Source of the DNA: Octopus sinensis
Taxonomy: Eukaryota
Length of the DNA stretch: 64,000 nucleotides
Assembly (NCBI RefSeq): GCF_006345805.1
Contig: NC_043002.1
Coordinates: forward strand, 45,632,001 to 45,696,000
Reading direction: 5' to 3'
In this document: piece by piece, positions 1 to 64,000 of the stretch
Layout of the letters: every line of letters begins with the position of its first letter
How positions within the stretch are numbered: position 1 is the stretch's first letter
The notes under the pieces: model-generated
What the model was told of the DNA's origin: nothing
Seen by the model: the letters and a program-made list of their open reading frames with translations, nothing else
The model's database searches: none
Program-made: the position numbers and the translations under genes

Positions 1-3000
1 AGAAATATTTTTTGCCACTTTTGCTCATGACATCTTCATACAGTTTTAGTAAAGCTGGAACTAGTGATATTATAATGCTAAAAATATAACAGGCTATCAT
101 TATTACCAATTCTTTTCTCTTGGTGTGGACATAGATGTGAATGACTAGACTAGGAAAAAGATTTCATTGTATAGAAGACATATAATGTCTCAAAGAGGCA
201 TTAGATAAAAATAATAGTTGCACTTTACTGACCTGCTTATTTTGTTCGAAATTAATTCAAAAGCAAAAGTAGAATTATTTCCACTTTTGCTTTTAGTTTG
301 TATGTAATATATATGTGTCCATGTATATATATGTGTATACACACACACACACCAGGAGGTAAAAGGAATTAATAAATCCAGGCGGATATCTAGAAATGCT
401 CAGTATTAAGCAAATTTGGTTGACAATATCAAATAGTCAAATGCCATTAATTTCAAATAGAATTAACATCCAGGGTAATTTCTTATATATGACAAGCAAA
501 TCCAAATATTGCTTAAAAGAATTTTAAGAAATCCAGAGTATATGACAACATGAGAAAGAATGGAGAAAATTGCATTTTTAATTGATGACTATACCATACA
601 TTATCAATGATCGTTTCTATTGTGCTAGCATATTTAGAAATTCTGTTTATTTTTTTACTCTTTCATTATCTACAGATGCCATCATAAGTTTAAATATTGT
701 ACTGGCTTTTCTTCTTAACATTCTTTTTGTATGTGTTCATGTATTAGCAACATTATTTCAGTTCATTTTGAATTTAGTCAGTTTTCGGTGACCTTGATAA
801 CGTTGTTTTGGCATAAAATTTCGGATATATTGGTTTGACTGGTATTTTGTACCTTTTTTTTTTTTTAATATCTAAATATGCTGGCACAATGGAAATGATT
901 GTTGGTAATGTATGATGTAGTCATCAATTAAAGACACGGTTTCCTCTATTCATTTATTTATACATATATATTTATATGTATGTATGTATAAATTCAAGTT
1001 ACATTATATGATTTCAACTAATCTGGTGGTACTCATAAAAAAAGCTCCATAAAGTCTTGTTCTACGAAACAATATATATAGTACAAGAGAAAACCATATA
1101 TATACACATACACACGTGTGTGTATGTGCATGTATATGTATGTGTGTGTAGACAAGCACACATGTGCAACATTAAAAACATTAATTCTAGTTATATATGT
1201 GTACAGATATTTATGTTGCTTACATTTTACAACAGATGTTACCTGATAGATTTGTTTAATCTTATGCATACAGAAAATTAAAAAAAAGAATAGCCATGAA
1301 TTTAGAAATTAGTATCATTAAGAACAGAAATAATAGATTCTGTTAAGAAAATGCTATGAGCTCAACTAGTATTTATTAAATTTGTACTTGAGATTTTATA
1401 AATTACTAATTCTGTCATTATCTCTACAGCAATCTTCATTTCAGTGTACCTTTAGCTGATATGAATCATTAGCAATATCAGTTCTATAACAATAGGCATC
1501 TATTTGGCTGAGAGCATTTAATAGAAATGTATATTATTATAATGTTCTAATGATCTTTAAGAGCATATACTTCATACCATGTTTTATGACATATATTTTT
1601 AATTATATATATATATATATGACTGTAGATAATCATTAAGAATAAACATTGGGCAGTTGTGATAGTGTTACATTTGTGTTTGTGATTTGCACATTTCTTT
1701 ATCAGTCACCAGAGAAATCCATTTTAATGAAAGTTCTTTAATGTGATCCACAATACACAACTATAGTACTGATGTATTTTCTACTATAGATATGTTTTTC
1801 TTATGCATACTGAATTATTGAAATTCTAAATTGCTTTATGCATGTCTTAACATAAAGAAATAAATATATTTTGTGGAAAAAAAAAATTAATTTTTCTTTT
1901 TGCATAATTGTTGCTTTATAAAAATTGTCATTGGTGTAGTTTTTTTCTGTGTTTTTCTTCACTATTTTTACATCCCAAATTATTTAAATATTTTTTTTTT
2001 TTTTGGTAGCATGTCACTTAACTTTAATGTCTATGTAATATTCATTTTCTAAATGTGTTGTATATTATCCTATTCAAAGTGTTGATAAATATAATGTATT
2101 TTTCAGAATTCTGCTTAAAAATGTAGGATTTTATTGTTGTGGTTCATATTCTACAGTGTTATGCCTTTTTTTTTTGGTTCAGTTGTTTTATTTTTCATAG
2201 TTAAATATAAATTTATAAGAATTATTTTGAAAAAGAAAATTAGTTAATCAAAAGTTGATTAATATTTATGTGATTTAATTTTAAATTTATTGAATACCAC
2301 TAGTTAAGGTTTTTTTAATGCAAAATTACTGTGTATATTCAATGTTCAACGAAACAATATCAGAATGATGTAGCTTATTATGATATTTTATATTGGATAC
2401 TTTATAATGTTCACTATGTAAAAATCTTGTTTGGGAATTATTATAGTAGGACAATTACAGCATGGAAGACACATTAGCCATTCAAAAATTTCACTTAAAC
2501 ATTTATTAGGTGCCAAAATTTTTGTTGCAGATGGTGCAGAGAAAATTTTGTTACCAAATAATATAGATGCTTAAGCAAAGTTTTCGTGTGTTTTTGAATG
2601 GTTAATGCCTTTCATGGTGTAATTGTTTTACTTTGAATGTATGGCCTCAGGTCATATCACTTGCCAGACAAGTGCACCTCTGAATATTTTAGTAGAAATT
2701 ATTTCAATATGATTAATTGTAAGAAATTCTCTTCAAATGAAGCTGATGATTAAATAAATGATTGAATTTTTTCCAAAAGAGTATTTACTAAATTTATGTT
2801 TTTTTTAATCCCCTCCTCTTTTCTTTTTACATACAAATCCATTCTTTGCAGTGTCTGTATAACATTTAAAATTTTCATAACTTTAAACCAATTCCTTAGA
2901 TATTAACTGATTGCTTTAGAGAACTAAAGGTAATTTATTCACTCTGCAAGTTTTAGGAAGTGTTTATATAATTTGTCAATGCAAATTTCACATGCATTTT

Positions 3001-4923
3001 AAGATAACTTTAATTTTAATAGTTGAAACTACAGTTCAGAACATTTGTCTGGCTTTGTCTTAAAGATTAAGAACAAATATGAAAGAGCAATACTTAATTA
3101 CTTAGATGTTTTTTTTTTCTATAACTCTCTTATTTTGTAGATTTAAATGGTTAATTTCATCATAAACATGTTGTAAATTTATTGAAATATAAAATGTTAG
3201 ACAATAAAAGCAATTTTTGTTTAATACTTCCTAAAAACAGTGGTACCTGATTCCATATGTTACTTGCGAACTATTTGATTATATCAAGCTTAGTGAATAA
3301 ATTATCCTGTGTCAGTTGTTTTCACATTGATAATAAATTAGAAAATATTTATTTTCTGAAACTAATAAAATACAGAGTATAGAAGTTTTTGAAAACTGAA
3401 ATTTTAATCCAAAGCTTTTTCATAACTTTATCCTAAGTGTCCATGGTTGTTTTCAACCTTTTTAGTTAGTCCTTGTTTCATACATTCTGATAATATAACT
3501 TTTTCTTTCATAAGTCCCATGTTATGTAGGTTGTTGAAAAACAAAATTAAGAATGTGTATCATATTTGATGCATAAATGGCAAAGAAACAGGTCCTGTGT
3601 GTCATGTGATACTCAGGCAAAAGTTTTAAAACTTTTACTCTTAAGATTCTTGCTACTAGTGTCTAATTGCAGGAATTATTTACTTAAAAGTCAGTGATCA
3701 CCTTAGCTGTATAGTAAAATAAAACATTTGTGAACTGATAATTCTTTGCAAATCTTGGGACTGTGAGAATGAGCTAAATAGTTGAGGTAGAATATACTGG
3801 AAACATAAATTTGGAAGTATTCTTTTATTGTTATATTTTATCATCAGTTAATAGAGATAACGATATTCAATGTGGAAAATAGCCTTGATATATCTTAGCC
3901 CACAAGATACCACTGCTACATTGGTAGATATAGATTTCTGAAATTCATTTGCACATCAAGGCTTTTTTGTTTCTATGTACTTCATATAAAAAGTGCCCCA
4001 CAGTATATCTCACACACACACACTTACATGCATACAGGTATTTGCAATAATTAACATTAGGCAAAATGTATTCCAATGAGTGTCAGAATTATTTTAGTAG
4101 TTTCACATATTAGTGGCGAGCTTTATTGATAGCGTATGATTTTCATATAGTGATTTTTTTTTTTGTTTAAATGTATTTTCAATTTGTATTTGTGTGTGTG
4201 TTTGTGTATATGATATACATTCTAATGTTTTACTGAAGACAAAAACTTGAACAATGTAAACATTTACTTTTTTATTTTATTTATTTTTATTTGTCTTAAT
4301 TTCGTTAACATATTTTGTCAAGAAATTTTTACTTTAAGAATAAATATAGACATTCTTGCTATGTATTTCCTATTAAAGGATCACAAGAACTAAGAACATT
4401 ATTTTAACTCTTCTTTAGCAATTCCATTTAAGGAGAGTATCTAAATATATTTGTATAAGTTAAAATGTATATTTTATTGCAATATAAGATATTGATCTGT
4501 TATGCTAAATAATGTAATTGAAATGTAGTGTATTTTATATTTAAATGTTCCCACCCAGCAATAAAATAACTGTTAAAAGTATTTAGCAAATTAATTTTCC
4601 CAGATATTTGATGTACATTTTTGTAACATATCATTTGTTACTTCGCTGTTTTATTTATTTATTTATCTTTCATGATTTTTGCTTAACTATATAATATTCC
4701 AATTTTATGTTTAAAAATAGTGGCAAAATCATTTAGTCCTATTTTTTTTTTATGGATATTTAAAACTTTTAATCTATACAATGTTTATATACTTTTTTGA
4801 ATTTGGTTATACTATCCATTTTTCATATAGAAATATTGAAAAAATATGCTTCTACACTGAAAAAATGCTAGTTTTATAAAAGCAAAAAACAAAACAAAAA
4901 GATTCTAAATCATTTCTTTTCAG

Positions 4924-4944
4924 TCACATCATTGATGACGAGAA
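4924..4944 (+). CDS. Candidate 21-nt microexon of the BCL11-like gene (HIIDDEK)
   Basis: Acceptor tcattttcttttcag and donor AA|gtatgc. Read phase 2-2 it gives T CAC ATC ATT GAT GAC GAG AA, and the G at 12614 completes AAG, continuing in frame into the 12614 exon. No homology support. Confidence 0.45.
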
Positions 4945-5811
4945 GTATGCTTATTATATATTTGTTTTTGTTTGTATTTTTTTTTGAGGGTCGGGGACAT
5001 ATGGTTATATGTAATAAATTTTTTTTCCAAGTTCCATTTCATGAAACTAGTAAAATTTATCAAGATTTACTAACTGAAACTCAACATTAAGGAGAATTGT
5101 AGAAAATTTGGTGATAGATAGTGACTTAGGTTGGAGTTTTTAATTTTTTAAAAGAAAATTGGTTTAATTAAAAATAAAAATGATTTACATATATCCTCCA
5201 AACATGTGATCTACTAAATTTTTGAGTATTTTACTTAGTATCTAAAATTTTTTCATACTCTATCCTGATTCAAACCAACAATTTTTTTCTGTAAGACTTA
5301 TCACAAAAGAAGAGATAATTTGCCAAATACATCTATCTTCCTTCTGCTTTGATCCGTGGTCTTAAATTTATCTCGTCTTTCTATGCTGGGTTCTTTAAAA
5401 AAAAGTGTTTACTTGAATGTTAGTAACTTACCAAAGCTTCAAATTGTGAGTCTTGTATGTCTTCTGTAAGTCTGTATTTCATTTGAATCTGACTATTCAA
5501 TATTAACTGATCAATGTATTTAATTGCTTTTAGACTTATTTCTTTCATCCATTACATTTGCATAATACTTTGTAATTATTCTATTATTCCATTTCAGAGA
5601 TTTTATGCAAGATTAATAATTTATTTTCTTTCTTTTTTCTTTTTTTTTTTTTTACAAAAACATTATTTATTTATTTATTGGGAAAGAAAATCATTACCTG
5701 AAACCCAGAGAGGCGTTGTGAATTAGAAGATTTGGGTGAAATATACATGACTTGTGTGGTTAATGCAAAGCTTGAAAGAGAGTTACTTTAGCAAGGATAT
5801 GCTTAAGGGGG

Positions 5812-6048
5812 AAGAGAGAGATAGAGAGAGAGAGAGGGAGAGAGAGAGAGGGAGAGAGAGAGAGAGAAAATTTCATATTGTGTTCTCTAGAATCAAGTTC
5901 ACACTTGTATCTTTGATGTATTATATAACTTACACTACTTTGCTCTCTGTAGTCATTAAAAAATAAAATACTGGCATTGTACTTCCTAACTCATTGCCAT
6001 AACTGACACTTTGAAGCCACAAATCTGGCAAAACTTTGAAACCACTGT

Positions 6049-6093
<45 letters not shown>

Positions 6094-6120
6094 TGTGTGT
6101 GTGTGTGTGTGTATGTATGT
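5812..6120. repeat. (GA)n at 5812-5865 and (TA)n(TG)n at 6051-6120
   Basis: Seen directly. Confidence 0.9.
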
Positions 6121-6280
6121 ATTCGCTAAGTAACCAAGCAATTTATAATCGTTCACAAATATATTCCTGGAACATATTTTTAGTTTATAATAAACTTTAT
6201 GATTAATAATATATTTTCTCTAATACTTCAAGTCTTACCAGGCAGTATGATATTATCTATAACTGTTGATAGATATAATG

Positions 6281-7241
6281 TAGGCGTCAGCAACCTAAAC
6301 CAGGCCACTGGGCCATGTCTAAGCCACCTTGCGGGCCACCCCCCCTCCCAACCCCAAAAAATAACAAGCACACAAAAATCAATGATAATAAATGTAAATT
6401 GAACCTTTCTTAAGACTTGCAGTAATCAGAATGTGAAATAATTAATGTGAAGGCTGGTGATTCTTTGAAACAGATAGAGAGTCAATGTCCGGTTTGATGG
6501 ATGAGGAGGCCAGGAGGAGAACGTCTTGAAGATGAGCATCTGTAAGCTGTGCTCTCGTCTTGTTCTTCATCAGGTTCATGTGGCTGAACAGCTGCTTGCA
6601 AGATTGTGTGGACCTGAACAATGAAGCTAGGTGCAGGGGCTCCCAAACAAGAGCTGGGAAAGCATGGAAGGCTGAGAGCAAGCACCAACTCTCTGAGCAC
6701 TGGAGCTCAATGAGCTCCAGCTAAAGGTTGTTGGCCACTTCCACAGAATCCACATCAAAGGGAATGGAGAATAACTTGAGCTCCTTCTCACAGGCGCACA
6801 CATCTTTGAAGCGCCTCTTGAACTCGCCTCCCAGCTCAGACAGGGCAGTAGCGTAGTGACAGCAGGGGTCAGGCACAGCTCAGCCAAGCGGGCAAAGTGA
6901 GTAAATTTCCTCTGGTTGAACTGATGCTCTTACAGGCGAAAAATAACTTATCATACAGTGATACTATACTACAGTATCGGGCAAAAGGACGATTTCCTCT
7001 TTCTCTCTAACTCTATCAGAATTCTTCTCCAAAGTTACGTTTATTCAGTGTCAGTATCATGAAAGTAGGACATTGTTCTGTCTGGGGAGAAGACGGCCAC
7101 TGATTAGTTCTGTTAAATTTGCTGTCAGTTCTAAAAACCCCACTGGGTTGCGGGAAATGTCTTGTGGACCACGCCTAATGGAAATCTGGACAAGGTGCCA
7201 TGGGCTGCACGGGAGGAGCTCGTAGGCTGCAGGTTGCTGAC
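6281..7241 (-). mobile_element. Internally deleted hAT transposon (GTF2IRD2/SPIN-like transposase C-terminus)
   Basis: Terminal inverted repeat GTCAGCAACCT (6286-6296) / AGGTTGCTGAC (7231-7241). Minus-strand remnant SLFRSTQSCKQLFSHMNLMKNKTRAQLTDAHLQDVL is the hAT dimerisation region; frameshifted. Confidence 0.8.
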
Positions 7242-7775
7242 ATAAAGGGAAGTTATAAACTCATCACTGCCAGAAACAGTCGATGTTTGTTACCTTTCTC
7301 AGTGTTATTGTGAGATTACTCTTATTCAGTCTAGTCTAGATTACAGTGGGTCCAGCAAAGAAAGTCACCCAATAGTCTGTGTCTTGTTTAATCTGGCATC
7401 GTGTGATGTATTCTGTTATGTGATTTTTTGTCTCAGAGGCAGTGAAATAGTTTAGGAATTTTTCACACACGTCGGTGTCCAACATATTTTCTTATTAGAA
7501 AATTAGGCTCAAATAATGCAGGGTAGTTTTAAGATTTATCTTACTATTGTTGGCAGCAATAACACTATCAAATTGAGTGATTTGCTTGCTTGTAGTATTG
7601 ACTATAAGTTTTCCTATGAGTGCAGTTAGTAGGGAGCTGGATCTGAAAAGGTTTGGTTACTTGTTTATGGTTACTTCAGATTTTGAAAAGTACTAGCTTG
7701 CCTAATTAATATTTCATGGACAATGTATTATGATTGACAAGTGCTGTAGTTTATCAATTATACATAATAAAAGTA

Positions 7776-8131
7776 CAGGTGTTCCTCAACTTATGTCTCT
7801 TTCATGTCTCTTTCAATTTTGTTGTTTTTTTAAAAGAAATTAATGGAAAAAATAAACCTTGACTTCAGTCACTTTATCAAACTTTACATCAGTCTCACCA
7901 ACCACATTTTAAAGCATAAACATTTTTTAAAATCTCAAAAATAAATAACATCTAAAAACAAAAACTGGAGTGGGAAATCAAATAAAATACATGTGAAAAT
8001 ATGTATAAATCATTTATTAAAACAGATGTAGGCTAATAAATTTTTTAAAAAGGTTTTTGTATGTTACGTTGTTTTTCAAGTTAAGTCACATGTCTTGGCA
8101 CCAATTACCAACATAAGTTGAGGTATGCCTG
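7776..8131. mobile_element. Tigger/pogo-like MITE
   Basis: TIRs CAGGTGTTCCTCAACTTATGT and ACATAAGTTGAGGTATGCCTG, flanked by TA on both sides; no ORF. Confidence 0.8.
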
Positions 8132-10869
8132 TAATAAAAACATAGGCAAGCAAAAACTGATTTGGGATAAAATTGATTACTCAAACCTTGAAAATACATA
8201 AGTAATTTCAGATGTAAATATGTTCGTTTTGTTTCCATTGCAAAGTAGATGTTAAACTAATGATCATAATAATTGTGCTATTAATGTCTGTTAAAAAACA
8301 AATCTCAGTAAAGTCTAGATAAATGGAATTGTTACTTATCACTGGTAGTACTTCTTATTGGAAAAATATGTTTTATTTTATATTATTGTAAAGATAGGGG
8401 GAAATGCAGCTGTAATTTTTTTTAAAAACATAAAAGTCTAACTTATTACAATGTTAGAAGATCAGACTCGTTCTTTCCCGAGGAAGTTTTTTATCTTTTG
8501 TAATATAGATTCTGAAATCTTAGCACATATCCTAAATTATTTATAAACCAAAACTTTCTAAAATAAATACTTTTTAAAAAATATTTTTGTAGATACTTCT
8601 ATATTAAATGAAAAATCATCCAGAAATATATTGCTACAAAGCATTTAAAAATTTACTAATTTTTTTGAAAAGAAAAGTAATTGTTTTTTGTGTCAATTCT
8701 AAATTAATCTGATATGACTTCATAATCTAACACTTTATAAAATTCCAATAAAAGTTTTAGGTAATATAGCAAATATTTAATTTTTGGTTGAGACTCCCTG
8801 TGTTAAGTTATTATGTATTAGAAACTATCATTTTTCCCCCTTGTATTTTTTTTAATTAAAGAAGTTTTTTTTACATATTTTTTAATTAAAAGTTGTTTTT
8901 TTTTACATATTTTTTATGATTAAAAACTCAAATTGGATTAGGAGTTTGCAAGTGTGAAATTAGAAAGTTTTGTAATTATTGTTGGATCCCACTAGATATC
9001 TACTTAAGTTTTTATCTTCATGCAGTGTTCAGTGGCAATTGAGCTTGATGAAGCTTATCACTCATTGGTCTTTCAACTCTTATTTTCACTGGTTCAAAGA
9101 ATTAGTAAAGTGAAATGAATAGTTCTACTGGAGATTATAGTATATTCTAGATTAGTTCACTCAGAAAACTACACAACTTCTGGTGATCCTTTCTATTGTT
9201 AACTACTCAAATATATATTTAAAGCTACCTGTACTGAGATGTAGAAAAGTCATGATCTTGTTCTGAAGATTCTAGCATTTTAAGTTAAATGTAAGTTATT
9301 CTCAGACTTGGATATTAAGTTCTTTTCTAAAAGATTTTAGCAATTTACCAGTTGTTGTTACTCAACATTTACACTTTTTAAAGGTAAAGAATTATTATTC
9401 CATTATTGAATAGAGTTGGGATTTGTCAGAAACTGTTGTTGCTTGTTAAACTAGATAGTTCATTAGATTCCATTTTTTAAATTCATCCACAAATTGTTTT
9501 TACCTACTTTCAATATGGATTTGATAAAAATTCTACATTCTTGTAAATAAAATTTTACAAATAGAAATATTATTATGCCACTGCAGAAAAAAAAAATTCT
9601 TATTTATGAAGGTAGTTGATTTGTTACAACAGAAATTGTATTTATTGATTATAAGTTGGACATATTTGGTTTAGATCCATGAGTTAACTGAAGCATTTCA
9701 TTATCACTCCTGGGTTAGTGTGTGTGTGTGTTGTAGAGGAGTTGGGTAATTAGCTTATAAGTGGTTGAACATTCTACTGACATGTTCACTTTGAACATAA
9801 TTCTCAGGTGGGTTCACTGCAACAAGGCTCACCTTCAAATTACAGGTGCCATTTATCTGGCAGATTTTACTGAATTTTAATCAAGGTCTACATTGACCTG
9901 AGGCCATGGTACAGAACTCTCTCAAACCTGTGACTTCATGATTATGAAGCAAACTTTTTAACCAGTAGCCCATGCTGCTTCCATAATCAGTTAAAAAAAA
10001 CTTGAGTTAACAACTATTTAGCTTGTTCGCAGAAAATTTAATGCCAGTAGTAGGTTACAAAATCCATGTTTAGAAATTGTTCTCAAAATGACCATTCCCA
10101 GTAATTAATAGCTACTATATGGCGAACCCGTTTTCAACTAATACTTCTTGGGGATCATGTATGAAGTGAGGATTATATTATATAAAACATGTGATTAAAA
10201 TAGCATTAATTAATAACTATTGTTACCTTTTCTCATTACCTAATTATTTCTTAGCTTTTTAATAACCCTATCTCAAAATATAGTAGCAATAACTACACTG
10301 TCAATGGCATCTGAGGAATTCTTTGCAGTAAATCATTCCAATTTTTTCTATTTCAACTAGCCTACATTATTGTATGTTTACTTTGTACTACAAGCAGAAA
10401 TTTAGCAGATTTGTTTGAGCATCAGGCAAGAAGCTTTGTAGTATTTCATTCTAGCTCTTTGCATTTTGAGCTTGAATCCTGCTGAGGTCAATTTTGCTTC
10501 TCATCTTTTTGAGATAGATAAATTAAAAGTTTTGGTCCTGAGCAGCAGATTGACAGAATTGATAGTGTCGACCAAAATGCCTTGTGGTAATTGTTTTCAT
10601 TTGGTTCTGTTCTGAGTGCACATACAAGTATAAGCAAACTTCTTTATATCTAGCTGACAAGATGGTGTCTAAAAAAGAAAAAAAAGGAAAGCAACAGGAA
10701 ACCACTTTTGTACAAGTGCACAGTATATAGTTCCTTGATTTGTTGCATGTCGGGAAAGTCAATCTGATGTTGTAGGAAGAAAGACATAGTGATACCTTCA
10801 TCACTACTTACCCAAGTAAGGTGAAATCTATGCTTTACTGATATGAATATAGGAATGAAATATATCTGA

Positions 10870-11220
10870 AGCTGCTTGACCTAAAGAAATATTAGTCAGC
10901 GTTAAGTTCTGAATAACTTAACTGTTGTAGAATATGCATTCTGCAGATACAACCTACCACAGTTACAAAAGATTGAGTTGAATGTTATGTTGGAACAATG
11001 TTAATTTACGAGGAGTGTAAATGGCAAAAGCAGCTGGAGTGATGTATGCAGATGAAACAATGTAAAGATAAGTGCTGGGTGAAAAAGTGTTGTGATTTGG
11101 TGACAGTTGTCTATAATATGTGTAAACTAAGGAGAGCTTTAGAGCAATAAGTTAGATGGAATGAAAGAAAACCTGAGATGCCTGAGTTGCTATACATTGG
11201 ACCTATGCAACTTGTATCTA
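10870..11220 (+). mobile_element. Highly decayed RTE-like LINE 3' fragment
   Basis: Residual similarity to the LRW.GHV.RM...VKKC region at the RTE ORF C-terminus; many stops. Confidence 0.35.
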
Positions 11221-12613
11221 CATTTTAAAATGAATGTTAAAACAATGATGATAATAATGATTTTTGTATGGGACTCCACTTTCATATAGTTTTATATTAT
11301 GGCTGTTTATTGCTTTATAGATAAATAAGAAAAATATTTTTACATGAAACTTTTTTCATATGGGTTTTCCAAGGAGGAAGGAACAAAGTATTTGATTAGT
11401 GCATTCTTTCTGAGTATGTCAATCAGAAGGGAGAGTATTGGTTGATTTTAATACTGTTTTTAAAAGGCTTAAAATATTAATTTTAAAAAAATCTCATGTG
11501 AAAATGTCTCTATCAATGATTTCTAATATGTTATCTAACTTTTCTGGCAAAGAAGGCCTGAGATCAATATTTAGTGGTGGTGGTGATGGGTCTTGGTGAA
11601 GTGTTAGTAAAAAGGCATGTTTACTAACTGATATTTCTTTCTTTAATCAATAAGTTTTCTAGTTCAGACTTCAGTGAACAATGTTTCATTTTAAAAGGTT
11701 GGTTTTTTTCGGTTTTTTTTTTTTTTTTTCATATTTGCCTGCATATTTTATTTATGTATATTTTGAAAATATTATCATCTCTTAAAATTGGTCCCATCTT
11801 CAAAGTAAGCATATCACTACTGTTTCTTTTTCTGTTAGTCTTGAAAGACAGTTAGCATGTATGTGTATATGATTTGTTTTGCCAGAAAAGCTTTTATATT
11901 TAAAATATTATTTCGTATTTATTAGGTGGTTAGTTCTTTATTTGTTTAGATAAATATAAACAAGATAGATATTTTAATTAATTTACTTCAAGATTTTGTT
12001 TCTTTTGGTGATCTCTTGGAAGAATAAAAGAATTGAAGCTTAAATTTTTGATACAAATATTAATTTTAGCTCTAAAGTTGTGATAGTGATTTTGTGTATA
12101 TTTTTCAAATTGAAAAAAATATTTGCAATGGCTGATGTACATTTTTATTTTATTTTTTTTTAAAGAATTATCTTTTTAATTTTGCTAATAATGATTGATT
12201 TAATTTTTGTTTAATGTAAAATGATTCCAAGTGGAAATTTTGATATTTACTGTAGTTAGGATATTTTAGTGGGGGTGGAAAAAAAAAACTGAAACTTTTT
12301 TCAGTAAAATTTATTTTTTTGTGGATCAGTGATGTAACCACATGAAAGTTATTTTTATTGAATGTGTATATTTCTATTTTATGTATTGCATTTTTTATTT
12401 ATTGTCTCTCCAATCAGCCATTTCAAGTGACATGTATAAATTTCAAGTTTTATTTTGAAGAACTTAAAAAAAGGACTGAATTGATCAAGCTAAAGCTTTC
12501 AACTGCTTATTTCATGTCTTCAGATGATGTTGGTGGAAATGATATTTTTTTCTTTTTGTTTTTCTATTTGTGTGTGTGTGTGTGTCTTCATTTGCCTTTT
12601 GTTCTACAAACAG

Positions 12614-12894
12614 GGATATAAGTAAATCACCACAGGCTCCACAGCCACAAAGACTGGGTGGGCCTCCACCTAAAAAGTTGTGCCAAGACTTCCAAGATTA
12701 TCCGGCTCCTGCAACATCAGGAATTAGAAGAACTCTGGTTACTTTATCAGATAATTCTGCTATCAACAGCTCTGCTGCTCAACAGCCAAGAAGGGCTCCT
12801 CCTTCTGCAACTGCCTCTACCACCGCCGCTACTACTAAACCAATTCTACCTTCCCTCAGAGCTGCTATAAGATCATCCACTGGTTCACCACTGA
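12614..12894 (+). CDS. Internal coding exon, Pro/Ser/Ala/Thr-rich low-complexity region of the BCL11-like zinc-finger gene
   Basis: Acceptor ttttgttctacaaacag and donor A|gtaagc. A 281-nt open frame (DISKSPQAPQPQRLGGPPPKK...SSTGSPL) with higher GC than its flanks. It ends in phase 1, matching the 26454 exon (A+GC = Ser). Confidence 0.8.
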
Positions 12895-13514
12895 GTAAGC
12901 TTTAGAAATCTTTTTAACCCTAAATCCTAAAAAAAAAAAAAATTGTTTATTCATTAAACAAAAAGTATGGTGAAAATTTTACATGTATGGTTTGCCATCT
13001 CTGCTACATAATGTGATGTGATTTGACATAGGGTTTTTTTTTTTTGTCAATATAGTTACAGATCCCTGTTAAAATCAGCTTTTTAAAGAAAACATTTTTT
13101 GGCAAGGAAATAACTTTTTAAATCTGGTCAAATTATATTTAAATCAAAATTTAAAAAAAAAAAATGTAATATTTTTTTTATTGGTGAAAAAATTTTTTTA
13201 TGTACACTTTTGTTATTAATTTTTCAACGGTTTAGACATAAAAGAGGAATCACATACAAATTTTTCCTTTTCCCACTCTCAACTAGCTTTTAATTCATTG
13301 GTGTTTACTTTTGATTCCTACCTCACAGTTTACATATTTTTGTATATTATTAATTGAAAATATTTTTTAAAATTTGATTTAACGATTAACCAGTTTAACA
13401 TGTTTATTTGATCAAAGAACACACATTATGAATAGCTAATGACAGTTGTGATTTAAACTATGAAGTCAATATTTTAGAAATTTAATGGTGCATTTTAACA
13501 TGTTGCTTATTTCA

Positions 13515-14510
<996 letters not shown>

Positions 14511-16236
14511 CTCTAGTCACAAGTGATGAAGTGTTGGAGTTCTTTCCCTTTATATTGATGTTTATTTGACCAGTTTACTTTTCACCTAAGTAAATATTTT
14601 TGTAGTTTTCACAACGTTCACTTATCAAATGTATTATTTTCATTGCTAACTTCATGTTTGGTTATTGTTTCTTTCAGCACAAACATGTAAAAGTGTTTTC
14701 AGTGTTTTGTGTTAAATCTAGAAACCAGTCCTTTGTATTTCAGTGTTGTGCCTTGTTCAACTTTAATATTTAATATTTTATTCTCAATCTGAATGAAATT
14801 TGCAAAGAATTCAATGCACATATTAGATCATTTGTCAAAAATTTTTCAAAAAAAAAAAAAAAAATGTTAACTCGATTCACCCAGCATGTAAGGTCTTTAG
14901 CAGTAACTTTTACAGACATCCTCTACAATTTTTCATTTCTTTTAGTGATCTAAATTTGTGTTTTTTGCTTTCCCTGAAAACAAAAATAAGAAAAAAACAA
15001 ATGTGCTGTTATTAATATCTTCTCTCATATATAAAGATTATTAAATTTCACCAAAATGAACTTTGTAAATATTAAAATATAAACATATAATATGTTAATT
15101 TTAAAGGCAATCAATATTTTATTCATATTGAAAGCTCTTAACTTTTTCCTAATTCAATATGGTATACATCTGGTTTGTTTTAGATTCCAGTATGCTCTTT
15201 TTTATTTTAATTAAAAAAAAAATTTTTTCTTGTATGTACCACTAGCCTGTGTAACTCAGATTGTTGTTATAGGCAAGCCAATTTAATAGTGAAACTCTTT
15301 TTAATGATTTTATTGTATTTTCATCATATCGGCAAGCCAATTTTCTTTAAACACAATAGTCTTTAGCTGAAATATATATTGTGAATACAACTGAATTTTT
15401 ATGACTACAACTATATATAAGGTATGCTATCTTAGCTATTGATTGTTACGATAGTTAAACATGTTTTTATCAATTTTGTATGCTGCAAGAAGAAATGAGT
15501 AATTGATAGAGTGTTCAGAATAAGAATTAATTAGTTTCCCTATAAAAATGAATAAATCGTTACCTAACCTAATCCAGTATAATATTGAACTTCAGTTTTC
15601 TTGTATAATTTTTTCAAGTATTCAATTAGGTTAGCTAGTTCAGGAGTCTGAATTTGTATTTCATAAGAATAACCTATTTAGGAAATTTTCAAGCCATAAC
15701 ATTATTTTGCTTTGAATGAATGAAGGATTAATATTGATGAAAGAGAATAAATGATTATCAATAAAGAGGGTGGGGGGGGGGGGAGAGAAAGATTGGTAAG
15801 TAATATTCTGCAGAAACCAAAAATTGTATAGATAAAGTATTTAATGTTACAATTTTAGGGCTTACAAAATAAAATATTTAATCTGGTGCTTAGAAACTCT
15901 ATATCTAAGGTAAATATTACTTGGAAAAGTATTCCAATGTTTTATTGAATATTGAAAGATAGAAAAACTCATGTTTCTATGTATCAATTGTTGAAAAATG
16001 GAGTTATATCAAGTGTCATTATTGTCATATTTTTTCCAAAGGTTTCAAAATATCAACTGTTATTGCCAGTCATGAAAAAACAGTAATATTTAACCCTTTT
16101 ATTACAAAATATCTGTTGAAATACACTGCCTTTGTTTTAATTTTGAAAATAACAAATTATTTAGTAAAATAATTTTGTCATTATGAAACTGGTGTTTGGA
16201 ACAACTTCACACAGAATTTTGATGGAGTGTTTTAAT

Positions 16237-16420
16237 TTAACCCATTAACATTCAGTTTACTCTGTCAAATATAATTCTTATTTATTCACATTGGCATCAT
16301 GCATTACTCATAGCTTTGAGATTTCAGTGTTGTGATTTTTTAGTTTTTAGAATGACATTCTAGGGTAGGTGAGAAAAAACTGGTAGACTATTTTGGCTAG
16401 TTTAAATACTAAAGGGTTAA
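16237..16420. mobile_element. TTAA-flanked MITE (piggyBac-like ends), copy 1
   Basis: TTAA-CCCATTAACATT ... AATACTAAAGGG-TTAA; the body is homologous to the copies at 20691, 31374 and 35091. Confidence 0.75.
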
Positions 16421-18073
16421 ATCACTTAAAAACATTGAAAATTGTATCAGATTCAAGGCTGTCATGTGTGCGTCAGTATTAAAAGAGTTACAGATCTAGG
16501 AATAATTTTTTATGAGTAAGTGAAGTTTTATGAATATTCTTCGATGTTCTTAACTTTTTAAGTTATGGCATTCTGAACATATAAATTTAATGATGTTTGA
16601 TCTATTACTACAAACTCAGGCACTTGTGATAATCTTTTGTGAACAAAATACCATCAACCATTGTGCTTATGCTAACTGAAGAAGAAATCATCTATATGTT
16701 AGCACAGAAGTAGTTAACTTATCGTTTTTGAACAAACATCATGATCTTGGAGAAATGTTAAGGGCTTAATATCATTAAAAATAGCTAACACATTATTTCT
16801 CTGGTCATAAAATGAAAAATAACAGATGCAAGTGAGTGAGGATTATTGTCTCATTGACAAATTGTAGATGGATTCTCTGAAAGTCAAGTGGATGTTTTTT
16901 TTGTTTCCTCTCTTTCACCATTGCACTCCACATGATTAGAGATTTTTTTCACAGTACCACTGCATAAAAAGTATTGACTAGCAATTTTGTTGCTGTTTAC
17001 TTTTTAAATTATTTTGACAATTGTTAGAATATTTTCAAAATATTTCTTTGTACATTGTAGCTCACACACATGGTTCTTTTATGGAATTTTTCTTCTTTTC
17101 TTAAATATTTTCTATTATCCTCTCAGCAAACAAAGACAGAAAGCAAAACTGGTTAGCTCTAGTAATAGGTAATTTATGATGTAATTATGCAATCTTTGCT
17201 GTGATGGAATATGGCCTATTTTTATGAGTAAAAGATTTTCATATTGAACCTACCTCACGACAGGAGACACAGATGCAGGCAGCGGCATCGAACTCCCTTG
17301 TTGACCAAGTGCCACAGTATCAGTGTAGCTCATTCAGCGGTGGTGCCCCAGCATGGCCGCGGCCTTCGGGCGAAAACATTTTTAAGGATTTAAGGATGTA
17401 TATTCAGTTAAGGAATAAGTAGAAGAGCTATGAAGAACAATTTAGAGGCTGCTGAGAAAGCAGCTTGATGACTTTGGCTGAAAAGAGTTGATTGGTGTGG
17501 TCAGTAGAATTGGATACTGACCTAAGCTTGATCAACCTCGGTTGAGACGCCTGGATGAGGGTATTAAAGACCCCAAAGAACCAGTGATGTCAGGCTACAA
17601 CACTGACAATATATCTGAGATTGTATCAGCAGATGTATGCTGAACTAAATGATTTTTTTTGTGAAAAATTCAGTTTTATGGTGTAGCCATCTTAATTTGC
17701 ATATATTATCAATAGTCTTCCCTATTCTTCCTTTTGAAATTGGAAGCTTTATGCCTGTGTAAGAAATTAGTATCAGTATCATTCAGATTTTTTTTTTGCT
17801 TAAAATTTTTGTTGGGCCAATGCAAAAGAAATTATTATTATTATTATTAAGAGTGGGTGATGGCAGAATCAGTTGTGTCGATCAAGATGCTTTATGGTAT
17901 TTAGATGTGTTCCCTTATATTCGAATCTCACCAAAGTTGACTACAGATTTTTTTCTTTTTGTAGTGGTGATGGTGGGGGTTTGATAAAATAAGTATCTGT
18001 TATACACTGAAGTCAGTCTAATTTACTTTATCCTTTCCTAAAATGTGTGGTGATGTGCCAATGTTGGAAATCA

Positions 18074-18125
<52 letters not shown>

Positions 18126-19404
18126 TATTTTCATCTGTTTCTCTTGTGAAATTATTACAATGGAGAGGAATATTTTTTTAAAGTTTTTTTTTCCCCCCAG
18201 AAATACTATGTTTTATAATTCCTTGCCTTACATTTCTTAACTCAGATCCTGGCATGGTTTATTTTGCCTGTCATTTATTTTAGTTCATAAAATAAATACC
18301 CATAAATACCTGGTGCAGATATAGTGGTTGTTTACTTAGAAGTTAGATTTCACAACTTTGCAGCTCCAGGTTCAAATCCTACTGCACCACTCTGTAGATA
18401 CTTGCTTCCACCATAACCTCAAGTTGACCAGTGTTTGTGAGTGAAATTTAGTAGATGGAAACTGTACAGAAGCCCATTGTGTGTGTAAAATATAAAATAT
18501 ATTTTTGTGTATGTATATACTTTCAATAAGAAAATTGTCAATTAATCAGTGTGTCAAACAAAAATGCCAATATTATTTATTCAGACTGAGCAGTGAACAC
18601 TCCCTGTCACTTTTGCCATCAGAAATGAAGTGAAGCAGTAATTGGCCTGTTGAAAACTTATATGTATTGTTCACAAAATATTTAAGAATTGAATATACTG
18701 GTGCTGATACAATGGGCTTAACTTCATTGTCCTTGCGTCAAAACAAGTTCTTATCCTTGGTTTTATTGACATTATTTTTGTAAGAAAATGCTGAGTTGTC
18801 AGAATTGTTACCTCATCGGATGAAATGCTTAGTGGCATTTCTTTTGGCTTTATGTTCTGAGATCAAATTCTTCTGTTGTAGATTTTGCCTTTCATCCTTT
18901 CAGAGTTGATAAAATAAATACCAGTTGAACACTAGGGTCACTGTAATTGATTAGCCCCCTCCTTCAAATTTCAGGCATTGTACCTTTAGTAGAAAGGGTT
19001 ATTAGAATTATGGACAATAAATGTTGGGGTGGCAAAAATATAGCAGACTGGATAGGTAAATGCCTTATTTATATTTTGAGTTCAAATTCTGCAGGGAACT
19101 GACCATAGGTGGACACTTATGAATATCTGTTGTAATGTACCACATACCATCTCCTATTTTCTGTCGAAATTGTAAAGTATCTGTTTCCTTGTTCCATTTT
19201 TCCAACTTCAAATCCTAACTGATTAAGCTTTGGTTTTCTTCTGACCAGCTACTCGAATTACACTGTGTAAAACAAAAATTTTATATTTTTTTGTCTTTGG
19301 GCAGTAAGTGTTATTTCCTATTTGCTTCTATCTAGAAATCAAAGGAAATGACTACTCTTTCCTTCAAACTTTGCTTTTGTGACCTGGACATTTCAGACAG
19401 ATTC

Positions 19405-19587
19405 AGCACTGAATTGCTGAAGCAGAAATATCAATAAAGCAAATACTCTGCTCAGCACCACAGATTTGCTTGTCAGCTGCTTGACCTTAACCACTTGAGC
19501 ATGTCCCTTAATGGCTGACAGTACGTACATCTCTGATCATGAGCAAGAGTAGTGGGGGAACATCATGTGTTGAGAGGGATTCTTTGT
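19405..19587. repeat. Interspersed repeat, inverted homolog of 30968-31180
   Basis: Its reverse complement aligns by eye at roughly 80% with 30968-31180. Confidence 0.75.
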
Positions 19588-20690
19588 AAATGTAACAAAA
19601 GCAATGTTTGAAGGAAATATTAGCCATTATTCATATTTTCTAGGGGTAAGCAAATAGGAAACAACAGTTGCTATACTGAAGGACAAAAATTGTGTTACAC
19701 AGTGTTATATATTGGAAGATAATTGAAGTCTGTCAGATAATAATACCATAAGCTTTCAATCATGCAAAAAAAAAAAAAAAAAATCCCATATTAAATGGTT
19801 CTGTTTAGTTAGCCAAATTCTAAATAGAATGTGTATATTTCACATTTACACACCTATTATTGTTGTTAAAGTGGTGAGTGGGGTGAATCATCAGTGCATT
19901 GGACAAAATCGCTTAGCAACATTTCTTTGGTTTCCTTGCATATTCTGAGCTCTAATCATGCTGAGGTTAACTTTGCTGTCCTTCTTTTGGAGGCTCCATA
20001 AAATATAGTACCAGTCTAGTACTGGGGTTGATGTAATTGACTAACCCCATCATTCCTACACTTGCTGCCCATGTGCCAAAATTTGGAACAATCATTATTG
20101 TTGTTGTTATTTTATTTCCGTATTAAATCTTTTTCACAATTGTATAATTTCTAAAAAGAAAACAAATTTTTAAAATTTATTATTGTTATTTATTTATTTA
20201 TAATTATTATTATTATTTATCATTATCATTATTATTATTATGGATCACTATTATGTCAAAATCTTGTTTTGTTATTTTTCTTTTATTTTACTTTTTTTGT
20301 ATTTAAGTGAAGGTTATGTTTTTGTTTTTTTGTGTTTGCGTGAATCATAAGTAGGATTTTATACATAGATTTTTACAGAGAAATTAGCCCACACACAATA
20401 TATATATATATATTAGATTTAAGATAACACAAATAATGAAACGCTTGTTCTGAGCTTTTAACTTACATACACACACTGCAATTTAGCTCTGTTTTAGCAC
20501 TTGGAAAGAGGAACCTCTGCAAGTACAAAAATGTGCCAGTGTATCGCTGGGTATGTAGGTGCATTTTACTGATCTGGACAGCAGAGTAGAGTAAAATTGA
20601 CAAGTGACGCATTCAGATTTTCCTAAAGATAGTTTCTTTTTGAAAGAAAAAAAAAAAACAAAGAAATAGATTTGGTTCAGGCAAGCAGAT

Positions 20691-20790
20691 TTAACCCTTT
20701 ACAATTCAGATTACTCTTGTCAAATGTGACGCTTCTTTATTCACATTGTTTTGAATTCATCGTGCATTATTTAGAAGTGAGATCGATATA
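20691..20790. mobile_element. TTAA-MITE, 5' half only (copy 2)
   Basis: TTAACCCTTTACAATTCAGATTACTCTTGTCAAATG... matches the other copies. Confidence 0.65.
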
Positions 20791-22149
20791 ATCGACTGCT
20801 TGCCCTCCCCCACATTTTTGACTTTGTACCTATACATAGATTATGAGATTCATCACCACAGTATATATACTTCCAGTATAAATAGGAAATCAAATATAAA
20901 AGATTAGAACATATCATCTGTCAGCAATGGTGTTTGGTTAACAGTGTATAAGATGTAGAATTTACCTTTTTTTTGCTTATGTATTTAACCTTGTTTCTCT
21001 AAAATTGTTGATTTTTTTTTTAATACTTCCTCTTCAAAGGTAGGATGATTCTACCAATAGATGACAAAAATAATAGTTAAATTGTGTTCACATGATGTAT
21101 TGTTTTTTGAAGAACAATATACTTAAGGATATTTTATGGGGCATTTTTCTCTTAAAGTTTTAAAAATCTCTTTGGGTGTTTATATATGGATTCTTCTCTG
21201 TTATCAGCTTTTAAAATTTACTTTTAAATATCATCACAAAAAGCATAATTTCCCAAGTTATTTTTTAAAACAATTTTTCTCAAATCAAATTTTCTTATAA
21301 TAATAAAAATAAATCATCATTATCATTTTAATATTATTAATGAAAATTAATAGAAATGATTACTAACCATCATTAGCAAAATCATCATTATTATTTTTTC
21401 CAAATTTATTTTCAGTCCCAGTAATATTTGATATAGGTTCATAAATATTCATTGCAAATGTTATTTCCTAATATTTCTAAATTCACTTTATATATATATA
21501 TATATATTCATTCACGTACAGTAAATAATTTTTATCAAATCCTTATTAGTATATGATTATATAATGAAGATAACACTTTTTCACTTTCTCTTGTAATCAT
21601 GTTGATACCATAAGTTTGAGAGCACATATAGGTCACCTGACTAAATTATAAATTCGGAAAGTTATACTTTGATTTACATTTTGGATTCATAGAAAAATGG
21701 CTAAAATATATCTGTGTATATATTTGCGTATTTTTTTCAATTCTTTGATCTCTTTCCTCTAAAGAATTTACTGGTTAACAAAAAAAAAAAAAAAAGAAAG
21801 AAAAAGAAAAAAGCACTGTCATTGGAATTTAGCTAATAACAACAGTATAGTTATGTCTTAAAATTCAGAAATGTTTTGTATATTTTTACTATTCCACTTA
21901 CAGCTTGAAGTTGCAGAATATTATTAATCAGCTGGCCTCTTTCTTAGTTTGAAAATCCCAGTTTTTCTTAACTATTACTTAAACACTTCTTAACTTCATC
22001 ATGTACTCCAGTGATTATTGGTGTGAATATAAATTTATAATCTAAATAGGTTTCATAACTGTTGACAAAAAATGCTCTCTTTCTCACCTATTTTTGAATG
22101 AAATGTTCACATAACTGAGCAGCTGACCTTTATAGCTATCTCAGGCAGT

Positions 22150-23120
22150 TATATGCCTCTTGTGTTTGCAGTTAATGGAAGCTTTGATGGGAATGTTTCA
22201 CCAGTATTTCTTATGTTGGGGTGTACGTATATCATCAAAACTAGAAATAGTTTTGTGATAATTGTCTCAAAGCAATCCTTTTTATAGACAGCTTTGAATA
22301 TGCTTTCAATTACAAGGTCATGCTGCAGAGGAAGGTAATATCTTGATAACATTTTTGGGTACAGATATGTGACATAATCAATACTTTTAGCTGCTTCTTG
22401 GATGTTTAAGAACTTCACTGTTTTCTTTTCTGTTTGACAGCATCTTAGGTTGCAAAAGCATTTTCTGCAAAATATTAAATGATATAACAGTTATGAGTCC
22501 AAGAGCAGCTATGCTTTTTGATGTCCCCTTTATTACTCAAATATCCAGAAAACTTGATATTCATTGGTCTGTTTGAGGTGATTTCAGTCCAGCAGTTTTG
22601 GGTTTATGTCGAAACCTCAATCAATAAATGCTTCTAGGAGGGTTCACTCCCAGCACATAACATGCTACTCACTTAGTTTTAAAGCGTTTGGTTGATGTAT
22701 TAGCTTTTACTATTTTTTAGCTGATGCTGTTTGAGAGATTATTATACAATACTCAAAGTTTGTCTGGATTGATCTTAAGCCTCTTCCCCAGTTGTTTCTT
22801 CTGAGATCATCTGTCAATGTCAGTATTTTTGTGGAAGTTTCCAGTTAATATTAGGATCTTGCAGCTTTTAAGTCTAGTCAGGTATCCTGAGTGTGTTGGT
22901 ATCAGTACTGATTCTACAAATGCTTTGTGGGATATTGTCTTGTAAGGGGAATGTTTTGACTGCCACATATTTTCAAGTCTGGTTATAGTATTCTTTGGTC
23001 ACTCTTTGTCCACTGCACCTTTATATGATACATTTTTGTCAATACATAAGCATTTGATTTATTGAATAGAAGAAATAGAGACCACTGATGGTTAATGTTT
23101 TTCCTTTGGGAAGTGTGTTT
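22150..23120 (-). mobile_element. Decayed non-LTR retrotransposon fragment, probably R4/Dong-like (RLE type)
   Basis: Minus-strand ...IDYVTYLYPKMLSRYYLPLQHDLV... resembles the ETI.HI.S.C.KM..RYYLP.RHD motif downstream of the RT in RLE elements; frameshifted. Confidence 0.5.
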
Positions 23121-24451
23121 CTTACATTCAACTATTAAATATTAACTTTTCCTCTACTCAGATTTCAGTCATATTTCAGATAAATGCATTAAATTCAGTG
23201 TATTTAGGTCATCAATGAAAATTATAGGTTACATTCATATTTCTTGCTGTTTTTCTTGTGAAAAAAGGGTACAGGATTTAGTGCTTAAATTTGGAAAAAA
23301 ATTTTTTTTTAATACATTATCTGTTAGGAATATTTCCTTTGAAAAATTTATTACATTAGAAATAGCTGTGCTTTCAGTTACAAACGTAGTTGCTTAACCA
23401 GCAACTAAGGCAGCAAGTTTTTTCTTTTCTTTTGCTTGATGCAAAATATTCCAGTATTCTTGAGTGAAGATTAGTTAAATGGTCTTTTTATAATCAAGAC
23501 ATGTGACAAAATTTCTACAGTACTTTTTTTTTTTCACTGTTGACAGCACAGCTTCATCAAAAGTTGTTCAGCGCATATCCACACCTCTTTCTTTTCACGT
23601 GTTTGCTCATCACTCACTAAGTTGTTGAAATTACAGTAGTTTTGGAGGAAATGATTTAAACAGTTAGTGTAAAGTTTATACATAATGTTTAGGCAAGCTT
23701 ATAACTTTTGCCAATTAGTATTTTCAATTCTTGTCAGCAAGATTTGCCTGTGTCATTGCAAACCAGTTAGGTGTGTCAGTGTGACTGGTGATCTGTAGAA
23801 CATTTTCATCAGTATTCAGCAATTAAATCTCTCTTCTTGAGCCTCCAAGTCATTGTAAAAAGATCTTGCCTGAGTCATTGTATGGATTTTAAACTTCTAG
23901 AGGAACAATGGAATTAGTATTCTACTGTGTGATGCAGCTAATGAGTAAAGCATGACAGTGTTAAGATAGCAATGCTTTGGCAGCTCACATATCTCATATG
24001 TAACAGATGATTAACTTCAAAAATACATATAATTGTTTTGGTCTATCAACATTCAGGCAATCACTTTAATAGAACACATTTATGCATAATTTTTGCCATC
24101 AGCATTGTGGCAAATTGAATTTGAGTGGAGCTTCTACTTAGACGCAAATAAAACATCTTTGATGTTTCTTTCGTGAAGGATGTGTTATCTGTTTTCCATC
24201 ACAAAGTTTTATTGATCTGGTCCACTTCTTAATGATTGGCTTCTACTATAATCAAAATTTCACACTGAATGTATGGCTGAATCATGATTTATGAAGACCT
24301 AAAGACAGAACATAGTTGGTTTGAAGTGATGCGAAATATTAATTTATTGCATAGATATTAGGAAAGAGTGTTTGTGCAATCTTATCCATGGACATTCTTT
24401 TTCAGATTTCAACTTTACCATCTTGAATATTCTTGCAGGCACAGTATATAT

Positions 24452-24575
24452 GTGTAGTAAGAAGCTTGCTTCCCAACAACATGGTTCCAGGTTCAGGCTC
24501 ACTGCAATGCATCTTGGGCAAGTGTCATAGCTTTGGGCTAACCAAAGTCTTGTGATTGGACTGAGAGAAACCTTA
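24452..24575 (+). mobile_element. tRNA-headed SINE 5' part (family with further copies near 9720-9990 -, 18310-18480 +, 34340-34490 +, 59370-59520 -, 61250-61330 -, 61600-61760 -)
   Basis: gtagtaagaagcttgcttcccaac..atggttccaggttcagg..cttgggcaagtg is a recurrent head with a B-box-like GGTTCA motif. Confidence 0.7.
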
Positions 24576-24999
24576 TTTATATTATTTACATTTGACGGAT
24601 ATTTGTCCTCATCTTGTTTGTGATTAACAACAAACAAGATGAGGACAAATATCCGTCAAATGTAAATAATGTACATAATTCCTCATCTCTTAAATATAGA
24701 ACTGAAAGAAGCCTGTCGTGTGTGTTTATGTCTCCTTGTAGTATTGTGTGATAGTTGTAAAATGACTGTCACTGTCATACTATCAGTGGCATTCATTTCC
24801 AATACTTTTCAACGCGAACATGTCTGACCATGGAGAAATGTTACCTTTCTTGGAAATAAGTGAGGGTTGGCAACAAGAAGGGCATCTGGCCTTAGAATAT
24901 CTGCCTCAGATATACTCCGGCCAACCTATGCAAGGATGGAAAAGTAGTTAAATGATGATGAAAAGGGGGATCATTTTCCTTACATAGGAAGTTTCCTCT

Positions 25000-25330
25000 C
25001 AGTGCAATGCATCTTCAAAAATGGTGTGGATAACAGGATTCATGTTGGTCATGTTGTTTTTGGAAGACTGTTCCACTACATCTTCGGTATCAAAGCCACC
25101 ACCATCATCAAACATCGGATCAGCTGGGTAGGCCATATGCACCTTATGAATAGGACTAGATTTCCCTATCAGATCATCTTCAGTGAACTCAAAACAATGA
25201 TAACTCAGAGACCATTAATTTGAAAATCTGGGAGAAACATGCAGCATATTGCAGGCTCTAATTTCTAACCATCTCAACTACTGCAGAATTACATGATTGA
25301 GAAGTCATAGAGGCTAAATGAGAAAGGAAA
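25000..25330 (+). mobile_element. RTE-like LINE RT C-terminal remnant
   Basis: TIIKHRISWVGHMHLMNRTRFPYQIIFSELK matches the LRWAGHV.RM...R.PKQ.LYGEL motif. Confidence 0.65.
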
Positions 25331-25362
25331 TGAAATACTCAGAAATGGGAAGAGCCAACAGT

Positions 25363-25400
<38 letters not shown>

Positions 25401-26453
25401 AATTTGACCAGTTTTATATGAATTATGATCCCCAAAAAAATGGTTGTTAAGCAATGTAAAAAAAAATATGATAGTTAATGTAGAGAATATTTATATCATT
25501 CCATTTAGTAATTATCCCAAAATAGCACTTAAACCCATTTTACTCGTAAAACTACATTATTTTTTATAAGCAAATTATGTAACTGTAGCACATAACCTAT
25601 TTAAATCTTACTCCAAGGTTGAGACAGCATTAGTATTCAGTTTAAACTCTTTCAGATTATTTGGTGGGAAGTAAAAATATGGTTGGGCAAATTTTTAATG
25701 TGAGACAGCAAGAATAATAAAGATAGCTTGGTGTTTCAGTGATTGAGAACTGAAACTAATATAGTAGTAATAGAAGAGACAGAAGGCACATACAGCTTAC
25801 TGAGGTACTAGTGCCTGAAATGTATTAGTTATTTAAGTCTTATTATCAATTTAAATAGTGATATATTCTTGAGGTTTAATATATTTTTCTTTCTCTACTT
25901 TTATCAGAACATTCAACAATGGTGGGATTTATTTTGTAATCTAATGACTTAATCTGTTGTATCCCATGCTATTTCACTAAATTCTCTAGCAATTATTTTT
26001 TTTACAGATTTTTAAAAAAATCTTTAGCAAATTAAAAATGATATTTATTGTAAGCAATTTTATTTTGAAATGTAAAGAAATGTACTTTTGATATAGTTTT
26101 TCATTTTTTGATATTTTTCTTTGTTTAATAAAAACATAAGTGTATATCTGGTATATTTTACAATCTAGTATATTTTTTTAACTGTCAAATTTCAGATGTA
26201 CTTTTCTTAAACATCTCACATATTAAAATACCTATTTTACTGGATTCCTTGATTTTTTTTTTTTAAAAACATTATTTAATTATTTTTTAAATTTTAAGTT
26301 TCTTTTAACTATATCTTTTTACCGTAATGCCAATCGGATGATTCCATTTTTTTTTTAATGCTTATAGATACTTATCTCTTTCACTAAAGGAAATTAATTC
26401 TGATATCACATTTATGTATTTATAATTATTTTCATTCAAATTTTCAACTGCAG

Positions 26454-26582
26454 GCAACCAAGACATATTGATTTGTGGTGTGTGTAAGCTTGAGTTTACT
26501 AACCTACACACCTTAGCCCAACACAAGAAGCTTCCCTGTAAGCTTCGGTTTAGTTGTCAGTGTCAAAAGACTCCACAGCCTG
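26454..26582 (+). CDS. Exon encoding a C2HC zinc finger of the BCL11A ZnF0 / ZNF296 / ZFP64 N-terminal type
   Basis: Acceptor ttttcaactgcag and donor G|gtaagt, phase 1-1. Translates NQDILICGVCKLEFTNLHTLAQHKKLPCKLRFSCQCQKTPQP, matching the D-x-L-x-CGxC...HK-xx-C pattern of BCL11/ZNF296 N-terminal fingers. Confidence 0.9.
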
Positions 26583-27039
26583 GTAAGTAATGTTGATAGA
26601 TTCACTGACAGACACAAAATCACTATTTCCAGTCTGTTAGTTATCCTCTAATTTGCATAAATTCTCTCATTTCCCAATTTATAAAAATCTGCTTAGGCTG
26701 CATTATGACAACAGTTCTGATATTTCAACATACTTTTAACATTCTCTTCATTGAATATACTTCTGCTCTGATAGTAATATGATTTATATAAAATAAATTA
26801 TTTTTAAATCTGCTAATCTCTTATGACCATAATTATATTGTACATCTACATAATGCTCTTATTACTTACTTCAGCGAGCACATCAAAGCCCCAAACAAAT
26901 CTGGGGTTATCATCTGCACCAGACAAAGCTCTCAGACTAATATTAGTCGTTAAGCTATTATTCTCATTACATAAGTATCTCTTATTAGATTTTTTAATAC
27001 ACACTAAATATGTGAACACTAATTTAACTTTAGCGTATA

Positions 27040-28086
27040 CTGTAATAACCCATGTAATTTATGCACTTTTTTTTCAAAAACTTGAATGTGTGTGTAAATT
27101 ACATGAGTAGATCGTTTCCATAATTTTTTCATTGAGAAAAGACATACAAAATGTGAAAATTCATATTGGAAGTTGACTCATTTTATGGCAGAATAGGTTT
27201 TTACAGAAAAAATAATGGCTTAAATATGCATAATAAAATCGACTTTAATTTATGCTGGATGGTATAATGCTTACTTTTTCTGTATAAATTACTAAATCCA
27301 TTAAATGGTTAACTAATTTTTGAAGTCTGATGTTCATGCTGATAAAAATGGTCTGGGCCATATTTTACATTGCATGGAGTTTCTTCTACCTATCACAATG
27401 GAGCACATATTTAATATCTCCTTTGCAGTAAATGATTCATAAGTTCTGCTCGTACTAACAATAACAGTAATGATAAATTTTTAAGTTTGCCTGACAGTTT
27501 ATAAATGTGAAAGGGATTAAAATTTCAATACTCCATATCAAAGGTTCTAACAAGAATAGGTGGAAAAGATTTGTTTACATAATCAGTTTGATCAGTCACC
27601 TTCCTCTGTCAATTGAGTAAAGTGTCATCCAAGCTGATGTTTATTGGTAATTAAATTTAATTTGCAACACCTGTGCATATCAGCTTTGTTTTTGTTGGTA
27701 ATTCTTATCAACAACTTTTCCTGTGATCATGATTTGAGAAGACATACAGCAGTATGCTAACGATCGGACATAATCTCTTGTAGGCAAGAAATGTGAAATA
27801 AAGTTTATGATAAACAACACAAACACTTTGTAATTTAATAGCTTTCAATGTGATACCTGTTAAACAGAAATTCTTTTTATTTAATGAAAATTTAATAAAA
27901 TCTAATCATAAGTGAAATTATGCTAAATACAACTAAATTGAAAACCTTTTTCTCCTGGCCGTATCGGCAATTCTGAAAACTTTGGGGTGCAAATTTTACA
28001 TGAATAGAAGCTTTTTGTAACAAATTTTATCCTGAAAATCACCTGCGTAAATTACACAAGTACGCAAATTACATGGGTTTTTATGG
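27040..28086. mobile_element. Non-autonomous Tc1/mariner-superfamily (pogo/Tc2-like) element
   Basis: TA-flanked imperfect TIRs CTGTAATAACCCATGTAATTT and AAATTACATGGGTTTTTATGG; no intact ORF. Confidence 0.6.
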
Positions 28087-28495
28087 TATATTATACACTT
28101 TATATTTTTTTATGTTCATCTTTTTAGTCTTATTACTTATGTTTATGATATCATTGTTCTAAAGGTAATATTTTGTGGGATGATAATGAAAGAAATGTAC
28201 TTTGCTGATAATAAACATGCTGCAAATACTCTAGTAGGGATAGCAATTTACTATTATTACTCATGCTTTGATTATTAGCTGCGACTAGGTAATGAAAAAG
28301 TTCAATGTAAACTCTTCTTGCTAGATAACCTCAAATTTTATATTGACCCTACATTTTACTATATGTATGTTAAAACATCATTGAAACAAGTCATATATCA
28401 ATTCTGATATTAATTTTTTTTTGTTGTGGATTTTATAATGTTAAACAGCTACAGGTTATTTTATTAATATTGCATGTAAAACATACATACACACA

Positions 28496-28536
<41 letters not shown>

Positions 28537-29643
28537 ATTTATGTATCCTACTTAATGTATACATACTTGATAGTCCAATCACTGCAGTATTTTTCCTGAG
28601 GCAACATCTGTTATAGATTCACCATGTTAAAAACACAATGCATATTAGGAAGAGACAAAAATTCGTTCCAATAGCAGCTAGCAAGAGCACCAGATGAATT
28701 TTGGTCATTTTAGGCTATTTCAATGATGAATCTAGCCACATGCTCAGACAAGAATTTGTCATCTCAGATATAGGAAAAGGGGTCAGTGTTTGTTTCCTAA
28801 GGTTATCAAGTTTTGATTTGTCCAATGCTCCATTCATATCAGGGTTTAATATTTGATTTTGTCTAGTTCTGCTTGTTTGAGTTTCAAAGAAGACTGATAG
28901 TTATTACCTTTTGAAGTCATCTCTACATATTTTCTATAAAAATTAGAGCCTGCCCTGAAAGTTATGTTTCATATATGAATACTTCTATGTAAACAATGTG
29001 ATCGAGAATAGGTAATGGGTGCATATGCATATTTCTTCAGCACTACATCTAACTCATTAACCATTCACTTATAAGCCTTAAATATACTTGGTTGGATGTT
29101 ATGGTAGCATAACAAAATACAGTGTCCCTAGCAGCTGCCAGGAATGTGTTTAATATGTAAAATCAGTATATTCAATTGTGTTACACCACTAAAATTAGCA
29201 GTTATTTAAACAATGTGTTTGTAGATGGTTAATGGGTTGAATGTGATGTTGAAGAAGGAGCAAGAACCCCTGAAATATGCATGTACACCCATTCCCTATT
29301 TTGTATTTTCGATTGCATTGTTTACATAGATGTATTCGTATATGAAATGTAACTTTCAGTGTTGGCTCTAATTTCTATAGAAAATCTGTAGAGATAACTT
29401 GAAAAAGTGATATCACACTGCTAACACAGGTAGGACACAATATTGACTTATAAGCCTTTAATATACTTGGTAGTATGTTATGGTTGCATAACAAAATATG
29501 GTGTCCCTACCAGTAATTAATATGATAATTATTATATATCTCAGCTAAACACAGTGACTGAAAAAAAATCAAATCAATTTCTGGTTTCCATTTATTTCTT
29601 TTTTCTTTTAATGTTATCTCATGTTTATTCCATTGTATCTTAG

Positions 29644-29771
29644 AACAAGAACAGGAGGCTTTGATTCTCAACTGTGCTACTTGTGAAATGACATTTTTCT
29701 CTGCATGGAGCCTTGTGCAACACTGTCAGACAGAACATAGTCTGGCTTTGTTCAAAGATGGTAGACAAATC
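29644..29771 (+). CDS. Exon encoding a BCL11-type first C2H2 finger
   Basis: Acceptor ttgtatcttag and donor C|gtaagt, phase 1-0. Translates EQEQEALILNCATCEMTFFSAWSLVQHCQTEHSLALFKDGRQI; compare BCL11A [27 protein letters not shown]. Confidence 0.9.
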
Positions 29772-30509
29772 GTAAGTATACCGCAAGTTTAAATGTATCA
29801 AATGTATACTTTTCAGACAAAAAGCTGAATGTTATATTTCTTACGTATTTCTTCTCACAAATAATAATAGATAAATAACACTCTCTTTTTTTTTATCTTT
29901 CACTCATATCAATATTTTCCCTTTTTTGTTTTTCCGTAGTAAAGCTATTATTTGGGATATTAACTTTAGTGAGTCTTCAGAATTTTAAAAATCATTTACC
30001 AAATTTTAAATGTGAAGTAAGGATCTTAAGCTCTTATAACTGAAATTGTCTCTTAAAAACAAAATGAGAGGGGTGGGAGATTTTAGACTATGCAGCCATT
30101 AGGAAACTTTATTTTCACTTTAAAATGTTTATCTTTATATGCTCTGAAAATACTAGGTGAAATGGAAACAAGTGTATCACATATTTATTTTGTCTCGCAA
30201 TTGATGAACAATGTTGGTTGCAAGTTTTATAATAGGCCGATCTCTGATTCACTGTATTCTGACAGCAAGAATGCTAAGAAAGAGTCTATAACTAAGAACA
30301 AATTCGCTTAAAGGATGCTGGTGTTTTGGCTTACTTACCAATGTTTATATCTTTCATCAATATTCTCTCTCCCTCCCCTCCCTCTTCTCTCTCTCACACA
30401 TGCATGTGTTTGTCAAAAGATATTATTCATAGATGCACATGCATACACACCATAGGTTTCTCTATGTTTTTTTCTATCTTCAGTTACATTGTGTACATAA
30501 ATGTATTCT

Positions 30510-30625
30510 GTCAACCAAATCCATCCACAAGGTTTTGGTTGGCCTGGGTCAGTAGTAGAAGACACTTGCCAGGGTGCCAAGCAATGGGACTGAACCAGTA
30601 CCATGTGGCTGACCATCTTCCTTAG
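30510..30625 (-). mobile_element. Same SINE head, opposite orientation to 24452
   Basis: Reverse complement ccacatggtactggttcagtcccattgcttggcaccctggcaagtgtcttc... matches the family. Confidence 0.7.
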
Positions 30626-30967
30626 AATTATTGCAGATACTAAAAAACATCTATTGATTGTAGAACCTTTGTTTCCTAGTACTCATTACATTGGTTTAAT
30701 TTAGAATAAAGGGATTTGAAACAGGAAAAAAAAACAAAGAGTAAACATTTTCAAAAGATATTTAAACATTTGAATAAGTACCACCAAATAATGTTGATTT
30801 CCGTTACCTCGGCACAGCAAATTTTTACAAATAAGAGGTTCATAATCTCAAATTCCACTGAAGTTGAGAATTGTTCCATTTCTCCAGAGTGAATAAAAAT
30901 AATTAGAGAAACAACATCCTATGAGGTTTTAGATCTGGAGTAAATGTGTGAATCTCTATTCAAATCC

Positions 30968-31180
30968 CAAAGGCTCCCTCTCAACACATGACTATGATGT
31001 TCCTCAACTACTACTCATTGTCAGAGATGCAGATATTGTCAGCCACTAAAGGACATGTTCAAATGGTTATGGTCAAGCAACTGAAAAGCAAATCTGTGGT
31101 ATTGAGCAAAATTTTTGCTATAATGATATTTCTGCTTCAATAACTCAGCACTAAATCTGTCTGAAATGTAATGAAAAATA
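30968..31180. repeat. Interspersed repeat, inverted homolog of 19405-19587
   Basis: caaaggctccctctcaacacatg...gatatttctgcttca matches the reverse complement of 19405-19587. Confidence 0.75.
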
Positions 31181-31373
31181 GGTCAGTTTGAAAACATTGA
31201 TGCCTGGTCATGAAAGCAAAGTTTGAACGGAATAGTAGTAATTTTCTTTGATTTCTAGATAGCAGCTATCAAGAAATAACACTTACTATCAAAGACAAAA
31301 ATAAAAGAAATTTTATTACAGTGTAATGTTATTACTTTTAACCTTTTTTCTATTAAAAAGAATCCAACCTAAA

Positions 31374-31588
31374 TTAACCCTTTAGATTATTCTATCATGT
31401 AGTGCTTTTTCATTTAGATTGTTTTTAATTAATGTATTTTTTTGTAGCTTTGAAATTTTAATGATGTGATTGTATATTTTTAGAATAGCATTGAAGGGTA
31501 GGTATGACAGGCTGGATCTGGTTAGTTAGAACATAAAACAAGTTGCATATTTGGGCCGGAAGTGGCTAGTTTAAATGCCAAAGGCTTA
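31374..31588. mobile_element. TTAA-MITE, copy 3 (decayed)
   Basis: TTAACCCTTTAG ... TTTAAATGCCAAAGGCTTA; ends about 90 nt upstream of the 31679 acceptor. Confidence 0.7.
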
Positions 31589-31678
31589 GTACAAGTGTTA
31601 GTTTGAAGGTTTGGTGGAAATGCATTAATTTCCGTATTGTAGCTTTTTTTTTTTTTGCATCTGATTTTTCCCTTTCAG

Positions 31679-31783
31679 TTAGATGATTCTAATGGCACCA
31701 GTGTAAAAATAGAATTATCATCTAATGATACAACTCAAAATTCAACTGCAGTAGAAGTCAAACAGGAACCTAAAGATCAGTAG
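31679..31783 (+). CDS. Probable last coding exon of the BCL11-like gene (ends at TAG 31781-31783)
   Basis: Strong acceptor ttttttgcatctgatttttccctttcag, phase 0. Translates LDDSNGTSVKIELSSNDTTQNSTAVEVKQEPKDQ*. A donor-like G|gtaaat follows at 31790/31791. Confidence 0.75.
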   Translation, partial: LDDSNGTSVKIELSSNDTTQNSTAVEVKQEPKDQ

Positions 31784-32174
31784 TATAATGGTAAATATTT
31801 AAAATTTTTCTATTATTTACTTTACTTTTTGTATTATTTACTTCGCTTTTATTTTCGTATATTTAAAATTGCATTTTATTATTAGAAAATCTGTTACACT
31901 TCGTATTTTAACTGAAATGTTTTATTTTATTTTATTTATTTATTTCAGGAGCTGCTATAATTTTAACTTTGAAGTACATTTCACTGAAAATCCAACTGTT
32001 TTCCATTTTGGGTGTAGAATTTTCAAAGAAATCCACATATCCTATTACCCTTTCATATCATCTTTTATTGAAATTATAACTTAAGACTATACACACACAC
32101 ATATATCTCTAGAATTTCTGGCATGTTTCGAGAAATTTTCATGCCTGTGTTTTTTTCTCTCATTGTTTATACAG

Positions 32175-33300
32175 AGGATCTTCTGAAATTATTCTGTAAA
32201 TCTTTCAGTGATAGCGAGCATTGTAGAAAATCAAACCAAATACCTTAGAGTATTTAGTTTCACCCTTTTCTATGCTGAGTTTAAATCTCACTTCAGCTGA
32301 CTTTTAACCTTTCATCCTTATGAAAGCAGTAAAATATAAGTGACAGTAATATATTACTGTTGGGAAAGAGTTATTTTAATTACTTATACTTCTTCCTATA
32401 CGAAAATTTCCCTTGTATTCAATGGGAAACAATATAATCTTCATCATCATTAATATTATGAATAGTAGGATGGTGGATGGCAGAATCAGTCAAGCACTGA
32501 GGTTTGGTTTCATCTTTTAAAGCTCTGATTTCAAACCCTGTCTGGGTTGACTTTACCAATAGTCCTGCCACAGTTGATAAAATAAGTACCAGTAACATTG
32601 ATTCTTCATTCAATTCACTATACATCTCTCCTACAAACTTGTGGCCTTGCGCCATAATAAATCTTCGTCGTTGTTTTTTTTTTAACCATTATTATTATGA
32701 AATGTATTAGTACAGCAATTAGAAGTATGTTGTGTAGAAGTGTTTTATATTATTTGAATAACATCGAAAATGGAATACAAACATTCAGTTTTAATTTCAT
32801 TTCATTTCATTCTCAAAATAATTTTTACAAAGAGTTCATTTTAAACACCTCTATTGTAATTTATATAATATCAAAAATAAAAAGCCCCTCCATATTTGCT
32901 GTTGAATGTGCTACTGAGTATTATTAGCAAAAAGTAGAAGTATTTGAACTTCTCTTGTTCAACAAATTATTTATATACTTATTAATAATGCAGGTATTAT
33001 TTAATTGCTACACTCACTACCATAAAAAAAAAAAATGAAAAGAACTTGAGTCACACTGGAAGACTTCAGTAGAAGATAACCAGATTATTTGTTCCTTCTC
33101 TTATTTATTTTTATATGCATTTGTCCACAGTTGATTGTGAGTACAAGAAACATGCAAATTCTCTTCAACAATGCTACTTGTGGAAAACAAAACAAAAAAT
33201 TTCCAGTCTCATCTTTCATTAAAAATAAAAATAAATTGCAATATTCAAAAAGGACATCATTTTATATGTATTCACATGTAATAAATTTATAATGTAAGCA
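32175..33300 (+). other. Probable 3' UTR exon of the BCL11-like gene
   Basis: Strong acceptor gtttttttctctcattgtttatacag ending at 32174, no interspersed repeat recognised until about 33340, and AATAAA motifs near 33220-33285. The end coordinate is approximate. Confidence 0.4.
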
Positions 33301-33691
33301 TATGTTTTTGTTTAAATGAATTATTATTTATTTTCATCATCATCATCATACTTCTATTTTCACTGCTGATATGGAAACATAGATGAATGGTTCTATGCCA
33401 ACACAGCATATTGCCATATGTCGTGTCTTTTGATATGGTTTTTATGGCTAGATGCACTTCCTATTACCAACAACTTTTCTGCTTGGATTGGCTGCATTTT
33501 ATTGTGCTACTGAGGCTAACTCTCTTACTGCAAAAATCAGATATGATCACTTAGAATTTCATTACCCATAACTGTGTAAAACAGTTTTATATACAAATCT
33601 TTTTTCTGTTGAAAAATGTTATGCTTGAAGCTGCTTTATGCTTTTGTTGAGATATATCAAGTTTATTGAGGCAACATGATTTGCAGAAAAT

Positions 33692-33945
33692 CATCATCAT
33701 CATCATTTAACATCTGCCTTTCATGCTGGCATGGGTTGGACAGTTTTGGCATGGTTTTTATGGCTGGATAATACTAGCCATTCTGCAGAGTGGACTGAGT
33801 GAATTTTCCTTGGCACCAGCACAGATGAGGTCAGATTTGGCATGGTTTTTACAACTGGATACCCTTCCAAATGCCAAGCATTTCACAGTGTGGACTGGAT
33901 GCTTTTTACGTTGCACCAGCACTGACAGGGTCACCAAATAACTTG
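33692..33945 (-). mobile_element. (GAT)n-tailed SINE, reverse orientation (related copies near 33335-33500 -, 36355-36540 +, 41137-41295 -)
   Basis: catcatcatcatttaacatctgcctttcatgctggcatgggttggacag...acagctggataccctt is the same tail as in the 59.8-63.7 kb copies. Confidence 0.75.
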
Positions 33946-34490
33946 CAAGACAAGGAATTTTTGAGAGGGGAGGGGGAATTGGAGGAGTTGATCTTGTGTC
34001 AGATTCTATTTTTCAGTAGATATTTAACATCCTTACTGGAATAACTATGAAATTCAATTTTGTAGTTAAAAAGATAAAGAGGTTTTCTTGACCAAGACTA
34101 GAGTCTCCTACCTGTATCATTTTTGATTCACAGTTACTGCCTTCAATGTAACTTAGAGAACCCACATCTTTTCGATTTCTTTACATATTTATTTATTATT
34201 ATTTTTTGTGAGAGGTTTAGAAAAAAATAAGCATGTGAATATGACAAAACCATTTTTTTTCATTTTTGATAAAATAACGAACAGAGTAAACTATAACTTC
34301 ATGTTTCTAATAATTACTTTTGTAATCATAAGCATTTTATTGGCTGTGTGGTTATGAAACTTGCTTTGTAACCATGTGATTTCAGCTTCAGTCCCACTGT
34401 GCAGCACTTTGGGTGAGTGTTTTCTACTAATAGCACCAGGCCAGCCCATACTTTGTGAGTGAATTTGGCTGATGGAAACAATGGAAGCCA

Positions 34491-34709
34491 ATGTATATAA
34501 ATTGTGCCAAGGCTATTGTTCACAACAGAAAATGTGCAACCTGTGAAAAGGTGTGCCTTTCAGTTGGAGGATTAAAAAGGCATGTCGAAAGACCTCATAA
34601 TGTGGCACCTGTTCCCTCTGCCAGGCAGCACAGAATGTGCAAATCTTTGGCCGGGTTCAAGAGTCATACAAGGACCTCATACTTCATCATCAATGACTTA
34701 TTTCAATGA
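34491..34709 (+). mobile_element. RTE-like LINE C-terminal Cys/His motif remnant
   Basis: CATCEKVCLSVGGLKRHV...MCKSLAGFKSHTR resembles the C..C.R.C.S..GL.SH.R motif that ends RTE-clade ORFs. Confidence 0.5.
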
Positions 34710-35090
34710 TTCTTTCTAGCAATGGGTTCATTTACAAGAAAGCTGCGACTATGTATGTATCAAAAGGATGTGTTATAATACTATTCCACAGCCAAACCAA
34801 CAATCCAATTATACTGTGTCACATACACAAAAACAGCCATACCAACAATCCAACATACCTCCATCATCAGCTGCCCCGTATATATGTGTCCCACTTACCA
34901 CTTGACAACCAGTAATGATTTGATTACACCCTCATAACTTAGTGGCTTGGCAAAAGAAACTAATAGAATAAATACTGAGGTTGCTTTGTTCAACTAACCC
35001 TTCTAGGCAAGTGCTCTATGATGGCTGCAGTCCAATGACTAACTGTAAAAAGTGATTAGGCAGATGTTTTAATGTAAAGGCACTGTTGAT

Positions 35091-35310
35091 TTAACCCTTC
35101 AGCATTCAGATTATTGTCTAATGTAATACTTATTCACATTGTTTTGAATTAATCATGCATTGTCTCCTAACTTTCAGATTTTGATGTTGCAGTTGTTTAC
35201 TTTTATAATGACATTGTAGGCTAGGTGCAAGAGGCTGGATCTTGCCAGTTTGAACATAAACCAAGCAGAATATCTGGGCTGGATGGCCAGTTTAAATGCT
35301 AAAGAGTTAA
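35091..35310. mobile_element. TTAA-MITE, copy 4 (best preserved)
   Basis: TTAA-CCCTTCAGCATT ... AATGCTAAAGAG-TTAA. Confidence 0.8.
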
Positions 35311-35569
35311 TCAAGCCTTGTATTTATTTTTCTATGGATCTGTATCATCTTCATATCAGCATTAGACATTAGTGAAAGAAAATGTAATCCCCTCATTGAT
35401 TTGACTTCGACTTTTGGGACTTAAGAACAATAACAGACAGCAAAATATGTATTGGCTGTAGTGGTAGAGGTGGCAGCAACAATAGTAGTCAGTAATCGAT
35501 GTATTCTCCTGACCTGAATGGTGCTATTGAAGTAGGAATTACCCTACAAGCTTTTGTATATTGAATTAA

Positions 35570-36140
35570 AATAATAATGATAATAATGAAATTACTGTAT
35601 ACAGTGCTCAGGTGCACCACAACTTGTCAAAAAGTGCATATAAAGTATATGCAGTAATGTACAAATGTCTGGAAAGCGAACAGTGTATGAGTCAATTACA
35701 TGCTTGCATGTGTATGGAGGGGAGAAAATCAGGTGTAGTGTTGGCGAATCTCAGGAAGCATGGAAGTTTTGAAGGATGCAGTGCTCCGACAACTAACAAC
35801 TGATGCCGGCAGTCTGTTCCACGCTTCAGCAACTCTTAGCGTGAAAAAATGTTTCCGAAAGTCATGGGAGCTGTGTTGTTTTCTGACTTTGTAAACATGT
35901 CCACGGGTGTTAAACAGGTGGAGTTTGAAAAGGTGCTCAGAGTTATTGTTTGTAAGATAGTTAATAATTTTATGGGTGTCTGCCAAGTCAGACGTCGGAG
36001 TTTCAATGTGTCCATGCCCAGGGAAGTAAGGCGTTCAGAATATGGCAAATGCCTGATGGAGGGTATTCTTTTGGTTGCACGTCGCTGCATGTTTGTTACA
36101 TGCTTTCTCATTCCAAGTATCATGCTCTTCATCATGAGCA
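35570..36140 (-). mobile_element. 5'-truncated CR1-like LINE 3' end
   Basis: MQRRATKRIPSIRHLPYSERLTSLGMDTLKLRR / TRGHVYKV...RKHFFTLRVAEAWNRLP (frameshifted), followed by a short 3' UTR and an (ATT)n tail. Confidence 0.85.
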
Positions 36141-37819
36141 GAGGACACTATGTGTTTCATTGATCTGCAATGCTGAACTTGACAATTGTTTTATAACTAA
36201 GCCTGGAAAGAAACTTTTCTATAGTCAACAAGGGAACATCTGCACGGTAATTCATGATAACTGCTAGAAAAACAGGTAGTTGCATAAATCTCCCTTGAAC
36301 CAAACTCTACTTTTAATTCTAACATCATAAAACCAAGGTGCTGTGTAAAAACCACTGGTGCCATATAAAAAGCACCCAGTACATTCTGTAAAGTGGTTGG
36401 TGTTAGAAAGGGTATCCAGCTGTAGAAACCAGACCAAAACAGACTGGAATGTGGTGCAGGCCCTGGTCTTGCCTGATTCTGTCAAGGTGTCCAACCCACG
36501 CCAGCATGGAAACCTAATGTTAAATGATGATAATAATGATCTTTTGATGCCAACCCCCTTAAAAACTACTTCTGGTTATACGATAAAAACTTAATACTTA
36601 AAATGATTTAAATTATAACTTTCCATTAACATCTCATGTTGATTTATATCCTAACTCAGTAATGGCTAAGTTATATTACTAAATCATTATTTTTAAAATG
36701 AATTGAAATAAAAGGCTGTGTGTTTCAGCAGAATTGTAGTAATGAAAGGGTTAAAAAGAAAAAAAATGGAAAATATTGATGAATGTAATCATAGATGTAT
36801 GAAAAGACAAAATGACCATTGAGATCACTGTGATAATAATAGTTCTGCTCAAATTGGGCTGAAATGAGACTGAGTACCAACAAGTTTTCTAATGAAAGTA
36901 GAGTAGGTTAAGCATTTATTAAGGATGTTTGTAATCTGGAAAAATGAAACTGACTTTTTATTGCACTTCTGTGAGATAATTTAATGTTGATTCATAGATT
37001 AGTCTTGTGATACTTAACACTGAATGAAAAAAGAGAACAACCTTTTAACAGGATTTTATAGCTTGTATTCCACTCACAAAGCTGCCCATAAAACCTGGCA
37101 AAAATGATATCCTAGTTGAATATAATACTGATTGTTGTAACATAGTAAATACTTGCCTAGTATCATCTTGACACTTACTATGATATTTGAACTCGATTCT
37201 GTTGAGCTTCTGCTGTTTTGACCATCTCCACAAACTGCAAAATTATTGGTGTAACTGAAGACTTTTGTTGTTCAGTCCCAGATCAGCTCTGATATTGCAA
37301 CCCCCCTCTCTCTCTCATAAACACACACAAACCACATTAGGTGGGGAGATTAGTTGATAGCACCTCAAAACAAAACTAGGGAAAAAATAATTCCGAGGTC
37401 GGGGGGTGGGGATTTCCCTGATGTAAGTTGACTGGGAACCTGGAGCTATAAATAGTGATGAGCTCCTCAAACTGCACAAATTGTGTATCATGTTCTTTGT
37501 CTTTGTTGTACACATTTCTTACAAAAGATTTAATGCTCTTAGCTTAGACTTTTTTGGGGGCAACCAGATTGAAGTCTGCCCATAGACCCACAACCCTGAA
37601 AACCACAACTTAATCCATGCAATGTCCTATTGGGATATAATAAATACACATGGAAATATGGGGAATCAGTTGATCGATTGGTTACAGAAACAAAAACAGT
37701 TCGAAAATATCCCCAGTATTCTGTATTAACAACTGCATAAGATCCATTTTTGCCCATTCAGCAGACAGAAACCACAGTTCAAACACCAGAATCTACAGTA
37801 TATATATATATATGTACAT

Positions 37820-40662
37820 GACTGGTTCTCGAACTTTTGGCATCACCTTCCCCTTTTACTATGTTTGGGATGCTATTCCTCCCTATTGTTAGGTCATTCC
37901 TCTTATTGATTATCCAAGAGGTGCATTTCAACTAGTTTACCTATTTTCAGCAGAAGAATTTTAATAGCATCCCAAAATGTACAGAAGTTTCTGTCAATTG
38001 GGCCACTAGTATGCACTGAAAACCACAATTTTAGTAGAAATACCATCTTCTCTTCCTCCACTGAAAGTTTGCCGTCCTTTTTCCTGAATCCCTGATACAT
38101 AACATGACAACAAAAAAAATTATATAAGAAATTATTTATTCACAAAAGCAGACCATCTGTCACTTTATTTACAGCAAAGTAACCAGCTCTTCTATGTTCA
38201 GCTCTCTTTTGGAGAGGGCAACCTTCATTTCTGGAGTGACATCCAGTCAATTTCATGACTTTGTTTTCATGGCAAGGAAAGTAGGAAACATGACCTCACA
38301 CTCATAGGTGGTTGGAAATAGCATCAGTACTTTAAGAGACATCCTTGCGGCATCAGGATATGACCGTGTCATTTCAATCCAAAAGTCAGAACAGCACATT
38401 TCACAGAAAAAACATTTTGCACCTCCATCATTGACCAAATCAATGAACTGCTTTCAAATTAAATTGTCTTCTGTTGGCAGATCGCTAACAGAGAGTACAA
38501 AGGGGTTCCTGATAAAGTGGAAGTATTTGTCAAAGTCATGAAGATCAGGAAAATAAAGAAATTCTCTCCCTGCCAAGTATTGACATGTTGTTTCATGAGT
38601 TCAATGATATCATCATTGACTTGAACCTCGTTTTCATCAATAAACATGTTTAGTTCAGTAAACAATGCAAAGTTCTTTCTATCCAACTTTGGGTGCCAAA
38701 GTTCAAGCTTCATTTTGAAAGCAGTTTTTCATGAGAATGAAACATGATTATATTTTTCCCTTGCAGTGAAAGATTGATGGCATTCACTGACTCAAATATG
38801 ACCAGCAAAAATGCCAAGCAGATCAGAAAACGAACATCAGAGAATTTTGGCATGCAAATCTGGCTTGCAAAAAATCATGGACTCCTTTTTGTAGAAGGTA
38901 GATCCTCATTATTGTTTTTCATCTCGAAAGCCATCTCACTTGTGTTTCAAATTCAGAATCACTTTCTTTGCACAACTTCGAAAACAGACGGGAGTGGAAT
39001 GTGTTCACTTTGGTGAAGTTCACTGCTGTAATTGCATAATTCAGAACATTTTTTAACTCATCAGGCATGGTTTTCTTCATTAGTGCTTGTTGATAAATTG
39101 TGCAGTGTTTATCAATAGCAGTTGGGGATTTTTCTTTCACCTACGTCTGAAAACAGGAACAGCAGCCAAGCATCTCTGGAACACCATCAGTGACATGCTC
39201 CCAGTTGATATTATGTGCCTCAAAAGATTTGTCCACTTTGTTAAATATTTTCCTTGCGATTGTTTCAGTGCTGAGGGTTTCGCAAAACAGGAATTCGTCC
39301 TCCATGTGATTGTTATGTACATAATGTACTTAGATGCAAAGTTAGGCTAAGTTGGAAACATCTGTCATTTCATCAAGCTGGATCACGAAATAATTCAAAA
39401 GTGAATTGTGAATTTTAGAAATCAACTGTGACAAAATGTTATCAGACAGCTCAGTTATTTGCCTAGTAACAGTACTGTTTGAGAGAGAGATATGCTTCAG
39501 CTTCTGAAGTTCAGAACTTCCTAGTACATTCGATATGATAACTTTGTGGCAAGACAATATCAACTCTTTGCCATTATTGTGGGGCATTTTAGCAACAGCT
39601 ATTTTCTCTGTAGCCTAATAAGATGCTTTCAAATCAGCTGTAATGTCCAGTAAAAGCATTCCCATGTTATCAAGTCTGGATTTTGTCAATCTGTTGGCTT
39701 CACATCTGAAGAAGTCGATATCTCTATTTATTGAACTGGGATGTTTCATTTCAACTAGCTGAGCTTTAGTGAAGTAGACGACAAATCCTCAGAGCACAGA
39801 ATGCTCTGTAGTTTCCTTCTCCACCAGACTTTATCACAGTAAAACTCCATTTTCCTTTTTTGAGGTATTATAAAAAAATGACAAAATTCAGTAAACCAAT
39901 TTAATGCAACTAGATTGTATATTTATTTCGAATTTATTATACACTTTAGGTGTGCATATATGCCTTAGTGTAGCTAGCTTTTGGATGTACTAATTAACTA
40001 TAAAGCTCTCACTATTAATTATGGAAGAAATCCAAAGTGCATGTGAATGTTGTTTTGTCCATAGATAAACCTCTGTGAATCAATGATAACTGTTGAGAAG
40101 ACAGTTCTGTCAGAGCTCACTACCATGAAAAACAACCATGCCTTATAAAGCCCAGCCATCATGCAGGATGAGAATGAGTATCTGGCAAAGGGCAAGGTCA
40201 TGTGGGAACATGCACCAGCAAGGATAACAATGGCAAGAGACATACAAACGTGTGGATTGCAATAGTGGAGTGGTGAATCATGTGAGCGTAGAATACCGAC
40301 AGCACATGCATGATCATGTTACACCCACATATTTTCCATTGTCCAATCACACTTGATGTACAAGTGTAATTAGCAAATGAGTGTGTAGGAGTGGCACGGG
40401 TTATTGAGGGCAATGACAAAAAAGATGATAGCATGCAAAATATTGAAATTCTTGAAATTTTAAAACTTAACTGTCTCAAGTCACCCATTTTCATGATACT
40501 TCAGCATCCTTTCACAGTCTCCTAGGACAGTGCTTCTTAAACTATCTCATGTGACATACTGGCAGTTTTCTTTTCCAATGTACCGGTAGCTGATGGCTTG
40601 CGGACCACCACTTTGAGTAGCACTACTCTAGGGGATCATGGCCTCTAGTTTGAGAACCACTG
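37820..40662 (-). mobile_element. Decayed near-full-length hAT transposon (Buster/Charlie, ZBED5/SCAND3-like transposase)
   Basis: Ends gACTGGTTCTCGAA (37820) and TTTGAGAACCACTG (40662). Minus-strand fragments ISLSNSTVTRQITELSDNI..FVIQLDEMTDVSN, HCTIYQQAL..VRWLSR and KVLMLFPTTYECE; many stops. Confidence 0.85.
40528..40625. mobile_element. Small hAT-Charlie-type MITE nested near the end of the 37820-40662 element
   Basis: CAGTGCTTCTTAAACT ... CTTTGAGTAGCACTA; flanks tcctagga / ctctaggg share the CTAG core typical of Charlie target sites. Confidence 0.6.
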
Positions 40663-42019
40663 TAGTTCGCTTGAAGCATTGTGTATTGTTTGTAAAAAAT
40701 AATGTGTTTTGAATAGCACAACAATGGACTATAATAACTGTTATGATTTAGCAGTGACTCGATCAATGAAGAAGGAATTTTTATATTCCGAAATATTATA
40801 TCAAACTATGGAAGATTAAATTATAACAGTTATTATAGTTACAGAGATGTACTTGCATAGTAAGTGACCTGATCTGAGATTGTGTGCTGGAACAAAAATA
40901 ATTGCAGCGTGGAAGGTGTTTATAAGCAATTTAAGAAACACACAAAAACCGTTAGATTTACTTCAATATTTATATTTAATTTTGTCAGTGGACAGGTCAC
41001 GGTCTCAAAGCGCCGAAAATATTTTGGCAAATTAAATTTAAAAGTTATTATAAGTTCATTGTTGTTATTCTAGTGCATTGTTGTGCTATTCAAAACACAT
41101 TATTTTTTACATATATATATATATATATATATATATCACCATCATCATTATCATCATTTAACGTCTGCTATCCATGCTGGCATGGGTTGGACAGTTTGAC
41201 TGAGGACTGGCAAGCCAGTAGGTTTCATCAGGCTCCAATCTGATCTGGCAAGGTCTGTACAGCAGGATGCCCTTCCTAACGCCAGCTACTCTGAGATCAG
41301 CTTGTATTATTTCTTATAACTTGTATTGTTTTGGCTCCCCACAAAATTATAAAACACACACACATACACACTTATCCTGACTTTTTTTATATTCTATATA
41401 TTCCCCATGAAATAATCTTCATGGAGTGGATTTACTGGATTTGAACTCATAGGAGTTTACATTATTTTCCTTCATATTGATTTATTATGTGGTTTGTAGC
41501 CAGGTCCACTAAAGGAGTTTTTGTGATTACCACTAGATTATATAAATCCATATACTGTACATTAAATGTGTGTGTGCATGTATGTATGTACGTACGTACA
41601 GGATTGGGTTTTTTTTTTCGTAACAAATTCACTGCATTTTTGTCTGGAAATATGACAATCAAATTAAAATGTTATAACACAATATGGAAGTACACATCAT
41701 TACTAATAAACAAGAATATTGTATAATTAGTTGAAACAGAAAAAGAAAACTTATGTTATGAGAGAGAAGAGAAGTGTAATATTCCTAGTAGAACCAACCT
41801 TGCATCAGAAAGAGAAGAAATGCTTGTGTTGCTAGGTAAATAGACTGGCAGTTGTGTGAGTGAGAAAAAAATTACTATAATTAGTCTGCAATCAGCAAGA
41901 TATTGGTGTAGCCAGGCTTGTTTACCCTAATACTATATTTTCCAGCACAATAGTCAAATTTTTCAGACCATAATTTGTAACTAAAAAGAAGGTAGGTTGA
42001 CATATTGTGAGACAACTCA

Positions 42020-42205
42020 GGCAGATTCAGCATGACACAAAGTGTGATGAGACTGGCCTTCTGAAATACAGGTACTACTCATTTTTGCCAGCTGAGCAAT
42101 GTGAAATAAAGTGTCTTGCTCAAGAACACACCACATCGCCAGGAATTGAATTCGTGACCTTATGGTTGTAAGTCAAACACCCTAACCACTAAACCATGTG
42201 CCTCC
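42020..42205 (-). mobile_element. tRNA-derived SINE fragment
   Basis: Reverse complement ggaggcacatggtttagtggttaggg...cgaattcaattcctggcg has A-box- and B-box-like motifs. Confidence 0.6.
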
Positions 42206-42329
42206 TAATACATTATCAGTTATTCATCAAAAGTACCGGAGGATAATTGGTTCCGACAAGAACAATTCTTTTGGTTATGTTGGAGGATGAAGATATAGAA
42301 AATACCAAAAGTACCAGGATACTTCAGAA

Positions 42330-42960
42330 TCTGTGAGTCAACTTTGTAGGTGGTTTGAAGGAGTTGAAGGCTACAACATAAGCAAATGGCTGGGAGAAGT
42401 TATTGAATAATATTTCAACCTGATTTGGATTTTGAAGGAAATGACTTTCAGCATACCTTTATAAATGCTGGCACCTGAAAAACAAACGAAGGTGATATTC
42501 AAGAATGGTTTTAAATTGATAAAGGTGATCCTGTCTTTCAAGTCCTCACTGATGAAGAATTTGTGAATGAGGCTCTACATAGCTAGGCAGGATAACAGGA
42601 AGACACTGAGATAGAGGAAGTTACACCAAAACAGCCAACACTGTTTAGAATGTGGAATCACATGGACATTACCATCTGTTACATAGGAATATATTTTGAT
42701 TCTGTGATTGAGCCTTACTATGAAAATTTTCAACCATTTAGAGCAGTCGTAATTAAGAATGATGTCAGAGCAAGAAACAATTGATTTTCAATCTGCTACA
42801 TAGGAATATCTTTTGATTCTGTGATTGAGCCTTACTACGAACATTTTCAACCGTTCAGAGCAGCTGTAATTAAGAAATGACGTCAGAACGAGAAACAATT
42901 GAGACTGGATGTTTTCGTTGAATTAACTTCTCTGACTCCCACTCATATTTCAACTCCAGC
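42330..42960 (+). mobile_element. Tigger/jerky-like transposase 3' remnant with an internal tandem duplication of about 125 bp
   Basis: Residual ...IDKGDPVFQVLTDEEFVNE... motif; acataggaatat..ttttgattctgtgattgagccttacta.. occurs at 42681 and 42798. Confidence 0.45.
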
Positions 42961-43629
42961 ATTCTATAAATAACATTTGTTTACAAGTAAGCAGATGTTA
43001 CCAGTGTCACAATTTGTGTACTTTTCAGAAGAGTCTGCAGGTGATGGATTCTACTTCATCTACACATTCAGGAACTGAATAAAAAACTACTCATATTGGT
43101 TATAGCAAAATACTCTTTAACTACACAATAAAAAAGGTACATAAAAATTATATGTTCTTTATGATAATTTTAAAATTATATATTGTGCAGTAGTGCATAT
43201 CATATAAAAGCTTTTTTTAAAAAAAACTGTACAAAATGATTCTGAGGTTACCGTCAGTGTAACATAGTTTTTGGTACTAACAGTCACACATCCTTATTAG
43301 TCAGCTGAATCTAGGAGTTACTCTGTCTGCCTGTCTGTCTCTCTCTATATATATATAAATATATATATATATCAATACGTAATTGTAAGCTCCAAGGATC
43401 TAAGTGTAGGAAGTTTGTACGCTTTGGGCAGTCTGATGAGTAGTTGGCTGGGTTCCCCTTGTTGAGTAATTATTGCATCAGAGAATCTGCTAGCTAGGAA
43501 ACGTATGTAGCCTGGATTTTACCTGTTCCACTACCTCATTTTGGATTTTTATCTACATATCATTTTATCCTTAGACTTGTTTCAGTCATGTGACTGTGGC
43601 CATGCTGGAGCACTGCCTTCACTGGACAG

Positions 43630-43935
43630 CAAAATTTGGTGCAATGAAAAGTGATGCAAAACTGAAAGCAGGCATTTTCATTGAACCCAAGATCACATAA
43701 TTGATGTCTGATAGCAAATTCAGAGGTAAACTAAATCCAGTTGAGCTGACAGCATGGGATTCATTCATGTTCGTTGTACAGAACTTTCTTGGAAATCATA
43801 GAGCTGAAAACTATGCTGATTTAATAAATAACATGACAACAGCGTATGAAAGAATGGGATGCCGAATGTCCCTTAAAATGCACTTCTTACATTCTCATCG
43901 CAATTTTTTTCCAACAAATCCAGCTTCTTTCTAAA
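43630..43935 (+). mobile_element. DNA transposase fragment (widespread metazoan family with an MSLK.HFLHSH motif; superfamily not assigned)
   Basis: SDAKLKAGIFIEPKI..AWDSFMFVVQNFLGNHRAENY..MGCRMSLKMHFLHSH..FFP. Confidence 0.7.
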
Positions 43936-45119
43936 GATTTTCCCCAACTATGGCCATTCTATCTTTTTAAGTGTGTGAAATGTGACCATCCCATTTTATA
44001 AAAACATTTCAAATATAAGTATCTCATCTCTTAAAAGCATTCAAGTATGACCATCCCATTTTTATATAAATATATATTAAGAGTTGATAAATGTATTTCA
44101 TCCCGTTTTTTTTTTTAAAGTATTCAGTGACCATCCTATGTTTCAAATGTGACAATCTTGTCTTTTTCTATGTCCAAATTTACCTCATGACACATTCTGC
44201 CATTTTTTTAAAAAAAATTTTAAAAGCAAGGTGCATTGGATAATGTAGTCCAGGTTATGCTGTCAGAAAAATATGAAATGGAATGATGGTCAAAGGTGGA
44301 ATGGCTTTGATTGTAGGTCAACTGGATCAGAACTGACCAGGGCTAAACAACTTTATGAAGTTACGCATTCGGTAAGAAATAACAGCCAAATTGTTACTGA
44401 TATGCCTTTTACCGTAAAGGTGTGTTAGATTGACTGATCAGCTATTAATCAACAGACAAATATATTAAGCTTAATTTTCTGGCTCATAAACTTTAATGGA
44501 CAATACATACATACATACATACGTACATATATATGTACATACATACTTACATCATGTATGTGTGTGTGTATGTATGTATGGGGGCTAGGTGTCTTGGTGG
44601 AAGTATAGGGTCAGTGATGTCACATAAGTGGCCAAGGGGCCTTGCAGGAAGGACAGGAGCAAGAGAGATCACATGAACCGGAGGATGACGAGTATGAGCC
44701 TTTTCGCTTCAGAGCTGTTGCTCAGGATAGATATAGTGGCTATGTGGGCTCAGGGAATTTGCTGCTTGGTTCTAACCAGAGATTAGGAGGGTAGGGCACT
44801 TATGGATATATCTTATATCCCGTCTAGAAAGGTTCAACATTATGAGAAGATCTATGAGGTAGATGAGTTACATTTCTTTTCTCCATACCACAAGCTATTT
44901 CAGCCTTTGTGAATTTTTTTGTTCTCCTTTCCTGGATGATATGTCAACAAAAATAAGGATTGGTAGTGATGCCATTAGATTGTTCTGTAGTGAGGGGAAT
45001 GTTATCATCTGGATTCAGAAGATTGAAGTGGTGGCCAGGCTGCAATGCATTGAAGATGTGGCAGGTCTCGTGGTTTTGTATTTGGAAGGAAATGCATTGG
45101 TGTTGTACTTCAAAATGAA

Positions 45120-48105
45120 CTAAGCAGACCAACTGGAAGCAAAGAAGATTGAATGGTGCCTAAAAAAGAGTTTGTGGAAGGGTCACATGCTGTGTATGCC
45201 GAACTAAGAAAGGTGTGGTAGATGGGAGAGTAGGTAGATGTGTATGCAGCAGAAATTCAGAGGTTGGCCACATTCAATGGATTTACAGGGGAAGCCCTGG
45301 AAAAAGTAGTGCAGCTAGTGTTCATGAATGGTCTTTTTGACAAGATATTAGTTCAGCTGCAACAGCTGCCTGGTAACAACAACATGTTTATGAGCAAACT
45401 CATTGCTCAAGCCTGTGTGTCAATGCAAAATGCAGGGTAAAATGGTGTGGTGCTAGCAGCTAAGGAAGCCTACAGAACAGGTGGTGATCAATGAAGGATG
45501 AGCAGAGAAGAGCCTTTGTGGAATAGCCATGAATCATTTAAAGGCCAGTGCTTTAGGTGTTGGGGTACCCTCATAGTGAGGAATTTCAGAAAGCTGAAGC
45601 CCAAACCAGTTTGCTCCAGTGTAAACAGACAGGATATATCACCAGCAACTGTAGTCAGGGAAAGGAATAAAAGAGTGGTGGGTGGATTACTGTGCCACTA
45701 CCTATCCCTGCAAGCAAGTAGAGGCACTCAAACAGTCACTGCTTATAGTGAAGGTCCTAGTTGGGGTGAAGGTATTACAAGTCCCTATGAATATGGGAAG
45801 CACAACAATCTTAGTAACCCTAAAAATGGCTAAAAAGTTAAATGGGATGAGTAGTATAAAGGCAGTTGATGACAGAGAGATTAGATGTAGAGGCAGCAGT
45901 GAAGTGGAGTTGGTGGTGCAGGAGAACAAGGATAAGGTTGTAAGTAATTGTGATTGACCATGTGGTGGATAGAGATGATGTGGTAATGAGTATGGATGTG
46001 GTCAGCCACCAAGGAGATGTCACTATTCATAAAGATGGGTTTATGTTTAGTAGTCTGCTGCAGAGGAGTCATGAGAGCCCTGAAGAGAAATGTGCTGCAT
46101 ACACAATTGTAGACAAAGATTTTCAGACTGTGTTTGACAGTCAGCAGTGGACAGTTGAGTGGGACGGGAAAGGAGGGCCCTCAACATTGAAGAATAAGGT
46201 AAGCTATTACTGATAGACTCTTAAGAGTGTTGCTAAGTGCAAGTTTGAGGGAGAGATGGAGAATATTTCAATCTTTTGGAAGGAGGTGGTAAAGAGCAGA
46301 GTGTTGCCATTAATGGTAGTGGTGCAGCCAATGAAAATCAAGTCAGGCTGGTACTGGACTTCCAAGAGCTAAATGACTATGTATCATGCCACACGGGTGG
46401 GGAGGTTACCAAAGTCTGCTGGGAAACATTGTGAGAATGGAGACAGATGACGAGAGCTTCCACAATTGTTGACTTGAGGTCAATATATCTGCAGCTACAA
46501 ATTGCTGAGAAACTATAGGTGTATTAGCTGGTAAGATATAAGGGCCAAACATACTGTTTGACCAGGCTGATTCAGCACCAAAGATCATGGTGATGGTTCT
46601 CAAGTCTAATCTAGGAAAGGTAGACAAGATGAAAAAAGCCACCAACTCCTATACTGACAATATCTTAGTAGACATGAGTGTGGTGTTGGCCACAGAAGTC
46701 ATAAGTCACCTAAAGAAGTTTGACTAACATAAGGTGGCGAGCTGGCAGAAACGTTAGCATACCGAGCGAAATGCTTAGAAGCATTTCGTCTGCTGTTATG
46801 TTCTGAGTTCAAATTCTGCCGAGGTCGACTTTGCCTTTCATCCTTTCGGGGTCGATTAAATAATTACCAGTTACGCACTGTGGTCAATATAATTGACTTA
46901 ATCCATTTGTCTGTCCTCTCTGTGTTTAGCCCCTTGTGGGTAGTAAAGAAATAGGTATTTCGTCTGCCATTACGTTCTGAGTTCAAATTCCACCGAGGTC
47001 GACTTTGCCTTTCATCCTTTCGGGGTCGATAAATTAAGTACCAGTTACACACTGGGGTCGATGTAATCGACTTAATCCCTTTGTCCTTGTTTGTCCCCTC
47101 TATATTTAGTCCCTTGTGGACAATAAAGAAATAAAGAAGTTTGACTAACTGCAAAACCACTAGCGGTGATGGAAGGAGGAGCTGCACTAGGGCTCAAGCT
47201 GCAAAGAGACCAGGTAGATGTATTGATATTTTGGAGAGGAAATGAGATTCTGGAACTGGGTACCAGCACAAACAGATGAGCACTGTTCTTGATGTGTGGG
47301 AAACTGGTGGGTCACTATCCAAAGGCAGGTTGGCTCTGAATGGTATGTAGCTACACCAAGAGACAATTGGACAGGGTGAGCTGGGGTGGAGAAAAGTGGG
47401 AGGGAGAGGATGGTGGCTGAGATCCTAGAAAGGAGTAAGAGGACATACCAGCTTTCCAGAGGAAGCTAGTATGTGCTCAAATTGGAGAACAGGACCATAT
47501 GGTGTGATGCTAGCAGCATAACAATAAGGCTCATTCTGGAAATAGGGGGTACTGAGGTGGAGGATACAGTCTGGCTTAGGAAAATGACTGATTGCAACCA
47601 CATCAATGTGGCTGAATTGAACATAATGCTGAAAGGAGTAAATCTAGCCTTGAGATGAGGGCTGTGTACTATTGAAATTTGAATCAATTTGGCCAATGTG
47701 CTTGGATGGATGGGATTAGGGATCACCGATGAGAAGGGTAGTGGGAATATTAATAGAATGCCAGCTAGGGATTCTGGGAGAGTGAGCTGCTGAATTTGGT
47801 TTGAAGTTGAGTGCAGTCTTTGTGCCCTTGGATTGGACTAAGGCAGACATCCTAACCAGGCTGAAAAAAAGCCTTGTGGAAAGTGCCAGAGGATATGGAA
47901 TGGAAGACAGCTGTAGTGTGTTGGCTGAGTGACTCGGAGCTAAGGAAATTGCATATCATGCATCATATGGGAGTAAATAGGATCCTGTATCTAGCCAGGA
48001 AAGTTGACTTCAACGTTACTAAAGCATTCAGAAAGTGGTTAGGAGTTGTGACAGGTGTCAATCCATCCACCCCACTCCAGGCATGCATGAGGTAGGAAAC
48101 ATTCC
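45120..48105 (+). mobile_element. Decayed Ty3/Gypsy LTR retrotransposon, gag-pol portion upstream of the CR1 insertion
   Basis: Gag-like YAAEIQRLATF..LVQLQQLP; degenerate knuckle QCFRCW; RT-like GLNSAPKIM and YTDNI; RNase H WCDAS..NHINVAEL; integrase HH..CDRC. Numerous stops and frameshifts. Confidence 0.8.
46729..47131 (+). mobile_element. tRNA-derived SINE with a tandemly duplicated body, inserted in the Gypsy RT with an 18-bp TSD
   Basis: TSD TAAAGAAGTTTGACTAAC at 46711-46728 and 47132-47149. Head GGTGGCGAGCTGGCAGAAACG. Two units begin ATTTCGTCTGC at 46783 and 46957, each with GAGTTCAAATTC. Confidence 0.9.
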
Positions 48106-49625
48106 ATCGAAGCGGCCAAAGAAGGCGAAGGAACCGGCGGTCGTTTCTGCACATGATCGTTCCTGTGTGGATTCTTCCTCATCTGCCTTTTCGGTCCCGG
48201 GGGTTCCCCAACCTAATTTGAGGAGCGTAGACTCAAACCCACCTGAAGACCGTTGTTCTCCCCAAAAGAAGAAACGTCGTCAAAACTCCAGTGGGGCAGA
48301 TTTAGCTATGAAACCTGACCATGATAAACGGTCTCCTGTTGACGCAGAGTCACCCTTGATTTCTTCCCTGGAGACGTCCAAACCGAAGGGAACAAAATCG
48401 AAGCAGCCAAAGAAGGCGAAGGAACCGCGGTCGTTTCTGCACATGATCGTTCCTGTGCGGATTCTTCCTCATCTGCCTTTTCGGTCCCGGGGGTTCCCCA
48501 ACCTAATTTGAGGAGCGTAGACTCAAACCCACCTGAAGACCGTTGTTCTCCCCAAAAGAAGAAACGTCGTCAAAACTCCAGTGGAGCAGATTTAGCTATG
48601 AAACCTGACCACGATACACAGTCTCCTGTTGACGCAGAGTCACCCTTGATTTCTTCCCTGGAGACGTCCAAACCGAAGGGAACAAAATCGAAGCAGCCAA
48701 AGAAGGCGAAGGAACCGGCGGTCGTTTCTGCACATGATCGTTCCTGTGCGGATTCTTCCTCATCTGCCTTTTCGGTCCCGGAGGTTCCCCAACCAAATTT
48801 GAGGAGCGTAGACTCAAACCCACCTGAAGACCGTTGTTCTCCCCAAAAGAAGAAACGTAGTCAAAACTCCAGTGGGGCAGATTTAGCTATGAAACCTGAT
48901 CACGATAAAATCTGTTTGGATTCTCCCTCACTTGTCCTTCCCATTAATGCCATTGCTCAACCAATTCTGAACGATCTCGATGTGAGTTCATCTGGGGAGT
49001 GGTGCTCCCCCAAACCGAAGAAGAGGCAGTGCAGTTCCAAACCAGGCGGGATAATTATGACCACTAAACCCATTCCGATCGACCCCACAGGCCGACATAA
49101 GTCCGATGGCTATGAAACCACCCTTCCAATGAAGAATCGAATACCGCAGCTCATAGTAGAGAACATTTTGCCCACTCAAGATCAGCAATAATTTATGGTA
49201 AAGCTGAATCCACCTGTGATACAGGCGTAAACCGCCTAAAAGATGACATTAATTTTGTTTCCATTTTAGTTGGAGAATTGTTCTCTGTGAACGAAAATGT
49301 CAGTGTCCATAAGGTCGCTCGGCTAGGAAGATTCCAAGCGAACCCAACCTCAGATACTAGACCACGCCCAATAAGGGTAATCTTTTCTTCCGATCGGGAG
49401 GCTTCAGTCTTTCTGAACAGAGCTCAGACACATGCCTGGGAGGACCCCAATATGGGTTTTCGCGAGGAATACTCACTAAGAGAGAGAATTCGCCGGAGAA
49501 ACCTAACATCCGAACTAAAGATTAGGAAACAAATGGGAGAGAAGGGTTTACGAATCCAAGATGGACAGATAATCAAGTCCTACCTCTGGTCCCATGCTGT
49601 AGTGCTGACAGGGAAAGTGATGTGA
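48106..49625 (+). pseudogene. LINE ORF1 (partial), with 291-bp tandem repeats and two apparent -1 frameshifts
   Basis: About 2.75 copies of a 97-aa unit, followed by the C-terminal RSAIIYG..RLGRF..RPRPIRVIF..EEYSLRER typical of CR1/L2-type ORF1. Frame breaks at about 48427 and about 49121. Confidence 0.75.
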
Positions 49626-52509
49626 GGGCAAATCGAAGTGAAGTTGATACCCCCGTCAACGATGCTATCTCTGATACCCCTTATTCTGCTTGTTCCCCAA
49701 CTCCCGCCCCTCAGACTTCACAGCTCAGCATCGTCTACACCAACTCGTGCTCCTTATTCCCAAAGTTCAGTGAACTATTTACACTGGCCATACGTGACTC
49801 CCCTGATGTGATAGCTATCACCGAGACTTGGCTGACTCCAGCAGTAAAGGACTCAGAAATCCACCTGCAGGGCTACGTCCTTTTCAGATGTGACAGAGGA
49901 AAAAGGCGAGGCGGAGGTGTTGCTGTGTATGTTAAGTCTGAGCACAAACCGTCCAGCGGTATTCTACCCACTAATGCTCAACCTACAACAAAATTCGATG
50001 CCGTCTATTGCAAGCTGAGCCTATCTGAGTTTTGCCTGCCCGTGTTGGCTGTCTACAGGCCACCTCTTGCCGACCCCCAAGACGATGCTCATTTACTCGA
50101 AGCGATAAGATTCGTTTCAGCTTCGCATGACTGTTTGGTACTAGGAGACTTCAACGCTCCCACGATCGATTGGCCCGCATCAATTTGTACAACATCTTCC
50201 CGGTTTGGCCAGGCCCTTCTTGACGTGGCTGAAGATTGTTTTCTATCGCAACATGTTGAATATCCGACAAGGCATCGGTCTGGGCAGCAGCCATCTATGC
50301 TAGATCTGGTATTCTCCCGCCATCCAAGATCAGTGTCAGACGTATCTGTGTGCGCCCCTCTTGCCAAGAGTGATCATGCGGTCCTGAAGTTCGTCATGCA
50401 CACAACTTTTTCTACGCCCACGACTACTTCGCTGCCACGTAGAGTCTTCTCTGCAATTAATCTTGAAATTCTAACCGAGGCTTCCGCGCTTCTGGACTGG
50501 CGATCCCTGATGACGTTGTCCTCAGTTGACGAACTATGGTCATCCCTCAAGGCATATGTAATCTGTTTGACTGACCAGGCAGTTCCCGTTGGGCTTCCCA
50601 AGAAGAAAAAACACAAGCCCTGGGTGACGAAGAAGGTTAAACGAGAACGTCGACTCAGAGATATTGCTTGGGCTGAATTCAAAAATCTGGATTCGACTGC
50701 AGCTTTTGAGGTGTACAAAACTCAACGAGACCGAGTCGTGAAAATTGAAAAGAAAGAACGCTTCAGTTATGAATACAAAATCGCGGCAAATGCCAGTAGC
50801 AATCCAAAAACCTTCTTTGCCCATGTCCAGCGGAATTCCCGCTTGAACAACCAGATTGCAACGTTATAGACTCAACAGGCGTATCGATTGAGGACCCTTA
50901 TCAACAGAGTCAATTATTTGCCGAGGATTTTTCAACTATTTTCAAACAAGATGATGGTCGTGAACCCCCTCCATTTGATAGATCGGTACCTCCAATGCTT
51001 CGATTGGTCATCACGCGGGACGAAGTTAAACGTGTTATTCAAGGCCTCGATGTCAACAAGGGTCACGGCCCTGACGGCATACACCCACGGGTTATCAAAG
51101 CGTTGGCTCCGGTCATCTGCGAGCCCTTAACACGACTATTCAATATGTCATTGGCGACGGGTGTTATACCTGCAGACTGGAGAACAGCGATAATCTGCCC
51201 AATTTTCAAGAAAGGGAGCCGCGAAGACCCGCTTAACTACCGACCGGTTTCCCTTACATCAATAATCAGCAAGATGTTCGAAACCATCCTTAAGAAAAGT
51301 ATGATGCTCCACCTCCTAAAAACAGCCTCTATCTCTGATTCCCAACACGGCTTCGTGCCGAAGAGATCATGCTTGACCAACTTACTAGTAATGGAAGAAT
51401 TGGTGACGCGCATCCTCGATGATAGTGATGCTGTTGACATCGTTTTATTGGACTTTGCCAAAGCTTTTGACTCGGTAAACCACCGCCTATTACTTGTCAA
51501 GCTTCAAGCATATAGTTTCCATCCGGATATTGTACAATGGGTTGGTGCCTCCCTCTCAGATCGCTCCTTCCAAGTCCAAGTTAATGGTTCGCGGTCCGAC
51601 GTCTCCAGTGCGAGCAGTGGCGTGCCTCAAGGTTCAGTGCTTGGGCCCTTGTTGTTCTTAGTCTTCATAAATGACTTGCCCGACGACCTCAAGCAACACA
51701 CCCTTCTATTTGCCGACGATATCAAACTGGTCGCTCCTCGCGGTAATATAGAGGATCTTCGTCGATGCCTCCACCAAATTTGGAAGTGGTCTAACGATTG
51801 GGACCTGTGTCTGAACGTGTCAAAGTGCTGTCATCTGCCTGTCGGCTCTACTCCTGCAACTCAACTTGATTTCGAGCCGGGTCGTCTGCTGCTGGAGAGG
51901 ACCGATCAGGTAAAGGACCTGGGTATCTTGGTGGATTCCTCCTTTTCGCCTTCGGCCCAGTGCGTCCATGCTGCCAACAAAGCACGCGGAATTCTGTTCT
52001 TGATTCGACGGTCATTCGGAATGCTCACAGCAGCCATATTCCTACCACTCTATGTCACGCTGGTGAGACCCATATTGGAGTATGGGATTCAAGCCTCTTC
52101 TCCTTATCTCCTCAAAGACATACAGCATCTCGAAAGAGTCCAGAAGCTGGCTACCCGCATGGTTCATGGTCTCAAAAATTTGTCCTACGAAGAAAGGCTG
52201 AGGACGCTTGACCTTTATTCTCTTGAAAAACGCCGCCGCCGTGGTGATCTCATTCTCGCCCACAACATCATAAGCGGAAAGTGTAACCTCTCGAAAGAGC
52301 TGTTCTTCACTCCTGCTCCAGAGCGTCGGCTGCGGGGTCATTCCGAAAAGCTCTACCTGCGACGATTTCATCTCAATCGAAGGAGAGGAGCTTTCTCCGT
52401 CCGGGTTGCGGATTCATGGAACAAGCTGCCAGACGAGATGGTGAAGATGCCGACGACCGCTTTGTTCAAAGCCTCCCTGGACCTCAAGTGGCCTGAACTC
52501 TTTACATGA
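49622..52509 (+). pseudogene. LINE ORF2 (endonuclease + reverse transcriptase) with a single -1 frameshift at about 50866
   Basis: EN motifs ITETWL, LGDFNAP, LDLVF, SDH; RT motifs NYRPVSLTS, DFAKAFDSV, GVPQGSVLGPLLF, LFADDIKL. Restoring one A at TTA(A)TAGAC gives continuous ...IATLIDSTGVSIEDPYQQSQLFAEDFSTIF... Confidence 0.92.
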
Positions 52510-52596
52510 ACACCACCCTGTACTTAACTCCATGTCCCCCTACATGGCCTTGCTATTTGCTTTTGAGCCAAATTAACTAACTAACTAACTAACTAA

Positions 52597-53320
52597 GTAC
52601 AACTGGAATCAATTGGCAGTGGATGTGACATATTACTGGCAGGAGACGTATCTCTTGATGGTCAGCTGTGAACTGGGGTGGATGGCAATACGAAAGGAAA
52701 TCAAAACAGGGAGAGCAGATGAAGTTGTATGAATCCTGAATGAGATATTCCTGGAGCAGGGCTCTGTGGATGAATTGCTAATGGACAATAGTATTGCATT
52801 TCACTCAGAGGTGCTGAAGGAAATGCTTGATGCAGAATGTGAACTGCTTTTTTAGAGTGGTATATAAGTGGAAATGGGATTGTGGAGAGAGACGCCATCA
52901 CATGATGAAGGCTATGATAGAGGGGATAAATCTCACTAACTGAAGCAGTGTTTTGGTATATGTCAACCTGGTAAGGATAGGATGAGGAGTTGGTGTCACA
53001 CATTGTGATATTCAGATATGGAAGACAACATTTGTGTATGGTATCACAGCGACTTGAAGAAGAAAGAGCTGTGAATTCTTGAAATTCTTAGTGGATGGAA
53101 TGCTGCATCATGTCTTGGATGTCCACAGGATCATTGAGTTGTTGTACAACAAAGGAGGAGGGAGTGTGAGCAACACTCCATCTCTGTTGGGGCCACAGAG
53201 AGAGAGAGAGAGAGGGGTGTCTATCCAGGTGGATGGCAGATTTTGATCAACAACTCTCCTGTCAATCTATCTCTCTTTGTATATTTACCATACTCTTTTT
53301 TGACACTCACTCTCATGCAT
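52597..53320 (+). mobile_element. Gypsy integrase remainder, polypurine tract and probable 3' LTR
   Basis: WNQLAVDVT...GNGIVER remnants; PPT aaaggaggagggag (53151-53164) is followed immediately by TG at 53165. The LTR end is approximate and no matching 5' LTR was recognised. Confidence 0.6.
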
Positions 53321-54093
53321 AGCTTTTGTTTAAAATTGCATCTTTTGATGTTTACTTTCATTTTATGATACACAGTTTATCAAGTACAGAATGCTAAGCT
53401 TTCAAAGCCTGTTCTCTGATTGGGTAAAAATGATCATACTTTAAACGTCTGTAACATTCTTCAACGGGAAAAAGTACATAAATATACCAAATTTGAAAAT
53501 TTTCACTTATTTATAAAATTTCAAAACCTGTAACAGTATCAGAAAAGATCTTTCTTTCTCTCTCTATTTGTCTGTTTCATTTTCTCACGGCAAACTTTCT
53601 CACTCTCTATAAAAATATATCGCAGAAGAAGGGATTATAATGTTGATCACCGATTTCCAAAATTTTTTTTTAACCTTCAAGGTTCTCCCTTCGTTTTTAA
53701 GCGTGTAGGAAAAAAAAAAACAACAAAAAAAGAACAAGTATTCTTTCGATAAAATAAGCCATAATCGGTGTTGAGTTTGAAAAAAATTATAAATTTTTCA
53801 AAATGTCTTTTGTGACCGAAAAGGCGCTTCTCACTGTTTTTAAATGCGTAGTGCAAAAATAAAAAAAAATAACGGACAAAATCGGTTCGGAAGGGAAGAG
53901 AAGACGTTCATAAATTTTCAAAAAAGTTTTCATAAAAAGCTTCATTTGAAAAGGTGTGGTGAAACAAAAATTGAAAAATCTTCGTCAAAACGGAGAAAAT
54001 ACAACTTATGTGGGTGTGTTTTTCCGATAGTCTGCCAAGACATTCTATTGTGAAAATTATCCTACGACGACGGAATACTCAGCCAGTGTGTGT

Positions 54094-54330
54094 ATATATA
54101 TAAAGTTAGATAAAGTCGGTTTATGGGTTTACCCATAAAGTGTACATAAAACGCTAAGTTTTACAGCGTATCATTAGATCCCAAACCTGTTGGCTTATGG
54201 CCAGGTGATCCCAAACCTGTTGGCTTATGGCCAGGTTTGGGATCTGATGATACGAAGTAAAGTTAAGAGCTTTATGGACGTGAAACTCAGGGTAATCTCA
54301 TAAACCGGCTTTATCTAACTTTATTTATAT
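54094..54330. mobile_element. Fold-back (palindromic) MITE-like element with a perfect 30-nt internal tandem duplication
   Basis: Outer arms ATAAAGTTAGATAAAGTCGGTTTATG / CATAAACCGGCTTTATCTAACTTTAT; inner arms GATCCCAAACCTG / CAGGTTTGGGATC; GATCCCAAACCTGTTGGCTTATGGCCAGGT repeated at 54177-54206 and 54207-54236. Confidence 0.85.
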
Positions 54331-54334
54331 AATA

Positions 54335-55001
54335 TATTGCTCTATAGCTTAGAGTGTGCTTCTTTTTCGGATTTATGTTTCACCGACGATATATGTGTGT
54401 GCGCGCGCGAAAATATAAACAAGACTTTTGGATTAAAAAAAACAACCGTAATTCCAATTTCAAACCCGTTAATACCTGTTATGAAAAACACGAATAATAA
54501 AGAATCTATGGAAAAACCACCCTTTTCCTTCTCGTTAGTGTTGATAGCTATTCTAAAACCCAGTCTAATTATATTATTCCTCATAAACGGTTTCAATAGT
54601 TTTAACAGAAAGATTAGGAAGAATTAGATGAAAGTTCTCCGGTAATTTTCCTTCATGTAAATAAATGATTACAGATTGTATTATATTATATTTTGTGCGT
54701 GTGGGTGGGTAGCTTTTTATAGCGATATATTTTAAAAGAACCGCTTGCGCCACCAAAAATTAACATTTTTCCCAGCTGTTTAAACTTTTTTAACCTAATT
54801 TAATCTGTGACATCACACTTGCCCGGATAGGGAAGTACTTTATAACTTTTATGATAATCGTAGATATTGTATATTTATTTTCTTTATCGTCTCCCGTCTC
54901 GCATATAGTGTGACAAAAACGGATGTTAAAGAGGAGTGGATTTTATCGGAGTTAAGAAGTACAGTTCTATAGTTTTGGTTTTCAATCACGATCATACGGT
55001 G
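54335..55001 (+). promoter_or_regulatory. Probable MyD88 promoter / 5' UTR
   Basis: Non-repetitive sequence directly upstream of the ATG, visibly richer in CpG than most of the window (e.g. gtgcgcgcgcgaaa, cttgcgccacc). The TSS cannot be located from sequence alone. Confidence 0.5.
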
Positions 55002-55365
55002 ATGGCTTTTGAAGAAAGTTACGATAAGTGGAAAAAGATGTTTAACTGGACAGAAACACAGTGTGATTATCCATTGCAAAACGTTTTGCGTGTGTCCTCC
55101 AGGAAACAACTTGCTAGACATATAAACATAAAAAGCGAAATTCTCAGTCATAACGGACAATGTCCCGATTTTCGTGGTTTGGCAGAATTGATTGGATTTG
55201 ATTATCTTGATGTTAAGCAGTTTGAGACAGCTTCCGATCCAACTTCGGTCTTGCTGGACGAGTGGAATTCTACTTTCCATACAACTGCCACGATGGGCAA
55301 GTTGTGTGATTATTTAGAATACTTGGGACGCGTAGACTGTCTTCAAGACTGTCAAAAATGTTTTC
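55002..55365 (+). CDS. MYD88: MyD88 homolog, first coding exon (death domain)
   Basis: ATG at 55002 to donor C|gtaagt (phase 1). RKQLARHIN..DFRGLAELIGFDYLDVKQFETASDPTSVLLDEW..ATMGKLCDYLEYLGRVDCL aligns by eye with human MyD88 [61 protein letters not shown]. No downstream TIR exon was found in the window. Confidence 0.92.
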
Positions 55366-56445
55366 GTAAGTTCAGTAACATATTTATTTACTCTCTCTCT
55401 CTCTCTCCTTAAGGACACCTGTTGTGAGGGCTAAGACAACAGAATACTAGTTCAAATGCGTTGCTTATTTAGCTTTGCGTTCAAATCCCACGTGGTCGAT
55501 TTTGCTTTTCTCTCTTCGAAAAAATTAGAACTAATGTCGAGGTGAACAGTAGATTACATCCGTCAACAAATTTATTCTTTTAACTTAAATCAAAAAGAAA
55601 TTCCTGTTTGATTCATTTATATATCAAATTTATCAAGATTTCTTGTTATTCTTTTCACATCAAATGTTAATATTTGACTGGTATTTTATCATTATACGCA
55701 TAATTTTTATTATTGGTATTTATTATCTTTGATTATTTCTGTCGCAGTGCCTGATTATCAGAATCGTTAGAGCATCTAACAAAAATGCCTCTCAGTATTT
55801 TGTTACCATACTTAAACTTTTCTGGGTTCAAATACCGCCGCAGTCTTTTATAATTTCGAATTCGATAAAAACAAAATCTGTGAATTGCTGGGGTCGATAC
55901 ATATTCCTATCATGCATTGTTAAATGCGAATTGAATTATAAGAGAACAACAGTAATTAGATATTAGCCGGGGAAATGATGAAGTCATTCTTATTGAGATT
56001 TGAAATCACTTATGTAAGAGGACAAAACTATTATAAAGGTTTTGCTTGAAATTTTAGACAGCTCACAGTGAGCTTCTCTAATTTCCTTGAAATTTTCATT
56101 ACCTTAGTCATAGTTTCTCGCCCTTTGAGGTCAATGAGTTAGTTGGAGACCTTGAAAGGATGAAAAGTAAAGTTGAGCTCAAAATATAAAGAACCAAGAA
56201 CAAATTCCACAAAGTAATTTTTCTATGTCCTTCCGCTGCTTTTGGTATCAACCTGCCTAAAACTGCCTTTAATTTACAGTTTTAAAGTGGTCAAAATTTC
56301 ATTTTAATTCATGTTCCAAACACCTGCTTAATAATGACAAAGTTATTTTAATAAATTCTTCATTATTTCCAAAATTAATTGAAACAAAGGCAGGATATTT
56401 TTCAACAGAAATATAGTAACAAAAGGTTTAATAGTTAATGATAGT

Positions 56446-56922
56446 AAGGCAGCGAGCTGGCAGAAACGTTAGCACGCAGTGCGAAATGCTAAGCGGTTTT
56501 TCGTCTGCCGTTACGTTCTGTCTGTCCTTGTTTGTCCCCTCTGTGTTTAGCCCCTTGTGGGTAGTAAAGAAATAGGTATTTCGTCTGCCGTTACATTCTG
56601 AGTTCAAATTCCGCCGAGGTCGACTTTGCCTTTCATCCTTTCGGGGTCGATAAATTAAGTACCAGTTACGCATTGGGGTCGATGTAATCGACTTAATACC
56701 TGTCTGTCCTTGTTTGTCCCCTCTATGTTTAGCCCCTTGTGGGTAATAAAGAAATAGGTATTTCGTCTGTCTTTATGTTCTGAGTTCAAATTCCGCCGAG
56801 ATCGAATTTGCCTTTCACCCTTTCGTGGTCGATAAATTAAGTACCAGTTTCGTACTGGGGTCGATCTAATCGACTGGCCACCCTTCCCCAAAATTTCGGG
56901 CATTGTGTCTAGAGTAGAAAAG
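56446..56922 (+). mobile_element. Same SINE family as 46729, three-module copy with a 16-bp TSD, in MyD88 intron 1
   Basis: TSD AATAGTTAATGATAGT at 56430-56445 and 56923-56938; modules begin at about 56496 (internally deleted), 56578 and 56760 (182-bp period). Confidence 0.9.
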
Positions 56923-57523
56923 AATAGTTAATGATAGTGATGATGCCTTTACTTATTAGATATGAAATCTTGCGTTTATGTAAAACATTTATGTAAAATA
57001 TACCAGTACCTTCCTAGTTCCTATAAGCATTTTAAGGAGTCTCCCCCCCCCTTCGCCCATAAAGTATATGGGAAATAAATATTTTTTTTTTACTTTGGGA
57101 GTCAGCTTATATTAGTACATACTACCAACAACTGAGTGGAGTGAAGACTGTAGAATTTGATGGATGAAAGGAATTTGGAAATTGTAATTTTATCCCATTG
57201 GGTTAGTAACAGTTGAGAGAAAGAATTTCTGAAATTGCTTGTATGCAGGGGTGGGTGAGATGATAAAGTTTGTGCTAACATTTAATGCAGTGAAAATTAA
57301 AAGGCTAAGAGACAATTTATGTTGTGAGTAAAAGACAATATTTAATCAACGACTACTATTTAAATTAATTCAGGAAGAATGGGACACAACTTTAGAGAAA
57401 TTTTGATCAGTTTTACTCTGCAAAGCATAGAATTGATTTTATTGGCCAGTATAGTCTATCTGAAAGAGAAATTACTGTTAAGAAATTACTTTGCATGAAA
57501 AACAGTAGTACTTGTCACACAAG

Positions 57524-59274
57524 TTAACCCTTGGTCTACCAGAGAAAATGTATGTCACTAATTATCAACTGGGTCCAGTGGACCCAATATTTTTCTTTTA
57601 ATTAAATTTTATTCAAACTAATACTATTTCCTAGCTACATTATATATGCTATCAGGTGAATGAAGAATTACTGTTTCTCACAGATTTTAATACTAAAATA
57701 CATCTTACAGAATATATTAAAAATTTTTTAAATTACAAAAATACAGAATTACAGCTCTTCATGGCAGTGAATGCAGACAACATTAGAATGTTCTTGGCAA
57801 ACATAGATATTACAATTCTTACATGTAGTATGAGTTTTCCTGTCTTTTTTGGGGGGTGGGGGTGTCACACAATGAACATCTCCATTTTTTCTTTGGCTGA
57901 GGTTGAAGATTGTCTTCTTTTCTTGTTTGGTTGAGAAATGTTAGCAGAACTAGAAGATTGTTTGTCATGTTCTTGTTCAGCATTAACTCCAGCAAGTTCC
58001 TTTCCTAACTGAATTAGGCACTGCCTTCTTTTATCCTTGAAATTTTGCAAGTGAAACTGTTTAGCAACAATGAAAGCATTCACTGCACTTATATCAATCA
58101 TATTGTAGAATATAACCATAGGTCGTCTTTGGATCATTCTCTTGCAAGTGTATGTTCTTACCATCTTATCTCGGGTATCTACTCCTCCTTTTGTTTTGTT
58201 GTAACGTAATGACTTCAGGTTTCTTTTCAGCACTTTTTGGATCAATTGAAGGCTGAGAGGGCATTGTACTCATAAGTGTGACTACATAATTTTTCTTGGG
58301 ACAGTACGATAGGATCATAGAATCCTTTTGAAATCCAAATATTGGGCTGTTGTTTTCTTTTCCTTTTCCATTTGTGAAAGCACCTGGAAGTTCAACCATA
58401 TTCTTTCTAATTGTTCCAATTAAAGTAGGTTTCTTGCTAAGCAGCTTTCAAGCCAATCTTAGACTTGTAAAAAAATTATCACAAGTTATATTACGACCAG
58501 TATTTTCAAGTTCTTTTACTTGATCTTCAACAACTCTTGAACCTTGATTTGTCTCTCTCCCTTTTACTGGGTCTTTTCCAGTGTAGATTTTGCCTTTTCC
58601 AGGCATAAGAGGTTTCATTGTCACATATTGCCCAAATTTTAATTCCAGATTTCCCTGGTTTTGAAGGAATATATACTCGGAATGGGCAACGCCCTCTGAA
58701 AGAAACTAATTGTTCATTAACTGACATGCATGAACTTGAAACACATCCATCTAGCAAATTCTGGTTCCACATTTCAAATACTTCTCTCACGGGCTCCAAT
58801 TTATCATCACTTCTCTTTTTCCTTCTTGCACTAGCATCATCAAAACACAATGCTTGTAAAATCTGTTGAAATCTTCTCCGGCTCATAATTTTGTTGAATA
58901 TTGGGCGGCCATCTTCTTGACTCCATAACTGTGTGACATTTTCATGTTTAGAATTATAAACACCTATAAGAATAATCAGTCCAGTAAATTTCTTTAGTTC
59001 AGAGTGATCAATTTCCTTCCATTTATCTTTGTATACAACTTGACCATCAACATTTGTCCATTTACGAATTACTTGAAGAAGATTCTGGCTTATAAAGATA
59101 GTAAAACATGTTTCAATGGTATTGCAAGACCTTTTAGAAAAATGGGATTGTTCACATTCTTGACACACAATATTGCAAGACGAAGAAGACATGGTGATCC
59201 AAGGGCCACAGTATTCAATGTGCACACATTTTGCTAAGATTGTGCACATTTAGGAAATATTTAGCTCTCGTTAA
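57524..59274 (-). mobile_element. piggyBac (PGBD4-like) transposon remnant in MyD88 intron 1
   Basis: TTAA-CCCTT end at 57524; minus-strand MSRRRFQQI..SVNEQLVSFRGRCPFRVYIPSKPGK, CDNFFTS and YNKTKGGVDTRD; frameshifts near 58560 and 58220. The other end is uncertain. Confidence 0.88.
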
Positions 59275-59756
59275 TATGTTTGACTTAAGTGGTAGAAATT
59301 TTTTGACATTTTGGTTTCATATGTAGAATAGAAAAATGTGTTTTGGGTTTTATTTTAGTCACTCAACTGTTGTAGATTCTCAGGAAACTTGCTTTGCAAC
59401 CAAGATGGTTGTGAGTTCAGTCCTGCACAGCACCTTGGACAAACGTTTTCTACTATTGTTCCAAGCTGACCAATGCCTTGTAATTGAATTTGGTTGATGG
59501 AAGCCCATTGTGTGTGTGTTTGCATTTGTATCCCACCACCACTTGACAACTGGTGTTGGTTTGTTTACATCGTCATAGCATAGGAGTTCAGCAAAAGAGA
59601 CTGAAAGAATAAGTACCAGATGAAAAAAGTGTGTAACGAGGTTGAATTTGTTTGAATAAATCCATTATGGCAGTGCCCCGGCATGGCCACAGTCCTATGA
59701 GTGAAACAAGTAGAAAAAAAAAGTTAAATGTTGCTTCAACTTTTTTTAATATATAT

Positions 59757-60123
59757 CAATCAAAATCGAAATCAAAATCGATCAACATCAATGGAAATTG
59801 TTGCTGTGATACCAGTGCCGGTGGCATGTAAGAGAACCATCCGAACGTGGCCGTTGCCAGCGCCACCCCGACTGGCCTCCGTGTCGGTGACACGTAAAAA
59901 GCACCATCCGATTGTGGCCGTTGCCAGCCTCGTCTGGCACGTAAAAAGCACCCACTACACTCATGGAGTGGCTGGTGTTAGGAAGGGCATCCAGCTGTAG
60001 AAACACTGCCAGATCAGACTGGGCCTGGCGCAGCCTTCTGGCTTCCCAGACCCCAGTTGAACCATCCAACCCATGCTAGCATGGAAAACGGATGTTAAAT
60101 GATGATGATGATGATGATGATGA
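59757..60123 (+). mobile_element. (GAT)n-tailed SINE with 3 internal units of about 60 bp
   Basis: Units GTGCCGGTGGCA..AAAAGCACCATCCGA.CGTGGCCGTTGCCAGC; tail CCATGCTAGCATGGAAAACGGATGTTAAAT(GAT)n. Confidence 0.85.
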
Positions 60124-60169
60124 TATTAATAAAAGCCTTTTAATATATATTGATAAAAAGGCTGTGAGC

Positions 60170-60360
60170 ACACTGGGCAAAATGCCACTAAGCATTTTGT
60201 CCATCTTTACATTCTGAGTTCAAATTCTGTGGCAGTCGACTCTGCCTTTCCTCCTTTAAGGGTTGATAACATGAGTACCAGTTGAACACTGGGGGTTGAT
60301 GTAATTGACTTAACCCTCTCCCCAAAATTGCTGACCTTGTGCCAAAATTTGAAACCAATA
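60170..60360 (+). mobile_element. Diverged monomeric copy of the 46729/56446 SINE family
   Basis: ttacattctgagttcaaattctg..gtcgactctgcctttc..agtaccagttgaacactgggggttgatgtaattgact..ccccaaaatt. Confidence 0.75.
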
Positions 60361-60799
60361 TATACCAATTAGGAAGTTGTATCTATAAGTTCTTCAGTGA
60401 GAATCGTTTGTTTGTTTCTTCCTTCACAAATTATATCTCTCGGTCAATTTTAAAAGGAATATATTTTCACACTCACTGGAAACAGGACTTTTTTTTTAAT
60501 CTCCTGGTTAAAGTGAAACAAAACGAGTTCTGCCGCTCCTCTCTCCTCTATTGTTTGTCTCTGAAAGCAATTTTATGGTTTGATTTAATACCATATTACT
60601 GTTTAGCTGCAGATCGTTTTCTATGGAAACAGACCTATGATTAAAGGCATTCCAACTTTGACCATCCTGTGTAGTTTTCAACTGTAGCATCTTTAAGACT
60701 AAGTAGTACTGAAATGTTTGGATAATTCTTTACTGTATCTTTTATCTTCCTTTTATATGTCAATGTTGTTCACATATGTTGTTCATTGACAGCCATATA

Positions 60800-61056
60800 T
60801 ATCCTCAATATTTCTGAGCAATATTCTTTGTTCATCTGGTAGGTGAACTTGCAGACTCACTACAGCAGGTGCTCTTTCACGAATTGAAAATCCTAAAATG
60901 GATGCAACTACTTCTGATGGTCCATTATTCCTACCCATTACATATTGACTAATTTCATTATTATTGTTTATTTGAATAGCAGCTCATTCATTTCCTTTTA
61001 GCATGTATTTGATGACATACTTAATTGACCTCACTGAAGCAACCTATTTCAACATT
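60800..61056 (-). mobile_element. Helitron Rep/helicase fragment in MyD88 intron 1
   Basis: Minus strand NVEI.ASVRSIKYVIKYMLKG ... NEISQYVMGRNNGPSEVVASILGFSIRERAPAVVSLQVHLPDEQRI, matching the Helitron NVE..SVKSIKY..KY..KG...DEI..Y...R.....EA.WRI..F.IHER.P.V..L.VHL...Q pattern. Confidence 0.7.
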
Positions 61057-62079
61057 GTAGAGTATGTATGTATATATATATATATATATATATACTATTA
61101 TAAATTTGGGTGTTGTTTCTCTGTCCATTATGTTTTTATGTTCGTTAACTCCTCCAAGACTCTTGGTGTAAGGAGAACGAAACTCAGACCAGCAACTCCC
61201 CTAATCCTAGGGAATGTCCTAAGGGAGTCTATTTTTCTAAAGGCTGCCTAATTGGAGCCCCACATGGTGAGACTGAACCTGGAACCATGTGGCTGCGAAG
61301 CAAACTTCTTACCACCCAGCCACACCTATACCTTTTATCTTTATTTTTTTATCTTTTACTTGTTTCAGTCATTAGACTGCAGCCATGCTGGAACATTACT
61401 TTGAAAGGATTACTTAAACAAATCAATCCCAATACTTAGTTTCATTTTTTAAACCTGATATTTATTATATTGGTCTCTTTTGCTGAACTGTTAAGTTACA
61501 AGAAATGTAAACAAACCAGAACTGGTTCTCAGGTGGTGATGGTGGATAACCATAAGCACAAAAACACACACACCTAGATAGATGCACACACACATGACAA
61601 ACTTCTTTCAGTTTCTCTTTACCATATCCACTCACAAGACTTTGGTTGGCCCAGGGCTATAGTAGAAGACACTTTCCCAAGTTGCCACACAGTGGGATTG
61701 AACCTGGAACTATGTGGGTTGGAAAGCAAACTTCTTAACACACAGCCATGCTTATGTCTAATTGATAACCTTTTAGATATTAGTGAGTTGTCAATTTATC
61801 AAGGTGTCAGTGATAAATGTTATAACTTAGGACAGATCAGCAGTCATGCTATGAAATTTATCTGTTATCTTTTACTTATTTCCGTCATTGAACTGCAGCC
61901 GTGTTATGGTACCACCATTGAAAGGTTTAGTCAAAGAAAATCGACCCCAATAGTTATTCCTTTTTAAGCCTGGTATTTATTCTGTCAGTTTCTTTTTACT
62001 GAACTACTAAGTTATAGGGACATGAACTAACCAACATTGGTTGTCAAGCAGTGAGCACAAAGATACATACACATAGTTA

Positions 62080-62120
62080 TATATATGTGCATATATATAT
62101 ATGTATATGTGTGTGTATAT

Positions 62121-62201
<81 letters not shown>

Positions 62202-62222
62202 ATATATATATGTGTGTGTGTG

Positions 62223-62261
<39 letters not shown>

Positions 62262-62265
62262 TTAT
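62080..62265. repeat. Compound (TA)n/(TG)n microsatellite (others at 18078-18125 (ATT)n, 25363-25398 (TG)n, 63230-63310, 63745-63900)
   Basis: Seen directly. Confidence 0.9.
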
Positions 62266-62544
62266 ATTAAGGGCATTACTATACATAAATGCCTCATGCT
62301 ATGAGAGACTCTTAAAGTCAAAACTACTATAATAAACACATTGTACCGAATGCAAGGGAATGCAACTCTCGAAGCGAGCTCCTTAAAAACAGATTCAGCC
62401 ACAAATCATATGATTTCATAATTAGTGCACAAAATGCACTTTTTAATCATCAGTGCAGGTATAATCAAGACACATAAAAATGAACAAAAAATCAATATAC
62501 CAGACAAACACCAAATGTATCCAGCATAGTATATAGAGTTGTTC

Positions 62545-62982
62545 ACCAAAATCAAAATCGATCCACATCGATGGAATTTGTAGTTTGTGGTACCAGTGCC
62601 GGTGGCACATAAGAGAACCATCTGAACGTGGCCGTAGCCAGCACCGCATTAACTGGCCTCCATGCTGGTGGCACGTAACAAACACCATCCGATCGTGGCC
62701 GTGCCAGCTTCGCCTGGTCTCCGTGCTGGTGGCACGTAAAAAACACCATCTGAGCATGGCCGTTCGCCAGCCTCGTCTGGCACCTGTGTCGGTGGCACAT
62801 AAAAAGCACCCACTACACTCATGGAGTGGTTGGCGTTAGAAAGGGCATCCAGCTGTAGAAACACCGCCAGATCTGACTGACCTGGTGCAGTCTTCGGGCT
62901 TCCCAGACCCCAGTTGAACCGTCCAACCCATGCTAGCATGGAAAGCGGATGTTAAACGATGATGATGATGATAATGATGATA
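62545..62982 (+). mobile_element. (GAT)n-tailed SINE with 4 internal units of about 60 bp
   Basis: Same structure as 59757 with one more unit. Confidence 0.85.
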
Positions 62983-63329
62983 TATCTATGTAAGAGGTGG
63001 GCTTTTCGAATTGCATCTCAGTACACGTGTATATTCAGAATAAATTCAGCACTGAATATATTCCGGTTAAATTTACAATTTGAAAATAGGATAAAATCTT
63101 TAAAAGAATTTTTATGTGTCTTGATATAAATAAATATATTTAAAGGGAATAATGAAAAAATTTTCCCTTATAAAGTTTTTCATGCTGACTACTTGAAAAA
63201 TTCTTTTAAAGATTTTATCCTATTTTTAAATTGTATATATATATATAATATATATATATATATATTATATATATATATATATATATGTATATTTATATAT
63301 GTATTTGTATATTTATATATGTATTTGGA

Positions 63330-63735
63330 CCTTGGATCGTAGAGTGACCCACTGTTCTTGGGAAGACCTATTGAGTCAAGTACGTCAACACCAACATCAA
63401 AATAAAAATCAAATGGAAATCCAGTGCTGCCTTGACTGGCTTCCATGCCGGTGGCATGTAAAGAGCACCAACTGATCGTGGCCGTTGCCAGCTTTGCCTG
63501 GCACCTGTGCTGGTGGCATGTAAAAAGCACCCACTACACTCACAGAGTGGTTGGCGTTAGGAAGGGCATCCAGCCATAGAAACACTGCCAGAGCAGACTG
63601 GAGCCTGGTGCAGCCTTCTGGCTTCCCAGACCCTGGTCGAAAACCGTCCAACCCATGCTAGCATGGAAAACAGACATTTAACGATGATGATGATGATGAT
63701 ACTCGTGCCGGTGGTACATAAAAAGCACCATCTGA
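63330..63735 (+). mobile_element. (GAT)n-tailed SINE with 2 internal units plus one extra unit after the tail
   Basis: Same family; GTGCCGGTGGTACATAAAAAGCACCATCTGAACGT reappears at about 63706-63740, after the (GAT)n tail. Confidence 0.8.
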
Positions 63736-63831
63736 ACGTCGTATATAAATATATGTGTGTGTGTGTAGATGTGTGTGTGTATATATATATATATATATGT
63801 GTGTGTGTATATATATATGTATGTGTGTATG

Positions 63832-63864
<33 letters not shown>

Positions 63865-64000
63865 ATATATGTACGTATGTATGTATTTGTGTGTCTGTGT
63901 TTCTCCCCCCTCCACCACTTGACAACAGATGTTGGTGTGTTTACATCCACATAACTTAGTAGTTCAGCAAAAGTGACCAATAGAATAAGTATTAGGTTTA

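What the first reader, a model, noticed from the sequence alone, without database searches (positions are those of the whole stretch)
26454..31783. BCL11/ZNF296-like protein reduced to the oligomerisation finger plus one C2H2, without the C-terminal DNA-binding cluster
Seen: C2HC finger, short linker, SAW.L.QH-type C2H2, a 34-aa tail and a stop. At least 100 aa of unrelated low-complexity sequence precede the C2HC, and no MSRRKQ NuRD-binding motif is visible in the window. Established: in BCL11A the N-terminal C2HC mediates self-association and the C-terminal finger cluster binds DNA. Inference: a distinct paralog or fusion that uses the BCL11 N-module as an interaction domain, possibly a dominant-negative or adaptor for true BCL11, grafted onto an unknown N-terminal protein encoded upstream of the window. 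This is the best candidate for an undescribed host system here.
Basis: partly seen in the sequence, partly recalled or inferred. Interest (0 to 1): 0.7.

Follow-up and report, generated by a model that had tools for sequence, protein, structure and literature searches.

The report
hnRNP C-like gene, BCL11-type fingers
These exons are the back half of an octopod RNA-binding protein of the hnRNP C/RALY family, which in invertebrates ends in two zinc fingers related to the self-association fingers of BCL11; it is a conserved, already annotated gene, not a cut-down BCL11.

Summary
Exons at 26454-26582, 29644-29771 and 31679-31783 join in frame through canonical splice sites. They encode a C2HC finger, a 24-aa linker, an "SAW" C2H2 finger, a 34-aa tail and a stop. 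A low-complexity exon (12614-12894) precedes them.

The gene is not a BCL11 paralogue. All four exons match, 90% identical and collinear to the stop, residues 138-353 of Argonauta hians GAB1607308.1 (353 aa). That protein's N-terminus, encoded upstream of the window, is an hnRNP C/RALY-type RRM (PDB RALY E=2e-28).

The layout RRM, disordered linker, C2HC, C2H2, acidic tail recurs across Bilateria: molluscs, annelid, brachiopod, priapulid, scorpion, insects, flatworms, acorn worm, amphioxus. Sources often name these proteins "hnRNP C-like" or "RALY". None of 108 members has further fingers.

The finger-pair profile aligns collinearly with BCL11A/B ZnF0+ZnF1 (hhalign 98.9%, E=1e-17; control ZnF2-3 61%).

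Most likely function (inferred): a protein-protein or self-association module, sitting where vertebrate hnRNP C has its tetramerising coiled coil.

Interest is modest. This is an ordinary conserved gene; the shared module is the only notable point.

The parts
12614..12894 (+). Exon U: disordered Ser/Thr/Pro/Ala-rich linker. It carries the basic PPPKKLC motif (family consensus PPxKRxR, NLS-like) and IRRTLVTLS. It corresponds to aa 138-234 of the Argonauta orthologue.
   Evidence: tblastn at 80% identity over 97 aa. Acceptor ...aaacag|G and donor CACTGA|gtaagc, ends in phase 1. 88% DNA identity to Argonauta L001 29474-29863. pLDDT below 60 in the full-length model.
26454..26582 (+). Exon A: the C2HC zinc finger with the conserved flanks DILICG...HKKxxC and LRFxCxC.
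   Evidence: Translation. Splice sites ctgcag|GC and CCTG|gtaagt. 91% identical to P0001 aa 231-276. All invariant family residues D, C, G, C, H, C are present.
26474..26539 (+). Finger 1: CGVCKLEFTNLHTLAQHKKLPC (C-x2-C-x12-H-x4-C), the counterpart of BCL11 ZnF0.
   Evidence: HMM and hhalign alignment to BCL11 ZnF0 with a 2-aa gap. AF2 beta-beta-alpha fold, pLDDT about 90-96.
26555..26563 (+). CxC motif (CQC) after LRFS. It is near-invariant in the family and also present as FGCQCQ in a long BCL11B isoform.
   Evidence: 98 of 108 members have CxC between the fingers. Near-invariant C36 and C38. P0253 alignment.
29644..29771 (+). Exon B: the C2H2 'SAW' finger plus LALFK.
   Evidence: Translation. 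Splice sites cttag|AA and AAATC|gtaagt. 93% identical to P0001 aa 277-320. 80% DNA identity to Argonauta.
29673..29738 (+). Finger 2: CATCEMTFFSAWSLVQHCQTEH, the counterpart of BCL11 ZnF1. It has the invariant Trp at helix position +2.
   Evidence: BLASTP 13/27 identical to human BCL11A ZnF1. 36-39 bits on BCL11 ZnF1. W in 104 of 108 members. pLDDT 87-95.
31679..31783 (+). Exon C: 34-aa acidic tail (net charge -4) and the TAG stop (31781-31783). This is the true C-terminus.
   Evidence: 94% identical to the last 34 aa of P0001, ending at the same stop. Acceptor tttccctttcag|TT. Family tails are acidic, median net charge -11.
31784..32082 (+). Probable 3' UTR (conserved non-coding sequence after the stop).
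   Evidence: The blastn block 31656-32082 is 72% identical to Argonauta L001 44805-45195. The alignable sequence at this locus ends there.

Best explanation
Region 26454-31783, together with exon 12614-12894, is the 3' part of the octopod orthologue of a bilaterian hnRNP C/RALY-like gene.

The full protein is about 350 aa. Its layout is:
- an N-terminal hnRNP C-type RRM (exons upstream of window position 1);
- a disordered basic, Ser/Thr-rich linker with an NLS-like PPKK motif (exon U);
- a C2HC finger and a C2H2 finger;
- a short acidic tail.

The finger pair is homologous to the ZnF0-ZnF1 module at the N-terminus of BCL11A/B (and apparently ZNF296). The gene itself is not a BCL11.

Shown here: the gene model, the orthology, the family architecture and the module homology.

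Inferred: the RRM binds U-rich RNA as in hnRNP C/RALY. The two fingers do not read nucleic acid but serve as a protein-protein, most likely self-association, module. They occupy the position where vertebrate hnRNP C carries its tetramerising coiled coil, so several RRMs could act on one transcript.

My confidence in the identity and architecture is about 0.9. My confidence in the self-association role is about 0.45.
For: Gene model:
- Four exons with canonical, phase-compatible splice sites.
- Collinear tblastn match to P0001 aa 138-353, ending at the same stop.
- 90% identity, E=6e-120.
- The exons are conserved islands against the Argonauta locus L001. There the RRM exons lie about 14 kb upstream of exon U, which places them just outside this window.

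Identity of the N-terminus:
- P0001 aa 18-107 hits the RALY RRM 1WF1 (E=2e-28) and the hnRNP C RRMs 1WF2 and 2MXY (E about 1e-26 to 1e-25). The next RRM is at 1e-9.
- Pfam RRM_1 match.

Family:
- 108 of the top 150 hits carry both fingers at fixed spacing, and 47 of those also have the hnRNP C-type RRM motif upstream.
- None has a further finger.
- Tails are acidic in 91%.

Module homology:
- hhalign of A2 against the BCL11 N-module: 98.9%, E=1e-17, 84 columns. The control against ZnF2-3 gives 61%, 26 columns.
- HMM domain scores.

Function:
- Helix contact positions are acidic in finger 1 (D/E at -1, +3 and +6). Finger 2 has W (104/108) at +2 and D/E at +3. This is unlike DNA-reading fingers.
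- BCL11A ZnF0 forms a tetramer in a crystal (9B4P). ZnF1 is predicted to dimerise. CCHC fingers are known as protein binders (papers read; PDB entries found).
- AF2 gives RRM, disordered linker, two independent beta-beta-alpha fingers and a disordered tail. It shows no coiled coil.
Against: - The RRM exons are not in the window, so linkage to them rests on orthology with Argonauta, not on a transcript from this species.
- No RNA-seq was available.
- Finger 1 has x12 spacing, not the x14 of BCL11 ZnF0. It also lacks the run of five hydrophobic residues that forms the BCL11A tetramer core, so the same interface may not exist.
- The window peptide does not reach Pfam PF25491. Members match that model only below threshold, best E 0.0018.
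- Only monomer models could be made.
- The invariant Trp could equally stack on RNA bases.
- The fly gene treated in the literature as the hnRNP C orthologue (CG42458) has no described molecular mechanism. I could not verify that it is the Drosophila family member I found (P0069).
Confidence: 0.78

Rival explanations
1. One reading: a BCL11/ZNF296 paralogue reduced to its oligomerisation module, which acts as a dominant-negative or adaptor for the true BCL11.
For: The finger pair is homologous to BCL11 ZnF0-ZnF1. BCL11A itself makes short S and XS isoforms without DNA-binding fingers, which have been proposed to modulate multimerisation. A gene annotated bcl11a/b is reported in Octopus vulgaris, so a partner may exist.
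Against: The N-terminus of the orthologue is an hnRNP C/RALY RRM, not a BCL11 N-terminus, and there is no MSRRKQ. The architecture is conserved across Bilateria as an RNA-binding-protein family. Finger 1 lacks the x14 spacing and the hydrophobic core residues of ZnF0. No interaction data exist.
Confidence: 0.04
2. The two fingers are an auxiliary RNA-binding (or single-stranded nucleic-acid-binding) domain. They would extend the specificity of the RRM rather than act as an interaction module.
For: The protein is an RNA-binding protein by its RRM. The invariant Trp at helix position +2 and the conserved S/N at -1 of finger 2 could contact bases. Some members give weak, sub-threshold matches to zf-C2H2_jaz, a dsRNA-binding finger family.
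Against: Acidic residues dominate the canonical contact positions of finger 1, and +3 of finger 2 is D/E. The tail is strongly acidic. The homologous BCL11 fingers are self-association surfaces. Pfam hits to RNA-binding finger families are far below threshold.
Confidence: 0.2
3. The exons are a decaying pseudogene or an accidental ORF pattern, and the terminal 'tail' exon is a mis-read.
For: There is no transcript evidence from this species. The word-index protein search with the peptide found nothing.
Against: Frame, splice sites and stop are intact. Protein identity to Argonauta is 90%, with conservation concentrated on the exons. All 12 invariant family residues are retained. The tail exon is 94% identical and ends at the same stop.
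Confidence: 0.02

Closest known systems
Invertebrate and cephalochordate hnRNP C/RALY-like RRM-zinc-finger proteins. Examples: Argonauta hians GAB1607308.1; Lingula XP_013382175 'hnRNP C'; Branchiostoma CAH1246335 'RALY'; Echinococcus 'hnRNP C'; Drosophila teissieri XP_043651168. Probably includes D. melanogaster CG42458.
   Same: Collinear match over all four exons. Same finger spacings, same invariant residues, same CxC motif, an acidic tail and a stop shortly after finger 2.
   Different: Nothing structural; this is the octopod orthologue. Insect members carry long poly-Q insertions and longer tails. The equivalence with CG42458 comes from the literature label 'fly hnRNP C orthologue'. It was not checked against its sequence.
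Vertebrate hnRNP C1/C2, RALY and RALYL.
   Same: The RRM of the orthologue hits the RALY and hnRNP C RRMs at E about 1e-28 to 1e-25, against 1e-9 for the next RRM. The order of parts also matches: RRM, a basic NLS-like motif (family consensus PPxKRxR, compared with the hnRNP C NLS region as I recall it), an association domain, then an acidic C-terminus.
   Different: By established knowledge, vertebrate proteins have a basic-region/leucine-zipper coiled coil (CLZ) that forms the tetramer, and no zinc fingers. Here that position holds a C2HC + C2H2 pair, and AF2 shows no helix in the linker.
BCL11A/BCL11B (and ZNF296) N-terminal ZnF0-ZnF1 module.
   Same: Order of parts: DxLxCGxC...HKxxxC, then (CxC), then EP..xC..C..F.SAW.L.QH.Q..H...IY. 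Profile-profile probability is 98.9% over both fingers. ZnF0 and ZnF1 mediate BCL11 multimerisation.
   Different: BCL11 ZnF0 has x14 spacing and a hydrophobic knob. Its linker is 60-140 aa rather than about 24. The module is N-terminal, follows an MSRRKQ motif, and is followed by five DNA-binding fingers. Here it is C-terminal, follows an RRM, and no DNA-binding fingers exist.
BCL11A-S and -XS short isoforms.
   Same: They carry ZnF0 (and ZnF1 in S) without the DNA-binding arrays.
   Different: They are splice products of the BCL11A gene and share its N-terminus. The octopod gene is a separate locus with an RRM N-terminus.

Membership tests
BCL11/ZNF296 transcription factors | N-terminal MSRRKQ-type NuRD/RBBP4-binding motif | tested here: not met
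   No RRKQ or MSRRK-like motif in a plausible exon in any frame of the window. The Argonauta orthologue starts MLHVKSLTHPN... and then runs into an RRM.
BCL11/ZNF296 transcription factors | CCHC ZnF0 matching Pfam PF25491 (C-x2-C-x14-H-x4-C) | tested here: not met
   The window finger has x12 spacing. It gives no PF25491 hit at E<=10, whereas human BCL11A scores 52.8 bits. 17 of 33 family members hit only below threshold, best E 0.0018. Homology is still detectable profile-to-profile.
BCL11/ZNF296 transcription factors | ZnF1 with the F.SAW.L.QH.Q..H...IY signature | tested here: met
   13/27 identical to human BCL11A ZnF1. 36-39 bits against real BCL11A/B sequences, compared with 0-7 bits for ZnF2-6.
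BCL11/ZNF296 transcription factors | C-terminal DNA-binding C2H2 arrays (ZnF2-3, ZnF4-6) | tested here: not met
   The stop at 31781-31783 is shared with Argonauta. There is no conserved finger ORF downstream in the window. None of 108 family members has a finger after finger 2.
hnRNP C/RALY family | N-terminal hnRNP C-type RRM | not testable with these tools
   The RRM exons lie upstream of window position 1. No tblastn hit to P0001 aa 1-137 appears in the window. In the 90%-identical orthologue the feature is met: RALY 1WF1 at E=2e-28, hnRNP C 1WF2 at E=2e-26, and Pfam RRM_1.
hnRNP C/RALY family | Basic NLS-like motif in the linker after the RRM | tested here: inconclusive
   The family consensus is PPxKRxR. 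The window has GGPPPKKLCQD in exon U. This is similar but shorter, and the function is untested.
hnRNP C/RALY family | Leucine-zipper-like coiled coil (CLZ) tetramerisation domain | tested here: not met
   AF2 of the full-length orthologue shows no helix between the RRM and finger 1 (aa 101-237, pLDDT 42-63). The finger pair occupies that position.
hnRNP C/RALY family | Acidic C-terminal tail | tested here: met
   The window tail has net charge -4 over 34 aa (sequence). The family median is -11, and 91% of tails are negative.
Bilaterian hnRNP C-like RRM + C2HC/C2H2 family | Finger pair with invariant D, C, G, C, H, C / C, C, W, L, H, H, spacing x12/x4 and x12/x3-4, and a linker of about 13-93 aa (median 26) | tested here: met
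   All 12 invariant columns of alignment A1 are present in the window sequence.
Bilaterian hnRNP C-like RRM + C2HC/C2H2 family | Protein ends after finger 2 without further domains | tested here: met
   A 45-aa C-terminal remainder after finger 2 in both the window and Argonauta.

The most novel reading that the evidence does not exclude
The C2HC + 'SAW' C2H2 pair may be an ancient, portable self-association module. It would be shared by two otherwise unrelated regulators: the chromatin repressor BCL11/ZNF296 and the ancestral hnRNP C.

Two consequences would follow:
- Ancestral hnRNP C oligomerised through zinc fingers, and vertebrates later replaced them with a coiled coil.
- In invertebrates the RNA-binding protein and BCL11 could co-oligomerise through the homologous fingers, coupling nascent-RNA binding to a chromatin repressor.

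The homology itself is well supported here. The probability given is for hetero- or homo-oligomerisation through these fingers being real and functionally important.
Probability: 0.12. Interest if true: 0.6.

Novelty: new member of a known kind. Interest (0 to 1): 0.3.

Why it matters
As a locus it is ordinary: the octopod copy of a conserved RNA-binding-protein gene that genome pipelines already predict.

Two points have some wider value.

- It shows how a two-finger fragment seen without its 5' exons can be mistaken for a truncated transcription factor.
- The clinically important BCL11A ZnF0/ZnF1 multimerisation module has clear homologues at the C-terminus of invertebrate hnRNP C-like proteins. 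I found no paper that mentions this. If the fingers self-associate there too, hnRNP C oligomerisation (the basis of its RNA length-measuring behaviour in vertebrates) would be older than its coiled coil. Invertebrate proteins would then offer simple two-finger models for studying the BCL11 interface.

Tried and rejected
It is a LINE with endonuclease and reverse-transcriptase ORFs.
- A third finger-like pattern at 34533-34598 sits in a short ORF between stops. It is not conserved with Argonauta and does not resemble the family. I rejected it as an exon.
- The word-index protein search with the 119-aa peptide found nothing, although a 90%-identical protein is in the collection. The alignment-based search returned only fragments of 160 aa or less. 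Both look like tool limitations, not biology.
- The last protein search, with human BCL11A, listed only vertebrates. I therefore could not confirm a separate cephalopod BCL11 locus. The only evidence is a paper that names a bcl11a/b gene in O. vulgaris.
- PDB sequence searches with the peptide and with the profile, and Foldseek on the module model, gave only generic C2H2 matches. They did not discriminate.
- The Pfam scan of the peptide gave nothing above threshold.
- Two BCL11 papers (Grabarczyk 2018, Zheng 2024) were not held.
- Rfam and ARAGORN found nothing in the window.
- A conserved block at 14555-14823 was checked as a possible alternative exon. I rejected it because its indels are not multiples of three.

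Full report
**1. The observation**

The window is AT-rich eukaryotic DNA (26-38% G+C over most of its length) with microsatellites and transposon relics.

On the + strand, 26456-26582 translates to NQDILICGVCKLEFTNLHTLAQHKKLPCKLRFSCQCQKTPQP. Positions 29646-29771 give QEQEALILNCATCEMTFFSAWSLVQHCQTEHSLALFKDGRQI. Positions 31679-31783 give LDDSNGTSVKIELSSNDTTQNSTAVEVKQEPKDQ followed by a stop.

Each segment begins after a polypyrimidine tract and AG. Each internal segment ends before GTAAG, and the codon phases fit.

An upstream ORF (12570-12905) contains an exon, 12614-12894, that ends in phase 1. It joins exon A in frame as ...GSPL-S-NQDIL.

No MSRRKQ-like motif exists in the window. The description is accurate in every element.

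**2. What the gene is**

An exhaustive phmmer search of 1.84 billion cluster representatives with the 213-aa conceptual product gave 214 hits at E<1e-3.

The best hit, P0001, is Argonauta hians GAB1607308.1 (353 aa), labelled 'uncharacterized protein LOC115212971'. It is 90% identical, and the query aligns to its residues 139-353, that is, to its C-terminus.

tblastn places P0001 aa 138-234, 231-276, 277-320 and 320-353 on the four window exons, ending at the same stop.

P0001 residues 1-137 are not encoded in the window. In the Argonauta locus (L001) they lie in two exons about 14-18 kb upstream of exon U. This window has only 12.6 kb upstream of exon U.

Between the two species, DNA similarity at the locus is essentially limited to the four exons, their immediate flanks and a probable 3' UTR. 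So the window comes from an octopod cephalopod, and the gene model is conserved.

**3. The missing N-terminus**

P0001 aa 18-107 is an RRM (Pfam RRM_1) and is specifically of the hnRNP C/RALY type.
- Against all PDB sequences the top hits are the RALY RRM 1WF1 (E=2.2e-28) and the hnRNP C RRMs 1WF2 and 2MXY/2MZ1 (E about 1e-26 to 1e-25).
- The next RRM of any other protein is at 1e-9.

**4. The family**

Among the 150 best hits, 133 have a C-x2-C-x12-H-x4-C finger. Of these, 108 also have a C-x2-C-x12-H-x3/4-H finger 13-93 aa (median 26) further on, and 47 of those show the hnRNP C-type RRM motif upstream. Most of the rest are short fragments or partial models.

- No member has any further finger.
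- In RRM-containing members the remainder after finger 2 has a median length of 67 aa and a median net charge of -11.

Named members come from the following groups:
- gastropods, bivalves and a cephalopod;
- an annelid (Owenia) and a brachiopod (Lingula, 'heterogeneous nuclear ribonucleoprotein C');
- a priapulid, a scorpion and a springtail;
- beetles, a termite and flies (Musca, Hermetia, Aedes, Phlebotomus, Drosophila teissieri);
- flatworms (Macrostomum; Echinococcus 'hnRNP C');
- an acorn worm (Glandiceps) and amphioxus ('RALY', 'hnRNP C-like').

The architecture is thus at least bilaterian and is routinely annotated as hnRNP C-like.

In the literature the fly gene treated as the hnRNP C orthologue is CG42458. 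It is a modifier of TDP-43 toxicity and a neuron-subtype marker of unknown molecular function. I could not check that CG42458 is the Drosophila member found here.

AF2 of the full-length orthologue gives these regions:
- a confident RRM (pLDDT above 93);
- a disordered linker (aa 101-237);
- two confident beta-beta-alpha fingers separated by a flexible stretch;
- a disordered tail.

The isolated module gives the same picture (pLDDT 82, pTM 0.39).

**5. Is the BCL11 resemblance real?**

Yes, and it is specific.

An HMM built from 32 family modules (A2) was run against BCL11A/B sequences returned by the database. The domain scores were:

| BCL11 region | Score | Note |
|---|---|---|
| ZnF0 | 16-18 bits | needs a 2-residue gap |
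| ZnF1 | 36-39 bits | includes the upstream 'EP'; in a long BCL11B isoform also the FGCQCQ motif, which matches the family's LRFxCxC |
| ZnF2-6 (same proteins) | 0-7 bits | internal control |

Profile-profile comparison with an alignment of eight BCL11 N-modules (A3) gives probability 98.9%, E=1e-17. The 84 aligned columns cover both fingers in order, with the long BCL11 linker treated as an insertion. The same query against BCL11 ZnF2-3 gives 61% over one finger.

I treat that as a lead only.

Pfam's BCL-11A CCHC model (PF25491) does not reach threshold on the window peptide. It hits 17 of 33 members only weakly, while human BCL11A scores 52.8 bits.

So this is homology of a module, not membership of the BCL11 family. 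The MSRRKQ motif, the x14 spacing and all the DNA-binding fingers are absent.

**6. How it most likely works**

Shown: an hnRNP C-type RRM protein carries a BCL11-type finger pair and an acidic tail.

Inferred from the RRM's similarity to hnRNP C and RALY: nuclear binding of U-rich RNA.

Inferred for the fingers: a protein-protein function, most probably self-association. The reasons are:
- (a) In finger 1 the helix positions that read DNA in canonical fingers are mostly D, E or S. In finger 2, position +2 is Trp in 104 of 108 members and +3 is D/E.
- (b) The homologous BCL11A ZnF0 crystallises as a tetramer (9B4P), and ZnF1 is predicted to dimerise. ZnF0 mutations destabilise the protein. CCHC fingers generally bind proteins.
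- (c) The fingers sit between the basic linker and the acidic tail. By established knowledge, this is where vertebrate hnRNP C has its tetramerising leucine-zipper-like coiled coil. No helix is predicted in the invertebrate linker.

Caveats: finger 1 lacks the two-residue insertion and the hydrophobic run that build the BCL11A tetramer core, and no multimer modelling or experiment was possible.

I put self-association at about 0.45, an RNA-contacting role at about 0.2, and binding of other partners (BCL11 among the candidates) in the remainder.

**7.

This is not a reduced BCL11 paralogue, a possible dominant-negative or the 'best candidate for an undescribed host system'. It is the local orthologue of a widespread, already annotated RNA-binding-protein family.

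A paper names a bcl11a/b gene in Octopus vulgaris. I could not retrieve it, because my last protein search listed only vertebrates.

**8. Verdict**

The feature is real and the gene is ordinary and conserved. It is a new member of a known kind.

The one point of wider interest is the module shared between BCL11/ZNF296 and invertebrate hnRNP C-like proteins. I found no paper describing it among those I could search. It suggests that oligomerisation of ancestral hnRNP C was finger-mediated.

Interest 0.3. No step needed to be referred.

Noticed in passing
window 54936-55412 (+): An ORF with a Death domain (Pfam PF00531, 41.8 bits). Probably the first coding exon of a MyD88-like adaptor gene downstream of the hnRNP C-like gene. 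TIR exons were not looked for.
   Followed up: partly
window 48035-52509 (+): A LINE-type retrotransposon. It has ORFs for an endonuclease (PF03372/PF14529, 49622-50869) and a reverse transcriptase (PF00078, 50995-52509). They are preceded by a tandemly duplicated Ser/Pro/Lys-rich ORF segment (48035-49191). This explains the G+C rise to 0.44-0.49.
   Followed up: partly
window 57865-59249 (-): Two adjacent ORFs matching the N- and C-terminal parts of a piggyBac-type transposase (PF13843). It is a broken copy.
   Followed up: partly
window 14555-14823: An intronic block 72% identical to the corresponding intron of Argonauta hians (L001 30344-30605). Its indels are not multiples of three, so it is non-coding. 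It may be a conserved regulatory or splicing element, or an old repeat.
   Followed up: partly
window 34533-34598 (+): A lone C2H2-like pattern, CATCEKVCLSVGGLKRHVERPH, in a short ORF bounded by stops. It is not conserved with Argonauta and is probably a transposon relic rather than an exon.
   Followed up: partly
window 13605-14569 and 62051-63980: Long TA/CA-type microsatellite tracts that generate spurious 'YIYIYI' ORFs on both strands.
   Followed up: no
L001 (Argonauta hians BAAFZT010000056.1) 10001-44932: The orthologous gene spans about 35 kb. The RRM exons are at about 11.6 and 15.1 kb, exon U at 29.5 kb, and the finger and tail exons at 41.4, 43.5 and 44.8 kb. The intron sizes are of the same order as in the window.
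   Followed up: yes
protein hits P0349 and P0350: Two very short 'Mycobacterium' hypothetical proteins (44 and 32 aa) sit in the same 90% cluster as an Aedes albopictus member of this family. This looks like insect contamination in bacterial assemblies.
   Followed up: no
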